Source of the DNA: Guillardia theta CCMP2712 | Lineage: Eukaryota; Protista; Cryptophyta | Direction: 5' to 3' | Assembly: GCF_000315625.1 (NCBI RefSeq) | Contig: NW_005434656.1 | Coordinates: 293,741-357,740, forward strand | DNA: 64,000 nucleotides | Part shown: positions 1 through 64,000 of the stretch, one piece after another | How positions within the stretch are numbered: position 1 is the first letter of the stretch | Layout of the letters: each line of letters opens with the position of its first letter | Program-made: the position numbers and the translations under genes | Notes under the pieces: generated by a model | Seen by the model: only the letters and a program-made list of their open reading frames with translations | Database searches by the model: none | What the model was told of the DNA's origin: nothing

Positions 1-2429
1 CTTGCTCAGTCAATAGATTCTTGCCATACGACTGTCAGTGCTCTCCGGACTGCAAGGAAGTGGTTTATTCTGAGCTGAATGCTACTCTCAGGAATCAGAT
101 CGAGGTGTTCGAAAACACGTCGTACAACTGCGAGACTCTGTGGGAAGGCTTCTGGATCGTTCCGTCGAGGTATCCTGACTTGTTCGTCAAGGCTCTCAAG
201 GGGTTGGGAGCACACGAGGGGTTTTACTTCACCGGGCAGCAGTGGGTCGACTCGTCATCGCGACACTGGTGTCACGTCTGGAACTACAGCACCTTTGTGA
301 ATCACTTCCTGATCGAGTTCGAAGGAGCTCAATTCAGCTGCTCCAACGACGTCATTCTCCCCGTCCTCAAGCAGGCGTTTCAAGCCGAGTCTGTGGAACA
401 GATCGAATGTAACTTGACCATCGTCTACAACGTCAGCAACGTCTTGCCGGGGCTCAGACCTGAATACCTGGACAGCCTGTTTGAGGGGATCTCTGAGATC
501 CTGCGCTGTACGCGACCGCAGCTGAGAAACATCACCTTGAGTCAAGAGGTCATCGCTACGAGCCCCAACTCCGGGACCAAACAATTCCATACGCTCTGCA
601 AGGATGCCGCTAGATCTATCTGCATGCGATGCAACAACAACAGCTGGTTCAACTCGACCAACGGCGTCTGCATGCCTTGTTCGTGCCCTGCTGGACAGTA
701 CTTAGCCCGACCATGTAAAGGACAAGACAATGGCTGTTCTCCCTGCGACCTCGGGGTGATCTGACCTGATTCATTGCAATCTTGTATTGACGATGTGAAA
801 TAGACTTACTCTTCCAGCATGGTTGGAGCATGCACCAAATGTCCTCCTGGAAAGTGAGTAGAGTTTCAAGGTCATCTCAATGTTAGCTGACGAGCATGAT
901 CAGGTACACCGACAGGCTGGAGTCTAAGGGTTGTGACGATTGCGCCGCTGGATATTCGTCAGCCCCGGGAGCATCTTTCTGCATCCAGTGCGCCATCGGG
1001 TTCTACACGGATGAACCTGGTCAGCTCTGCCGCCCCTGTGAGGCTGGATACTTTTCGATGCCTGGCGACTCGACGTGCACGGGATGTCCTGCAGGAACGG
1101 CAAAGTCAGTGACGGGGAACGGCATGTGCTCGCCCTGCCGTGCGGGCACATGGTCGCAAGCGAACGCGAGCCACTGCAAAGCTTGTTCTGTCGGCACCTT
1201 CTCAACGTACGGAGCATCAATCTGCCAGATGTGTTCTAACGGGAAGTACACCAACGTCACAGGTATGGCAACTCGTGTTGTGTCCTTGATTGAAGAATCT
1301 TGAGCAGGAACGAGCGTCTGTTACGACTGTCTGGCGGGGTTCGATTCCGATGAGAGCAGAGTGTCCTGCCAGGACTGTCCGGCGGGAAGCTATAGTATGT
1401 CTGGACATGCATGTGAGCTGTGCGAGCTGGGCAAATACTCGAATGCCAGTGGAATGACGACTTGCATGTAAGCAGCATCTTTGCTAACCCTTCTTTTCTC
1501 ACTTGCCGTGCAGGGCATGCGATGCTGGAAGGACTTCGTTCACCTTGGGCTCGATCAATTGCTCGGATTGTCCGCAGGGAACATTCAGGAGTGACCTAGG
1601 CAGCAAATACTGCAGTCCTTGTCCCCCGGGGACCTCAGGGTTGGAGCTCGGTGCCAGCCAGTGCCCAGCTTGTCCCGCTGGAACTTTTTCACCTGGCAAC
1701 ACGTTCGAGTGCGCTGGATGCCCGGCCGGAACTTTTTCTACGCAGAATTCCTCCGTCTGTTCCTTTTGCCCGCTGGGGAAGTTTTCAGACCAGGTGAACA
1801 GGACCTCCTCCTCTGACTGCTCGCCTTGCGAGGCGGGAACATCGTCGGACTCCCTTTTTCAGTCATGTGTCAACTGCCCAGCAGGAGAGTACTCCTCTGC
1901 TCAGACAGAGTTTGTCTGCACTGCTTGCCCGGCGGGAAAGGTCTCCCTGTTCCCCGGCACACAGTCGGCGCAAGGCTGCGTCCCCTGTAACGCGAGCACA
2001 TACGCGGTTGCTGGCAGCTCGACCTGCACAGCATGCCCCGACGGCACGTTCTCTGCCCAAGGCGCCGGCAGTTGCGGAGCATGCTTCGGTGCGGCCAACG
2101 CGGAGTACATTAGCCCCGGGCTGACCTGCAACTGGCAATGCCCAGCTAACTATTTCCTCTGGAAGAGAGATGCATCATTCATGGAGTGTCTGCGGTGTCC
2201 TCAAGGTTCCTCGTCAACAGCTGGGCAGCAACAGGACTGCGTGTGTGCTGACGGACTTGTGTTCAGACGGTATCTTGCTGTGGATCCTTTCTTTCTTGTT
2301 GCCACACTCTCGCCGCAGGACGTGGAGTGTGTGAACGTCTCAGCGACAGCGCCGACCGACTGCTGCAAGAACAACGTATCGCAGTGCTGGACGCCATTCG
2401 GAGAGGAGGCCTACCTTCCTCAGTGCTGA
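1..2429 (+). CDS. Multi-exon Cys-rich protein with GCC2/GCC3 (ephrin-receptor-like/TNFR-like) repeats; 5' end probably outside the window
   Basis: ORFs 21-764, 896-1303 and 1503-2429 carry repeated CxxCPAGxY/FS units (CPAGTFS, CEAGYFS, CPQGTFR), separated by short GT-AG gaps (e.g. ~854-903, ~1468-1513). Confidence 0.8.
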
Positions 2430-4782
2430 TGCGCACGAGGGTTTTTTATTCATTTGTACTATTCGATGTTTTATGTGCAGTAGAGTACAGCAAGACTGTG
2501 AGGTCAAGGGCAAGCGTTGAAGGAACTTGTTGCTCATCGAAATTAAGTCATTTCTCAGTGATTTTTTGGTACCTTCATGCATGTCTTCTCACCCAAACAT
2601 GGTCCCACCTATCCTCGCCAAAAGCAGAATACAAAAGTTTCATATGTGAGACTAAGATTTGGTTTCCCTGGCTTTCGCACGGCAAAATCTTGACGACAAG
2701 GTGAGCATTAGCACTGGTCGGCTGAATCGCTCTCTACTCCTCTTCTCACTAAACCTTCTATCATTCTCTCACAGCCTCTGCATGATAGTCAAGTTTAGTC
2801 GCAAATCATCTTCGTCAAGGCATTGTGACACACTTTTCAATCCTGCAGTATTAAGTCCATGACATTCGTACCATTGAGCCATGTCAGTGAGTCTCAGCAT
2901 TCTTGACGGGAGGTATAGAACCGGCTGCAGCAGTACCAGTGACTCTGACTCCGTGAGTTGGGATCATATGTTGATCGGATGGTGGGCCCCGGGCAGCGAC
3001 GAACCGTGCCTAGTATGCTGATAGGACATACTGCAACTTCACCCCCATCACCGCCATAAAAGTTATTCTCATGTCCTGTCGAAGTTCAGCCGTAGGCTCC
3101 TTCTCATGATGGCAAGGGCAGATGAGTCAGTACTGCTGCGACTCCTCCTGGAGTCGAGCCCCCCGCCCCCCCCCCCCTTCCCCTCCCCTCCGCGTCCTGA
3201 GCTGAGCCTCGGAGCCTGGCGGGCCAGGTCGTTCAGCAGAGCCGACCATGATGAAGGAAAGGTCGCATTCCTTGACAGCCTTTCAAAGGAAAAAAAGAGT
3301 CAAAAGGGAAAAAAAGTCACCAGGTCCATTTTTCCTCGAAGATACTCCCCAATCTCGTTCACTACCCCACCCTCACCTGCTAACTCTCTCCACACGTTCG
3401 GGAAATACTCTAAACGTACCCCTACTTTTCACCGTTGATTACCCCCATCCTGCCCAATGTTCTTTGACCTGCCTGCCCCCTCATGGTCGATACCACCCAC
3501 CCCACCCACATCGAAACCCAAAACTGACAGCTGCACAAGTCAAACGAAGGGGGTGGCCTTTCTTAATACTCCCCAAATGGGTGGGTAGTCATCAATCCCA
3601 ACCACCACACCACCGACAATCTTTCATATTCAAGTACCGGTACATGCCCAACATCCACCCACCCACCCCATGATTCGTTCCCTTCTCCCCCAGATGCTTT
3701 CCCCGTGGATGACCACAACCACCCTACCCTACTCAAACATTCTCGAACAACATTGTTAGAACTTACTCACCCGTGCTTCACATACAGCTTTCGGTATCAA
3801 AATATAGGTAGGGTAATATACCCTACCCTTCATTTCCCTTCCCCTTTTATCGGAATCCTTCCCCATGTTCCCCTAAATTATACCACGGGTACAACCCTAG
3901 ATTACGACACACTTCGGACCCTCTCTGTCCCCACCACCCTACCCCTAACAAGCCTGCGATGCCTTTCTCAAGTCCTCAAGGCCATGTATCCTGTTTTTTC
4001 ATATACTTTCATTTAGGAAATATCAAGACCTTGGTACCACCCCCAATCCTTTACCCCCAGTGACTCGTGGGCACCCCTCCCTGTTAATACACTCCTGTTT
4101 CACCTCATCCTAGGGGTCCCATCCGTACCCCCACCCCTTTCTTCCCCTGAAGTTTTCCCCTGATCCCCCTCGTGTCTGGGTGGACCTGCGTATCACAATA
4201 CCCTACCCACCCTTTCCCCTTGATTTACCCCCATTTTCGTACTTTTGGTAATACAGGGGTACCCCCCCCCCTATCCCCATCCCCCCTCACTTCCTGCACA
4301 CCTAACCCGTTAAAAAATTTGAATTTCATAGAGAAAATTTGATCTTGTCATTACAGAATTTTGAACCGTACGCCTCAGATTTGTGTGTCCAGATCTTTCT
4401 AGGGGCGCCAGTACCCACCCTGTTTGATCCTCAGATTGCAAGTTGATATAGGGGGTCAGGGGTAATGCCTCCCCTCCCTTTCTCCCCTACTCACTTTCAG
4501 ACGCCTCCCCGACTGCTACGAATAGGCGAAGCGACGATGACGTCAGGCTTCATGTAGCTCTGCTCCAGACTGCGCCTACTGGTCCGCTTGCACCATCGAA
4601 GTTCGGAGCCCAGGCTCTGGATTGATTGGGCTGGTTTGTTGGCTTCTTGTCCCACGCGTTTTCGAAAAACGTATTACAAGGGGATCGACTTTGCACATAC
4701 CCGGAAGTACCCCTGGAAACCGGATTGCATCAACTTGGTTCGTCATAGACAGGTCATCAGAGCCTGTTCCTGCTGAACGCGT

Positions 4783-6662
4783 ATGGTTGTCGTTTCTCCA
4801 CCAGCTTTGTTTGGTCATCCGATGCAGGATAAATCGTTTTCGGACGAACTGTTTCTGGATGGAGACGACAAGACTAGCTCTTTGCTGCATTCTCTCCATG
4901 AGAGAACCGCTGGGGTGAAACCCTCGCTGATTTCATCTGTGAATGAAATCCCGGTTGTGAAGCCTTCCCTGGCGGAATTCCTTGACCTGCCGAAATTCAT
5001 GGCGTCGATTGCTTCCTTGGGAAGTTTCTATGGAGCTGTAAAGATTCTGCCCCCCGAAGGATGGAAGAGCAGGAGGTCGTATGAACATGTGGACTTCCTG
5101 ATCCGCTGCACTGGGTCTCAGTACTCGAGGGATGTGGGCCTTAACGGCCTCTACGACCTTCACGCGGAAGAGTCGGGGGCGATGCACCTGTCAGACCTGA
5201 AGCAGCTCCTCACGGAAAGTCAATCTGTGGATGCCGAGCACTGGAAAGACAACGTGAGAAGGGCCGAGCTGGACTTCTGGAGAGACCTCGGCGTGGAGAC
5301 TAACGTCATCTATGCGGCGAGCTGCTCGCAGAGCACTCTTTTCGAGCCGATTGCTGGTGCATGGAACCTGGCTCAAATGCAGCACAAGCGCGCCTCGACA
5401 AACAGTTGGCAGCTCAGTTGCCAGGGCATCACTGGACTTTCAATGAACATGGCGTCCACGGTAAGCCTCCCTCTCTCTCTCTCGACTCTGATGTACCCTC
5501 CATCCAGGCAAGGGGTTGGAGCGTGGTGGATGAGAACGTGTGCAGCGTTTCCTACGTTCATTTTGGAGCTCCACGTTCAGTGTATGTCGTTCCTGCATCC
5601 TACCGGCAGAAGCTCGAGGAGGTTGCTTGCACGCTCAGGTTGCCTCCGGTGCCAGTCGCCCGATGTCCTGACTCAACTCCACAGAGGCACTCCAAGCGCG
5701 GAAGCAAGCCAAGGCTCCATCCTGTCAAAGTTCGCCATGCTGATGGATCCAGCTGTGAGTCGCGCGTGAAGTCCTTGATGACCTTGTGATCCTCTCTCAG
5801 GTGCTGCGCAAGCATGAGATCCCTCTTCACAAGACCACTCAGAACGCTGGGGAGATCACTCTCCATTGGCCGGGCTCTTGCTTCAGCAGCTTTTCTCACG
5901 GGGTCAACTGCTGTGAGGTCAGGCTGCCTTCTCCTCTTTGCTCCTCATTTGACGTTGTGCAACCCAGTCAGCAGAGTCGCCAACCTTTCTCAAGTTCAAG
6001 GCGTTGGGGGAGGCAGGCAAGGCTGGGGAACCGGGCAACGCGGTAGCAAGAAAGCCCAAGGACATCTTCGAGCAACTGTACGCGGACTCGGACGAATACG
6101 AAGACTCTTCGCAGGTTTCAGACTCTGCCGCCGATGATACGAGTGTGCACACTATGTCCAGCAATGGAAGGATGGTGCAGCTGGGAATCCGTCGACGGAG
6201 AAAGCGAAAACTCGAGTTTGACGAGGCTGGAATGGTTTGCGGGCGAAGTGAGGTGCGGGAGATGAAGAACAAGAATTGTCACTTCTGCGAGCATGCACCC
6301 AAGAGATGTTCCATCTTCACGTGTTCGAGTGCCAACTGTGACCAGGTGAAGGAGGCTGAGCCGTTCTTCTGTCTGTTTGCTCACAGCTTGACAGAAATTC
6401 TGTGACAAGTGCTGCAATATTCATTTGGAGAAACCGACGAACTTCAAGACTCAGGAGGAGGCGGAGGCTGCGGAGTGGAAATGTCCTCTCTGTCTCAAGT
6501 GATCTTTGCGTTGCTATGCCCTCCAGCATCTAACTCTGTGTCAGGTTGTGTTGCTGCACGATGCCCGTTTGCAGACGTGAGCATCTGCACTGCAAACGTT
6601 ATCGTCGCCGAATCAAGAATTCACTTAGAATGGGCCTGTTCCTGTCTTCGTCGCACTTCTAA
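4783..6662 (+). CDS. JmjN/JmjC-domain chromatin protein with C-terminal zf-4CXXC_R1-like Cys-rich finger (multi-exon; probably catalytically inactive)
   Basis: JmjN-like PVVKPSLAEFLDLPKFM...YGAVKILPPEGW. JmjC-like VIYAA..WNL, SVSYVHFGAPRSVYVVP and QNAGEITLHWPGSCFSSFSHGVNCCE across introns (5461-5507 etc.). C-terminal CHFC..CSSANC..FCDKCC..WKCPLC..CCC. Start codon uncertain. Confidence 0.75.
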
Positions 6663-6959
6663 CAATCGTTAACAGAAAGCTCCATCTTAGATGCTTCGCT
6701 TTCTATCGTAAATAGTAACTTCACAATGTCAATTTTTATGTGAATGGTGTAGAAGCCGCTTATCGTGTTGTCTATCTAGTTAAATGAAATCGATGAGACT
6801 CAACAACCCTACCTCTTCGTTGCACATTGAATCCATGTCGAATGTCGAACTCAGAACAAGTACCTTGCTTCTCCAGCTCGGAAATCTGCATCGAACATGT
6901 CAGTCAACTCCCTCGAATGCACTTAGTTTGCCTGTAGATAGTCTTTCTGTCTGTTTCAA

Positions 6960-8693
6960 GGTCTGCTTATGCTCGACTTCAGCAGATGGCTCAGACTGTT
7001 CACACGCTTGTCAGGCTTGTCGGATTCACAGCTGAAGTTGTCGCACCCTCCTGAGGTCTTGGATCCTGTCACGTGCCCCCCTCCAAACTGACGACGAGGG
7101 CCCTGAGGAAGATCTCGTTTGCTCAGCATGTCCAAGAGCTGAAGGAGGATCAGACGTTTGTGTGTGTGAGAGAGAGAGGGAGGGAGAGAGGGAGGGAGGG
7201 AGAGGGAGGGAGGGAGAGGGAGGGAGGGAGAGGGAGGGAGGGAGGGAGAGGGAGGGAGGGAGGGAGAGGGAGGGAGGGAGGGAGAGTGAGTGAGTGAGGG
7301 AGGGAGGGAGGGAGACAGTTGAAAGCATTACTTGTGTCAGTCCTCAGGTCTTGACGCTCATTCAGGTACTCTATCGATAAATGGTGTCACATCCAAGAAA
7401 TGGACATCTCCTGTGCGAGACTGACCGACAAGTCTTGACATGAATGAGAGGTCGTTCTGCCTGATTGCTTCTTGTTCCGCTTTGAACACCGATGCGCTGT
7501 GCTGTCGCCACAGAGCTTTCGAAAGCAATCTTCAGGTGACCTGTCACACTCGAACAAGGCATGCCTTCCTCAGCGGCACGAAGTTGATTCAGCTCTGATC
7601 TTGTGACTTCAATCTCATATTCTTTGCTCCTTCTTGACTCCTCCGTCGTAAGTTCGATTGAAGAATCTCGCAGCTCAAACCTGTCAAATATCCAACAGGT
7701 CAGGTGACAGGGCACAACAAGTTCTCAACTTTTACAGAATAGACATGATACGGCTGACGGCCTGACTTCGAAGCTGAAAGGTTTGCAGCGACCTGCAAAC
7801 ATGGCACTGAGCATTACAAGTACAGTGTAAGTTGAAAACTCACTCAGCATCCCGCATTGATGTTTGCTGCAAATGTTCCTCACACTCTCTGGTCATTTTC
7901 TACGAGGACACCTCAGTTGCAACAGGGAGAAGGAAGTCAGACACCTTGTAAACTTGCATGAATTCCTGCCCGACAGCTCCATCGCTCACTTTCTTGATGG
8001 CTGACATCCGATCAGTGAGATAGCACAACACTTTGACTTTCATCACAGTCGCTGCACAGCTGATGAAAACCCTGTCACATGATGTCACCGCCGAGGTAGC
8101 AGTCCTTCCTGCCAACTCCTCACCGCATGGTCCGAGCCGTCAGAAGGAAACTCAAGTCTTCGTCGGAAGCCTTTCTTCGACCTCGCGCGTTCCTCTGGGG
8201 CCTCCTCGTCGTTCTCGTCACGGTTCGAACTCGATTGCGACTGCCTTGGAGACTTCAGAAAATTCTCCACAACGTCTTGAGATCTGGAAGGCGGCAACCA
8301 TGAGCGATGGGTCCTGCCTTCCGCTCCCACAGCTCATACCTATTTGCATCATCGAGAGATTTGCTCGAGGTGCTCAGCACGGTGGTGTTGACCCCATTGA
8401 ACACAAACCGAGCAAACTTGACTTTGGTGACATCGTCGGTCTAGAAACCAGGACAGCAAAAGAATCAAAGGAGTTGAATGAAAATGTTCGACAGACTTAC
8501 CTTTCCCTCGACGCTCATGTCATTTCTTGGACTGTTGTGAGGAAACGACTCACGTGCTATCAACAAAACATTACAGGTGTACAACAGCACACACTCCAAT
8601 ATCAGTTCGAACTTGAACGGCCATACCAGGGGGTTGCGTTGAACTTGAGAGGTGCGATTCTTGATCCATCTTGGCTCCATGACCGTGCATCAT
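6960..8693 (-). CDS. Putative multi-exon hypothetical protein (charged/coiled-coil segments)
   Basis: Minus-strand coding-like segments (SRSQDVVENFLKSPRQ..., DRFELRDSSIELTTEESRRSKEYEIEVTRSELNQL) with short intron-like gaps; no recognisable domain; boundaries approximate. Confidence 0.4.
7161..7315. repeat. GA-rich low-complexity microsatellite (GAGG/GAGGGAGGGA)n
   Basis: Directly visible purine-only tract. Confidence 0.9.
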
Positions 8694-10047
8694 GATCAGT
8701 GTTCTGAGGGAAATTTCTCTTCTTAGTTCACTTCACTTCATCCCATCCATTCGCAGAATCAAGCCTCGGAGGCGAGCGGCTCAAACTTCGAATCCGACCA
8801 GTCTCTAGGTTTTTACCCGTGCCACTGTTCGAGCCACTGCGGCGACGCGCCCGTCACCGGGCGTCACAGCAGTTGCAGCACTATGAGACTGACTCAGTGA
8901 GCTTGAAGAGGCTCCGAAGCCTTGGAGGCTGAGCCAGTGGTCTCCGATACCAGCCGCTGGTGCTTCGCTTCCCTCCTTGTGCCGCAGTGCCAGTACTGAG
9001 GCTGCCTCCCCAGGCTTTATATTGCTACCAGCGCGATTGTCCTACGGTACTGACAGTGATGTTTAACTTAACTTTGACTAAAGAAGCTACTCAGTGACTA
9101 GCAGCGGGTTTCAAGTTTGACCGCCGCCGGGCCGAGTCTGTCAACTTCCGAACTTCCGCCCCTGGGGCCGCTGCCATGATTTTAAAAGTCCGATCATAGC
9201 CTAGTGACTCAGAAGCGGCAGCTCAGTCAGGCTCGCCGAGGCTCCGGGCCCGGGGCGCCCGCCGCGCCGGGTCCGGGTGACTCTCGACCGCGGTACCGTA
9301 CCGTCCGGACGGTCTACCGTACGGCGACCCGGTCCGACGGTCACCGGCAAGTCGGACTCCCGAGCCAAAGGCCGGGCCGCCGCGACACTGATGTCAAGTC
9401 ACCGTAGACGGTAGGCTTGAAATCCGACTCTAGTGATCGACGGCAGTATCCGACATCAGAAACTTGATCATACGAGTCAGCCAGGCATTGGACGGACTGT
9501 ACGCCATCTTCACAAAATCTCACTGAATGGATCTATTTTCAGCCTGACAACAGCCAAACATGGACGCTTCAACCTTATAGTGATGATCTCATTGTCTTGC
9601 AGGACTAGTATTGTGCCAGGAATGTAGGTTATCTTGGATCGACACAAGGCAATTTGACCCCGGCCCGGTGAGTCTGTTCTCTCTGTTGAACCATATCAAG
9701 TTTATTTCACCATGTTTGGCTGCCATCGCCAAAAAACTTTCAATACGTCACATCACTGCCTTTTGCGTGAGATGCGTGCTTACAAACAATTCATTGTTGA
9801 CGTCTGCAGCCTGCAAACTTCGGGCTTTAAGTGTCATTAAGGGCTCTAAAATACAAGGCCTAAACTTCTACTATGATACAAATGAGACGGCAAGGAATAA
9901 TTCTGTTGCGTATTATTGTGCCCTTTACCTGTATTTGATTCATCATCAACGCCCAACCGATCCGCCAGGTTTCAAGACAGCTCGATAGGGAATGGTAGGT
10001 AGTCATGTAAAACCATCGTGCTGCATTTTTCGCCTCGAATTCAATCT

Positions 10048-10271
10048 GCGCTCATCTCCATCATGTGGCCGCGCTCATCTCCATCATGTGACCGCGCTCA
10101 TCTCCATCATGTGGCCGCGCTCATCTCCATCATGTGGCCGCGCTCATCTCCATCATGTGGCCGCGCTCATCTCCATCATGTGGCCGCGCTCATCTCCATC
10201 ATGTGGCCGCGCTCATCTCCATCATGTGGCCGCGCTCATCTCCATCATGTGGCCGCGCTCATCTGTATCAT
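10048..10271 (+). repeat. 23-bp tandem repeat GCGCTCATCTCCATCATGTGGCC, 9 full copies plus a partial
   Basis: Units start at 10048, 10071, 10094 ... 10255; one G>A variant in copy 2. Confidence 0.95.
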
Positions 10272-10577
10272 CGGAGGGATCGCTCTCTGAGGCCGGCCTG
10301 CTCAACAATAATAAATGTACCAGATATTAACCTAAATCAGGGCTGAGATGTCATGTTCCCTTATATCGCAACGTTTGGGATTGTTGCCAGTCAACCTCTG
10401 ACCCTAACTCCTGCAAGATAGAGCGGTTCGTATTGTTGCGTAGTTGCTAGAAACTTTTTCTCCTCTGCCAAATATCTGCTGACCAACCGTTGGTAAAGCT
10501 TCAACTTTTCGCATTGTTGCTAGCACGGTGTTGACTCCTTTGCACCTAGAATCCTCTCAAATAATCGATTCATCGCG

Positions 10578-10953
10578 TCGTTTCGGATTGTTGCCCCTCC
10601 TCCCTCGACTTCTTAGCTCCTAGTGTAAGGGTTGAAACCGGCTATAGGTTAACGTAGATTGGTCCGTCATGTTCACATGCTTGCATCGTTTCGGATTGTT
10701 GCCCCTCCTCCCTCGACTTCTTAGCTCCTAGTGTAAGGGTTGAATCTGATGCAGATAAACGTAGATTGGTCCGTCATGTTCACATGCTTGCATCGTTTCG
10801 GATTGTTGCCCCCTCCCCCTCGACTTCTTAGCTCCTAGTGTAAGGGTTGAAACCGGCTATAGGTTAACGTAGATTGGTCCGTCATGTTCACATGCTTGCA
10901 TCGTTTCGGATTGTTGCCCCTCCTCCCTCGACTTCTTAGCTCCTAGTGTAAGG
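10578..10953 (+). repeat. ~108-bp tandem repeat, 3.5 copies, with an alternating 13-14 nt variable segment (A,B,A)
   Basis: Units start at 10578, 10686, 10793 and 10901. Between GTTGAA and AACGTAGATTGG the segment reads ACCGGCTATAGGTT / TCTGATGCAGATA / ACCGGCTATAGGTT. Unit 4 stops at ...CCTAGTGTAAGG (10953). Confidence 0.95.
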
Positions 10954-11232
10954 CACGGGGGAGGAACTCCCAATAAAAGGGTCTAGTACCGGTATTTTTA
11001 TGATATTTTGGGGGTACCTTTTCAGGAGGGGGTGGGTGAGTTTGCAGGAAATCGCAATGGCAGCAAGGCGGCGACCAGGTTTAAGGATGATTTACTCAGC
11101 CTGTGCAATGATGACAATCGTGAAACCACCATAGCCTTTCAGGAAATTGTAAAATCTATATCATGGTATCAATCATTTGAATTGCATCGTAGCAGTGTTT
11201 AATATTTTCCACAATACGTATCTCTCTTTTTT

Positions 11233-14200
11233 CTACTTGCAGCCAGCAATGCTACGCAATCCCCGGAACCGTTGCATATTACCTGTTAATCCTTCATCCC
11301 ATTGCCCTGATTTAGCATATACTCGCTTTCGATTGTTCTTCTGCGTACTATTGTCTGGCTCCACATCATGATCAGATCCATCCCGTGCATTGAAAGCTTC
11401 ACGGTCGTGCGGTTTGCTCAGGACAATTCGCTTCTTCGAATGCTCGTACACAAAAGGCAGGTTTGGATCCACCTTTTTAGATAATTCTATGCATGCCTGA
11501 TTGAATTTTCTCAGAAAATCCTTCTTGTTCAGATGGCCGATCAAGGACCACAGATTCTCTACACTATCCGTGCAGAGAGTTCGTGAATTGAAGTCATAGT
11601 CTCTATCACCCAGCGCATGATTCTTATCCCTCACATACTGTTGTACTTGCAGATGAGTATCAATTGCAACTATGAAGCCTTCAAATGTTACAGATGATAG
11701 TCCCTTGACATGTTTTTGGCTGACACTGGTCCAGTCGATGCCTTCCAATAGCCATCTTCGACCCTCTTGAACGAGACGTATCCTCTCTGAAACTTTCAGC
11801 CCTCTTTCATCGAATGCTTTGTGCAGGCCAGACATGGCCTCTGCCATTCTTGCTGTCGCTTCATGTCCTTCTGCCCTTAGTAGACTGATGGCCTTGTCAC
11901 TGAACATCTTCAGCATGATATCCACCGATTGTGGATCGGCGGTCCCGTCGACTTCCATCTGAGTCATCCAAGCAGGATTCTTCTTGGCGATATCACTGTA
12001 AGCTTTATGCCATATCTGGGCTTCCGTAGAAGACGATTGAGACTTCCCTGATCCAATGGAATGCCTGACATTCTTCAACAAGTGATTGATGCACGGCGAG
12101 AAAAACAACAACTTGTTCGTAATTGGAGAGAGGACGGGATTGGATAACCATTCGTCGAATTTAAAGCGGATCTTGTGTTCATCAAAGTCATTTAGTCCAT
12201 CAGCTATTCTTCGCTCCATCTCCCAAGGAGTGAATGTTTCCCCCCCCCTCTTCATTGTGCTTGGCCAATGAAAGAACTTCTTCATATCCGTACCGTCTGC
12301 AAAATATTTGAAACCTGCAAAACATCTCTTTCAGGGTCGCTCTGGGCCTCTTGCTCGTGTGGCATCGTAGCGTCTTCTCCTTCTGAACTTGCCATATGGC
12401 CTGGTTCTGTCGTAACTGCAAAACAAACTGTTTGATTTCTCTCATTTCAGCAACATCCATGTGTACAATTCCTTGCTGAGGTGTGATGGGCAATGACGAC
12501 AAGTCATCACCATCGTACTCATCTGGATGGTCCAATGTGCACTCACTCTCAATGTCGTGCTCTGAAATTGGAGGTTCGAACTTGAATATCCCCGAAATGT
12601 ATGCTGAAATAGATGTACATAAATGTCTATATTCCATACTGGTTGCAGTCTTGTTAATGGCCTTCACTTCCTGAATGAATGTACTTGGCTTGTCTTGGTA
12701 GAAATAACGATATATACAGGCGAACTCCCCATCGAAAGACCACACATTGAAGTTCACGCCTCTCTTCCAAGCTTCATTGGTGACAGCTAAAAAAATATCC
12801 TTTCCATCTTTGGAACACAAACTTTTATGGGCAAAGCCGATGTAAACAGGCGCAGGAGGCATATGCTTTTGTCCATCCTGTGCAACAACACATATTGCAT
12901 CTTCTGCTAGTTCGGCGATCGCCGTCTTGTAGTACAAGTCATTGTATACATTTAATTCATCTTGAATTGAACGCTGCTCGTCCTCGCTTGGTGTGGCGGT
13001 ACTGATGTAGTTGTTCAGACGATCAATCAGTTGCGGCACTTGAGTTTGGATCTGACTACATCCCTCAATGACCCCGGCCATGTACAATTGATGTGGCGTA
13101 AACCTGACTTCATTAGAGACATTCCTTCTCGTATCTGCGTTGTTGCTAATCATTTTTGCAACATACTTATCACGAATTTTCTTGTAGTCCCGTTCAGTCG
13201 TTGATTTCCTTTCATTGATGTGATCCAAGTCAGTTTTCAATAAGCCTATCACATGCTCCCGAATCGATTCAGCGGTTGTTCCCTCCAAACAAAGCTGTGC
13301 CAACCGTCTCTGTCGCATCTCAAGCCGTTCACACAAATCCATTGTTTTCCCCGTGACTCCACCTAAATCTGCTTCGCAGTCTTCGAACTGTTTACAAAAC
13401 CCAGCATTGATCATCGTCTTGTCCATCGCCAACACATGAATACCATCTACAAGGTTAAAATTCATTTCACCGTAATCATGCAAAACCTCGCTGCAGATTC
13501 TTGACTTGTTTAGATCACGTGTCTTCATGTCTGCACTCTGCAGCTTATGAAGAGTAGATATGGACGGTAGAGGCAAGTTATGCAAAGCCTGATCAGAATG
13601 GAAGTTTCTCGTATACTTGTTCCCTGGACCTGACAGTAAACGGAACGTACTCCCGTCGCAAGCATTGAGAATTGTTGATGCGAAACTCAAAACCTCCGGA
13701 GAGAATCTCATGCCCCTCGAATCTTTCGCTCTGAAGCTCTGTTGACACCAATCCATGACGAGGTAAGGCATGATTCTATGTGTGCTTTTGAAAGCTTGGA
13801 TGTCGTTTCTGGCAAAGATTACTAACTCCGAAAGTATATCCGGCAATCCAGCAGAATGCAGATTTGAAACAGCATTTTCGAATTTACATATCGCAGATAG
13901 CTCATGCTCTGTATTCTTGTCATGTGTTTGACACAGAGAGTCGTGTTCACTCAAAATCCTTCTAATCATGTCACATCGGGTGTGGCTGTCAAGGGTTCTA
14001 AAAGTTTCAAGGACTGTCTGAATGAACAGTTCGGATTGCGCCTTGGCATGTTTGTTTGGAAGACTCTCACTTGTGTCAACATGTTCATCCGACATTCTTG
14101 CATACCTGTACAATGAACGTCAGGTCACTGGCATGGAAAGAAAGCAACATCTCAGACTTACTTCACAAAGTAATCGTGTATAGTAGTTTGCAATGAATTC

Positions 14201-14656
14201 AAATTCTCGAAGTGAGCAGTAGACCATTCTTCCATGCGAGAAAGAAGGTTTCGATTCTTCCTGTGAACGTTGCCAATACGTGTACGAAGTCGATTCAAGT
14301 GCTCATAAATGGCCTTTGTGCCTCCATGTGATTTGCCAGATGCTTGTTGTTCGAAAACCTGCATGTAGTGCTGGAGAAAACATCTCGAAAATCCTTCTGA
14401 TGTAGGCCCATAGACATCTCCGAGGACCTTTAGTTTGTTCTGGACTTCATACAAGGATACAGAACGAAGACTCCACTTGAGGTAATGGGTCACTGAAACT
14501 AAAAGATTCTCGTCTTCACACTCCACAGATAAAGTTGAATGGCCATGACATTGCAAGAAATCCAACAGCTTGAAAACCAAGGCATCATCCCATTGAGAGA
14601 GCAGGATCTGCTCAAGATCATTGCAATCCTTGTTTTTTTTCAACCCTCCAAATCAT
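11233..14656 (-). CDS. P-element/THAP9-like DDE transposase (~1120 aa when reconstructed; one intron and two +1 homopolymer frameshifts)
   Basis: Motifs VLAMDKTMI (D at 13421-13423), WSFDGE (D at 12731-12733), FFSPCINHLLKNVRH (C/DxxH-LLKNxR), DPQSV..KMFS, and RTLCTDSVENLWS (E at 11557-11559). Intron 14106-14161 (GTAAGT...CTGAC...TACAG) joins ORF 14158-14643 in frame to ORF 12200-14113. Removing one base from the A8 run (14633-14640) and one from the G9 run (12240-12248) gives an open 3366-nt CDS from ATG 14656. Confidence 0.7.
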
Positions 14657-15608
14657 CCTTGTCTATAGTGATGTGTTTAATAAATTGTATCCACGTCGAT
14701 GTATCACCCAGGGTGTTTTCATTCCTATATGCAATATTCTCGTAGACCCACATCCAATTGACAAAGATCGGGGTTCTGTATTCATCTCCAAGGTTATCTG
14801 TCTCTTCTTTGTAGGTTTTTAGTAGAATCTGTTTCACCTTTTCGTAGGCCTCGCTAGGTTCCTTTTTATTGTTTGCATATTGATCCAAATCACATTCGGT
14901 TGGATATTCTTCCAAATCTGTTTCGGTAACTTGGGACAGTGCATCCGATGACGCATCAATAGATTCCGTTACACCCGTGTCTGTCTCGGTGGACACGGAT
15001 TCCGTTTCATCGTATTCACGCGTCAGGCTCTTGAACCTCCTTTCGAGGTCTGATATGCTGATTTCTCTATTGAAAGACGGTGTGCTCTGATCTGCGTCCT
15101 CGACAAGTTTCATCCCCCTGTCCAACCTCTTCTTGTGCGCCATAAAGTGTACCTTGACATGTCTGATGTTCTTCATGCAGGATATGAGGAAGGGGACGAT
15201 GCTGTCTGGATCGCTGTGGTCTATGCTGATGTTCGAACAACCCTCAATGTACTTTGCCACAAGCTTCTCCATCATCACCTTCCTAAGGCACTCATCGGAC
15301 AAGTTCTTGATGGGTTCGGCCTTGGGTTGTGAGCACATTCTCTCCGCCTGTTTCCATTCCTGTGGGGTGATGGAGAATGCGGATCTTGCCTTTACATCCT
15401 TTCCAAGCACGCGGAAGGGCATCTTGAACGTGCCAAGAACCTTGATCTCCTTCACATGCCCCTCCAATGCAGCCCTATCAACGTGACTTATGTCTAGCGA
15501 TGGTGCTTTCTCAATCGCACTCCTCAACCCCGCCTCCATGCTGTTGCTTTTCCTATCATTCATCGCTCTTGTTAAGGGATACGGCGATGGATTTAAATGA
15601 CAAGACAA
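14640..15608 (-). CDS. Hypothetical 322-aa protein of the inserted element (acidic central tract)
   Basis: Intronless ORF from an ATG; abuts its neighbours. Confidence 0.7.
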   Translation of the reverse strand: MSCHLNPSPYPLTRAMNDRKSNSMEAGLRSAIEKAPSLDISHVDRAALEGHVKEIKVLGTFKMPFRVLGKDVKARSAFSITPQEWKQAERMCSQPKAEPIKNLSDECLRKVMMEKLVAKYIEGCSNISIDHSDPDSIVPFLISCMKNIRHVKVHFMAHKKRLDRGMKLVEDADQSTPSFNREISISDLERRFKSLTREYDETESVSTETDTGVTESIDASSDALSQVTETDLEEYPTECDLDQYANNKKEPSEAYEKVKQILLKTYKEETDNLGDEYRTPIFVNWMWVYENIAYRNENTLGDTSTWIQFIKHITIDKDDLEG

Positions 15609-15625
15609 TGTCTACAATCATGAAC

Positions 15626-16325
15626 CTACCTACGCTCTGGTATCTGTACTGTAAGCAACCTAGACATGCAAAAGGGGTCCTGATTGATCCTGACTATGTG
15701 GTCCACATCGTGTGGCACGCTCATCCGAAGTTGATCAAACTTAGAGATCACGCTCTTTTCAAACCCCACCCATTGGATGGAGTATACCGGGTTCAACCTC
15801 TTTGTATCGCACTTGGAAAGCAGTAGCTTGTAACGTTCAAATGGATGCGTGTCGAACAGGTAAACAGATTCCATCAAGACTGCATCGAATATCAAGATCT
15901 TGGGAATGTACTTGTCGATCGTGACTTGATCCTCCGTATAGTGTGCCAGTACGCATGAATCCATGGGGAGTGCGTTATTAAGCATTATGTCGGCCTGTGA
16001 AAGGTAAACCTTGCCGTGCAGGCCAATGAGAGTGAATCCATTCTTGTCCGTGTATAGGCTGAATGTGACCCGATTCTTTGGTAACCAAGTTGCAGTGTGT
16101 TCCTTTCTATCGTCTTCACATCGTTTAAAAGGCTTGTTATCGATCTCAATAACCCTTGTCAACTCCAACGGGATATTGAATATGTGCGACATTTCTGCAA
16201 GGCACATGTTCACAATAAACCGATCCAACATGCCTGAATCCATGTGTGAAAGTCGAAAGCTGTCATGCAAGCCTTTGTTTATATCAAAACCAAAAAAAAA
16301 CAACAGCTGTATTTAAGCGAATCAT
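15626..16325 (-). CDS. Nucleotidyltransferase-fold (mRNA capping guanylyltransferase/snurportin-like) protein lacking the KxDG catalytic motif
   Basis: KILIFDAVLMESVYLFDTHPFERYKLL resembles the motif IIIa...ER segment of capping enzymes/ligases. Removing one base from the T9 run (16292-16300) extends the ORF to ATG 16325 (699 nt). Confidence 0.5.
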
Positions 16326-16352
16326 GACGAAACATTGTTTGAGAAAGTCGAG

Positions 16353-17672
16353 ATGTCGGATAGCTCCTGGCCTATACAGACCTTTAAAGTCTTATCGTTG
16401 TTGACGAACCTTATCGCCCCCATCTTGAAGTCGTTGGGTATCTTCTTTCCTCAAATCGAGGTGTTGAAGAACTGCAGTCCATCGGCAGTTAAGACATGGA
16501 ACTTCTTTGCATGCCGTCGTGGTATCACCGGTGGTTTTTCACTTTCCAGTATCTTCTTCTCGACACTGGAGGGTTATAGCTACCATGCAAGTGCCGTGTA
16601 CGGTATTCACTTCGCCGCAATACTTTCATTGCTTTTCTTCCTTTACATGACAAGGGATGCTGACAAACTCCTTGATGTCTGCTACAACATCAACTTCATC
16701 AACGTAGTCAATGCGTTATTTGTCATTTTTGACATGTATTTTGGCTATGACCACGAAGTAGGGATTCAGAGTTCTTTCTTTGGATTTATCGTGTGTGATT
16801 TAATATGCCAGATTATCATCACTGCACTGATCGTTTACGTACTCCGTGAAGTTGCCCCAGATCTGGGGAGTTTGAAATCGGATAACCCCAACAAGCAATA
16901 TTACATCAACACTTTCCTGTACCGGATGGGACCAAACCCTTCTTTATGGATGCTGGTGAACGCCATTAGCATGCAATTGGTTTACTTGTGTACCGGGCAT
17001 GATGTATCGTTGCTTATACTTCGCATGGTATGTGTCGCTCTGTGCTACCTATCCATGTTCAAGTTCAGGATGTTCTTTTTCTATATGCAATATTCAGGTC
17101 ATCAATCCGAGTACGTTTCCCTCATGCACTGGCGAGATGTCGTCAAAGCATTCAAAAATACCACCAAACATTTCAATATCATAATGGAAGATGATTTCAG
17201 GAAGGATAGGATTGAAAAGTTCTTCGGTAATATAAATTCGCCTTTCTACGTGATCATCAATGCAAATATAACTACAGCCAATTGCACCGTTCTGAATCCT
17301 GATGAGATGATCCTCATGGCCATGTACTGGGATAATATGGAACAGTTCAGGAAAACGTTCCAAGACGCGGAATTATTCATCCAAGGACTTAAGACTGGAA
17401 CTGCTGCAAACGGTGGGAGGGGGTTCATTATAAAGACGCGTGAGAAAATTGAAGAGAAGAATAAGTCAAACATAATCTATTACCCAACTGAATTCACACA
17501 TATGCATACCGTGCGTGAGTTTCAGCTCAAAAAGGTTCCGACGACGTTTGACTATGAAAAGCATGGGGATAGTATCAAAAAATCTCCGACTGTACTCAAC
17601 TACATGTTCATTGCGCAAATGATGGGATCGGAACAGACTCGAAAGATAAGGAGTAGCAAAGGTGCAATCTGA
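16353..17672 (+). CDS. Multi-pass membrane protein (~6-7 hydrophobic segments) with soluble C-terminal domain, element-encoded
   Basis: Intronless ORF 16335-17672, first ATG at 16353; hydrophobic stretches such as GIHFAAILSLLFFLYM, FFGFIVCDLICQIIITALIVYVL and SLLILRMVCVALCYL. Confidence 0.7.
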   Translation: MSDSSWPIQTFKVLSLLTNLIAPILKSLGIFFPQIEVLKNCSPSAVKTWNFFACRRGITGGFSLSSIFFSTLEGYSYHASAVYGIHFAAILSLLFFLYMTRDADKLLDVCYNINFINVVNALFVIFDMYFGYDHEVGIQSSFFGFIVCDLICQIIITALIVYVLREVAPDLGSLKSDNPNKQYYINTFLYRMGPNPSLWMLVNAISMQLVYLCTGHDVSLLILRMVCVALCYLSMFKFRMFFFYMQYSGHQSEYVSLMHWRDVVKAFKNTTKHFNIIMEDDFRKDRIEKFFGNINSPFYVIINANITTANCTVLNPDEMILMAMYWDNMEQFRKTFQDAELFIQGLKTGTAANGGRGFIIKTREKIEEKNKSNIIYYPTEFTHMHTVREFQLKKVPTTFDYEKHGDSIKKSPTVLNYMFIAQMMGSEQTRKIRSSKGAI

Positions 17673-17785
17673 GTGTAAGAAAACACCCAGATCCTTGAGT
17701 TATCAATAAACGTCCGAATCTAACACATACGTGCCTAAAAACTATTTGAATATAATGTTCATTGAACGAGACAAAGTAGATATAG

Positions 17786-18163
17786 ATGTCAGTGAAGCTG
17801 TTATTATCAAATCAGCTAGATATTGTGAAGCATGATGATCAGATTATAGTGGAGAACGTTGCGAGTGTCATCCTGAGTCTTGGGAAAGAGTATGCCTTCC
17901 ATGACTTTGACATAAAGAAACACGATAGTGGATATGTTATGAGTGTAAAGACATCCCCGCACGCAAGCATATCCCTTGTAGACATGCAACTTATCAAAGA
18001 CTGCAACCCAATAAGGGTTCAAGACGTGTACGTGAATGTTATCGAAGGTGTGATTCGTGTGAATGTGATCATATTGAATTCAGGCATACCCGTTGTGATC
18101 ACGGATACCGACGTGATAAGGGTCAAGAAGAGGAAGATATGGAATATATTTCAGCGGGCATAG
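17786..18163 (+). CDS. Hypothetical 125-aa protein with C-terminal basic (KKRK) NLS-like patch
   Basis: ATG-initiated intronless ORF in the compact block. Confidence 0.65.
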   Translation: MSVKLLLSNQLDIVKHDDQIIVENVASVILSLGKEYAFHDFDIKKHDSGYVMSVKTSPHASISLVDMQLIKDCNPIRVQDVYVNVIEGVIRVNVIILNSGIPVVITDTDVIRVKKRKIWNIFQRA

Positions 18164-18171
18164 TCTATTCA

Positions 18172-18411
18172 TTACAATCTGTCCACCTTTAAGGCTGGGT
18201 TGTGACGTATAGATTTGGGCGGTGTTTTAGATCGAAATCGTTCAATGACCTCTACAACCTCCATCTTCATGTTCCTCCATGGGCAAGGGCATAGATCGTC
18301 CACTGCACATGGCTTTCTTTGCAACGGGCAGTAAATGCATCTTTTGGATTTAGGGTATACCCTACCAAAGACGTTCTGAACGCTTCTGCTTATCTTTTCG
18401 TAGGGTGACAT
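18172..18411 (-). CDS. Small basic Cys-containing hypothetical protein (79 aa)
   Basis: ATG ORF filling the gap between its neighbours; CIYC..C..CPC motif. Confidence 0.5.
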   Translation of the reverse strand: MSPYEKISRSVQNVFGRVYPKSKRCIYCPLQRKPCAVDDLCPCPWRNMKMEVVEVIERFRSKTPPKSIRHNPALKVDRL

Positions 18412-18439
18412 GCCTTGCTATCGAGGGGTCGTTGCGGTC

Positions 18440-19450
18440 TTAGTACTTTATATCGACACTAGTAAAACCCATGACATCTATCTCCTTATTGGTCAAATTA
18501 CGTATGCACATCTTAATAAGATTTTCAACCTCGGTGATGAACTTACACTTTATCTTAAAATAGCATTTCAGGTGGGCCTCGATGGGCAGCAGGTGCTGTA
18601 GCTCGTGTATCTTGGGTAGGAGTATAACGTTTTGCATGGTGATGCCCATTCTCATCAGGTATACGATCCCTATGAAGAGCACGTTTTTCTTGAACATCCC
18701 AAGCTGTGTACTGAACTTCTGTGACAACATATTCAAGAATCGGACAATGTATTCTGAAGCGGTGGAAGCAACGGATCTGCGCATCTCTTCGTCCCATTCG
18801 GGATAACAGATCCTTATCTTGCTACATTGGTGCAACATGTTGGTGACTATGTTGCAAAGCCTCGGTACTTTTCCTGGATTATTGATCTTGAAATCTTTTA
18901 AAAGTTTCCACATCACTTGCCTGTGCTTGAGCATCATTCTATTCTTTTCGTTCATGTAACTCTTCTTACAAACATCGGATGACAATATCCATACAAGGCA
19001 TTTATTCACTTCATCGAAACTGTAAAGACTATCCTCCACTGTTTTCTGTGACATGACCTTGTTGTAAAAGTCCCTGTTGCTCACGTTTGAGACCAAGATG
19101 TCTTCATCTAGCATCATATTATCCATGAATTCATCCATTGGGAACACCTTCTGTTTGACACAACACCCTGTAATGAAGCATACACGGCTATCGTTCTCAT
19201 CGATAAGGTCACAGCTACTTTCATCTTTGCAATTATGGACTTCACCACATTCCAAGCATCCTGCAAGATCCATATCGAATATGTCCCAATGGCTGCACTT
19301 GTGTCCACAAAGACCCCTGGGTATAACGAATGGGCATCTTATCATCCTCCATATCCTAACCCTGTGGTCAAGTTCTACCCTCTTCTTGTAATACTTGCTA
19401 TCCGCTTTGGGTCTGAATTGAAACGCGGGCTTAAGATTCGTTACACTCAT
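18440..19450 (-). CDS. Herpesvirus UL92/ORF31-like zinc-binding late-transcription-factor-like protein (336 aa)
   Basis: GCLECGEVHNCKDESSCDLIDENDSRVCFITG matches the CxxCxxxHxCxxxxxC-x10-VCxxTG spacing recalled for HCMV UL92/KSHV ORF31. Confidence 0.6.
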   Translation of the reverse strand: MSVTNLKPAFQFRPKADSKYYKKRVELDHRVRIWRMIRCPFVIPRGLCGHKCSHWDIFDMDLAGCLECGEVHNCKDESSCDLIDENDSRVCFITGCCVKQKVFPMDEFMDNMMLDEDILVSNVSNRDFYNKVMSQKTVEDSLYSFDEVNKCLVWILSSDVCKKSYMNEKNRMMLKHRQVMWKLLKDFKINNPGKVPRLCNIVTNMLHQCSKIRICYPEWDEEMRRSVASTASEYIVRFLNMLSQKFSTQLGMFKKNVLFIGIVYLMRMGITMQNVILLPKIHELQHLLPIEAHLKCYFKIKCKFITEVENLIKMCIRNLTNKEIDVMGFTSVDIKY

Positions 19451-19524
19451 ACTGCAATGCCCCCCTTCGGTAGATTAGTTTTTATTGTTTAAAATCACAA
19501 ATCAAAAAAGGATTGCTCTTTAAA

Positions 19525-21573
19525 TCACCCGGTTGTCATGATCCTTCTCTTTTTACCACACCTCCTTCTACTTTCCCTGGATCTATCATAGTTGACACAG
19601 GCACGGGCGAGGTCCTTGATGTCGATCACAAACTTCATGATGTACCTTGGGAGCATGTGTTTCATGCATAAGTAGAGCTGTATGTGAACCCCGTACTTTG
19701 CGTTCAATACCACCACCCTCTCAAGGTTTGATGTCTTCCCACACCTTATACACTCCTTGCAGCATGCCCTTCCATTCTTGATTAGGGTAGAGTTTGTGTC
19801 CGATGCCTCGAACTTGAAGTAACTTGACTTGCTCGACTTCCTATTCTTTATGTCATTGTAATAACCACCATGGTCACTGCTCGACATTTTGAGTATGGAG
19901 CTGAGTGAAGTCCCTATCCTTGGGTTCGAATAATGATTGGCGAACTCACATGGCTTCGTGAACTCATTTCCGGTATGGTTCCATCTCTTGAAGGTGCCGC
20001 AACATGGGCAGAGTATGTAGCTAGCGCCCTGTATGACGAGTATCTTGCCAAGCATGTTGACGCTTATGATAGAGTTATGAAGCCCACAGGAAGCACAGCG
20101 CAACTGGTTGGTCTGCATACATAGTCTGAGTTTCGATGAGACGGTAAAGCCATTGAGTTTGTTGCAGCACTTCATGCAGATGTGGACCTTCATCATGTTC
20201 TCCATTTGGAAATGGTCCGAGCTATATCTCTTTAGTATTGCAGAGCATTGCATCGCTGTAAGGTTACATGGAAGCGGATACACCTTACATCTAGAATGCA
20301 AGTGGTCTATGATGTTGAATTCTTCCACGGTTATGTTCGGGTTGTCACGGTGATAGATTTTCCAGAGCAGGCCATTGATATTCACAGGGTTCATGGATTT
20401 TGCTGCATCGAAGAGATGGTCCATATCATCCGTAATTCTCCTCCATTTTACCACGACCTCCTTGGATGGTGCATGTCTGCCAGACCTGAACTTACATGTC
20501 CTGACACATCGATCCACACACACAGTGGCGACTTCATCCAATCTATCCCACGTCCAATCTCCACTCTGTAGGGTCTCTTGTCGGAATGCATCGGCGACAT
20601 TGGGACAGATGTCAAAAAACGTCTGCATGCCTTGTACAGAACAAATGATCTCCTTCTCCGACACTATGAATGTGTTGCATGCATACCAGACGTACTCCAT
20701 GATCGACAACTTTAAAAGATTGAGGTTTGAATAGATGAACCTTGCCTGCTCTTGTAATGGTCTTGTCATCATCGATCTTAACTCACTCGCGCATCGCACC
20801 CTCTGTTCGAATGATGGCCTCTTCGCAGTATTGGGATACAAGCCAAGCAGGAGCCCGTGCATTATGTTGACTAGAACAGGTGTAGAAGGGTCAACAAAAA
20901 GCTCCTCTGCAAGAAAGGCGACCCTGTTCCTCTTCAAGCACGGGATACTGTTGCATATCACATTCAATATGAGGTTTGACTTCCAGTCCTTCTGTATGAG
21001 ACTTTGTGATATGAATCTTCCGATATCTGGTAGGGTGGAATGGTGGTAGGTGATACTAGGATGTAGCAACCTTGCATCGTTTGGTATGCGGTTGTATAGA
21101 TCTGGGAACTTCTTGGCGATCCAACAAGATATCAGGCTTCTATCAATCATCACTTGTGCATCGCGGATCCCGTGCTTAAGGTCTTCGTGTGTCTTCCTGA
21201 TGTAATGATCCAGCACCGGATCTTCTGGCCTGAATAGCGTTTGAATAGCTAAATCGCAACGTTTCGACATCTCGGTAAAAGCCGACGACCCGCCCGCAGA
21301 CAGGGCGTTCCACACCGCGTTAACATGGCGTGAGCATGCTCGCCCGACCTCCTTGTCGTGTACCTTGGCCTCCCCATCTGACTGACAACATGACGTCAAC
21401 ACCCATCCTGTCAGAAAAGACTCGTGCAAGTATGCAAGCATGAGCGTACCCTGACTCTTTATAATCGGTTCTCGTCGCTCGTTGAACATCACTGAAACAG
21501 CAATATTTTGATGATGACTGCTTCCCTGTTGTGTGCTCAATGAGGACAATGGCTCTGAGATTCTGAATGACAT
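19525..21573 (-). CDS. Herpesvirus UL49/ORF66-like Cys-rich late-transcription-factor-like protein (682 aa)
   Basis: C-terminal CMKCCNKLNG...CMQTNQLRCASCG...CPCCG...CIRCG resembles the CxxCGxxLN..CxxTxxxxCSxCG zinc-binding region recalled for HCMV UL49/KSHV ORF66; basic C-terminal tail RRRCGKKRR. Confidence 0.5.
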   Translation of the reverse strand: MSFRISEPLSSLSTQQGSSHHQNIAVSVMFNERREPIIKSQGTLMLAYLHESFLTGWVLTSCCQSDGEAKVHDKEVGRACSRHVNAVWNALSAGGSSAFTEMSKRCDLAIQTLFRPEDPVLDHYIRKTHEDLKHGIRDAQVMIDRSLISCWIAKKFPDLYNRIPNDARLLHPSITYHHSTLPDIGRFISQSLIQKDWKSNLILNVICNSIPCLKRNRVAFLAEELFVDPSTPVLVNIMHGLLLGLYPNTAKRPSFEQRVRCASELRSMMTRPLQEQARFIYSNLNLLKLSIMEYVWYACNTFIVSEKEIICSVQGMQTFFDICPNVADAFRQETLQSGDWTWDRLDEVATVCVDRCVRTCKFRSGRHAPSKEVVVKWRRITDDMDHLFDAAKSMNPVNINGLLWKIYHRDNPNITVEEFNIIDHLHSRCKVYPLPCNLTAMQCSAILKRYSSDHFQMENMMKVHICMKCCNKLNGFTVSSKLRLCMQTNQLRCASCGLHNSIISVNMLGKILVIQGASYILCPCCGTFKRWNHTGNEFTKPCEFANHYSNPRIGTSLSSILKMSSSDHGGYYNDIKNRKSSKSSYFKFEASDTNSTLIKNGRACCKECIRCGKTSNLERVVVLNAKYGVHIQLYLCMKHMLPRYIMKFVIDIKDLARACVNYDRSRESRRRCGKKRRIMTTG

Positions 21574-22167
21574 CGTTTACTTGAACATATGGCCACATAC
21601 AGAACGTTTTCACAGTAACATACATAGGTTGAAGAAAAAGCAGAGGTAAAGCGGAAATTGCAACGGGCAAACGTCGCTGCTTTCTGAGAATCAGTGTGTC
21701 AAGCTATGCAGATTCCAGTGAATTGCTCATTGGAAAGCGTGCATTGGAACCGCAAATCCTAAATGGAAGACCCAGACATCGAGAACATTCGCTGGAAGTG
21801 ACGAAGTTCATGCAATAAAAGACTACCGTTTCATGTTGTTGATGTTCTGCATGACTGCATCAGGCATACCACATGAGAGAATCATGCAATATACGTGATG
21901 CTGGAACCTCATACAAGTGTAGCATGACCTTTGCATGCGAATCCGATCTTCATTCTGTCCTCATTGCATGTCTACCTCATGAACTTGAATGCATCGGTGG
22001 AACAAATTCCTAACAGTTCAAAAAAAGAGTGGGTTGTGGTACAAATTGATAACTGGAGTCTTGAACTGGGATCACCTATGGATTTAACCTAGATCTTAAC
22101 CCCTTTCTCCAGGTTAACTAAAGTGGGCACACTACGCTACGCTATTCAGAAGGTCATCCATAAAACC

Positions 22168-22223
22168 CCTAGTGTAAGGGTTGAAACTGATGCAGATGAA
22201 CGTAGATTGGTCCGTCATGTTCA
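22168..22223 (+). repeat. Distal half-copy of the 108-bp repeat (B-type variable segment)
   Basis: CCTAGTGTAAGGGTTGAA-ACTGATGCAGATG-AACGTAGATTGGTCCGTCATGTTCA matches 10727-10782 with two substitutions. Confidence 0.9.
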
Positions 22224-22907
22224 ACTTTCAAGGACATATAGGACACGGTTCCGACTTCAAACTGAAGCCTAAAAGTTCCCCCCGCCGCCGGCCGCGCGGC
22301 GCGCGCCGGCCGCGGCCCGACTCGCGACTCCGGCCTGAGTCTTTACTCAAAGTTAAGTTGGCCAGTCCGACGGTCCGACCGGTCACTCGCCCAGGGCGCC
22401 CGGCGCCGGGGACTCGACTGAGTCGGAGGGCCCGGCTTTAAGCCGGGCCGCGGCAGCCAAGTTAAGTGTGAAGGTGATGCCGATCAGTTAAGTTGGGGGA
22501 CAGCACTGCACAGTAAAAGGGCTCGTACTGTTTTTAACTTAAATTTGAGTAAAGTTTTAGTACAGTGATGCGACTTTGCCTAGTTTACATCTTTCGGAGG
22601 GCTCCAAGTTTTACGCCCCCAGGCGGGACGGTCGCATTTCAACTTTTTTGAAAAACAATAAAAACGAGCATAAAACAATCGACAGAAGGGGGACGTTTAA
22701 TACAGCTCAATAAATACCGGAAATCTGCATTAAACAAAGGTGATCGGGAAGCTCGCATGTGTGGAATGAATGTTGACTGAAACTGCGATTGACAATAAAG
22801 AATAGATAATGTCGATATTCTATTGGACATTTGTAGTAAGCAATAAAAAGTTCACATCCCCGCAACTTGTAGATTCCTCATTCCAGGGGAACGTGAGTAG
22901 AAGCGGC

Positions 22908-23771
22908 ATGGTACCGAGCTCTTGTTCACGGAGCGCTTGCTGTCCCCTCCTCGTCTCGAGCTTGCTTACTATCTCGTTCTTGATCTCGCCTGTCAGGGCT
23001 GAGCTGTCCATTGTGGGTGCAGGATGGGGGCGTACAGGGACGATGAGTCTGAAAGTGGCCCTGGACAAGTTGGGGTACAAGACCTACCATATGATCGAGA
23101 TCATCGAGCACAATTCCCATCATCTTGACCTGTGGATCGAACTTGCTGAGCTCCATTCCCAAGGCAAGCCTTACAAGCATGTCATCCACACCATCTTCGA
23201 GAACTACACCGCGGCTGTGGACTTTCCTGCTGCTGCGTGGTGGAAGGAGATTCTGGAGACCTTTCCGAATTCAAAGGTCATCCTCAGTACAAGAGACCCT
23301 GAAAGATGGTACAACTCTGCTAAGGAGACCATCTTTCAGGCGCTATGGCACCACAGGATCCTTGGGCTGTTTGTTCCTCTCTCGCGCAAGTTCACTGTCA
23401 TGGTGCCATCCCTGTGGGACAAGGTTCTGGGAAAAGGGAGGCGGCCGACAGACTCCAAGGAGGAGACGATCAAAGCATATCTCCAGGACGCGGAAAGATT
23501 CAGAAAGTTGAATCTGCCCAAGAGGAGGAAGTTGGAGATCGCAGTCGGCAAGGAAGGTTGGAAGCCTTTGTGCGATTTCCTAGAGATTTCGCCGGGGTCA
23601 TGTCCCACTGAGCCTTTCCCTCGGCTGAACGATCAGGCCGAGTTCAAGATGAGAGCTCTCCTCCCTTTGCGCACTGTTGCTGTCATGGTGCTGCTGTCTC
23701 CTGTCGGACTTGCCTGCCTTGTATGGTGCTTCTTCTTCAGGTCCAAAGGCAAGTCGGGCAAGAAGGAGTGA
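22908..23771 (+). CDS. Sulfotransferase-family (Sulfotransfer_4-like) protein with signal peptide and C-terminal TM helix
   Basis: IVGAGWGRTGTMSLKVALDKLGYKTYHM, AVDFPAA, KVILSTRDPERWYNS, EGWKPLCDFL, EPFPRLND; intronless. Confidence 0.85.
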   Translation: MVPSSCSRSACCPLLVSSLLTISFLISPVRAELSIVGAGWGRTGTMSLKVALDKLGYKTYHMIEIIEHNSHHLDLWIELAELHSQGKPYKHVIHTIFENYTAAVDFPAAAWWKEILETFPNSKVILSTRDPERWYNSAKETIFQALWHHRILGLFVPLSRKFTVMVPSLWDKVLGKGRRPTDSKEETIKAYLQDAERFRKLNLPKRRKLEIAVGKEGWKPLCDFLEISPGSCPTEPFPRLNDQAEFKMRALLPLRTVAVMVLLSPVGLACLVWCFFFRSKGKSGKKE

Positions 23772-23937
23772 ACTCACCAAGGTTTTTCATCTCCTAGTGC
23801 GTCTCAACGATCGAATGCATATGGGGAGCTTTATCGTTTTATGAGGAAAGAGATTTCTGTGAGAAAGGAGATGAGGTTAATTAAAGATGATCGAAAGAAC
23901 TTCCAGGGTTTTCTTCCTTAACTGACGTGACCCCTTC

Positions 23938-26504
23938 CTAGCACATGGCATGTCCAGTCGCTCTGGGGAAAGGGATGACGTCTCCTGCAGTGCATGGGGG
24001 AGTCAATCTCGATTCTTCCACATATGGTCTGGCTCACGTATGTTCTCCAGGCCCGTGGCAAACTGCACGAGGCGGTCAAAGCCCAGCCCATAACCTGGAG
24101 GGGCACGGTGAGACGCTCCCAACCTTGGGAGGGAGGGAGAGAGAGGGGGGGGGGGAGGGGGAGAGAGAGAGAGTCTGTCTGGTGAGAGAGAGCATGAGTC
24201 CTGGTCGAGATCGTCTCACCAGCATGCGGCACCCCCCCAAATCTTCGAAGGTCGTTGTACCACTCGAGCGATGAGCCGTCGAGGCCCAGCTCCTCTATGC
24301 GCCCGAGAAGTCGGTCGATCCGCTCCTCCCTCTGGCTTCCTCCCACCATCTCTCCACATCGCGGGAAGAGAATGTCCATGGCAGCCACCGTCTTGCAGCA
24401 GCTCGTCAGTGGGAAGCGAAGGCTTGCGAGGAGGAACCTACCTTGTCATCGTCGTTGAGCCGCATGTAAAATGCCTTAATGTCCATCGGATAGTCTGCAT
24501 CTCAGTCACAGAATGACATGCTGTGATTATATTCTTCACCATACACGATGACCGGCCCACCAAAATGCTCCTCACACAAGTATTTTTCGTGCTCGGTAGC
24601 AAGATCGTTCCCCCACTCGGCTGGCATTTCGAATTTTTTGCCACTCTGTCGAATCACCGTGAGCGATTCATCCTAGGAGGTTGTATGCCTTATTCACCCT
24701 CTGCAACAAGTCGATAGCATCGCCATACGCCAACCGAACGAAAGGTTTTTCTATGATGTCCCTTGATCATAGTTACATGTTCTAGTCACAACCTTGTGCA
24801 AAAAGTACCGGATCTGTCCAGTCAATGAGACGTTGGAGAATCCCTTCATGCCCTGAGCACGAAAAGTAAGCAGTCTCCTTGAATAACTCTCCTGCACCTT
24901 TTGGCATGCGTTGTCAAAAAAGTTCAGATCCTGCTCGTTCCTCTGGACATTCTTGATAAGGCTCATCGAGACTGAGGGTTGCATAACACTACCAGCATCA
25001 ACTCCTTCAGCACAAACTTCAGCAGGCCCTCAGCATTCTCCATTACGTCCTACAATGACGTGAGGTAAATCAAAGGAGAGGCACGAGATTTACTTGGAGG
25101 TTGGAGAAAGCCATTTCAGGCTCGATCATCCAAAATTCGGCAAGGTGCCTGAAAGTTGGAATCCATCATGAGCGCGATTGTTCCATATATGGTTGGTTGC
25201 CTCTTTGTATGTGATTCTTCAGCCCGAAAAGTTGGTCCAAAGGTGTACACATTTCCCAGGGCACAAGCATAGGCTTCTGCCTGAGAGCAATCAGAGTGGT
25301 TGAGGCGCATGCAAACTGTGATACCTGAAGCTGACCAGATACCGTCAAGAACGTTGGCCTCTTGAAGAAATCTTGATTGTAATCCCAGGATCGATTTTCA
25401 GGGGTGTAACATGTGTCTGCCTGCATGCAGCCGCTTAGCGCCTTGTCCACTCATAACGAAGGAAATTCAGTCGACCCACCTTAGACATCAAAGTAGATAC
25501 AGAGAAGAGCTCTCCTGCATTGCAACCACCAGGTCACAGACACTCCGATGAATGTCAAACCCCACCAGCTCCTTCACAATTTGATGTTGTGATCAACGGC
25601 GTGTGCTGCCATCAGGACTTGTCAACTTGGTCGTCGTTCCAACACAACTCGGCTCACCACATATTGGAACCCGTGCTCCTGAAAGTATTTATGCACAGAG
25701 AAAGCCAGAGTGCTGCAAGAGAAATTGGTTCATCACTGGCTCATCTCAAACAAATTAGCTGCCATCAACCTGCGGATCCTCGAAGCAGCTCCGTAGGTGT
25801 TGGATCGAGGTCGGAGATGTGGGATCGTACGAAGGAAGTCGAGGGGCAGCCTGGCCTGTTGCAGCCTCCTTCAGCCCGGACAGACGCACAGAGGAAGCTG
25901 CTACCTTTGCTAGTGGATAGGAGTCAGGAGAGCAGCTACCCAGCAGCTGAAGCCCTTCTGCCTGTACCTCAACACTCTGGCCGCTACCGGGGCTTTCGAC
26001 GAGTTTCCCTGTCACTCTCCAGGAAGTGTGCGCGTGAGTGTTCTTGACGAGCTCTTGCCATCCTTCAGTATTTGGGTCGGCAAACACCTGAAGGCTCTTG
26101 AAGCAAGATCCGTCGTTGAGCTCCAGGAATGCGAATTTGCCCGACCCTTGCAAACGGATTGTCCTGGCCCAGCCACAAACAACAAGACGAGTGCCGATAA
26201 GGAGAGATTCACTCGCGAAAACGTCCTTGATGAGGAATCTCTGCATGAAACCTCGGGGAACTGGAGGCGAGGAACCAGAATCTCCCCCTGCTCGCACTGA
26301 TCCGTCCTCACCACCCCTGAGGCGTAGACTTCCAACCTTGGCATTGTAGGGACTGGAAGGGTTCAGAAAGAGAGCATGACCAGTGGAGGTAGGAGAGACA
26401 GACGAGCAGACACGAGTGAAGGAGAGACAGACGTACAACAAGGGCAGGACAAGGAGGAAGCAAGCATGCGTCGCAGTTCCCATCGTTCCGCCCCTGGAGT
26501 GCAT
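23938..26504 (-). CDS. asnS: Asparaginyl-tRNA synthetase, organelle-targeted type, multi-exon
   Basis: [17 protein letters not shown] (OB fold), [71 protein letters not shown]-terminal [10 protein letters not shown]; N-terminal hydrophobic signal. Confidence 0.92.
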
Positions 26505-27056
26505 GCTGCGCTTTTCGGGCCTGCCTCAGGTGGCCGCCCGGGCTCCGGAGATTCGCCCCTGCCCGGCCGGGCCCGGCACGGCTCAGTTCGGAACTTGCCG
26601 CTGCCGCAGTGCCTGAGTACGGTGATTGTCTTCCGGGAATGATTTCACTTCTGAACCCCTTCTTTACTCAAAGTCTGAACAGTCTTGACAGTGTCAGGTA
26701 CAAGCCTTCTCGACTCTCCTGATTGTCCTCGTTCAGTTGCTAATTGAAGCCTTTGAAGCTCTATTATTTATTTCGTAGTCGCCCCATTGATGCTGCATGA
26801 CAGTCTACGAACAGAACTCCGTAGATGATCCGTACTGAAGTTACGAATCTGATCCAAGAAGTTTGCCACCCCCTCCTTGAGAGATCGCTTCCTCGTTCCC
26901 TTCCTCTCGCCTCTCTCCTGCCATTCACCTTGCATCTCATCAGGCAGGCAAGCCTCTGCTTGAATCCTCATTGCACCAGTGGTCGCAGATTTTTCTCCTT
27001 CCGAGCAAGCTGCTGCTGGATTGAAGCAAGCTTCAGTTGCTCCTGCTCTGTGTTAC

Positions 27057-30000
27057 CTACATGATATTGTCTGGGAGAGTCTCAGACTCGCATGCTGTGA
27101 TCTCCCCATGAGCCAGGACTGTCAACGTGGTTTCCTCCTCCTTGAACAGTGATTGCTCCGCATCTTCTTCTCCTCTGTACTGCTGTAACTCGTGGACGTC
27201 GTTAGGCGTCTCGTTCTGGTTGTAATACAATCCTCGGCCCTCACTGTCTTTGTACTCCTTCCAGCTGACCAGATTGCGGGCGCTTGTTGCCTTGTAAAAC
27301 TCGCCCTGGCTGTGATCATGAGCTCTCATGCCCGGCAGAGGGATAGAGAAGGCGCTCGTCATGGTGACGTCATCATCCGAGACGATCTTGAGGCAATGAT
27401 CAAAGCCCAAGTGTGACGTTGTCTGAAGGAGCTCTGTGTTCTGTGTAGAGAAGGGCAACGCCATGTCCGGGTCGAGCTGACGTAGAGACGACGTCTGGTC
27501 ATCCTGACTTGTCCGTTGCTGAGTTTGGTTGAAAAGCGAGAAGTGGCGAAAACCAAATACCCCCAGCCCGAACGTGAGCAATGAGAGTGAGGCAGCAAAG
27601 ATCATGCCATCTGTCAGCATTCTTTGAGATTTCTCTGGAGTCGTTGAAGCAGAAATTATCATGATCAGTGATGTGTCATTGAACGAGGCCATGGCTGTCC
27701 CGTTCAACGAGGCAATCGCAGTCCCGTTCGACGTAGCAAAAGCTGTTGAGGAATTGTACTCAATAGATGCATTGGGAATTGGAAGATGAGATGACGTCCG
27801 GGTAACAACACAAGATGATAAGTTTGAATCTGGAAACGAGCCTGTAGGACACGCCGTACACGAAGTCGAGCCCGCGCTGCCCTGCACATACCCTGCTGGA
27901 CACTCCATACACTGAGACGACCCGGTCGTGTTCTGATAGGCGCAAAGTCAGCAAGCAGCAAGCTAGCAGGTGGCAGACGCCTTGCTTTGACCTGATACGA
28001 GCCTGCAGGACACGCCGTACACGAAGTCGAGCCCGCGCTGCCCTGCACATACCCTGCTGGACACTCCATACACTGAGACGACCCGGTCGTGTTCTGATAG
28101 GCGCAAAGTCAGCAAGCAGCAAGCTAGCAGGTGGCAGACGCCTTGCTTTGACCTGATACGAGCCTGCAGGACACGCCGTACACGAAGTCGAGCCCGCGCT
28201 GCCCTGCACATACCCTGCTGGACACTCCATACACTGAGACGACCCGGTCGTGTTCTGATAGGCGCATAGTCAGCAAGCAGCAAGCTAGCAGGTGGCAGAC
28301 GCCTTGCTTTGACCTGATACGAGCCTGCAGGACACGCCGTACACGAAGTCGAGCCCGCGCTGCCCTGCACATACCCTGCTGGACACTCCATACACTGAGA
28401 CGACCCGGTCGTGTTCTGATAGGCGCAAAGTCAGCAAGCAGCAAGCTAGCAGGTGGCAGACGCCTTGCTTTGACCTGATACGAGCCTGCAGGACACGCCG
28501 TACACGAAGTCGAGCCCGCGCTGCCCTGCACATACCCTGCTGGACACTCCATACACTGAGACGACCCGGTCGTGTTCTGATAGGCGCAAAGTCAGCAAGC
28601 AGCAAGCTAGCAGGTGGCAGACGCCTTGCTTTGACCTGATACGAGCCTGCAGGACACGCCGTACACGAAGTCGAGCCCGCGCTGCCCTGCACATACCCTG
28701 CTGGACACTCCATACACTGAGACGACCCGGTCGTGTTCTGATAGGCGCAAAGTCAGCAAGCAGCAAGCTAGCAGGTGGCAGACGCCTTGCTTTGACCTGA
28801 TACGAGCCTGCAGGACACGCCGTACACGAAGTCGAGCCCGCGCTGCCCTGCACATACCCTGCTGGACACTCCATACACTGAGACGACCCGGTCGTGTTCT
28901 GATAGGCGCAAAGTCAGCAAGCAGCAAGCTAGCAGGTGGCAGACGCCTTGCTTTGACCTGATACGAGCCTGCAGGACACGCCGTACACGAAAGTCGAGCC
29001 CGCGCTGCCCTGCACATACCCTGCTGGACACTCCATACACTGAGACGACCCGGTCGTGTTCTGATAGGGCGCAAAGTCAGCAAGCAGCAAGCTAGCAGGT
29101 GGCAGACGCCTTGCTTTGACCTGATACGAGCCTGCAGGACACGCCCGTACACGAAGTCGAGCCCGCGCTGCCCTGCACATACCCTGCTGGACACTCCATA
29201 CACTGAGACGACCCGGTCGCGTTCTGATAGGCGCCCCAAAGTTCGGTGGTTTTCAGCAAAAGGGCAGCCAAAAAGCTAAAGCAAAGGTGGCAGACGCCTT
29301 GCTTTGGGTGGCAGACCGCCCTGTGATACGAGCCTGCAAGGAACACCTGCCGGGCCACGCCGTACACGAAGTCGAGCCCGCGCTGCCCTGCACATACCCC
29401 TGCTGGACACTCCATACACTGAGACGACCCGGTCGTGTTCTGATAGGCGCAAAGTCAGCAAGCAGCAAGCTAGCAGGTGGCAGACGCCTTGCTTTGACCT
29501 GATACGAGCCTGCAGGACACGCCGTACACGAAGTCGAGCCCGCGCTGCCCTGCACATACCCTGCTGGACACTCCATACACTGAGACGACCCGGTCGTGTT
29601 CTGATAGGCGCAAAGTCAGCAAGCAGCAAGCTAGCAGGTGGCAGACGCCTTGCTTTGACCTGATACGAGCCTGCAGGACACGCCGTACACGAAGTCGAGC
29701 CCGCGCTGCCCTGCACATACCCTGCTGGACACTCCATACACTGAGACGACCCGGTCGTGTTCTGATAGGCGCAAAGTCAGCAAGCAGCAAGCTAGCAGGT
29801 GGCAGACGCCTTGCTTTGACCTGATACGAGCCTGCAGGACACGCCGTACACGAAGTCGAGCCCGCGCTGCCCTGCACATACCCTGCTGGACACTCCATAC
29901 ACTGAGACGACCCGGTCGTGTTCTGATAGGCGCAAAGTCAGCAAGCAGCAAGCTAGCAGGTGGCAGACGCCTTGCTTTGACCTGATACGAGCCTGCAGGA

Positions 30001-33000
30001 CACGCCGTACACGAAGTCGAGCCCGCGCTGCCCTGCACATACCCTGCTGGACACTCCATACACTGAGACGACCCGGTCGTGTTCTGATAGGCGCATAGTC
30101 AGCAAGCAGCAAGCTAGCAGGTGGCAGACGCCTTGCTTTGACCTGATACGAGCCTGCAGGACACGCCGTACACGAAGTCGAGCCCGCGCTGCCCTGCACA
30201 TACCCTGCTGGACACTCCATACACTGAGACGACCCGGTCGTGTTCTGATAGGCGCAAAGTCAGCAAGCAGCAAGCTAGCAGGTGGCAGACGCCTTGCTTT
30301 GACCTGATACGAGCCTGCAGGACACGCCGTACACGAAGTCGAGCCCGCGCTGCCCTGCACATACCCTGCTGGACACTCCATACACTGAGACGACCCGGTC
30401 GTGTTCTGATAGGCGCAAAGTCAGCAAGCAGCAAGCTAGCAGGTGGCAGACGCCTTGCTTTGACCTGATACGAGCCTGCAGGACACGCCGTACACGAAGT
30501 CGAGCCCGCGCTGCCCTGCACATACCCTGCTGGACACTCCATACACTGAGACGACCCGGTCGTGTTCTGATAGGCGCAAAGTCAGCAAGCAGCAAGCTAG
30601 CAGGTGGCAGACGCCTTGCTTTGACCTGATACGAGCCTGCAGGACACGCCGTACACGAAGTCGAGCCCGCGCTGCCCTGCACATACCCCTGCTGGACACT
30701 TCCATACACTGAGACGACCCGGTCGTGTTCTGATAGGCGAAAAGTCAGCAAGCAGCAAGCTAGCAGGTGGCAGACGCCTTGCTTTGACCTGATACGAGCC
30801 TGCAGGACACGCCGTACACGAAGTCGAGCCCGCGCTGCCCTGCACATACCCTGCTGGACACTCCATACACTGAGACGACCCGGTCGTGTTCTGATAGGCG
30901 CAAAGTCAGCAAGCAGCAAGCTAGCAGGTGGCAGACGCCTTGCTTTGACCTGATACGAGCCTGCAGGACACGCCGTACACGAAGTCGAGCCCGCGCTGCC
31001 CTGCACATACCCTGCTGGACACTCCATACACTGAGACGACCCGGTCGTGTTCTGATAGGCGCAAAGTCAGCAAGCAGCAAGCTAGCAGGTGGCAGACGCC
31101 TTGCTTTGACCTGATACGAGCCTGCAGGACACGCCGTACACGAAGTCGAGCCCGCGCTGCCCTGCACATACCCTGCTGGACACTCCATACACTGAGACGA
31201 CCCGGTCGTGTTCTGATAGGCGCAAAGTCAGCAAGCAGCAAGCTAGCAGGTGGCAGACGCCTTGCTTTGACCTGATACGAGCCTGCAGGACACGCCGTAC
31301 ACGAAGTCGAGCCCGCGCTGCCCTGCACATACCCTGCTGGACACTCCATACACTGAGACGACCCGGTCGTGTTCTGATAGGCGCAAAGTCAGCAAGCAGC
31401 AAGCTAGCAGGTGGCAGACGCCTTGCTTTGACCTGATACGAGCCTGCAGGACACGCCGTACACGAAGTCGAGCCCGCGCTGCCCTGCACATACCCTGCTG
31501 GACACTCCATACACTGAGACGACCCGGTCGTGTTCTGATAGGCGCAAAGTCAGCAAGCAGCAAGCTAGCAGGTGGCAGACGCCTTGCTTTGACCTGATAC
31601 GAGCCTGCAGGACACGCCGTACACGAAGTCGAGCCCGCGCTGCCCTGCACATACCCTGCTGGACACTCCATACACTGAGACGACCCGGTCGTGTTCTGAT
31701 AGGCGCAAAGTCAGCAAGCAGCAAGCTAGCAGGTGGCAGACGCCTTGCTTTGACCTGATACGAGCCTGCAGGACACGCCGTACACGAAGTCGAGCCCGCG
31801 CTGCCCTGCACATACCCTGCTGGACACTCCATACACTGAGACGACCCGGTCGTGTTCTGATAGGCGCAAAGTCAGCAAGCAGCAAGCTAGCAGGTGGCAG
31901 ACGCCTTGCTTTGACCTGATACGAGCCTGCAGGACACGCCGTACACGAAGTCGAGCCCGCGCTGCCCTGCACATACCCTGCTGGACACTCCATACACTGA
32001 GACGACCCGGTCGTGTTCTGATAGGCGCAAAGTCAGCAAGCAGCAAGCTAGCAGGTGGCAGACGCCTTGCTTTGACCTGATACGAGCCTGCAGGACACGC
32101 CGTACACGAAGTCGAGCCCGCGCTGCCCTGCACATACCCTGCTGGACACTCCATACACTGAGACGACCCGGTCGTGTTCTGATAGGCGCAAAGTCAGCAA
32201 GCAGCAAGCTAGCAGGTGGCAGACGCCTTGCTTTGACCTGATACGAGCCTGCAGGACACGCCGTACACGAAGTCGAGCCCGCGCTGCCCTGCACATACCC
32301 TGCTGGACACTCCATACACTGAGACGACCCGGTCGTGTTCTGATAGGCGCAAAGTCAGCAAGCAGCAAGCTAGCAGGTGGCAGACGCCTTGCTTTGACCT
32401 GATACGAGCCTGCAGGACACGCCGTACACGAAGTCGAGCCCGCGCTGCCCTGCACATACCCTGCTGGACACTCCATACACTGAGACGACCCGGTCGTGTT
32501 CTGATAGGCGCAAAGTCAGCAAGCAGCAAGCTAGCAGGTGGCAGACGCCTTGCTTTGACCTGATACGAGCCTGCAGGACACGCCGTACACGAAGTCGAGC
32601 CCGCGCTGCCCTGCACATACCCTGCTGGACACTCCATACACTGAGACGACCCGGTCGTGTTCTGATAGGCGCAAAGTCAGCAAGCAGCAAGCTAGCAGGT
32701 GGCAGACGCCTTGCTTTGACCTGATACGAGCCTGCAGGACACGCCGTACACGAAGTCGAGCCCGCGCTGCCCTGCACATACCCTGCTGGACACTCCATAC
32801 ACTGAGACGACCCGGTCGTGTTCTGATAGGCGCAAAGTCAGCAAGCAGCAAGCTAGCAGTGGCAGACGCCTTGCTTTGACCTGATACGAGCCTGCAGGAC
32901 ACGCCGTACACGAAGTCGAGCCCGCGCTGCCCTGCACATACCCTGCTGGACACTCCATACACTGAGACGACCCGGTCGTGTTCTGATAGGCGCAAAGTCA

Positions 33001-36000
33001 GCAAGCAGCAAGCTAGCAGGTGGCAGACGCCTTGCTTTGACCTGATACGAGCCTGCAGGACACGCCGTACACGAAGTCGAGCCCGCGCTGCCCTGCACAT
33101 ACCCTGCTGGACACTCCATACACTGAGACGACCCGGTCGTGTTCTGATAGGCGCAAAGTCAGCAAGCAGCAAGCTAGCAGGTGGCAGACGCCTTGCTTTG
33201 ACCTGATACGAGCCTGCAGGACACGCCGTACACGAAGTCGAGCCCGCGCTGCCCTGCACATACCCTGCTGGACACTCCATACACTGAGACGACCCGGTCG
33301 TGTTCTGATAGGCGCAAAGTCAGCAAGCAGCAAGCTAGCAGGTGGCAGACGCCTTGCTTTGACCTGATACGAGCCTGCAGGACACGCCGTACACGAAGTC
33401 GAGCCCGCGCTGCCCTGCACATACCCTGCTGGACACTCCATACACTGAGACGACCCGGTCGTGTTCTGATAGGCGCAAAGTCAGCAAGCAGCAAGCTAGC
33501 AGGTGGCAGACGCCTTGCTTTGACCTGATACGAGCCTGCAGGACACGCCGTACACGAAGTCGAGCCCGCGCTGCCCTGCACATACCCTGCTGGACACTCC
33601 ATACACTGAGACGACCCGGTCGTGTTCTGATAGGCGCAAAGTCAGCAAGCAGCAAGCTAGCAGGTGGCAGACGCCTTGCTTTGACCTGATACGAGCCTGC
33701 AGGACACGCCGTACACGAAGTCGAGCCCGCGCTGCCCTGCACATACCCTGCTGGACACTCCATACACTGAGACGACCCGGTCGTGTTCTGATAGGCGCAA
33801 AGTCAGCAAGCAGCAAGCTAGCAGGTGGCAGACGCCTTGCTTTGACCTGATACGAGCCTGCAGGACACGCCGTACACGAAGTCGAGCCCGCGCTGCCCTG
33901 CACATACCCTGCTGGACACTCCATACACTGAGACGACCCGGTCGTGTTCTGATAGGCGCAAAGTCAGCAAGCAGCAAGCTAGCAGGTGGCAGACGCCTTG
34001 CTTTGACCTGATACGAGCCTGCAGGACACGCCGTACACGAAGTCGAGCCCGCGCTGCCCTGCACATACCCTGCTGGACACTCCATACACTGAGACGACCC
34101 GGTCGTGTTCTGATAGGCGCAAAGTCAGCAAGCAGCAAGCTAGCAGGTGGCAGACGCCTTGCTTTGACCTGATACGAGCCTGCAGGACACGCCGTACACG
34201 AAGTCGAGCCCGCGCTGCCCTGCACATACCCTGCTGGACACTCCATACACTGAGACGACCCGGTCGTGTTCTGATAGGCGCAAAGTCAGCAAGCAGCAAG
34301 CTAGCAGGTGGCAGACGCCTTGCTTTGACCTGATACGAGCCTGCAGGACACGCCGTACACGAAGTCGAGCCCGCGCTGCCCTGCACATACCCTGCTGGAC
34401 ACTCCATACACTGAGACGACCCGGTCGTGTTCTGATAGGCGCAAAGTCAGCAAGCAGCAAGCTAGCAGGTGGCAGACGCCTTGCTTTGACCTGATACGAG
34501 CCTGCAGGACACGCCGTACACGAAGTCGAGCCCGCGCTGCCCTGCACATACCCTGCTGGACACTCCATACACTGAGACGACCCGGTCGTGTTCTGATAGG
34601 CGCAAAGTCAGCAAGCAGCAAGCTAGCAGGTGGCAGACGCCTTGCTTTGACCTGATACGAGCCTGCAGGACACGCCGTACACGAAGTCGAGCCCGCGCTG
34701 CCCTGCACATACCCTGCTGGACACTCCATACACTGAGACGACCCGGTCGTGTTCTGGTAGGCGCAAAGTCAGCAAGCAGCAAGCTAGCAGGTGGCAGACG
34801 CCTTGCTTTGACCTGATACGAGCCTGTAGGACACGCCGTACACGAAGTCGAGCCCGCGCTGCCCTGCACATACCCTGCTGGACACTCCATACACTGAGAC
34901 GACCCGGTCGTGTTCTGACAGGCGCAAAGTCAGCAAGCAGCAAGCTAGCAGGTGGCAGACGCCTTGCTTTTGACCCTGATACGAGCCTGCAGGGACACGC
35001 CGTACACGAAAGTCGAGCCCCGCGCTGCCCTGCACATACCCTGCTGGACACTCCATAACACTGAGACGACCCGTCGTGTTCTGATAGGCGCAAAGTCAGC
35101 AAAGCAGCAAGCTAGCAGGTGGCAGACGCCTTGCTTTTGACACTGTATACGGAGGCACTGCAAGGATCACGCACGGTACAACAGAAGTCGGGAGCACCGC
35201 GCGTGCCACTGCACATACCCTGCTGGGACACTCCATACACTGAGACGACCCGGTCGTGTTCTGATAGGCGCAAAGTCAGCAAGCAGCAAGCTAGCAGGTG
35301 GCAGACGCCTTGCTTTGACCTGATACGAGCATGCAGGACACGCCGTACACGATGTCGAGCCCGCGCTGCCCTGCACATACCCTGCTGGACACTCCATACA
35401 CTCAGACGACCCGGTCGTGTTCTGATAGGCGCAAAGTCAGCAAGCAGCAAGCTAGCAGGTGTCAGACGCATTGCTTTGACCTGATACGAGCCTGCAGGAC
35501 ACGCCGTACACGAAGTCGAGCCCGCGCTGCCCTGCACATACCCTGCTGGACACTCCATACACTGAGACGACCCGGTCGTGTTCTGATAGGCGCAAAGTCA
35601 GCAAGCAGCAAGCTAGCATGTGGCAGACGCCTTGCTTTGACCTGATACGAGCCTGCAGGACACGCCGTACACGAAGTCGAGCCCGCGCTGCCCTGCACAT
35701 ACCCTGCTGGACACTCCATACACTGAGACGACCCGGTCGTGTTCTGATAGGCGCAAAGTCAGCAAGCAGCAAGCTAGCAGGTGGCAGACGCCTTGCTTTG
35801 ACCTGATACGAGCCTGCAGGACACGCCGTACACGAAGTCGAGCCCGCGCTGCCCTGCACATACCCTGCTGGACACTCCATACACTGAGACGACCCGGTCG
35901 TGTTCTGATAGGCGCAAAGTCAGCAAGCAGCAAGCTAGCAGGTGGCAGACGCCTTGCTTTGACCTGATACGAGCCTGCAGGACACGCCGTACACGAAGTC

Positions 36001-39000
36001 GAGCCCGCGCTGCCCTGCACATACCCTGCTGGACACTCCATACACTGAGACGACCCGGTCGTGTTCTGATAGGCGCAAAGTCAGCAAGCAGCAAGCTAGC
36101 AGGTGGCAGACGCCTTGCTTTGACCTGATACGAGCCTGCAGGACACGCCGTACACGAAGTCGAGCCCGCGCTGCCCTGCACATACCCTGCTGGACACTCC
36201 ATACACTGAGACGACCCGGTCGTGTTCTGATAGGCGCAAAGTCAGCAAGCAGCAAGCTAGCAGGTGGCAGACGCCTTGCTTTGACCTGATACGAGCCTGC
36301 AGGACACGCCGTACACGAAGTCGAGCCCGCGCTGCCCTGCACATACCCTGCTGGACACTCCATACACTGAGACGACCCGGTCGTGTTCTGATAGGCGCAT
36401 AGTCAGCAAGCAGCAAGCTAGCAGGTGGCAGACGCCTTGCTTTGACCTGATACGAGCCTGCAGGACACGCCGTACACGAAGTCGAGCCCGCGCTGCCCTG
36501 CACATACCCTGCTGGACACTCCATACACTGAGACGACCCGGTCGTGTTCTGATAGGCGCAAAGTCAGCAAGCAGCAAGCTAGCAGGTGGCAGACGCCTTG
36601 CTTTGACCTGATACGAGCCTGCAGGACACGCCGTACACGAAGTCGAGCCCGCGCTGCCCTGCACATACCCTGCTGGACACTCCATACACTGAGACGACCC
36701 GGTCGTGTTCTGATAGGCGCAAAGTCAGCAAGCAGCAAGCTAGCAGGTGGCAGACGCCTTGCTTTGACCTGATACGAGCCTGCAGGACACGCCGTACACG
36801 AAGTCGAGCCCGCGCTGCCCTGCACATACCCTGCTGGACACTCCATACACTGAGACGACCCGGTCGTGTTCTGATAGGCGCAAAGTCAGCAAGCAGCAAG
36901 CTAGCAGGTGGCAGACGCCTTGCTTTGACCTGATACGAGCCTGCAGGACACGCCGTACACGAAGTCGAGCCCGCGCTGCCCTGCACATACCCTGCTGGAC
37001 ACTCCATACACTGAGACGACCCGGTCGTGTTCTGATAGGCGCATAGTCAGCAAGCAGCAAGCTAGCAGGTGGCAGACGCCTTGCTTTGACCTGATACGAG
37101 CCTGCAGGACACGCCGTACACGAAGTCGAGCCCGCGCTGCCCTGCACATACCCTGCTGGACACTCCATACACTGAGACGACCCGGTCGTGTTCTGATAGG
37201 CGCAAAGTCAGCAAGCAGCAAGCTAGCAGGTGGCAGACGCCTTGCTTTGACCTGATACGAGCCTGCAGGACACGCCGTACACGAAGTCGAGCCCGCGCTG
37301 CCCTGCACATACCCTGCTGGACACTCCATACACTGAGACGACCCGGTCGTGTTCTGATAGGCGCAAAGTCAGCAAGCAGCAAGCTAGCAGGTGGCAGACG
37401 CCTTGCTTTGACCTGATACGAGCCTGCAGGACACGCCGTACACGAAGTCGAGCCCGCGCTGCCCTGCACATACCCTGCTGGACACTCCATACACTGAGAC
37501 GACCCGGTCGTGTTCTGATAGGCGCAAAGTCAGCAAGCAGCAAGCTAGCAGGTGGCAGACGCCTTGCTTTGACCTGATACGAGCCTGCAGGACACGCCGT
37601 ACACGAAGTCGAGCCCGCGCTGCCCTGCACATACCATGCTGGACACTCCATACACTGAGACGACCCGGTCGTGTTCTGATAGGCGCAAAGTCAGCAAGCA
37701 GCAAGCTAGCAGGTGGCAGACGCCTTGCTTTGACCTGATACGAGCCTGCAGGACACGCCGTACACGAAGTCGAGCCCGCGCTGCCCTGCACATACCCTGC
37801 TGGACACTCCATACACTGAGACGACCCGGTCGTGTTCTGATAGGCGCAAAGTCAGCAAGCAGCAAGCTAGCAGGTGGCAGACGCCTTGCTTTGACCTGAT
37901 ACGAGCCTGCAGGACACGCCGTACACGAAGTCGAGCCCGCGCTGCCCTGCACATACCCTGCTGGACACTCCATACACTGAGACGACCCGGTCGTGTTCTG
38001 ATAGGCGCAAAGTCAGCAAGCAGCAAGCTAGCAGGTGGCAGACGCCTTGCTTTGACCTGATACGAGCCTGCAGGACACGCCGTACACGAAGTCGAGCCCG
38101 CGCTGCCCTGCACATACCCTGCTGGACACTCCATACACTGAGACGACCCGGTCGTGTTCTGATAGGCGCAAAGTCAGCAAGCAGCAAGCTAGCAGGTGGC
38201 AGACGCCTTGCTTTGACCTGATACGAGCCTGCAGGACACGCCGTACACGAAGTCGAGCCCGCGCTGCCCTGCACATACCTTCACAGAATAGCCTGACCAT
38301 CGTGAGACGACCCGGTCGTGTTCTGATAGGCGCAAAGTCAGCAAGCAGCAAGCTAGCAGGTGGCAGACGCCTTGCTTTGACCTGATACGAGCCTGCAGGA
38401 CACGCCGTACACGAAGTCGAGCCCGCGCTGCCCTGCACATACCCTGCTGGACACTCCATACACTGAGACGACCCGGTCGTGTTCTGGTAGGCGCAAAGTC
38501 AGCAAGCAGCAAGCTAGCAGGTGGCAGACGCCTTGCTTTGACCTGATACGAGCCTGTAGGACACGCCGTACACGAAGTCGAGCCCGCGCTGCCCTGCACA
38601 TACCCTGCTGGACACTCCATACACTGAGACGACCCGGTCGTGTTCTGACAGGCGCAAAGTCAGCAAGCAGCAAGCTAGCAGGTGGCAGACGCCTTGCTTT
38701 GACCTGATACGAGCCTGCAGGACACGCCGTACACGAAGTCGAGCCCGCGCTGCCCTGCACATACCCTGCTGGACACTCCATACACTGAGACGACCCGGTC
38801 GTGTTCTGATAGGCGCAAAGTCAGCAAGCAGCAAGCTAGCAGGTGGCAGACGCCTTGCTTTGACCTGATACGAGCCTGCCGGACAGGACTCGCACTGGAG
38901 AGGGGCCAAGCCATTTCTGCGTGAGAAGGTCCCTGGAGAGCATCCATCGCACATATAGGTGCCGGTGGTGCCGTCGGGACAGCCTTGAAAGTCAAATAAC

Positions 39001-41321
39001 ATCTGCTTGTTCGTGAACAGAGGAAGTAGAGTCTGCGGATCGAACTGCCTGATCTCAACCGCCAGCTCTCCTCTGGTCAAAGCCGTGAGCGAGCTTGCTG
39101 CAAGAAACAAAATCGGAGAGGACAGATTGAGGCTGGGAGGGCCGATCCACGTCCAGTTGGAGGAGACCCTGCCGCTCAGCTCAAGCGCCTGCGTGACATT
39201 GAGCAGGTTCGATCGCGTCGCGATCAGGCCGGCGGTCGCCGAGTTAGTCAGCTCGAATGAGAGCGAGATGAGGCTCGTGCTCGTTGACCTGAAGGAGCCG
39301 ACGACGTTGAGACTCATGTTCTCCCCAAACGTCAGCCGTCCTCCTAGATCCACGTCTCCCACGATGCTGCCGCCCGGAAAGAGAGAACCTTGTACAATGC
39401 TCACATTGCCCAGCAGCTGCCCCCCGCAGAGATTGAGGACAGCGGCTTCTCCGACCTGGACGAAGCCTCCACGGAGCGACAACACTCCTCCGCAAGCGAC
39501 GCAAGACCCGACGTTGCGGAACGGAGCCTCGCTCACTAGCTCCTGGCCTGCAGCCACCGGACCGAAGGAGAAGCTGTGAGAGATCACCGTGCCGTTGCCC
39601 AGGAAGGTAGACGTGTTGGCTATCGAGATCGCCCCGAGGAACGTACACTCACCGACACACCTCAAGCTCGTGTAGGAGAATGATACATCACAGCCATGGG
39701 TTGAGTCCGCCATCGACGCCTGGACGACATTCTTCATCTCCAGACTACAAACGGAAGTGTTGGACGACAGCGAGATCCAGGATGTTCCAGGAAGGAGGTC
39801 AAGCTCAGCGTATCCTGACAACGTGAAGCTTGGACTCCCACCATACCCAGGTGAAGCAGCTACTCGCACACTGGCACTCATGGCGTTATTGACGATTGTG
39901 GCAACGACACCTGATTGCTGCATGAAGGAAGCCGTGGAGGACAAGGCGAGCGACAAGGAGCTTGACTGGATGATGATGACTCGCCCAGAGTTTTGTACGG
40001 AGCTGAAGGCGCTTGCCGTCATGACGAGCTCGCCCGCATTGGTCAGGAGGAGGCTCGACGCTTGATCCTGCAGTCTTGTCTCTGTAAGGCTTACTACGCC
40101 TTGAGCCTGATTTGAGATGATAGTCTGGCTCGCAAACGCCATGCTGAGCAACGCTACATTCCCGGCGTTGCTCAGAGTCAGCGACGAGATGCTACAGGCA
40201 GTCGACCCGTCAGATCCAAAGACCCCTCCGCTCAAGACGGATATCGAGGAAGCAGACACGCCTGCTCCCTTGAGGGATCCGGCGAAAAGATCTGTCGCCC
40301 CCATCGTCACAGTACATCCAGCTTTGACCTGGAAGAGCTGGGCAATGGTGGTGGGCCCATGGACAAAGAGCTTGATGGAGCTGCCGCATGATCCTGCAAG
40401 AAGCACGCTGTTGATCGACTGGAGATACACAGAGCCGCTGCCTTGCATCGTGTTAGAGACGAAGTTGTAACTGTTGGTCACGTTTAAGGAGCCGTCTACG
40501 CCCAGCAGCCCTGTGTTGGTTCCACCACCCGCGAATACCACCGTGCAGGGAGCGTCGATCTGAACGGTGCCTGAGTTGTTGAAGGCAGACATAAACCTCA
40601 TGTAGTACTTGGTCGAGGAGCCATCGTTGGAGAAAGTGATGGTCCCCGTAACATCATTCTTCCAACTACTGTAGGCGGCAGGGATGAAATTGGAGATTTG
40701 AAGATACAGCTTGTTGCTGTTGACCAGGTTCCCTGACATGTAGACGCTTTGGCCTCCGTTGATTTGCATGCTGCCGGAGTTCTTGATATTCATGGTGAGG
40801 TAGACTGTGTCCAGGGCGCTCAAGGGCTTGAGCAAAAACGTGCTGTGCCCGGCGACAGTCAGAGTTCCTGTAGGTGCACAGGATGCGCAGCTTGAGCTTC
40901 CGATGTTGGAGCCGTAGCAGACGAGCTGCGACTGAAAGGAGGTCGTGACCTGCTGACTTGCAGCGATGTTGAGTGCTAGTGCAGTGAGCGCAATGTAGTT
41001 CCCGACCGTGATAGTCTGCACGGTGAGCGACGGCTTATCTTGCAAGCTAGAAGCTTTGACGAACCACAGCTGCAGCGGAGAAGAAGGGATTGGCGCGGAG
41101 ATTGACAGAGACAGCGTGATCGATCCAACAGTCACAGACGCGTTGCTGAAGGTCACATTGCAGTTACTGGCCAGCTGGAACTGCGCGTCGTCACTGCTTC
41201 CCGGCATGTAGTCCCAGCAGTTGGGATCGAACCAGTCTCCGTTGCAGCAGCTCCAGACGGAGCACGTAGCCAGTCGTGCGCAGAGCGCAAGAAGTACACA
41301 GCAGAGGGCGCAGGGTCGCAT
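27057..41321 (-). CDS. Giant type-I membrane/surface protein (copy A): signal peptide, beta-helix-like passenger region, ~68 tandem 34-aa Cys-rich repeats, stalk, TM helix, cytoplasmic tail with partial WW-like motif
   Basis: Exon 1 38865-41321 (819 codons), tandem 102-nt exons NTTGSSQCMECPAGYVQGSAGSTSCTACPAGSYQ, last large exon 27057-27932 with TM GMIFAASLSLLTFGLGVFGF and WKEYKDSEGRGLYYNQ. A segment at 26768-26971 matches the copy B C-terminus, so the gene may splice further. Confidence 0.8.
27841..38878 (-). repeat. ~68-copy 161-bp tandem array of exon(102 nt)+intron(59 nt) cassettes
   Basis: Period 161 seen in successive ORF starts (27908, 28069 ... 38781). Each unit contains GTCAAAGC...CTGAC...CCTATCAG, homologous to the single intron 49945-50003 of the paralog. 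Confidence 0.95.
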
Positions 41322-41992
41322 CAGACTGTTCCCTTGAGGCTAGGGCAGAGAGAGGAGGACGCGGGAGGAGAAGGCAGGGGAGGCAAGGAAACAATCGAGA
41401 GGAGGAGGAGGAGAGGGGAGGGAGAGAGAAGGGGAGCGACAAGATGTAAAAAGACACCGAGGCAGTCAGGACCGGCTTGACCGTGGCTATGACGTTGGGT
41501 AGAAACGCAAGCGCTCTCCAGCAAAGATGAAGAGACGGAATAAAAGGATCGCGAGAAGGGAGGACAAGAGCAAGGCTTATCAGAAAGGTCCGGGGAGGCG
41601 CTAATGCCGTGACAGCATGCAGAGAGGAGTCCTGGTATCTGCTGCCATGGGCTGGGCTCGACAGCTTGCGGCTGCTGCTTGGCTGCTTGGGGGAGCGGGG
41701 GAGCATGGTTTGACCGCCCCTCCCACAACAAACTTTGCGGAGGTGGCGAGTGCCCAGTCTGACCGCCACTCGGCGTTATCGGCCCCGGGGCCCGGAGGAA
41801 TATATTACAGCCTGAGGCGGAGCCGTTTTCATTGCCTTGACAACGGTTGAAACGTTTTGACTGCCGCAGGACATGACGACCTTGCCAAGCAGGAACAAGC
41901 AACGAGACCACTGACTGCTCAGGGCAGTGCAGAAGACATGTTCTTGAGGCACAAGATGGATTGCTCATTTCTGATATTGAAGTTCTGAAAGG

Positions 41993-43876
41993 TTGCACCA
42001 TCCTCCTCCAGCACGGCAGATGTTTGACCTTCCAACGGAGGTGGACGCAAGGAAGACAAATTCTTCTCGCAAAACGCTTCCTCTCTATTTTCCTCATAGA
42101 TTTCTTGAGGCGTGTGACGATTTTGCGGCGACTTCTCGCTCCAATGCTAAAGTTGCAAAAGACCTGAAGGATGGAGTAGGTGTATACAATAGAAATTCCT
42201 TTGCAGACAGTGTATCAGCTGATCACATTGCAATAAGTTCAAATTCTTTAGAGAACATCAGTAAGCGACATGCATTATTGTCTGTGGAGCACTTGGTATC
42301 TCCAAGAAAGAAGTTGGTACTGCCAGGATTGAAAACGAGAAGCACCTTAGCAACCCCACAACAAGCTCCTTTCACTGTAAGAAATTCGACAGAATCAGGG
42401 CGGCATGGTGATCTCGCTTTGTCAAATCAAATTCCACGGAGTATAGTCTATGCTTTGATCAAAGAAAACGAAAGGCTCAAGAGCGAGATTCTTGAATATA
42501 CCAAAAGAGACTCCGGGAACAGAGATTCCGGCAAGGGAGACGTTGCACAGGAGTCAAGAGCCTCTATGTCACTCCCTCTTCCACAAGAACCAGCTGAAGA
42601 TGAGCGCCCATCGAAAATCACTGTCGACGCCAGTGATGAAGGCAGCTCGACAGATCTTCAACAGGATGATGTTACTTCAAAGGCCAGTCAGGCCCCGCTT
42701 TCTGCAAAAATGGTTTTTGCTTCATCAATACTGGCAAACAGCTTTCGCGAGAGAATCAAGTACGGAGCGAATGAGGGAGGTCGTATTAGTGACACGATCG
42801 TAACGAATCTCCTGCTGGACAGCGCTGATAAACAGGTCGATTCTCTGTTATTATGCATGACAACTATCTGAAGTTCTGTAATCCTCCAGATCCATTTGCC
42901 GAATCCCTTGTCCAAACTTGATTCTGCTTTTCATCGCGAATTCGATAGGATACATCGAAGCTGTCAAACATATGCTTACGAAATAGATGAGGAAAGTTTG
43001 AAGGAGTCATCATTCAATGAGAAACGCGTGGCTGAAATGCTACAAGCAACAAGCATGCTGCTTGCAAAGGCAAGGACGCAAGAGACCATTATGAAACAGC
43101 GGGAGCTGGAAGCAGAGCTGGAAGATCAAAAAAGAATAGCCCGTGCTCAAGAATCAATGGGAGAGGTTGGGAGCACGGCTGTAATGGAGACTTCAGCTTT
43201 GATTTCCATGATGAACGAGGCAATTTTTGTTATGCAAGGCGTTGTGAATAAGAGGAATCAGGCAATAGAAAGCGCAAATCATACAGCGGGAGAGTTAAGT
43301 CAATTAGCAAAAGAAAACAAGACATTAAGGCAAACCATCAAGAAAATGGAGAAAAAGGATCTTGAGGCGAAACGAGTGGATGCTACTAATATGGCCAAGA
43401 TTAGCGCACTACAGAGCAAATGTAATTCTCTCGAGGCTGCTCTCAACAAGTTGACTGAAGAACACAAGAACTTAGAATCAATCGTTCGGAGCTCGCAAAA
43501 TGACAGTGCTGCGAAACTAGCTGAGCAGAAGGCGATGCTCGAATTGGAATTCGAGCAGAAGATGACCAAACTACGTAACAGATCCATGCAAGCAACCTCT
43601 GAGATGGTGGAAGAGAATGCAACTCTCAACAGACGCATACAAATGCTGGAGAAGGAGATCGAAAGACTGACGGACGAGAATAAGAGCTTGAAGTCCAGAA
43701 CATACAACAATGATTTCGATGAAAAAGAGATTCTGGTTTTCTCACCCAGTAAATCTGCTTCAGGTAACATTCTTTGCTCGAAAATCTTGTCAACACGATT
43801 GGATGTTCCGTGATAACTTGCTTTTGCAGTTCATGGGGTTCAGGAAGATTTAAGGGTCTTCCCTGATTCTACCTAA
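41993..43876 (+). CDS. Coiled-coil hypothetical protein, multi-exon
   Basis: ORFs 41993-42871 and 42896-43813 with long heptad-rich charged stretches (LAKENKTLRQTIKKMEKK..., LEKEIERLTDENKSLK); ends approximate. Confidence 0.65.
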
Positions 43877-44914
43877 GAGTTCTAATCATCCTCTATCCAA
43901 TGAACCTGGTATCTAGAATGCAAGGATGCTTCAGCAATACCGAACCGATTGGTGACAATTTATGTACAGATGTTCTCAAGAGGAAATACCAGTGAACAAT
44001 CTATCCTAGCCATTGACTACTTGATGGCTAAATCCATATTCCCACAGGCGTCCAAATACGACCTGTATGCAGAAACCGAATTCCACATAAGCACGCCACA
44101 GCCCGAAAGCTCAACCACTGAAACTCGAATACATTCTATTTCGTAATTCAACCATGCCCACAAGGCTTTCTGTATCCACACAGTGCTAACTCTTGTTTGA
44201 TACCTTCTCAATCTTTGATGTACTCGATCTCCTCCGCCTTATCTAGTTGTTTTCTTTCTTCACTTCCTCCTCCTCCTCCTCCTCCTCTGCTCCTCCTCCT
44301 CCTCCTCCTCCAACTTTGTCTGATGCGGTTTCCATCCATTTCCCAACAAAGCACGCCTCGGCTCAGTAGTGTGGGTCAAAGCGAGGATTGATTATCAAAG
44401 TAAAGTTGGCTGGAAGGGTTCTGGACCACCCCTACACCAGAATAACAACATGTCTCCGGAAATCTTGGTAGGCAGCCCCAAGGGTGGTAGCAAGATGTTG
44501 GGGTAACTAGATTTCAGACTGAAACCTAAAATTTGAAATATGAGAGAAAATTCAAATTTGAATATTTCAACCTGTAGAAAAATTTCGCCAACTTTCAGGA
44601 GAACAAGCGTGCCACGTGCCCCCATCGCAGAGGCAATGCTAATGCTCGATAACGGAGTGGGCGAGAGGGGGGCGAGGGGGGGACGAGAAGGGAGGGGCAG
44701 ATAGCAGGTCCATGCGGATGTGTAGTCAACTACTTGCCATTGTTTTGGCGCACAATTCATGATAATACGTCTCATGAGCTCCGTGTGAAATAGCATGGCT
44801 GTTTCGGCTGAATCATGTTGCAAATTGGTTTCGGTTCAAGAAGGATAGTTCGTCGTTATGAAGATATCGTACAGTTTTTCCTCACAAGGCTGAGCATTGC
44901 GCACAGATATTCCG

Positions 44915-46747
44915 ATGGTTTCCATTGGTCTTGCTGCCGTAATCAGGCGAATCCCTGCCGCAGCCACCATCACGGTTTGAGCAGAGTTGCTGTTTGTTAT
45001 GTCCTGTCTGATTTGGGAACGTCATTAGGGGCGCGCATCTTGGTTGAAAGGCAGACTTCCTGTTTCTTCAGTGAATGTGATCTCAAGGACCTTTGCTACT
45101 TATGAGCGCACCAAGGTAAACACTGGTTGGGCGAACACAATCTCCCTGATCCGAGTTTCAGCCCCACTTGAACATTGGTACCATCGGTCACGTCGATCAT
45201 GGCAAGACAACGCTCACAGCAGCAATCACGAGAGTCATGGCCGAACAGAACAAGACAGTGAAGGCTATGGCTTTTGATGACATTGACAAGTGATGCAGCT
45301 GTGACCATGAAATCGAATGACCCGCATTCCAGGGCACCAGAGGAGAAGGCTCGTGGTATCACCATTGAAGCTGCACATGTGGAGTATGAGACCGAGAAGA
45401 GACATTACGCTCATGTCGACTGCCCTGGACACGCTGACTATGTCAAAAACATGATCACTGGAGCTGCTCAGGTCTGTAGTATTACTTTGAAATGTTTCTG
45501 GCAATGATTTTTCTGTGTCCAGATGGAAGGCGCCATTTTGGTGGTTTCAGCACCAGATGGACCCATGCCACAGGTTCTTTGATTGAGTTCAGTCTAATTA
45601 GAATTTGACAAGAGTGCAGACGAGGGAGCATATTCTTCTCGCTCGTCAAGTTGGAGTTCCTGCAATGGTTGTTTTCCTGAACAAGTGCGATGCTGTGGAC
45701 GACCCGGAGTTGATAGATCTTGTCGAAATGGTTTGATTTGATCATTGCATTCGTATCTCGCTGACAGACTCTCGGTATGTAGGAAGTGAGGGAACTCCTT
45801 ACCTTCTACAAGTTTCCCGGAGACGAGATCCCCATCGTCCGCGGCTCTGCCTTGCACGCCTTGAATGGAACTGAACCCTCCCTGGGCAAGGATAAGATTG
45901 TCGAGCTCATGAAGGCAGTTGATGATTACATCCCGGAACCTGCTCGCGACATGGACAAGCCATTCCTCATGCCGGTAACATCTCAGTAGATTTATGCAGA
46001 CCGATTTTGAATTCGCTCGTATGCCACAATAACTTGACTTTGCCAGGTTGAGGATATTTTCAGTATTGCGGGTCGTGGTACTGTTGTGACCGGCAGAATT
46101 GAAACTGGTACAATCAAGGTTGGTGAAGACATTGAAATCATCGGTATCAAGAATCCAGTCAAAACAACATGCATCGGTAATGTCTCAATTTTTGTTTTGG
46201 CTTCTTTTCCTTTTCCTAACAGTTGCATCCAGGGGTTGAAATGTTCAAGAAAGAGCTTGGTCAGGGACAGGCTGGCGATAACTGTGGAGTTTTGCTTCGT
46301 GGTATTAAGCGTGAAGATGTCACCAGAGGGCAGGTGAAGTGTTGCTTTTGTTGCTATCCGATGCTTTTCTAAATTCCTGAAATAGGTTTTGGCCAAACCT
46401 GGAAGTGCAAAGACTGCAACGAAATTCAGTGCGGAAATCTACTGCCTGTCAAAGGAGGAAGGAGGTCGCCACACTCCCTTCTTCAAGAAGTACAAGCCCC
46501 AGTTCTTCTTTCGTACTGCAGACGTCACTGGCACCATCATTCTTCCGGATGATATCCAGATGGTTATGCCTGGCGACAATGTCAGCTGTACTGTTGAACT
46601 TATCTGCCCGATTGTCATGGAGAAGGTCTCTCAGCAATCGATTGTTGTTTCTGCGATTAACTTTCTGGATCGCAGGGTTTGCAGTTTGCTATCAGAGAAG
46701 GTGGCAAGACGGTGGGTGCCGGAGTTGTATCGGAAATTTTAGCATAA
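44915..46747 (+). CDS. tufM: Mitochondrial elongation factor Tu, multi-exon
   Basis: Arg/Ser-rich presequence [12 protein letters not shown]..., then [75 protein letters not shown]. Confidence 0.95.
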
Positions 46748-47487
46748 GCACAGACTTCCACATACGTCTTAGGAAGACTATGGTTCTGAAACGCGTCAGC
46801 TGAGTCGTTCCTTGAGCAATGTTTCAGAAATGAAATATACATGTCGACCAGACACAAATCCGTGAAAATTTCACTTGCGCACTCTCTTTACTGATTCAAG
46901 TTTGTGAGATTGCCGTCATCAGTTTTGCGAATGATAAAGCACCATGAAACCATCTACACATTTGAAACTTGAGAACGAGCATTTTGAAATAAAGAAAACG
47001 ATTCCAAATACAGGTTCGAAAAACAGCACTCGCGGCTTTCGAGCAATGACCTGAGGCGAGCTTGGAGAACCAGAAAAAGTTTGTGGGAGGGGCGGTCAAA
47101 CCATGCTCCCCCGCTCCCCCAAGCAGCCAAGCAGCAGCCGCAAGCTGTCGAGCCTAGCCCATGGCAGCAGATACCAAGACTCCTCTCTGCATGCTGTCAC
47201 GGCATTAGTGACTCCCCGGACCTTTCTGATAAGCCTTGCTCTTGTCCTCCCTTCTCGCGATCCTTTCCTTCCCGCTCTTCCTCTTTGCTGGAGAGTGCTT
47301 GCGTTTCTACCCAACGTCATAGCCACGGTCAAGCCGGTCCTGACTGCCTCGGTGTCTTTTTACATCTTGTCGCTCCCCTTCTCTCTCCCTCCCCTCTCCT
47401 CCTCCCCCTCTCGATTGTTTCCTTGCCTCCCCTGCCTTCTCCTCCCGCGTCCTCCTCTCTCTGCCCTAGCCTCAAGGGAACAGTCTG

Positions 47488-50400
47488 ATGCGACCCTGCG
47501 CCCTCTGCTGTGTACTTCTTGCGCTCTGCGCACGACTGGCTACGTGCTCCGTCTGGAGCTGCTGCAACGGAGACTGGTTCGATCCCAACTGCTGGGACTA
47601 CATGCCGGGAAGCAGTGACGACGCGCAGTTCCAGCTGGCCAGTAACTGCAATGTGACCTTCAGCAACGCGTCTGTGACTGTTGGATCGATCACGCTGTCT
47701 CTGTCAATCTCCGCGCCAATCCCTTCTTCTCCGCTGCAGCTGTGGTTCGTCAAAGCTTCCAGCTTGCAAGATAAGCCGTCGCTCACCGTGCAGACTATCA
47801 CAGTCGGGAACTACATTGCGCTCACTGCACTAGCGCTCAACATCGCTGCAAGTCAGCAGGTCACGACCTCCTTTCAGTCGCAGCTCGTCTGCTACGGCTC
47901 CAACATCGGAAGCTCAAGCTGCGCATCCTGTGCACCTACAGGAACTCTGACTGTCGCTGGGCACAGCACGTTTTTGCTCAAGCCCTTGAGCGCCCTGGAC
48001 ACAGTCTACCTCACCATGAATATCAAGAACTCCGGCAGCATGCAAATCAACGGAGGCCAAAGCGTCTACATGTCAGGGAACCTGGTCAACAGCAACAAGC
48101 TGTATCTTCAAACCTCCAATTTCATCCCTGCCGCCTACAGTAGTTGGAAGAATGATGTTACGGGGACCATCACTTTCTCCAACGATGGCTCCTCGACCAA
48201 GTACTACATGAGGTTTATGTCTGCCTTCAACAACTCAGGCACCGTTCAGATCGACGCTCCCTGCACGGTGGTATTCGCGGGTGGGGGAACCAACACAGGG
48301 CTTCTGGGCGTAGACGGCTCCTTAAACGTGACCAACAGTTACAACTTCGTCTCTAACACGATGCAAGGCAGCGGCTCTGTGTATCTCCAGTCGATCAACA
48401 GCGTGCTTCTTGCAGGATCATGCGGCAGCTCCATCAAGCTCTTTGTCCATGGGCCCACCACCATTGCCCAGCTCTTCCAGGTCAAAGCTGGATGTACTGT
48501 GACGATGGGGGCGACAGATCTTTTCGCCGGATCCCTCAAGGGAGCAGGCGTGTCTGCTTCCTCGATATCCGTCTTGAGCGGAGGGGTCTTTGGATCTGAC
48601 GGGTCGACTGCCTGTAGCATCTCGTCGCTGACTCTGAGCAACGCCGGGAATGTAGCGTTGCTCAGCATGGCGTTTGCGAGCCAGACTATCATCTCAAATC
48701 AGGCTCAAGGTGTAGTAAGCCTGACAGAGACAAGACTGCAGGATCAAGCGTCGAGCCTCCTCCTGACCAATGCGGGCGAGCTCGTCATGACGGCAAGCGC
48801 CTTCAGCTCCGTACAAAACTCTGGGCGAGTCATCATCATCCAGTCAAGCTCCTTGTCGCTCGCCTTGTCCTCCACGGCTTCCTTCATGCAGCAATCAGGT
48901 GTCGTTGCCACAATCGTCAATAACGCCATGAGTGCCAGTGTGCGAGTAGCTGCTTCACCTGGGTATGGTGGGAGTCCAAGCTTCACGTTGTCAGGATACG
49001 CTGAGCTTGACCTCCTTCCTGGAACATCCTGGATCTCGCTGTCGTCCAACACTTCCGTTTGTAGTCTGGAGATGAAGAATGTCGTCCAGGCGTCGATGGC
49101 GGACTCAACCCATGGCTGTGATGTATCATTCTCCTACACGAGCTTGAGGTGTGTCGGTGAGTGTACGTTCCTCGGGGCGATCTCGATAGCCAACACGTCT
49201 ACCTTCCTGGGCAACGGCACGGTGATCTCGCACAGCTTCTCCTTCGGTCCGGTGGCTGCAGGCCAGGAGCTAGTGAGCGAGGCTCCGTTCCGCAACGTCG
49301 GGTCTTGCGTCGCTTGCGGAGGAGTGTTGACGCTCCGTGGAGGCTTCGTCCAGGTCGGAGAAGCCGCTGTCCTCAATCTCTGCGGGGGGCAGCTGCTGGG
49401 CAATGTGAGCATTGTACAAGGTTCTCTCTTTCCGGGCGGCAGCATCGTGGGAGACGTGGATCTAGGAGGACGGCTGACGTTTGGGGAGAACATGAGTCTC
49501 AACGTCGTCGGCTCCTTCAGGTCAACGAGCACGAGCCTCATCTCGCTCTCATTCGAGCTGACTAACTCGGCGACCGCCGGCCTGATCGCGACGCGATCGA
49601 ACCTGCTCAATGTCACGCAGGCGCTTGAGCTGAGCGGCAGGGTCTCCTCCAACTGGACGTGGATCGGCCCTGCCAGCCTCAATCTGTCCTCTCCGATTTT
49701 GTTTCTTGCAGCAAGCTCGCTCACGGCTTTGACCAGAGGAGAGCTGGCGGTTGAGATCAGGCAGTTCGATCCGCAGACTCTGCTTCCTCTGTTCACGGAC
49801 AAGCAGATGTTGTTTGACTTTCAAGGCTGTCCCGACGGCACCACCGGCACCTACATGTGCGACGGATGCTCTCCAGGGACCTTCTCACGCAGAAATGGCT
49901 TCGCCCCTCTCCAGTGCGAGTCCTGTCCGGCAGGCTCGTATCAGGTCAAAACAAGGCGTCTGCCACCTGCTAGCTTGCTGCTTGCTGACTTTGTGCCTTG
50001 CAGTCCAACGCTGGTCAGGGGAGCTGCAGCCCGTGCATGCAGGGGCAGTATCAGAACACGACCGGGTCGTTTCAGTGTATGGAGTGTCCAGCAGGGTATG
50101 TGCAGGCCAGCACGGGCTCGACTTCGTGTACGGCGTGTCCTGCAGGCTCGTACCCAGATTCTGGTTCGATTCACTGTTTATCCTGTCCAGCAGGACATCA
50201 TTATGTTTCACCAGGAGTTTGCCGATCAAATGTTCCGGAGAATATGGTCAATCAATCTCAAGTCATCAATAGCAATACGACTATCCTTCTCACTAATGTG
50301 TCCCACGATTTGCTAAATTTGTCTGTTACCTTGAACATGTCGAATGAGCTTGAAAGGGTCTCGCCAGTGTCTTCGCGTCCTCTCTCTCCCTCGACTTCGC

Positions 50401-51620
50401 CTTCACAGCAAACAGTTCATGCGTTTTCTGATGGAATGATCTTTGCTGCTACATTTTCTCTGCTTGGTTTTGGCCTCGGATTGTTTGGTCTTTGCAAACT
50501 AAGAACGTTCGGAAGATGCAGAAAAAAACGGCCCTCAGCAAGGCAGGATGACCAGACGTCACCTCTACGTCAGTTCGACCTGGACAAGGCCTTGCTCTTC
50601 TCTACACAGAACACAGAGCTCCTTCAGACAACGTCACACTTGGGCTTTGATCATTGCCTCAAGATCGTCTCGGATGATGACGTCACCATGACGAGCGCCT
50701 TCTCTATCCCCCTGCCGGGCATGAGAGCTCATGATAACAGCCAGGGCAAGTGCTACAAGGCAACAAGCGCCGGCCATCTGGTCAGCTGGAAGGAGTACAA
50801 AGACAGTGAGGGCCGAGGATTGTATTACAACCAGAACGAGACGCCTAACGACGTCCACGAGTTACAGCAGTACAGAGGAGAAGAAGATGCGGAGCAAACA
50901 CTGTTCAAGGAGGAGGAAACCATGTTGACAGTCCTTGCTCATGGGGAGATCACAGCATACGAATCTGAGACAGATACCAAAGAACAATCACATTCAGATG
51001 ATGAGAGCGAGGGCCATATCGACCTAGATGTCGACGAAGAAGATGAAAGACAGCAGGAGGGATCTGCTCATGATTTTGAGGGAAAATCAGAGAAGGACAA
51101 TGAGGAGTTTTCCGAGGGCGAAAGCAAGAAAGAGAGCGAGTTTGACGAGGAAAATCAGAGTGAATTACGAGGAACCCTCGAAGATCACGAAAAAAACCAG
51201 GAACAATACACGATCGAACAATATCAGTTTGATGTTGTCTCGACTTCCGCAGCAAGCATACGGGAGCATGAAGACTGTGCAGCGGAGGAGAGCCGAGAGG
51301 GCCACGAGCAGACCTTCGGCTCCGATGACCTTCGAGTCAACATTTTAGACGCGAGTGAGAAGAAGGCAACGAGGAAGCGATCTCTCAAGGAGGGGGTGGC
51401 AAACTTCTTGGATCAGATTCGTAACTTCAGTAAGGATCATCTACGGAGTTCTGTCCGCAGACTGTCGAGGAGCAACAAGGGTGAGAGCGAGCAAATCAAC
51501 CGCAACAGCTCGGTAAAGGGTCCAGCACCGACCAACCAACCTAGGAGGCAACTCAACGTGGCGGCCTTGGCAGGTTTGCAGGCAGGTGAGGCATTTTTGA
51601 CGGGAAAGTTCGGTATCTGA
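47488..51620 (+). CDS. Type-I membrane/surface protein (copy B, non-expanded paralog); two exons, 47488-49944 and 50004-51620
   Basis: Exon 1 nearly identical to copy A; intron 49945-50003 (GT...CTGAC...TTGCAG); few Cys-rich repeats, TM GMIFAATFSLLGFGLGLFGL, WW-like motif and acidic tail. Confidence 0.85.
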
Positions 51621-51899
51621 CAGTACGTGCAGCGCTATCTCGGGCAGCGAAGGCTTCCGGCAATGAAGACAACAAGGATGCCGAGTGGACCAGTGACGAT
51701 GAAGGTTAGCAATTCGCACCAACCGTGAGTGAAGAAGTCTCTTCTCCCAGTGTGCAAGGCAAAACCAGTCCTTTATTGTCGGCTGCTGGCTGTTAAGCCC
51801 CCCCTGTCTCCCGCCTTATCCTTCGAATCAGCTGGCGGAAGTCTTCACTCTCACGGTTCATTCGTGCCGTTTGCACCTTTAGGTCTTGGCAACAAGTCA

Positions 51900-54656
51900 C
51901 AGAAAAGTCGGAGATGCCGATGAAGAGCGTCACCTTCAGAGATCTTGCGGATGTTTGACTCAGTCGCGGCGTCTGTCCGTTCAGGGGACAACCTCTGAGA
52001 AATTCGTGAGTGTCGCTGGTGTCAAAACAAGAAGTCTCTCACCAAGGAAGGTTCCAACGGCCGCACAAAGAAAGTGCCTGTTCCTCCTCCTCTTCTGAAT
52101 CCTGCTGCTTCTCGCCTCCTGCCCATCCACATGGGACCATAACCATCATGTTGGAAACGACTGAGTGTCTGCCTCTCATCCAGCAGTCTCTGCTGGAGGT
52201 TCTGGCCATCGGCCGCCAGTCGCTGAGCGAGATTGACATAGTAGCGCGAAAGCCTTCGCATGTTCTCCTGACGCTGTGAAAGCACTCGACCCCTCAAGCC
52301 GGCCAGCTTGCGACGAGCTCCCTCCTCCAACTCAGAAGCTTTTTGCTTGAGGCTGTGGATCTGAGCGGAGGTCTGGTCCTGCATACTCACTTGGGAAGGG
52401 GAAGCGGACGAAGAGTCTTGCAAGGAGGTGGAGGAGGCGTTGGCTTGTGTCAAGTTCAAGAGGAGGGACTCCTCAGCGATAGCTGTGAGTAAATGCTTCA
52501 GAGTACGAGAGTCCTCAATCACTTGCTCCTTCTTCAGCTTCACTTGATCCTCCGCTTGAGCTCTGAGAGCCCCCTTACGCGCATCCTCTCTGCTCTGGCT
52601 CGCAGCTTCTTCGCTGCAAGCTTCCCCGCAATCTTCTGGTCGGCTCCCTCGCTTCATCATCTGAGGATCTTGAAGCTTCCATGCCTCTTCCAAGGGCTCT
52701 GCTCTTTGACCTTCGGCTCCTCGTCCCCAAAGGGCTCCAAGAAAGTCCACCCAGCTTCTCCTTCCTGGCCTCTGGCTGGCGCTGCCTTCTTGTTGATCCC
52801 CAACCCCAGCCCGTAGCCGTTCGAGTAAGCGCGCGGCTTGCCGACCAGCGGGGAGACCCACTGGCGTTCCTCAGCAGGTCCTGAGGCATCTTGCGAGTGG
52901 ACGGGGATGGAGTTGATCCTGTCCTCCGGGTGGGAAGCTTTCCCGCTTAAGATGTCTTCGAAGTTGGAATGAGATCCCCCGCCAGCACCTGTAGTGCCAG
53001 TAGAGCTAGTGATGCTCGTCTCTTGGTGGAGAGCCTGCTGCAGCTGCTCCTTTCCGTGCGCGATGTCTTTTGGTTTCTCCTCCTGTTTTCATCGGGGAAT
53101 CAGATTGGGCATCGACAACAGCAAAAAGTGGTACAATTTTCAGACGCTCAAAGCCGGCATGCCTTTCTCCATGTCCACCTTCCTGCCTTGCGGCGAGACG
53201 ATCGATCTGGGGAGAGCCCAAAGTCACGTACGCAGCGCTCGGGATCCTCTTTCACCTCGTCGTGCAGCTCTGACTTGATCGCCCGCGTGATGGAGTTCTG
53301 GTCCTCCCCCGACGGCAATTGAAGGTGAAACTTCAAGTCCAGGGTGCCGATCCTGCCACAAACATCAGCTGGACTCTTGACAACTTCACAAGGGCCACCT
53401 GCTGTCCTTCCCTACTGCTAGCAAGCGCCGTCTAGGAGAGAACCCTCCATCCTTGCGGAGAAAACTGTCGAGACGAGGTTCCTCTGGAGCGACCCCGTAC
53501 ACGAACTCGCGCGACCTACAGATTGGAGGAGAGATTAATTACCGAGCGTTGGCAATAAATCTTTCACGATTACCTGTCCCTCCTGATTGGTTCTTTGCGC
53601 TTCACAACATGACGAGCAGGAGAAAAGTCAAAGGATTCCAACTTCACTCTCAACGCGTCGGCAGGCTGTAGGAATGTAAGACAAGCACTGAGAAAGCCTT
53701 CATTCATCGACCTTCTTCGTGGCCTTCGCCACTGCCTTCCGCAAGATCTCGTCCAGCTGCTGCCGGGTGATGCCATTCATCGCAACTCCTTCCAGGGAGA
53801 GAGAGACATCCACATGCTTGTCAGACGCTCCTGCCTGCTGGGCCTTCACATGAGCTAGTGGTGCAGCAGAGGCTTTTACATCTGAAATCATCCCGTCAGC
53901 CTCATGCTGGTGCGAAAGAAGCATGTCCACCTGAAGGAGCCGTCCTGTGAGCTGACTTCTCTGGGGGAGAGCCCGAATGCACCTTTCCGTGCTCACTTGA
54001 AACTACCTTCTTCACATCTGCCTTGTCCTGGCTGCAAGTCGAGCAGCTTCTAGAGCACATGACTGACATCCACTGGTTGTTCGAGGCGCATTGACCTCGC
54101 CTTGCCCAGAAACTGCAGCAGCTCTCTCCCCCGCAGCTCTCCTTGTGATGATCCTTGCAGCCTCCGTCGAGAATCTCTTCGCTCCTGACGAGAATGCTCT
54201 TCTCCGAAGCAGCAGCTTTCTGCAGCTGGAAAGCATTCATCATGCCCGAGGAAGCAGCACAGCATGCAAGACCTCATCTCGGAGTCGGAGCGCTTCTTGA
54301 GCAACCCTGTGCAGCTGCGAAAAGTCCTCGTCATCTATGTCCACGTCCTTGTACGCGCTCATCTTCTGTGCCTTGTGGAGCGAGCCCCACATCTTGTTGC
54401 GGATAGTGTCCAGAGTGTGTACCTGGCTGTCCAGCTGCTTTATCCCCTCAGATACTTTCCTGGAGATGATGGAGGGATGCAGCATCTCTCTCCCACCGCC
54501 TGTTCCTTGCAACGATACTTCACCTCGGCCATGAAAGCCGCTGAATGGCAGCAGCAGCAGCGCGCAGCCGCAACAAGCAAGGGCGAGTATACTGTACAGA
54601 AAAGCTTGCTTCCCGGGCTTTGCACTCGCAAGCCACGAGGGAGAGGGAGAATCCAT
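51900..54656 (-). CDS. Membrane-anchored protein with ShKT domain and coiled-coil regions, multi-exon (may be more than one gene)
   Basis: N-terminal TM (AFLYSILALACCGCALLLLPF), ShKT-like CKD..C..WARRGQCASNNQWMSVMCSRSCSTC (~54030-54160), further coding segments down to ~52000; 3' end uncertain. Confidence 0.6.
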
Positions 54657-55926
54657 GGGATGCTCACTTCTACTTCTCTGCCATACCGCACTCAGTGATG
54701 CACACAATGAAACGGTTCAATGCCGTCCTCTCATTTCAATGTTCACAACCACAGCCTCCTTACAAGTTCACTGCCCGAGTTGCTCTACCCACATCCGAAC
54801 TATCTTTCTTCAAAAAATCTCATTCATTCTGCACGCATCATAAGGCAACCCATAAAAGAGGAGAAAAGTCCAACTGACACACTGAAATTGGAGAGAAAGG
54901 GATTCTACATTGACCAAGCTTCAATCAATATTCGTTATCCTCATCTTCTTCATGCTTGCTTCATCTTCTCTTTAAAGCTCACACCTTTTAATAACATCCC
55001 CGTCTCAGCCTCCTTCCCCTTCAATTCTTCCATCTCCCTCCCCTCCCCCTATCTCTTCCTTCCTCCCTCGTCCTCCCTCTTCACTCTCCCCCCACTCCCC
55101 CGCTTCCTCCCGCGCTCAGCAGCCCCATGAAAATGATGGCCCAAGAGTCACTGGGCCTCATCCCCGTATGTCCCAGTGGAATGTATTGACTATTTTACCA
55201 GTATTATTGACTATAGAAATGTTGTAATCAAGATTTGCCTTGACTACCCCTACCCCTGATTTCATCTTGGACTTGGAAGTACCCGGTCCATTTACCAAAA
55301 ACTATCCCATGAAAGACCGGGTCTGCGAAAGATGGGAAAGAATCCACCCCTTCTCCAAACAACATGTAATGGAGCGACCCCGTTCCGAGGTTTAGCCACA
55401 GAGGTTTAATTATGGTGAAATATTTGATAAACTTACTGTTATTATTCAAAATAAAATAAATTAAAATTTCAACAATATGTTATCGATAACGATGAGACCC
55501 TGAAGGAGAAAAATTGTGCGCTAAGGGGGTGGCCATGGCATTTCAGCAACAGCAGGAGAGGGAGTAGGAGGGCTAGGAGGAAGAGGTGGAGTTAGGAGAC
55601 AGATCAGGTGACAAGAAAGATTCTAGAAGTATCTGGAATGCAGGATCATAGGAAGAATGGAGAGGGGAAAATTGGCATGAACGACGACGCAACAGTGATT
55701 AGTTGTATCGCCACATGAAATGATTTATAATGAGGAAGATGGCAGGGCAAAAGAAGCAGGCGGCACAATGCCAAACAACGCAGGATTATTCTGAACAATC
55801 GTTCACTTCGTTAGTAATGACGTCTGAATGTTTTATTCAAATGATGATTTAGAACTCAATTCGGCTTTCTCCTCCTTGGACTAACTGTCTTCGTGCTTCT
55901 TTGCAGATTATTCCTTGCCAAGAGAC

Positions 55927-56584
55927 ATGACAGAACGACTAAGGACAGCCCTGCTCTTGTCTTTTGTCTGCTTGTTTAGCGTTTCTTGCGCAAGCCCCAC
56001 TTCGATGTTACACCCTGGTCTTCTCCTCCAGCCACAGTTTGACGAGGTTTTGCTTTTCCATCTGCCCACACAGATCGGAGAACACTACAACCCGTATGAA
56101 GGGAAGGCGCTTCCTAGCGAGCACTTTGTGAACAGACCGATCTACTCGCCGATCAACAGGAAGCTGCAGCAAGACATCACCAACGTGCTCGACGACGAGC
56201 CGTCATCCCTGCACTGCCATGCTGGGAACTGGATCAACAAGCATCCTGACGACATCCCCAACCTTGAGCTGGAGCCCATCGGATACTCCCGTCGCTGGTT
56301 GGGGGAAGAGAGGATGGGAGGGGGATGGTCGAGCGACATGTGCCCTCTGTCGGGGGACAGGTGAGGAGGTTCGCATGCTCTACATGATTCGCTTAGATGG
56401 TTGCAGGCACGCCCTGTGCGACAAGTTGAACAAGCTCAGCCTGCAGGAGCCCAGGTGAGAGAGCGTGCTGCTGTGAGGTCTCGAGTGCCTGAGCCGCCTC
56501 GTACAGTGAAGCGGATGAGGACGAGGACATGGTCGTGAGAAGAGATGCCGAGGGCAATGTGCATCTCATGCCTCGCAAGAAATA
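55927..56584 (+). CDS. Small secreted hypothetical protein, multi-exon
   Basis: Signal-like MTERLRTALLLSFVCLFSVSCA, with GT-AG gaps and a terminal ...LMPRKK*. Confidence 0.55.
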
Positions 56585-56799
56585 GAAGCTTGATCGAAGA
56601 CTATCGACATTCGTCTCGAAAGATACTGAAAGCATCCTTGACACGCCGATCGACGCCCCGCCGGCATCGTCGGGTGTCACTCAAGAAAATTTTCCTACCT
56701 CCCTTCGTTGATGACTCGATCTTTAAGTCTTAATGTATTTTCATTTCAGTTCGAAAAGGCTTCTCATTGCCTCTTTGCACATCAAACATGGTCAGCCTC

Positions 56800-59700
56800 A
56801 GTCACGCGTGAGAGTTGGAGATGCAGTCGTCGACGCTACTCCCCACCGCGTTGAGGAATATCCTCACGATCTCCGAAACACTGTCGCAAAGCATCACAGC
56901 AGGCAGCACGTCGACGGCATTTCCCTCACCTCAGTGGCGCAGCCAACATCTCAACCGACTCCTTGAACTTCATCTCGAACACGTGAGCTGACTGCAGGCC
57001 CTGGAAGACTGAAAGTAAGCCGAGAGAATAGAGGCGACTCGTCACCCGGTCCTGTCCGACCTTGTTGAGGCCGAGGATCTCGTAGTGGGGCTGAAGGCGA
57101 GGATACCCTTCGAAGCCGTCCCAGGATGTCACCGTCAACAGCAACTCTGGGCCCATCTTCTCTTCTCCAGCTTTACATGTGAACAAGATGTCGAAACCCA
57201 CGGTCAAGTTGTCATGGCATCTGGTCGAATTTGTCAGGCACAGAAGTGTCAAGACTGAGCATTGCCTGGAAAACTTCGCCGAGAGGAAAGGAGAAAAATC
57301 CTTTAGGAGCGCATCAACCTGTTCAAAATATCAACACCATCCATCAAAATGCTGAGATCAAGTGACAACCTCGGTCCACATCTTGTCAAGACATGACAGG
57401 TGTTGTCCTAACCCGTGAACTACGTTCTTCTGCACCGGGAACAAGTTAAGAATTGTTGCTCAAGGGAGGCTGAATTGACCAGCCACTGCCCAGGCGTATG
57501 GGGTGTTGCCGTTCCCTTCTCGTACTTCGTCCCACCCTTCTGAACCAGGGCACTAACATCCACCTACGTTGATTCACATCAGTTTCCAGCAAGATGAGTG
57601 AGAGATTGAGACCAAACAATCCGGAGAGACAGAAACAACAAGCGGAAGTTGCCGAAGGCATGTGATCCTGTTCGCCTGTCACATCGAGAGGGGCGCGAGC
57701 AAGAGATCTACTTGCAGTCCCACGGGAGAGGATCTTTCTTGTCGATATCGCGGAAAATTCTCAGTACGGCAGTGTGCTGCTGAGACGTTCCATCCCCGCT
57801 ACGCGATTTTTCCTACAGCAGCATAATGAGACCTGAAACTTTACACGAGATATTCTGACCTTCTGTCGGATCATGCATTCAGAATAGCATCGATCAACTT
57901 GGTCGAGATCAGCGTCGACGAGAGGTTCCGGGTCAAGAAATACGGCATCTCGGACAGTCTGCACAAAAACATTCACAAACCTTCGCCAGTGAAAGATGTA
58001 CCCTCACAAAAGCAGCTAACTTCAGCTGCTCGAGGGCTGCCTCGAGGGACAAGGGCATTTGAATGTTTGGAACCTGTCAACATCTCAACATTTGTAGCAT
58101 TCGAAAATTTGCGATAATTACCACACTGAGAAAATCTGTGTGCTCGCTATCATTGGGTATGTCCTGGTCGACGTATCCCTTGCTCTTGGCGGTCAGCACT
58201 GTGATTCATGTCAGGATCATCAAATTCATACGGCACCGCAGCACTTACTGGGGGCAGACTCGATGTGGCTTTCCCGAACTGAGGGTACACAGTCCACGCC
58301 TGTACAAGACATCATACACTAGAACTTGACTGGGAGAGAGGAAGGGGAGGAGAGAGTCGATCGGAATGCGGACGAAAATTGTGGGGGATCGATGAACCGA
58401 TTTTACCTGAGCTGCAAAAGGGACGAACTCTGCCGGAGTGAACGACTTGTGTAAGCAATTGGTCGCCCTGTTCGTTTTCACTTGTCTTCTCCTTCTCCTC
58501 AACCAGAATCTTCCTTCTTTTCGTGACTCGCTGTCATAAGAAAAAGTTCAGTCCGTTTCAGGTCAAAAGCACTCAAACAAGTTTTGACATACCTGTGTTT
58601 CATTAGCAAACTCATCTGTCAAAGCATTTTGCAAATCTTCATTAAGCAGAACCTGAATTCTTGTGAATGAAACATATTCATGTAAGAGGTGTGTGATGTA
58701 TTACAAGCTCTGGAGGCAGAGGAGGCTATTGGTTGAAATAGTCAGGCCCAACAGCAGCTTATTGAAAACAACTCACCACAAGTGAGGGAACTTCATTTTC
58801 GACACTCCACGCAAGATCCTGCAACAAGATCAGGCAAACATCTTCTTATAGATCAACATTTTGCACCGTTACAACGATTGGCCTCTCCTTGCACAACTTT
58901 CGAAACTTTTCCACCGCTCTTGCCCCAACCTGAGGCAAATTTTGAATCCATCCTTTGCAAGGATCAAGTTTACAATGTTACCTGTTGTGTTCTATCGTTT
59001 TGTTTTTCCAGTGTCTCTTTCGAGACAAGAGATCGACCTGATTTGTCCACCAGTCAACCAAGACCCACTGTCTCAACAGCAAACTTTTACCAGAGCTTGT
59101 ACTTCTGCTGGAAAGTCGGATGCGCTCAAGGTGTTCATCAACTTTGTTCAGTTGATCTATGTCAAACGGGCCCTGAAACCATCCGCCGTCAACTGCGAAC
59201 CCTGACACAGCGAAGGCTTACCCTGTCTTTCGCTTGTGCCAGGGACCTGAAGGTTGCGATGACTTGTCTCGTGGATGTTGAGTCTGCGGGGTTTTGAATT
59301 CTATCTTCTTGCTGTCTGGCAAGTAAAACAGCTGCTGATGTTTCTTTTCCATGTAGAGAATCTGGAAACCAAGACTGGTTTATTTGCCTTTCAAGGCACA
59401 CGTTTTCCTCACCTTTTGAATGAACTTGGATCGTGCATCCGAGGACTGGCTTGACTGATTTGTACTTCCACGAGATTCTTCAAGAGCATGCAGATCTCCA
59501 GATGTTTGAATTTGCGATCTGAGTGCCTTTCTCTCCAGTTCTTTCCTCTGGGTTATGACGTTCAAATCTCGCTGAAGCAACGAAATGTATTCAGTCTTGC
59601 TCGACGAACATTCATAAACTCCATGTTCGACCACCCCTGCTCTGTAAGCAAGTTTTGCTTCACTCTCAGTTGGCCAGAAGTGTCTAAACTTGGTGACAAT

Positions 59701-60195
59701 AACTCTCAGAGCATTCTTGCGCGTCTTTATAGTCTCTTCCGAGTCTGCTCTCCATGGCATGCTTGCTCCAGATGAGCTTCTAGATTGACTTGAAGATCCA
59801 CCTTGCGAATGCGAGGCATTCTGGGACGACGCGTGTGGAGCTTGAGGTGCATTCGTTGCTGCATTCGTTGCTGCATTAGGAGCATTGGCAGCTCCTTGAG
59901 CTCCGCCCGCTGATGCTGTTTGGCTCTGATTCGCTCCAGCGGCTGTGCCAACTCCTGGAACTGGAGCAGTTGCAGGAGGCATAGGGGGCACGCGCTGAAG
60001 GTTGTTTAGCTATCTATCCTTGATGGCACCCGCAGGGCATCAAATGCATGAAATCATCAAATCTGCGATCAGACAATCAACTCTAACATTCTTCAAATTC
60101 ACAAGGCGATTACATTGAAGATGGGCTGAAAGCTATATACAAGGAACGTTTGATCAAAACAGGACCAACCACTCTCTCACACCAGGTTCTGACAT
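56800..60195 (-). CDS. KIX-like domain protein (Mediator subunit 15-like), multi-exon
   Basis: Low-complexity Ala/Gln/Ser N-terminus, then PWR..TRKNALRVIV..F..FWP..AGVVEHGVYECSSSKTEYISLL, resembling the Med15/CBP KIX-2 pattern; many short exons downstream; boundaries approximate. Confidence 0.45.
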
Positions 60196-61139
60196 GAACG
60201 GAAGAAAGTCAGAAAATCTTGATACAATTTCAGAGGGTTAGTATTCGAGGTTCATGGCTCGCGAATCAGGCATAGATCAGATGAGGACATGATTGAGAGG
60301 ATCAGTCTTGCTCAGACATGTCATCTGCGGAGTGAGGACAAGGCAAGGGAGGAGAGAGACGGGAAGAGAACACAAGGCAAGGGAGGGGAGAGGGCAGGGA
60401 GGGGGCGGAGCGACTGGCGCCCGCTTGCATTCAACTTGAGAGCGCGCGGAGGCGACTGTGAGAGGGGAGGGGAAAGGGAGGGGTGGTATCCAAATCGGGG
60501 GGTGGGGTGATGATCACCAAGGTGTATATGGAAAAGGGTGAGTAGTTTTCTTCTAAATTGTCATAAGACCCATGGGTGGGTCATTTGCAAATCTACTGCG
60601 GTATGGGTAGGGTGGTCAGATGAAGTGGGAACTTGAACCACGAACTGAGTGACTCCGAGAGTCACTGCCGCCGGCCCGGGTCCGATCCGATCGGACGCGC
60701 GGCCCCGGCGGCCGACGGCGGGCCCGGGCCTGGCCGGGCCCGGTGACCGGACGGTGCGCCGGCGGCGCGGACGGCGATAGGAGTGCGACCGCCCAGCCGC
60801 AGAGCCACTCAAACTTCCAGTTCAAGCCTCGGTAGTACGGCGGCCCGGCCCGCCGGGACTCAGTGACTCCCGGTCCGTCACTGAGTCAGCCGGGCGGCCT
60901 GCCGGCCCGGGGGCTCCAGCTGAGGGGCCTCTGTTCGGGCTGAGTGAATTTGAGTCACCTGCCGCCGGGGGGCACCCTCGGTGATCGCCGAGTCACAGTC
61001 AGTGTGCGGAACACTGCTTGGGCACAGTATGCGGCCCCTCGTCAGGCTAACAATTGTCACGTGTGTGCATCGCAACTGGCGTCAAGCGAAGGCTGGTCCC
61101 TTTATTGTACTTTCACACGCGGCGTTACTAGATACGACA

Positions 61140-61861
61140 CGGAGATCAGAAACGTTTGTGTTGGAGTCTTCGACGAACTCTTGAGCTTGTCAGCTCTTCA
61201 CTTTGAGCACAACATGATCCAAAGTCTTCCAGCTGGAGTGTTCGACGGGCTTTTGAGCCTGACAGTTTTGTCACTTGACACGACAGCATTTGCTTCTAAC
61301 TGGCAAGACGACGAGTCTTTCAGGGGCCCTCACTGCATCAAGTTACTCTTTGTAATAATTCCAACCAAAGGTGATTCCCGTTCGAGCAGCCATATGTCCC
61401 GGAACATGACCAGATTGACCTTGTTGTCACTTGAAAGTTTGACGAAGCTTTCTTTCAAGACAACATCTCGACAGTCTTTCGGACCCAGGGATTCTAGAAT
61501 GTGCTATGGAGACGCCTTGCCTTTACCAGCAACATCGTCTGAAAACTCGACCGAGACTACCGCAGCGGCCCCTGCAGACTTGTGCGCCTTGAACGCAACT
61601 TGGGAGTTCTTGTCAACAACGAGCTTTCGTCAGCTTATCCAGGAGGAGAGACCTCTTCCATCACAGGTAGGCACCTCTCTTCCCCCTCCCGCAGGGGATG
61701 CGTCTCTTGTCAGGAGCTGCGAATTCGGGCATCCATGTGCGACGATACAACAAGTCTACGAACTAACTTCAGGATGGAGGAAGAGGCTGACATTCATATG
61801 GCAGAGGAGGAACGAGTTACTAGTCGACGCATATTGCTTCATCTACAATAAGATCCAGTGA
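61140..61861 (+). pseudogene. Leucine-rich repeat gene fragment
   Basis: VGVFDELLSLSALHFEHNMIQSLPAGVFDGLLSLTVLSL is a typical LRR unit, but only ~2 repeats are present and there is no clear start. Confidence 0.45.
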
Positions 61862-62249
61862 GAGCCACTTTCTGCTCTTGGAACACACCATTGGAATAGC
61901 GTCAGAACTGAGACGATTATGATCCAGAACGAGTCAAAGTCTTATTGCTACCTGTGCATTGCGTGCATTTTTAATGAGAGAGAAAACGGGACTGCAAAAC
62001 AAGCAAGAATCGAGCAAGAGGGTTTGACGATTCTCGTAGATCACCCTTGTCAACGCTGTACATGATGAGACCCCGTGAACGCCCTCTCCTCACGGACAAA
62101 GTCATCGCAGCTACTCGCCAGTGCGACGTCTGTTCCTATACGTGTTTCATATCTTTACAACCTCTGTTATTCTATGTGTTTCATATCTTTACAATCTCCC
62201 TAGTTTGCCTGTGACGTCTGTCGGCCGTTACTCATACCGCATCCACTTG

Positions 62250-64000
62250 GTCTCTCACGCAGCCGCTGTCTCTCTCGTCGCGCTCCTCTCAGTCGACCTC
62301 CTCCCTCGTCCCTTCAGCCGTCGCTCGTCACGTCCAGCTTGCTCCTCCCCGTCCTCTGCCTCGCGGCTGATCGCTCGGCGATCAGCGATGGGAGGGGGTC
62401 GAGCCGGCGCTTCTGCGTCTGCTCATGGCAGCGAGCGGTCAGGGTCTCCTCGCGCGCGCAGCCTGTCGACCTCTTGGGGCAGCGGCTGCATCGGCATCGG
62501 TACCGAGGCTCTCTCGAAGACGATCCGGTAGGCGGGATACGCGCTGGCGCTGTGCTGGAGGAGGCGTGAGGGGGTGGAGGGGCTGCCGGGAGGGGGGAGG
62601 GATGGGAGGTACCGGGATGACGAAGATGGAGGGGTCGTGGAGGGTATCGACCATGCTGTGAAAGTGCTGCCCGGGGCTGCCTGCTCGCGTGACACGTGAG
62701 AAAGAAGCCAAGACGGGTACAGGAGGTGCACAACCAGGAGGAGGAGGAGGCAGGGGCAGGGGTAGAGGAAGGGGCAGGGGTACAAGGCAGGAATACGGGC
62801 AGGGGCCGGGCGCAAGGCTGCCGTACCGGTCGGGTCGACCGGGGGCACAGCACACCAGGAGTGTCCTTGCGCGTATCGTCCCAGCACAACCTGCCACCAG
62901 CCGCATCGCTCAGCCCCCCGTCCGCGAGACGTCAGAGGGCTTGACGCACGCGCGCTAGCAGCATGGAGCAGGGCTGATTGGCTCTCGTGTAGCCGCAGTA
63001 GGACAGCGAGTACCTGCGATGGCACGAGCCTCTCACTCCCTCGGTGTTCGCGTCTCGGACTCGGTCGCCTCCTCTTGCTCACCTCGCGTCTCTCGCAAAG
63101 TAGGAGCCTGCCCCGTACACCCTCCCGTTGCTTGAGCCTGCTCGCGGGGCGTGAGAGGACGCATGGCTGCTCGCTGCCGGTGTGCCTGAGAGGGTGACCA
63201 TGAAGCCCTCGCTCATGATGGCGGACTCAGCGTCCTTGTTCTCCCTGCAGCCCCTCGGGCGTCACGCAGCTCGTCTTGTCGGCCCCTCCTCGCCCTCACC
63301 TGGTCCCGTCTCGAGGCTGTACCCCGTGAAAGCCCCAGCGCTCCATGGAGGCGGCACTCCACGCCAGCCCTCGTCTCTCCACGTCGCTGCGCATGCGATC
63401 TCTCTGATGCGCCTGGTCAGTGCCGTCGCCGACAGCTCGCGGGCCCACCTGCGCTTGGTAGAGGCGGCGGAGACCGGAGTTGCGCACGCGGCTGATGCTG
63501 GCGATCCTGAATCTGCGACACGTCGTCGCTGTCAGTCGCTGGTCCGCCCTCGGCGGGCCCTGAGGCCGGGCGTACAGGTACTGGGAGACAGTGGCGTGGA
63601 AGAGGTCGGACACCATCTGGTATTCCTCGCTCTCCCCCGCGAGCTCCTCCGTCAGCTGCTCCTCGTCGCTGAGCTGCGTCAGCCGCGCTGCGGAGAGACG
63701 AGACGGGAGCCTACCTGTCCGACTTCCACAGCCTTCGCGGGTCCCCACAAGCACCCAAGCCCAGCAGAGTCACTCGCGTGCCTTACAGGCCTCTCGCGCT
63801 CTCGCGGCGTCTCTTCCTCCTCGCTCACCAGGGATGTCCGGTCACCGGCGTCTCGCCATCGTACTCAACCTCGTGAGCCCGGCCGTCGAAGGTCTGCAGG
63901 GTGCCGGAGAGAGGCATGTCCTTGGCAAAGCTGCCTTGGAAGATACGGCAGACGTGCTCGCTCTCGTCCAGACACTCGTACACTCCCTGCCAACGTCCCC
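62250..64000 (-). CDS. PARP catalytic-domain (mono-ADP-ribosyltransferase-like) protein, multi-exon, 5'-truncated by the window edge
   Basis: SEEYQMVSDLFHATV, IASISRVRNSGLRRLY, ERWGFHG, AIMSEGF, VYGAGSYFARDA, VVLGRY, i.e. the FHG...YGxGxYFA signature. Confidence 0.75.

Follow-up and report, generated by a model that had tools for sequence, protein, structure and literature searches.

A 64,000-nucleotide stretch of the Guillardia theta genome (the window) raises the question of how a large insert came to divide the fourth unit of a host tandem repeat, with the same 12 bases at either junction. The first-pass annotation proposed either a long target site duplication (TSD) made by an atypical transposon without terminal inverted repeats (TIRs), or the integration of a circle at an att core within the repeat. 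The reading preferred here, which we hold to be probable, is a multi-copy P-like transposon of G. theta that entered unit 4 by a cut-and-paste mechanism with a TSD of 7–8 bp, and that bears a 6.6-kb block captured from a mirusvirus. No description of this element was found in the open literature; Repbase and subscription papers lay outside the search.

A host repeat divided in its fourth unit

The 108-bp tandem units of the host array begin at 10578, 10686, 10793 and 10901. Their variable segments run A, B, A, the first and third being the same, and the array extends over 10578..10953, up to base 53 of unit 4. The rest of unit 4 is found at 22180..22223 (forward strand). These 44 bases past the right junction form a B-type segment with 2 mismatches to B, scoring 42 against B compared to 36 against A; unit 4 is 10 bases short, and similarity to the unit stops at 22223. 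The match between the junctions (10942..10953 and 22168..22179, forward strand) is exactly 12 bases long, with no rightward extension. This 12-mer has a chance probability of about 5e-8 per site and occurs five times in the window: once in each of the four units and once at the right junction. The split repeat and the junction match bear out the earlier description of a real insertion into unit 4 of an A, B, A, B′ array, with 12 identical bases at both junctions and the B segment resuming on the right.

Contigs of four runs were aligned to 10901–22900, and of four to 10880–11010; runs X1 and X2 represent one sample, which may be the source of the assembly. It is very improbable that misassembly produced the arrangement, or that the 108-bp unit is a terminal repeat belonging to the element. 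Such a view draws on the absence of any single record spanning the whole element, on multi-copy depth that continues to 22359, and on one X2 contig that joins the unique left flank directly to the half unit and the element; this contig, which skips units 1–3, is most simply an assembler collapse. It is opposed by an X1 contig that crosses the right junction (22124–22900) with 0 differences, by contigs crossing the left junction in all four runs, none with 31 letters on each side (best 53/29 and 30/57), and by an X6 contig (19519–21503) that bridges the internal boundary at 21227. Intact A and B units are present in X1, X3 and X6, and the repeat is missing at the left ends of other copies, as described below. 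A contig joint between 22223 and 10901 represents an intact B unit, not an empty site. Neither an empty-site joint nor a circle joint was found among the 12 joints listed, from contigs, which lose rare forms.

Other repeated sequences are present in the window. Contigs with loose ends at 22359 (6 contigs) and at 22537 indicate that a separate repeat of the host adjoins the right junction, GC-rich blocks occupy 22224–22560 and 9100–9400, and a 23-bp tandem array of 9.7 copies (10048–10271) lies 300 bases to the left of the 108-bp array. A 161-bp tandem array at 27836–38885 has about 68 units that are 97–99% alike, with a Cys-rich coding piece in each. Two nearly identical frames of about 940 aa (38514–41339, reverse strand, and 47470–50316, forward strand) are inverted, each entering a 161-bp unit, and the sequence flanking both is also duplicated.

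The transposase and its dispersed copies

The left arm of the element carries a transposase on the reverse strand. The C-terminal frame (11233..12330) contains a C-x2-H motif and the catalytic Glu, and the central frame (12200..14119) the first two catalytic Asp residues. A short frame in the multi-copy arm (14158..14652) is probably part of the N-terminus, judging by its match to a deleted derivative, P0035. In the window copy the C-terminal frame is out of register with the upstream part at a run of C near 12240, and the break is real, since two transcript-derived proteins end alike. The sister frames P0020 and P0024, each of 845 aa, are intact and 98.6% alike, and the central ORF is 98–99% identical to G. 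theta proteins. Intact sister copies would supply the transposase in trans to the window copy.

The fold predicted for P0020 (pLDDT 68.8) resembles that of the Drosophila P transposase (6p5a) with a Z score of 28.7 and an rmsd of 4.6 over 382 aligned positions. The next structural matches were Hermes (Z 10.4) and RAG/Transib (Z 9.2–9.8). With Foldseek the P transposase ranked first at an E value of 1.3e-3, above 0.001, and sequence searches of the PDB detected no P relationship. A search with the C-terminal frame retrieved 78 relatives. In an alignment of 47 rows, with 46 relatives, the columns that hold D117, D347, C560-x2-H563 and E738 are conserved; the P superfamily is marked by three catalytic residues (D, D and E) together with a (D/C)-x2-H motif. 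The enzyme is thus predicted to be P-element-like with a DDE fold of the P type, and the relatedness to P elements suggested earlier is upheld by the fold match and the catalytic motifs together. Elements of the Transib/RAG kind have CAC ends and a 5-bp TSD; such an identity was rejected on the Z scores of 9.2–9.8 versus 28.7 for P.

Accessory domains are less uniform among the relatives. A YqaJ domain is present in 11 of the 29 long relatives scanned, and the Pfam domain TNP-like_RNaseH_N was matched in two. No THAP domain was matched in Pfam, the short frame that is probably part of the N-terminus included.

RNA reads of run X21 are high over the left arm, where they are mostly spliced antisense RNA, and near zero over the cargo. 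The antisense RNA covers the 3′ part of the transposase gene (11063..11911, forward strand), with GT..AG joints represented by 65 and 10 X21 reads and one X6 contig, and could come from any copy. It is abundant, starts near 11047–11067, and is possibly a silencing or regulatory RNA.

The transposase gene was found on eight G. theta scaffolds, two at 66% and six at 94% or above, the latter measuring 936,637, 467,170, 1,289,241, 464,095, 14,700 and 442,853 bases. The 936,637-base scaffold also bears the cargo gene and is possibly the window's own source. Copies are dispersed, with variable left flanks and internal deletions such as that with a joint at 12466–14245. Sequencing depth over 10901–14900 and 21300–22360 is 3–6 times that of the middle, and other copies part from this one at 14603 or 14645 and match it again from 21227. 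Depth and loose contig ends thus delimit a multi-copy left arm (10954..14645) and a multi-copy right arm (21227..22171) around a low-copy block (14646..21226).

Element ends and the length of the target duplication

It had been noted that no convincing TIRs are visible, and this was confirmed: none rose above shuffled sequence at 60, 100, 150 or 300 bases from the ends, the best local end alignments being equalled by 145–927 of 1000 shuffles. Because canonical TIRs are absent, the element is filed as P-like and not as a canonical P element. The P end consensus CANRG did not occur in the papers listed, and four matches to a pattern of 17 bases from the ends appear to be chance occurrences.

The left end was located from other copies. 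Nine rows listed, comprising 16 contig entries from three runs, enter the element at 10950–10957 from flanks that disagree with one another, and neither the 108-bp repeat nor the 12-base core was found in any of these nine flanks. The core thus does not behave as a constant att site, the repeat is not carried at the left ends of other copies as a terminal repeat would be, and the idea that insertion is aimed at the 108-bp repeat finds no support there. Contigs entering at 10953 have G10953 in common, which places the left end at 10953 or 10954; the shared G favors 10953, the start under a 7-bp TSD, over 10954. Many contigs diverge at 10993–10999, after the common first 40–45 bases of the left end, suggesting that short non-autonomous relatives exist.

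These results bear directly on the proposal that a site-specific recombinase integrated a circle into the repeat through a 12-bp att core, which is now largely refuted and hardly credible. The quasi-palindromic core, the lack of TIRs and the viral genes inside the element would suit it. No recombinase family, including the tyrosine and serine recombinases, was matched in Pfam or PHROG, with 10 ORFs of the element scanned by Pfam. The transposase fold is predicted to be of the DDE P type, the core is missing from the other left ends among the rows listed, and the joints listed include no circle joint, with the loss of rare forms from contigs noted above.

The right end is less sharply defined. 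An X3 contig begins at 22142, and a 30-base overlap, as seen at the left end, would end at 22171, so that other sequence would part from the element at 22172, alternative causes of the break being possible; X1, unlike X3, breaks at 22124. A single X6 contig tracks the element to 22175 and then departs. Sequence past 22167 is common to copies in two runs (4 bases in X3, 8 in X6), which makes it probable that the element's own end supplies some of the 12-mer. The right terminus is most likely 22171, within a range of about 22169–22175. Contrary to the earlier claim, the 12-mer therefore does not pin the insertion to base precision.

Splits of the 12-mer at any length between 3 and 12 bases all restore unit 4. 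Only an 8-base model (10954–22171) and a 7-base model (10953–22171) fit the X3 break exactly. The true target duplication is likely 7–8 bp, with 3–9 bp possible, and the rest of the match is probably the last bases of the element. The last 7–8 bases of the left copy would then be the duplicated target, and in the right copy the first 4 bases are likely the element end and the remainder the duplication. Such lengths are familiar: P target duplications are given as 8 bp (PMC7776569), those of 1360 and Galileo as 7 bp, and those of the repleta-group P/BuT5 elements, which have 3-bp TIRs, as 8–9 bp (PMC3698922). The last three bases of P are described as matching the bases that flank the TSD in a 14-bp target motif (PMC2577343), a precedent for an apparent duplication that is longer than the real one.

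A true 12-bp TSD made by an atypical, TIR-less P-like element is quite improbable. It would require no coincidence between host and element at this locus, the CC...GG symmetry of the core would agree with it, and other left flanks have G at the last position. It is disfavored by the 4 bases (X3) and 8 bases (X6) shared beyond 22167, X3 breaking at 22172 and not at 22168 and the X6 contig continuing to 22175; in addition, CC is not in register in the consensus of left flanks, and the TSDs described for the P superfamily are 7–9 bp (PMC3698922).

Less improbable, yet still unlikely, is an element ending at 22174 or 22175 that made a 3–5-bp duplication in a target that already repeated 7–8 bases of its right end. 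The X6 contig, exact to 22175, and the G10953 common to entering contigs agree with this, and under a 5-bp model the ends form a perfect 3-base TIR with 6 of 12 matches. The X3 break at 22172 speaks against it, and it requires a match with a probability of 6e-5 to 4e-6 unless such targeting is real; the left end shows no match to the other side of the target, and the fold is P-like, with RAG/Transib at a Z of only 9–10.

Once the X6 contig is counted and flanks are taken as random, each of the nine boundary models that were scored depends on a coincidence of 2e-7 to 4e-6. Either some target preference or likeness of end and target is therefore real, or the one contig from X6 is misleading. Some non-random match of the element end to its target is left over. 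Under the preferred cut-and-paste reading, a staggered cut of 7–8 bases in unit 4 would have let the element in, and the 12-bp duplication that drew attention to the locus is itself probably ordinary.

The cargo block and its comparison with known systems

The block between the arms is virus-like, about 6.6 kb long (14646..21226, left edge at 14603–14645), with dense long ORFs and a flat, low depth. On the reverse strand are ORFs of 322 aa (14640..15608) and 225 aa (15626..16303), and on the forward strand one of 445 aa (16335..17672) with a hydrophobic N-terminal half; no family was found for these three, and none matched any of 2007 frames from 30 metagenomic loci. Next to them are a 125-aa ORF (17786..18163, forward strand), an 81-aa frame (18172..18417, reverse strand), a UL92/ORF31-like gene (18440..19450, reverse strand; PF03048, E 1.2e-6), and a Cys-rich gene of 682 aa (19525..21573, reverse strand). 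A search with the 682-aa protein gave 18 matches including itself, and the alignment starts only at about residue 116, which corresponds to 21227. Since its homology begins at the block boundary, the gene was cut at the block edge. No capsid or polymerase was recognized among the seven cargo ORFs. Suspected likenesses of the 682-aa protein to UL49 and of the 225-aa protein to a capping-enzyme domain were unsupported.

Relatives of the cargo were sought in metagenomes, where a scan yielded 30 loci (263 kb) out of 171 candidates. One locus, L001, contains homologues of the 682-aa, UL92-like, 81-aa (E 1.9e-7) and 125-aa (E 1.9e-30) genes, whose order and relative orientation are those of the cargo. 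A second, L002, has homologues of the 682-aa and UL92-like genes. On L001 only, a heliorhodopsin gene (13305–14600, E 3e-12) lies between the homologues of the 81-aa and 125-aa genes; the 445-aa ORF did not match its positional counterpart there. Neither the transposase nor an element end was found in the 263 kb of the 30 loci, and no conserved fusion was seen. A viral contig collection yielded no relatives of the cargo gene, of its alignment, of the capsid candidate described below or of the transposase.

UL92/ORF31-like genes, which also occur in herpesviruses, are described as a mirusvirus core cluster present in 66.7% of mirusvirus MAGs and 0% of nucleocytoviruses (PMC10132985), and heliorhodopsin as enriched in mirusviruses, at 64% versus 5% (PMC10132985). 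Capsid, triplex 2 and protease genes of mirusvirus type have been catalogued in G. theta (PMC10827195). The syntenic loci also carry a large neighboring gene of 1011–1230 aa with 864 homologues, conserved at its ends and variable in the middle; one homologue is in Hanusia, and others are on contigs equal in size to those of the closest relatives of the cargo gene. This pattern is like that described for the floor-and-tower capsid, and the protein is from its sequence a candidate for the HK97-fold major capsid protein of the source virus. It had no match in the PDB, Pfam, PHROG or the Atlas, the model of the L001 protein has a pLDDT of 28, and a match to huntingtin was of low complexity. Taken together, the cargo is likely of mirusvirus origin.

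Positions 1–16435 of L001, together with the proteins P0009, P0015 and P0153, probably represent a freshwater mirusvirus block, with genes for the large conserved protein, proteins of 309 and 282 aa, the UL92-like protein and heliorhodopsin. Proteins of Hanusia phi match the same block. In the window, 5–12% of sampled words from 12300–22223 are present in four freshwater or aquatic metagenomes.

Excision-gap repair in P elements can involve template switching. The viral block was likely copied in by such a switch while an excision gap was repaired, a process that would also account for the internally deleted copies. Nuclear replication has been predicted for many mirusviruses (PMC12768974). 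Relative to a 2-kb contig of the right flank, the depth of the cargo is 1.1–1.2 times in X1 and 1.5 times in X3, a measure of depth and not of copy number, compatible with capture before or after insertion here.

Mirusvirus genes are reported in many protist genomes, that of G. theta included (PMC10827195), and no integration route was found in the literature consulted. A fragment that is cut mid-gene and flanked by the arms of a transposon with a recent spread suggests gap repair of transposons as one way to endogenization, which could be tested in a cultured alga that has intact transposase copies. A bolder reading, offered as doubtful, has a TIR-less P-like transposon choosing targets similar to its own right end and carrying mirusvirus DNA through the host genome as a single unit; on a small scale this would be a Teratorn-like way for integrase-less mirusvirus genes to become endogenous in algae.

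As in the endogenous cryptophyte sequences of mirusvirus clade E03, mirusvirus-like genes with a UL92-like core gene are found here in the same host; unlike those sequences as described, the fragment lies inside a transposon with defined ends (PMC10827195). Introners in viruses (PMC12166617) are a different matter. The element resembles members of the P superfamily (Drosophila P, 1360, Galileo and the repleta-group P/BuT5) in its predicted transposase fold, catalytic motifs, internally deleted copies and likely 7–9-bp TSD; very short TIRs are known in repleta P, and end bases that restore the target motif in P. It differs from them in having no detected TIR of 13–31 bp or sub-TIR, no THAP match, long helical insertions, a cryptophyte host and a viral cargo of 6.6 kb, and from many of its own distant relatives in lacking a YqaJ domain. 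P-like elements with almost no TIR are thereby extended to cryptophytes.

Like a Pack-MULE, the window copy is non-autonomous and holds a foreign fragment between intact arms. Pack-MULEs are mostly 1–2 kb (PMC6431247); here the cargo is viral and larger, and the transposase gene is still present. In Teratorn, a piggyBac-herpesvirus fusion of 41–182 kb, multi-copy and with intact replication and virion genes (PMC6431247; PMC5601938), the ends and transposase of a DDE transposon likewise surround herpes-related virus genes. The G. theta element has a P-type enzyme and a truncated 6.6-kb fragment without capsid or polymerase, and its likeness to Teratorn is one of outline only.

Follow-up and report, generated by a model that had tools for sequence, protein, structure and literature searches.

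The window, by which we mean the whole 64,000-nucleotide stretch of Guillardia theta CCMP2712 DNA analyzed here, contains a compact 11.2-kb block with sharp ends, as described in an initial annotation. The block has a low GC content (42 to 48% per kb, versus ∼49 to 53% in the flanks), and it interrupts a host tandem array of 108-bp units. The features are as follows, with strands given where assigned.

10578 to 10953: host tandem array, 108-bp units (3.5 units), the last unit broken by the transposon
10949 to 10953 (+): left copy of a probable 5-bp target-site duplication (TAAGG)
10954 to 14645: left arm of a multicopy P-like DDE transposon, starting CAC and containing most of the transposase gene
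10954 to 12768 (+): spliced antisense RNA across the 3′ part of the transposase gene, with introns at 11079 to 11375 and 11461 to 11514
11233 to 12246 (−): transposase C-terminal part, with a CxxH motif and the last catalytic Glu motif
12242 to 14105 (−): transposase middle exon, with two Asp motifs; 98% identical to residues 1 to 510 of P0028/P0153
14106 to 14161 (−): predicted transposase intron, 56 nt, GT-AG; the homolog P0162 is in register on both sides
∼14162 to 14645 (−): upstream transposase exon, lacking its own start codon in this copy
14646 to 21226: putatively captured mirusvirus-like fragment (the cargo, or core), 6.6 kb, present in a single contig and syntenic with freshwater contig L001
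14640 to 15563 (−): 307-amino-acid (aa) orphan open reading frame (ORF), the last codon and stop lying in transposon sequence
15626 to 16243 (−): predicted capping-enzyme/ligase adenylation-fold protein of viral type, 205 aa (by Atlas)
16353 to 17672 (+): 439-aa hydrophobic orphan, predicted from its sequence to span membranes multiple times
17786 to 18163 (+): 125-aa viral protein, 42% identical to L001 positions 14644 to 15021
18440 to 19450 (−): UL92-family late-transcription-factor-like protein, 336 aa (PF03048, E = 1.2e-6, above the cut-off)
19525 to 21573 (−): 682-aa chimeric ORF, in which ∼115 transposon-encoded residues are joined in frame to a 5′-truncated UL49/ORF66-like protein
21227 to 22174: right arm of the transposon, ending GTG and containing a 116-codon ORF (21573 to 21226)
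22175 to 22179 (+): right copy of the probable target-site duplication (TAAGG), matching the left copy

The array unit broken at the left end continues after the transposon at positions 22175 to 22223, and a contig from run X18 starts exactly at 10954. The right end of the transposon is most likely at 22174, with 22175 to 22179 being duplicated target, so that the end originally placed at 22179 moves inward. The duplication length is inferred from this one insertion and one other copy (in X6) that matches only to 22175; 5 bp fits best and 7 bp is less likely, as 7 or 8 bp would take three or four chance matches. Recombinase-type integration with a 12-bp duplication was set aside, since element sequence continues up to 22175 in another copy. 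A joint between 10397 and 22340 in X4 was likewise discarded as a candidate empty site; the shorter side of this joint consists of 20 letters that belong to a common repeat, and the contig of the flank continues through it at full depth. An Rfam search of the window gave no matches, and a PHROGs search with 12 proteins gave none below an E value of 0.02.

The left arm encodes a DDE transposase, putatively P-like as initially proposed. Its C-terminal part scores 0.97 in Atlas against P-like GTP-binding insertion and RNase H domains, and the best 10 of 10 matches belong to one clan, but the recognition value (2212) is under the threshold of 2300. We take its motifs to resemble those of the P-type RNase H transposase. 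The transposase has no Pfam match and, searched as an alignment, no PDB sequence match; Pfam also gave no match to a THAP zinc finger, with the true N terminus of the transposase not defined. A Helitron was considered and set aside, there being no Rep/helicase and a DDE enzyme being present. The terminal repeat is weak: the ends are CAC..GTG, six of the first nine bases pair, and a repeat search found none.

The block had been credited with a single intron, and an intron at 12300 to 12400 was considered and rejected: the break at ∼12240 comes from a frameshift of one base within a run of C, which parts the C-terminal section from the upstream transposase. The predicted intron instead lies at 14106 to 14161, with a further exon upstream of it; its spliced form was not seen in the sequencing runs compared. 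The local transposase is broken, being both frameshifted and separated from its 5′ region. Gene models for the transposase are present on at least eight other G. theta scaffolds, and two of these are continuous 845-aa ORFs, 98 to 99% identical; these putatively intact sisters could make transposase available in trans. The antisense introns have GT..AG ends on the plus strand and are supported by 10 and 65 raw RNA reads from X21 and also by an X6 contig, although the RNA may derive from any copy of the transposon family.

Between the arms are six core ORFs. Two identifications made initially held up well: the UL92-like protein, which is also 48% identical to its L001 counterpart, and the capping-fold protein, which scores 0.94 to 0.96 in Atlas against viral clusters, with PF01331 on 50% of the rank-4 cluster, and has no match in a PDB sequence search. 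The reported 27-bp gap between divergent starts at 16325 and 16353 is not retained, as the reading frame from the ATG at 16325 is only 15 codons long; the capping ORF starts at 16243 and the gap is 109 bp. The 439-aa ORF agrees in its hydrophobicity with the multi-transmembrane protein first described, matches no Pfam or PHROGs family, and is unlike its positional neighbor in L001. The 307-aa ORF has no homolog in Pfam, PHROGs, IMG/VR, or the loci of relatives, and is probably 3′ truncated since its last codon and stop are transposon-derived. A diverged relative of its region occurs in X4 and X16 (joint 14772 to 15164), without matching UL49-like pieces in X4, and this ORF may not be viral. 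The absence of capsid, terminase, and polymerase genes from the block, noted at the outset, is borne out by Pfam and by a capsid query that did not match it. IMG/VR scans gave no match for the UL49-like protein, its alignment, the UL92-like protein, or either terminus.

The block had also been viewed as one candidate virus-like element, but its composition is not uniform: the arms are multicopy and the core is low-copy, and third-position GC is 0.44 to 0.48 in the transposase exons versus 0.51 to 0.58 in the six core ORFs. In X4, the flanks have a depth of 121 to 123 (host contigs, 121.2 and 123.2) and the core 187, with the left arm at 268 to 1,244 per bin and the right arm at 707 to 879. The core thus stands at 1.53 times single copy in X4 and 1.05 to 1.55 in X1, and the arms at 2 to 10 times, contig depth being a rough measure and not a copy number. 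The core excess in X4 could reflect a further composite copy; no second set of flanks around the core was seen in the contigs compared.

Both inner junctions are internal points of the transposon. Other copies depart from the window sequence at 14645/6 in three X4 contigs, and at 21226/7 in X4, X1, and X18, the last from another study; their own sequence between 14645 and 21227 is seen only as 30-letter loose ends. That a viral contig was misassembled onto collapsed repeats is barely credible. The arms are repeats, and no piece among those listed spans the whole stretch, but contigs from X1 and X4 cross both inner junctions (47 nt into the left arm and 30 nt into the right), an X6 contig crosses the right one with 277 nt, and the broken array unit picks up again at the correct point 11 kb further on. 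Moreover, the core in X4 is one 6,658-nt contig with no differences from the window. Raw RNA reads from X21 barely cover the core, and X16, which contains a host relative, does not cover 16110 to 17822; neither was counted as evidence. That a transposon landed by chance in an old piece of viral DNA is extremely improbable and is at odds with the junctions. The transposase is indeed common elsewhere without these genes, as this explanation anticipates, but the nesting is reversed, with the viral fragment inside the transposon; outside the transposon ends there is no viral sequence, and the flanks are host array and host genes.

The right inner junction lies within the chimeric ORF. Aligned with nine relatives, its identity is 0 to 23% before residue 120 and 33 to 100% in most later blocks, and the ten closest relatives align solely from 21225 to 21300 inward, with ∼60 to 95 residues (∼80 codons) lost from the UL49-like gene. 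An X6 contig (19519 to 21503) spans the fusion junction; X6 is probably an RNA run, and the fusion is thus probably present in RNA, although none of the runs with this sequence is registered as RNA in the run records. The UL49-like protein forms a one-member, one-contig cluster, unlike the multiscaffold transposase. The UL49-like label of the initial annotation survives in part. Foldseek places ORF66 at ranks 1 and 2 (E = 4e-3 and 1e-2; TM = 0.12, weak fold support) and UL49/gene 66 again at ranks 22 and 24, but the gene is truncated and fused to a transposon ORF, and UL49 Pfam models match none of the 17 family members. A wide VIA search with the 682-aa model gave no Z value of 5 or above.

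The source of the cargo is suggested by 30 related loci found through the UL49-like protein. In L001, UL49-like, UL92-like, and 125-aa genes are in the same order as in the window, together with a heliorhodopsin gene and a gene for a 1,230-aa protein; heliorhodopsin (in L001) and the UL92 family are accessory genes typical of mirusviruses. For the large-ORF family of L001 and L029, the best fold matches of the structural model are herpesvirus major capsid proteins (E = 7.6e-7, with a low TM of ∼0.2); a capsid alignment against PDB sequences gave only two matches, with E values over 3. On these sequence and modeled-fold similarities, the cargo comes from a mirusvirus-like genome with a herpes-like HK97 major capsid protein, the cargo-capsid linkage running via L001 at 42 to 50% identity. 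The first 430 residues of the capsid-like L001 protein are matched at 93% identity by a G. theta protein, which indicates that the viral lineage is endogenous in G. theta. In the mirusvirus-like donors, UL92 appears to be accompanied by a UL49/ORF66-like factor. A conserved gene upstream of the UL49-like gene in 27 of the 30 loci is without a Pfam match and absent from the window, and three of the six core ORFs have no homologs in the 30 loci.

It was proposed initially that a herpes- or mirusvirus-like gene module is moved with a P-like transposase, in an analogue of Teratorn. The core genes are mirusvirus- and herpes-related and lie between transposon ends, but this is not a virus with its own transposase; the viral cargo is carried by the transposon. 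We find it very improbable that a mirusvirus is stably fused to the transposase and that the window holds a deleted derivative. Such a fusion is consistent with the location of viral genes between the ends of a transposon flanked by a target duplication, with the endogenous viral lineage, and with a core depth of 1.5 times single copy. Against it, the arms greatly outnumber the core, and none of the 30 loci (263 kb of partial contigs, which leave out the context of the closest relatives, P0002 and P0003, at 78 to 79%) carries the transposase, including the six with a capsid gene. Furthermore, the viral DNA splits a transposase unit that is now broken, is itself cut inside genes, and brings no capsid, terminase, or polymerase gene.

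That a mirusvirus-like fragment came to lie within a single copy of the multicopy P-like transposon, yielding a nonautonomous Pack-TE-like element, is in our view a well-supported and probable explanation. The viral piece is cut within the UL49-like gene at one end and likely within a gene at the other. The donor would be a mirusvirus present in the same nucleus, either infecting or endogenous, and capture would have taken place where the transposon was broken, through template switching or end joining, with the 6.6-kb piece likely copied in during gap repair. A transposon promoter, presumably in the right arm (21227 to 22174), would drive the fusion transcript, and the element would be movable only with transposase from intact sister copies. 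Alternatively, two transposon copies may have entered a virus or endogenous virus and lost their inner parts, with the outer ends then moving the viral DNA here. A route of this kind is proposed for Teratorn in an excerpt of PMC10175614, and it also leaves viral DNA flanked by a left arm and a right arm, but self-BLAST finds neither an inner terminus nor a second copy of an arm, and the arms are correctly ordered, nonoverlapping portions of one element, so that two well-placed deletions would be needed; we regard it as improbable. Returning to capture within a single copy, movement of the composite after capture is conceivable, although we lean against it. More speculative, and rather doubtful as a whole, is that the composite is still mobile and has already been copied at least once by sister transposases (the extra half unit of depth), that its promoter expresses the transposon-virus UL49-like fusion, that this is a first step toward a Teratorn-like fusion, and that the donors use a herpes-type late transcription complex.

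Like Pack-type DNA transposons, whose ends enclose captured foreign gene fragments and whose transposase acts in trans (excerpt of PMC6431247), the element has a chimeric ORF and a probable chimeric transcript. It differs from Pack-MULEs, which mostly hold 1- to 2-kb host fragments in that excerpt, in its 6.6-kb viral cargo with four apparently whole genes; the carrier is also P-like rather than Mutator, most of the transposase gene is kept, and cargo movement is only a candidate. With Teratorn, the piggyBac-alloherpesvirus fusion of fish, it shares Duplodnaviria genes between cut-and-paste transposon ends, but Teratorn comprises an entire virus genome, its transposase is active, and subtype 1 has 30 to 40 copies (as given in part of PMC10175614), in contrast to a cut fragment, a broken transposase, and ∼1 to 1.5 copies by depth. 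P elements have 8-bp duplications, perfect 13- to 31-bp terminal repeats, and a THAP domain (per an excerpt of PMC7776569), whereas here there is probably a 5-bp duplication, a weak CAC..GTG repeat, and no THAP match. Capsid genes of endogenous mirusviruses (MCP clade E03) are reported from three cryptophyte assemblies, one of them that of G. theta (PMC10827195, whose text does not contain "transpos"); the window piece lacks a capsid gene and lies within a transposon. A Styxvirales genome is annotated with UL92-family genes and a 208-aa capping-domain gene (PMC12768974, supplement file 10). In the beta- and gammaherpesvirus late transcription complex (UL49, UL79, UL87, UL91, UL92, and UL95), two of the six subunits are recognizable in the block, the UL92-family protein and the Cys-rich UL49/ORF66-like protein, the latter in a truncated, chimeric form. 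In the complex predicted for herpesviruses, UL49 and UL92 act via a TBP-like subunit and are not described as direct partners (PMC12197705); that subunit is absent from the block.

Teratorn has been called the first fusion of a DNA transposon and a DNA virus, with its generality unclear (in part of PMC10175614). The counterpart in the window is small and broken and belongs to an alga that can be cultured and has intact helper copies; taken as a system, this one-off chimera falls far short of a new virus-transposon lifestyle. Some mirusvirus orders are without their own RNA polymerase, and a UL49/ORF66-like factor beside UL92 on capsid contigs would, if true, extend the late machinery of beta- and gammaherpesviruses to mirusviruses. 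The element presents, at base resolution, a route for large-virus DNA into a protist genome without an integrase, inside a host transposon, from which it may spread; if still mobile, it would be a carrier for mirusvirus genes in a culturable protist.

The block at 10954-22174 has a GC content per kb of 42-48%, versus about 49-53% in the flanks. It splits unit 4 of a tandem array of 108-bp repeats: units 1-3 read CTAGTG-TAAGG-GTTGAA, and in unit 4 the sequence stops after TAAGG (10953) and continues at 22175. The open reading frame (ORF) set of the initial annotation stands except for three corrections: what breaks the transposase near 12240 is a frameshift and not an intron, that gene has a predicted 56-nt intron (14106-14161), and the divergent genes are 109 bp apart rather than 27 bp. 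To the right of the element is an ordinary host gene with a sulfotransferase domain (22809-23771). Elsewhere in the window, an 11-kb array (27836-38885; about 68 units of 161 bp, 97-99% alike) is attached to a Cys-rich ephrin-receptor-like gene, and a 3-kb inverted duplicate (38708-41728 and 47081-50152; 97%) encodes 941- and 948-aa surface-type proteins.

Copy structure was judged from public sequencing runs (four runs, then three metagenomes and run X4 again) and protein look-ups; by the tool's own warning, contig depth is a rough measure only in all depth comparisons here. In X4, host contigs have depths of 121-123, with 268-1244 for the left arm (bins across 10901-14636) and 707-879 for the right arm (bins across 21175-22108), and the core is covered by a single contig over 14599-21256 with 0 differences and a depth of 187. 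Run X1 has the same depth shape (flanks 8.5-11, core 10-14, arms 22-92). Contigs of other copies leave the window sequence at the left inner junction (14645/6; three X4 contigs) and at the right inner junction (21226/7; X4, X1, and X18, a runoff metagenome from another study). At the outer ends, an X18 contig begins exactly at 10954, and a contig of run X6 matches up to 22175 and then differs. From this depth pattern and the shared break and end points, we conclude that the arms are two parts of one multicopy transposon with CAC..GTG ends. The target duplication would most simply be 5 bp; one of 7 or 8 bp would require three or four chance matches in the one other copy (X6). The sequence CCTAGTG occurs both in the target and in the element's end beside the duplication. 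The roughly measured core depth in X4 is 1.53-fold single copy, which could reflect GC bias or the presence, in some cells or alleles, of an additional identical copy. Several contigs 98-100% identical to 10954-14645 represent near-identical transposon copies in X16, X18, and X19 (freshwater or runoff metagenomes). X16 also has host-like contigs (depth 6-7), together with a relative of the UL49/UL92 region, roughly 80% alike, that reaches depth 130.

In the Atlas, the C-terminal part of the transposase scores 0.97 against P-element-like clusters, and 10 of the 10 best hits fall in one clan, but with recognition under threshold; Pfam and PDB sequence searches gave no match. Its Asp, Asp, CxxH, and Glu motifs presumably resemble those of P transposases, and the CAC..GTG ends and probable 5-bp duplication are what we take to be Transib-like end features. 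A P-like transposase with such ends may represent an undescribed lineage. Transposase gene models are present on at least eight other G. theta scaffolds, which makes G. theta the most likely host; close relatives in this organism are P0028, P0153, P0154, P0158, and P0166, and P0029, P0155, and P0156 form a diverged subfamily. P0028 and P0153 are unbroken 845-aa ORFs with 98-99% identity to both frames of the window's copy, which is frameshifted and has an upstream exon no longer linked to the right arm. Spliced antisense RNA crosses the transposase 3' part (65 and 10 junction reads), and its source is either this copy or other family copies. Antisense RNA at 10954-12768 is abundant, spliced, and without a long ORF, possibly a silencing or regulatory transcript of the transposon family. 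A 503-521-aa host protein on another scaffold (P0021, P0162), 25-34% alike to the transposase N-terminal part only, is possibly a domesticated derivative.

Among the cargo genes, the 336-aa ORF belongs to the UL92 family, and the fold of the 205-aa ORF product resembles that of viral capping enzymes. The 682-aa ORF has 17 homologs besides itself, two of them from the cryptophyte Hanusia phi. Fold search with its model (mean pLDDT 70) places gammaherpesvirus ORF66 at ranks 1 and 2 (E 4e-3, TM 0.12), and the UL49 Pfam model matches none of the 17 aligned family members; the UL49/ORF66-like assignment is a lead, not proof. The UL49-like protein is encoded at 30 loci from metagenomes, none of which has the window's transposase. 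Locus L001 has the window's order, UL49-like and then UL92-like and 125-aa genes (50, 48, and 42% identity), and also carries heliorhodopsin and a 1230-aa ORF. The 307-, 205-, and 439-aa core ORFs have no match among the 30 loci. X4 and X16 contain a diverged relative of 14772-15164, in the region of the 307-aa ORF; the host or its viruses therefore carry a further copy of this ORF. In 27 of the 30 loci, the UL49-like gene is directly preceded by a conserved Cys-rich gene of 250-280 aa:

L001, 8958-12598: locus of the Cys-rich upstream gene
L029, 9216-11449: locus of the Cys-rich upstream gene
25 other loci: Cys-rich upstream gene

This gene has no Pfam match, and a UL95/ORF34-like role would be a guess; together with the UL49-like gene and the adjoining UL92 (L001), it may constitute a herpes-type late transcription cluster in mirusviruses.

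The family of the 1230-aa ORF (764 matches, 112 aligned; P0030 folded) best matches herpesvirus major capsid proteins by fold search, albeit with low TM-scores; the top match (E 7.6e-7) is a Lake sturgeon herpesvirus entry, which also tops a published mirusvirus capsid row (PMC12768974). Capsid-family genes are present in six of the 30 UL49-like loci, four of the six near-identical, and one protein of G. theta has 93% identity with the L001 family member across 430 residues. UL92 is annotated in mirusvirus genomes (its orthogroup covers 313 genomes), and UL49/ORF66 is absent from the mirusvirus annotation of the same paper and its searched supplements (PMC12768974). In the literature covered, with subscription journals and Repbase outside its scope, neither a mirusvirus UL49 homolog nor transposon-captured mirusvirus genes are described; one preprint's supplement may list the region.

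The viral fragment is cut within a gene at one end and probably at the other. Relative to nine relatives, identity of the 682-aa ORF is 0-23% through residue 120 and mostly 33-100% thereafter, and close-relative alignments start at or near 21234, which is eight bases away from the depth junction. A transposon ORF supplies about 115 residues in place of about 80 viral ones; a frame as long arose in none of 2000 shuffled versions of the arm, and in other copies the transposon ORF appears, from 30-letter loose ends, to end at the junction. The upstream partner gene is absent from the window and, at the other end, the stop of the 307-aa ORF lies in transposon sequence. Run X6, which is RNA by the tool's guess and holds a spliced contig, has a contig (19519-21503) that spans the right junction and ends 6 bases beyond the stop of the 682-aa ORF, with no cover across 16972-19306. 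Such a junction-crossing contig was seen in one of two RNA-like runs; the X21 raw RNA reads do not show it.

We compared the element with known systems, using parts of published accounts of mirusviruses and herpesviruses (PMC10132985, PMC10827195, PMC12197705), of Teratorn, P-element, and Pack-type transposons (PMC10175614, PMC7776569, PMC6431247), and a further source (PMC13692296). It works like a Pack-TE, a transposon carrying captured gene fragments, and lacks four of the five features of Teratorn, the piggyBac-alloherpesvirus fusion of fish; its carrier is P-like without the duplication and terminal-repeat features of P. The nesting, junctions, truncation, frameshift, and intact sister ORFs are direct observations. 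The likely origin is a break that arose within one copy of the transposon or where a copy had excised; DNA of a mirusvirus, infecting or endogenous, would have served to repair it. With the transposon ends kept intact, a sister transposase could mobilise the whole composite. This copy is unlikely to have a viral function: it has two of six late-factor subunits, one of them chimeric, and lacks capsid, terminase, and polymerase genes. The element is a real, unusual, single chimeric copy, and there is a fairly low but real chance that the composite represents a mobile, expressed first step of a virus-transposon fusion.

Follow-up and report, generated by a model that had tools for sequence, protein, structure and literature searches.

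Two families of beta/gammaherpesvirus proteins are the closest described systems to the gene pair reported here: the UL92 family (HCMV UL92, KSHV ORF31, EBV BDLF4; PF03048; LTFe) and the UL49 family (HCMV UL49, KSHV ORF66, EBV BFRF2; PF03117; LTFa). An AF3 study assigns UL92 to the position of TFIIB and UL49 to that of TFIIA (PMC12197705), and in a published model the two herpes proteins make no contact. UL92 is required for transcription of late genes and binds the TBP-like subunit, and at TATT late promoters the complex works with host Pol II. How this six-subunit late-transcription complex of herpesviruses (vPIC) arose has so far been without explanation.

UL92-like genes are also found in mirusviruses. 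A UL92-like cluster occurs in 66.7% of mirusvirus genomes and in 0% of nucleocytovirus genomes, and it is listed as core cluster gu_c_584 / OG0000082, 'UL92/ORF31-like' (PMC10132985 source data; PMC12768974 supplement). The presence of such genes in the mirusvirus core has thus been tabulated before and is not new. The mirusvirus capsid clade E03 is present in cryptophyte assemblies.

Here we describe a UL92-like gene and its neighbour in a 64,000-nucleotide stretch of the Guillardia theta CCMP2712 genome (the window). The account that we favour, and consider reasonably probable, is that the locus is mirusvirus cargo held in a transposon, with a UL92- and TFIIB-like protein (ORF A) and a possible UL49/ORF66 relative (ORF B).

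ORF A is a UL92/ORF31 homologue

Both genes are on the minus strand: ORF A at 18440–19450 (336 aa) and ORF B at 19525–21573 (682 aa), with B upstream and a gap of 74 bp. The initial annotation described co-oriented neighbours carrying cysteine motifs, and the ORF calls and residue positions confirm that both are real.

ORF A is intact and matches the Pfam family Herpes_UL92 (PF03048) with an E value of 1.2e-6 and 28.9 bits (curated cut-off 21); its homologue in locus L001 scores 26.8 bits against the same family. Using hhalign, UL92 ranks first of 58 herpes families (probability 70.8, E 3.8e-5, 164 columns; reversed control 0.37%). The alignment reaches past the zinc motif to nearly the whole protein, covering the helical C-domain, and is gappy in the C-terminal half. 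A profile of the A family puts 21/21 betaherpes UL92 proteins on top, above all others of 1999 ORFs. The similarity goes beyond CxxC pairs, and the proposed UL92 identity is supported. Full-length homologues of ORF A are 65–75% identical to it.

The motif CLECGEVHNC-x5-C...VCFITG is at residues 65–95 (19166–19258, minus strand). Its putative zinc-ligand pattern, C65 C68 H72 C74 C80 C91 T94 G95, has a spacing identical to that of UL92 C42 C45 H49 C51 C57 C68 T71 G72. The general form, C-x2-C-x3-H-x-C-x4/5-C-x9/11-C-x2-T/S-G, is found in 32/36 A-family and 17/21 herpes UL92 proteins. Among 2537 herpes-locus ORFs it is found in 17, the UL92s being counted among them, which is far beyond chance. 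Within the A family the C/H ligands and G95 are retained in 34–35 of 36 rows and T94 in 28.

ORF A and the UL92 family also share a two-domain layout. They differ in that ORF A is longer (336 aa compared with about 200–260), its linker and helical domain are longer, identity is about 18%, and a long branch separates the herpes sequences. No UL87 partner is seen with ORF A. In a quick tree of the A family, which carries long-branch warnings and from which the direction of transfer cannot be read, ORF A groups with P0002–P0006, close to cryptophyte-derived rows. Taken together, the sequence data indicate that ORF A is a true UL92/ORF31 homologue. The basic tails reported for both proteins hold only in part: the C-terminus of ORF B is basic, but ORF A is basic at its N-terminus and ends GFTSVDIKY.

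ORF A has a predicted TFIIB-like fold

The helical domain of ORF A (residues 134–332; 18455–19051, minus strand) is predicted by structure comparison to have a cyclin/TFIIB-type fold. In VIA-align, 19 of the 20 top rows for this domain are cyclins, TFIIB/TFB, and Pol III PIC and ORC chains (Z 5.5–6.9, rmsd 2.7–5.3 Å, 87–122 residues aligned). We take the Pol III PIC and ORC chains to be Brf1 and Orc6. The helical block is modelled with pLDDT mostly of 70–88 and the zinc domain poorly (pLDDT under 50). Foldseek gave nothing significant for ORF A in PDB or BFVD; TFIIB-type viral proteins are at BFVD ranks 3, 15, 36 and 37, all non-significant, and UL92 is first seen at rank 46.

Like TFIIB, Brf1 and archaeal TFB, ORF A has an N-terminal zinc site followed by a predicted cyclin-like helical domain, and it aligns with this group at Z 5.7–6.8 and rmsd 2.9–4.4 Å over 88–99 residues. 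However, about one cyclin repeat is aligned where those factors have two, the zinc site has six C/H ligands where TFIIB has a four-ligand ribbon, identity is 3–14%, and cyclins score equally high. As Z is under 8, the match may reflect a common helical arrangement. Because the modelled C-domain matches cyclin/TFIIB folds (Z 5.7–6.9), ORF A is likely to be a TFIIB-like factor. The fold finding is new here and agrees with the published model, which noted position alone. Searches by sequence turned up no solved structure for either UL49 or UL92. A TFIIB-like fold for UL92 would give one subunit of the herpes complex a concrete origin and mechanism.

ORF B is a possible UL49/ORF66 relative

The family of ORF B is large and unnamed (615 clusters at E<=1e-3), and the protein is arranged as a helical region, a zinc-finger cluster and a basic tail. 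The part of viral derivation is residues ~113–682 (19525–21237, minus strand). The motifs are CMKCCNKLN (466–474), CMQTNQLRCASCG (485–497) and CPCCG (522–526), and there are four ordered CxxC-type motifs at 466/469, 493/496, 522/525 and 542/545 (19939–20178, minus strand). An extra C-terminal zinc site is formed by C608, C611, C636 and H639 (19657–19752, minus strand); these residues, together with C466, C469 and C493, are invariant in 119 rows.

The initial annotation had identified ORF B as UL49-like, which predicted structure favours and sequence profiles do not. ORF B and the UL49 family share a helical N-terminal half, a C-terminal cluster of four ordered CxnC motifs and, for the ORF B of the window, a local C-x2-T-x4-C-x2-C-G; UL49 members are also its best BFVD matches. 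Foldseek against BFVD places ORF66/UL49 entries at ranks 1, 3, 15 and 16, the best being ORF66 (E 6.4e-3, probability 0.57, 448 columns); alloherpesvirus ORF44, which may be a bridge between the families, is at rank 10. The E values of these rows run from 6.4e-3 to 0.12, with TM-scores of only 0.08–0.18 and a query model pTM of 0.53. The order of four CxxC motifs is found in 81/119 B and 45/45 UL49 proteins, against a background of 1/986 and 3/156 and 19/2380 in shuffles, although this pattern is post hoc, having been written with both families in view. A tighter shared motif was found in 10/119 B and 0/45 UL49 proteins.

There is no significant sequence profile match between the families. Pfam UL49 (PF03117) matched neither ORF B nor its relatives (0/13 and 0/88 scanned, the latter being 88 of 150 relatives listed; positive controls 196–336 bits). 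When 2537 ORFs were scored with an HMM of the B C-domain, UL49 was not raised (its best E was 6.7). With hhalign UL49 comes out as the best of 58 families for the C-domain, at the very motif chosen in the initial annotation, but at a probability of about 3% (E 0.014, 28–31 columns) and with a score of 24.0 where unrelated neighbour families reach 23.0. The N-terminal halves gave no alignment (hhalign probability 0.13), and global hhalign alignment of the C-domains was unsuccessful. ORF B had no structure at Z 5 or more and no sequence match in PDB; in the ESM Atlas there was no usable feature match, and the structure rows were all under TM 0.3 by query.

ORF B could instead be an unrelated mirusvirus zinc-finger protein beside a UL92-like ORF A, its likeness to UL49 being convergent and the adjacency reflecting the gene order of one clade. 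The sequence-profile tests, all at or near noise, are consistent with this, as are the spacers between motifs (22/25/28 in ORF B and 42/48/25 in UL49) and the extra CxxC...CxxH site, for which there is no counterpart past motif IV of ORF66, where the conserved cysteines stop at C424/C427 of 429. Conserved non-cysteine motifs differ as well, and of the 13 loci that extend at least 2.5 kb upstream, just one has B adjoining A. A convergent likeness would consist of the helical N-terminal half and the CxxC ribbons. Convergence does not readily account for four named ORF66/UL49 entries among the top 16 Foldseek rows, nor for UL49 being first among 58 families at a motif picked beforehand. We regard this alternative as rather unlikely, and put ORF B being a UL49/ORF66 relative at about an even chance. 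Should the B family prove to be UL49, a function would be gained for one of the large unannotated mirusvirus families.

The cargo probably comes from a mirusvirus of cryptophyte algae

The published mirusvirus core cluster has the same Pfam label as ORF A and a similar length (353 aa in one genome). ORF A is likened to it by label and length, and differs in being an endogenous copy held in a transposon. A 125-aa gene (17786–18163, plus strand) is convergent with ORF A and has homologues in 15/28 loci, being a conserved neighbour of UL92-like genes. In a published mirusvirus genome a 125-aa gene also follows UL92, a match by length only. Homologues of both A and B are present in Guillardia and Hanusia, and of B in Baffinella.

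The genes typical of the phylum (UL92-like, heliorhodopsin, RING E3 and ephrin-receptor-like repeats) were all found: heliorhodopsin adjoins the A+B pair in L001, and RING and ephrin-like genes are present in L004, L005, L007 and L014. Pfam, which may miss such genes, identified no HK97 capsid, portal, triplex or terminase gene in either the window or the loci; the cargo is a 6.6-kb fragment. As no capsid, portal or terminase was identified, the term mirusvirus is applied by association. Four queries found no relatives in a viral contig collection, and deep alignment gave no usable pattern. Taken together, the UL92-like cluster and the cryptophyte homologues bear out the earlier proposal of a herpes-related virus of protists, which we infer to be a mirusvirus; by association, the cargo is likely to derive from a mirusvirus of cryptophyte algae.

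The remaining cargo genes are a 439-aa intronless ORF with a hydrophobic N-terminal half (16353–17672, plus strand), a 205-aa ORF (15626–16243, minus strand) and a 307-aa ORF (14640–15563, minus strand). The stop codon of the last is inside the left arm of the host element, so the gene is probably 3'-truncated. There was no significant Pfam or PHROG match for the 439-aa ORF and no Pfam, PHROG or PDB sequence match for the 205-aa ORF, and PHROGs gave nothing useful for the cargo ORFs. By eye the 205-aa ORF looks like a degenerate capping-enzyme/ligase domain, a guess for which the database searches gave no match.

A possible ancestor of the late-transcription complex

The proposal that the two genes form a module side by side fared poorly, and at this locus they are not a functioning module. 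Adjacency is limited to one clade (1/13 informative loci), some 60 kb separates the herpes genes in one record, and the copy here is a transposon-held fragment. Replication in the nucleus, also proposed, does not follow, because a mirusvirus with its own RNApolA, RNApolB and TFIIS also carries UL92.

That the vPIC has a deep origin is plausible as regards UL92, may hold for UL49, and finds no support for UL87-type, UL95 or UL91 proteins, which had no match among the neighbours: UL87, UL95, UL91, UL49 and UL92 compared with seven neighbour families and three cargo ORFs gave a best probability of 1.1. There was no Pfam match to UL79 among the ORFs scanned. TATTTA was found upstream of 0/25 UL92-like genes and of 0–3 genes per neighbour family, counts that have no null and do not include capsid genes.

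In the parent virus, A would dock through its cyclin-like domain on the TATA-binding protein of the virus at TA-rich promoters; its zinc domain would reach the polymerase or its adaptor, with A replacing TFIIB. If B is UL49-like, it would sit where TFIIA does, bound to DNA upstream, and set direction. The A+B pair in this chromosome would be a relic. We tentatively suggest, with somewhat more doubt than conviction, that mirusviruses hold a three-part ancestor of the beta/gammaherpes late complex, consisting of TBP, UL92 as a reduced TFIIB, and the B family, which would be UL49 and take the place of TFIIA. If B is UL49, this simpler TBP–UL92–UL49 system would be open to modelling and reconstitution.

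The cargo is held in a probable P-type transposon

In X18 reads the depth over the single-copy viral cargo (14646–21226, 6.58 kb) is even, and no variant is listed for it. X2 contigs span 14574–16299 and 16311–21256, with loose ends at 14645 and 21227. On either side are the arms of a multi-copy element: the left arm (10954–14645) has a depth of about 2–6 fold and many variant letters in X18, and the right arm (21227–22167) has raised depth and variants. The left arm contains a 631-aa ORF (12200–14095, minus strand) with ESM feature matches of 0.93 (no family) and 0.91/0.90 (PF21787 TNP-like_RNaseH_N), a recognition score of 2251, below the 2300 bar, and no Pfam match; as a lead, it may be the N-terminal part of a P-element/THAP9-like transposase. 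It is overlapped by a 350-aa ORF (11233–12285, minus strand), and 22/90 X18 reads have a 1-base deletion at 12240. The 350-aa ORF is likely to encode, in a different frame, the C-terminal part of that transposase.

The element is bounded by a 12-bp direct repeat, CCTAGTGTAAGG. The left copy (10942–10953, plus strand) ends a 108-bp x3.5 tandem array (10578–10953), and the right copy runs on as 56 bp of array unit, 96% identical (22168–22223, plus strand). As the array unit continues past the right repeat, the element interrupts the tandem array. Members of the P superfamily have an RNase H transposase, short TIRs and a 7–8-bp target duplication, and the P-element terminus is CANRG. In having transposase-like ORFs with PF21787-type features, the element here resembles DNA transposons of the P-element/THAP9 superfamily that carry captured DNA. 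An 8-bp duplication reading (GTGTAAGG) is possible within the 12-bp repeat and leaves the ends CACGG.../...CCCTA, near CANRG. The element differs in that its ends are only loosely inverted, no long terminal inverted repeat was found, the transposase is in two frames and the cargo is viral. The host element is probably a P-type transposon.

The first ~115 codons of ORF B (junction at codon 116) come from the transposon arm and are not viral. Codons 1 to ~116 are in the repeated right arm (21227–21573, minus strand), the N-terminus is unlike those of homologues 79–80% identical to ORF B, and another copy of the element has a loose end at 21227 in run X2. A blast search with residues 1–110 gave no match better than E 0.67. 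ORF B appears to have lost its own start and become fused in frame to transposon-arm sequence, from which it is probably transcribed.

Two further readings of the locus were considered. That it is a herpes-like virus, live or latent, whose six-subunit late complex is complete, or a contaminating viral contig, might be suggested by the dense, intronless, lower-GC genes. This reading is largely refuted and we consider it extremely improbable: the cargo is only 6.6 kb, the arms cut both end genes, spliced host-type genes lie outside, an X2 contig joins the right end to host DNA at 22142–23000, the cargo and the host gene beside it are alike in depth, and the neighbours have no UL87, UL95 or UL91 match. 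Domestication by the host of A and B, or only of B, to regulate transcription in the nucleus would be consistent with the open frames of both, with the zinc ligands and basic tail retained in B, and with contigs, guessed to be RNA-derived and from four studies, that cover B. However, B is chimeric, with part of its sequence from the transposon arm, the element forms a discrete insertion in a tandem array, A and B are 65–80% identical to environmental relatives, and GC3 gives no sign of host type (0.55–0.58 compared with 0.64–0.66 in two flanking genes). In addition, almost no reads of raw RNA run X17 (6% read) fall on A, on B or on the host gene that flanks them. Domestication is very improbable, and we retain the reading of the locus as transposon-held mirusvirus cargo.

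The RNA-guessed contigs do not cover ORF A or the 125-aa gene, which says nothing on silence. They end at 19468–19528, where a DNA contig continues, a weak hint of a transcript end. The locus suggests a route for mirusvirus genes into algal genomes, by capture inside a host DNA transposon, which would also supply them with a promoter.

ORF A is a homologue of UL92

ORF A (18440 to 19450, 336 aa) and ORF B (19525 to 21573, 682 aa), together with every motif quoted for them in the initial annotation, are present on the minus strand. The window is eukaryotic and carries spliced genes of host type outside the cargo, a single-copy stretch of viral type (14646 to 21226). ORF A scores above the Pfam cut-off for the UL92 family. 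The reference set consisted of herpesvirus loci with gene labels checked by Pfam, and its UL92 proteins come from betaherpesviruses only; a profile of the ORF A family (36 proteins) placed 21 of these 21 above every other ORF (n=1999). Profile-profile comparison put UL92 first of 58 families (70.8%, E 3.8e-5, 164 columns; 0.37% for the reversed control), and the zinc-ligand spacing is identical in the two families. Judged from these comparisons of sequence, ORF A is a UL92 homologue, as had been proposed. Its named relatives are from the cryptophytes Hanusia phi and G. theta. UL92-like genes in mirusviruses are already known: a UL92-labelled orthogroup is reported in 313 genomes (PMC12768974), and three cryptophyte assemblies are reported to contain mirusvirus capsid clade E03 (PMC10827195). 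The earlier idea of a herpes-related protist virus as the source is supported.

The structure model of ORF A is good for residues about 140 to 330 only. When it was compared with 48,161 chains, cyclins, TFIIB/TFB and Pol III initiation or ORC chains made up 19 of the top 20, with modest Z values (5.5 to 6.9) at which TFIIB and cyclins are level. TFIIB itself has a zinc domain in front of a cyclin-like one, and a published model (PMC12197705) predicts that UL92 takes the place of TFIIB and that its C-domain sits on the TBP-like domain. Taken together, these data suggest that UL92-family proteins may be reduced TFIIB-like factors. No statement of a TFIIB-like fold was found in one targeted literature search or in the accessible text of PMC12197705, and this predicted fold adds to earlier knowledge of the family. 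UL92 and UL49 are reported as confirmed subunits of the late pre-initiation complex (PMC9530030).

ORF B is a candidate counterpart of UL49

The ORF B family comprises 615 clusters at 50% identity. Nearly all of the 20 looked up are unnamed environmental proteins, and the named relatives are from Hanusia phi, G. theta and Baffinella, all cryptophytes. The initial annotation described ORF B as UL49-like. In its favour, a Foldseek search against viral models ranked ORF66 first (E 6.4e-3, prob 0.57), with ORF66/UL49 also at ranks 3, 15 and 16, all with low TM-scores. UL49 was first of 58 families in profile-profile comparison of the C-domain, at the motif chosen in the initial annotation, and four ordered CxnC motifs, a post hoc pattern that is rare in the background, are common to both families. 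Against it, a tighter motif pattern failed, Pfam gave no UL49 match in ORF B, 13 close relatives or 88 further relatives, and an ORF B HMM run over 2537 ORFs did not raise UL49 in the ranking. The profile score against UL49 (24.0) barely exceeds noise, which reaches 23.0, and the N-halves do not align. We regard homology to UL49 as evenly balanced and do not file ORF B as a member of that family. The analysis adds a possible UL49 relationship for this large, so far unannotated family. No UL49, ORF66 or PF03117 label was found in the searchable supplements of two mirusvirus papers (PMC10132985, PMC12768974), and literature searches found no paper linking mirusviruses with the late complex.

Alloherpesvirus proteins were also among the weak Foldseek matches. 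For ORF B this was ORF44 from white sturgeon herpesvirus 2 (rank 10, prob 0.38), and for ORF A these were ORF68-type proteins (ranks 4 and 12). These might be the fish-herpesvirus counterparts of UL49 and UL92, respectively.

The pair lies within a probable mobile element

The element (10954 to 22167) interrupts a 108-bp tandem array, the unit of which picks up again on its right, and a 12-bp direct repeat is present on both sides. Read variants and loose ends show that the left arm (10954 to 14645) and right arm (21227 to 22167) are multi-copy and that the cargo between them is single-copy. Because X18 is a ChIP run, this reading draws above all on variant letters and the loose ends of run X2, and depth counted for less. 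The left arm has a split ORF with features like those of P/THAP9 transposases, a lead from a feature search that makes it a putative transposase of this type. Both end genes of the cargo are cut by the arms; the first ~115 codons of ORF B lie inside the right arm and are unlike its closest homologues. The element may have picked up viral DNA, or viral DNA may have inserted into the element. Transposon capture of viral DNA is a further addition of this analysis.

An abundant transcript covers the transposase-like ORFs (10954 to 13134). Its plus-strand GT..AG joints (a 54-nt skip at 11457 to 11512 and a 297-nt skip at 11075 to 11373) are antisense to these ORFs, and many reads end at 11047 to 11063. 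Two tandem arrays lie close to the element on its left (23 bp x9.7, 10048 to 10271; 108 bp x3.5, 10578 to 10953).

Four studies include runs that are presumed to be RNA, and contigs from these cover ORF B and stop at 19468 to 19528, just past its stop codon, where a DNA contig continues. This gives a weak hint of an ORF B transcript, which, if present, is probably driven from the transposon arm. In raw RNA run X17, ORF B has almost no reads.

Gene order and nuclear replication

The initial annotation took the adjacent pair as a late transcription module. Among 28 loci with UL92-like genes, 13 have at least 2.5 kb of upstream sequence, and ORF B is upstream in one (L001), where the order B then A is observed directly with heliorhodopsin and the 125-aa gene behind. 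The same order is implied for three further pairs, in which both homologues come from equal-sized contigs (6872, 58234 and 20658). UL92 and UL49 are ~60 kb apart in one herpesvirus record of 235,646 bp. Adjacency therefore supports a module only weakly, and that claim overreached. The 125-aa gene (17786 to 18163, plus strand, convergent with ORF A in the window) is a steadier neighbour than ORF B (15 of the 28 loci). UL87, UL95 and UL91, also sought, had no match among the gene neighbours. According to PMC13345323, no protein structurally homologous to the N-domain of ORF24 was found beyond the beta- and gammaherpesviruses. Nuclear replication was likewise claimed too far: in one published mirusvirus genome UL92 coexists with TBP, RNApolA, RNApolB and TFIIS, so the presence of UL92 does not show that a virus depends on the nucleus or on host Pol II.

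In L001 the heliorhodopsin gene (11616 to 12884) sits between the UL92-like and 125-aa genes; it is absent there in the window. Upstream of the UL92-like gene lies a large gene that is a single ORF of 1500 to 2000 aa in L007, L012, L015 and L020 and is broken into many short ORFs in L022 to L028 (e.g. L026, 4274 to 9286), as expected for intron-rich mirusvirus lineages.

Other features of the window

A 205-aa ORF (15626 to 16243) resembles by eye a degenerate mRNA-capping/ligase domain, for which it had no database match; a published mirusvirus is reported to have a 209-codon gene with a capping/ligase structural match (PMC12768974). The adjoining divergent intergenic region (109 bp, 16244 to 16352) has a TATAAA and, on the opposite strand, a TATTTA. 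Inverted and direct copies of a TTAACTT-rich motif of 20 to 22 bp (9065 to 9084, 22340 to 22359 and 22533 to 22554) surround GC-rich palindromic patches. Loose ends at 22359 and 22554 point to other genomic copies, and the motif copies are possibly the ends of another small mobile element. An 11-kb array (27836 to 38885) of about 68 copies of a 161-bp unit, 97-99% alike and encoding CPAG cysteine-rich repeats, is flanked by ephrin-receptor-like ORFs, and the opposite strand carries a related pair of ORFs (47488 to 51620). Cysteine-rich/ephrin-receptor-like repeats are frequent in cryptophyte genes and in mirusvirus genes.
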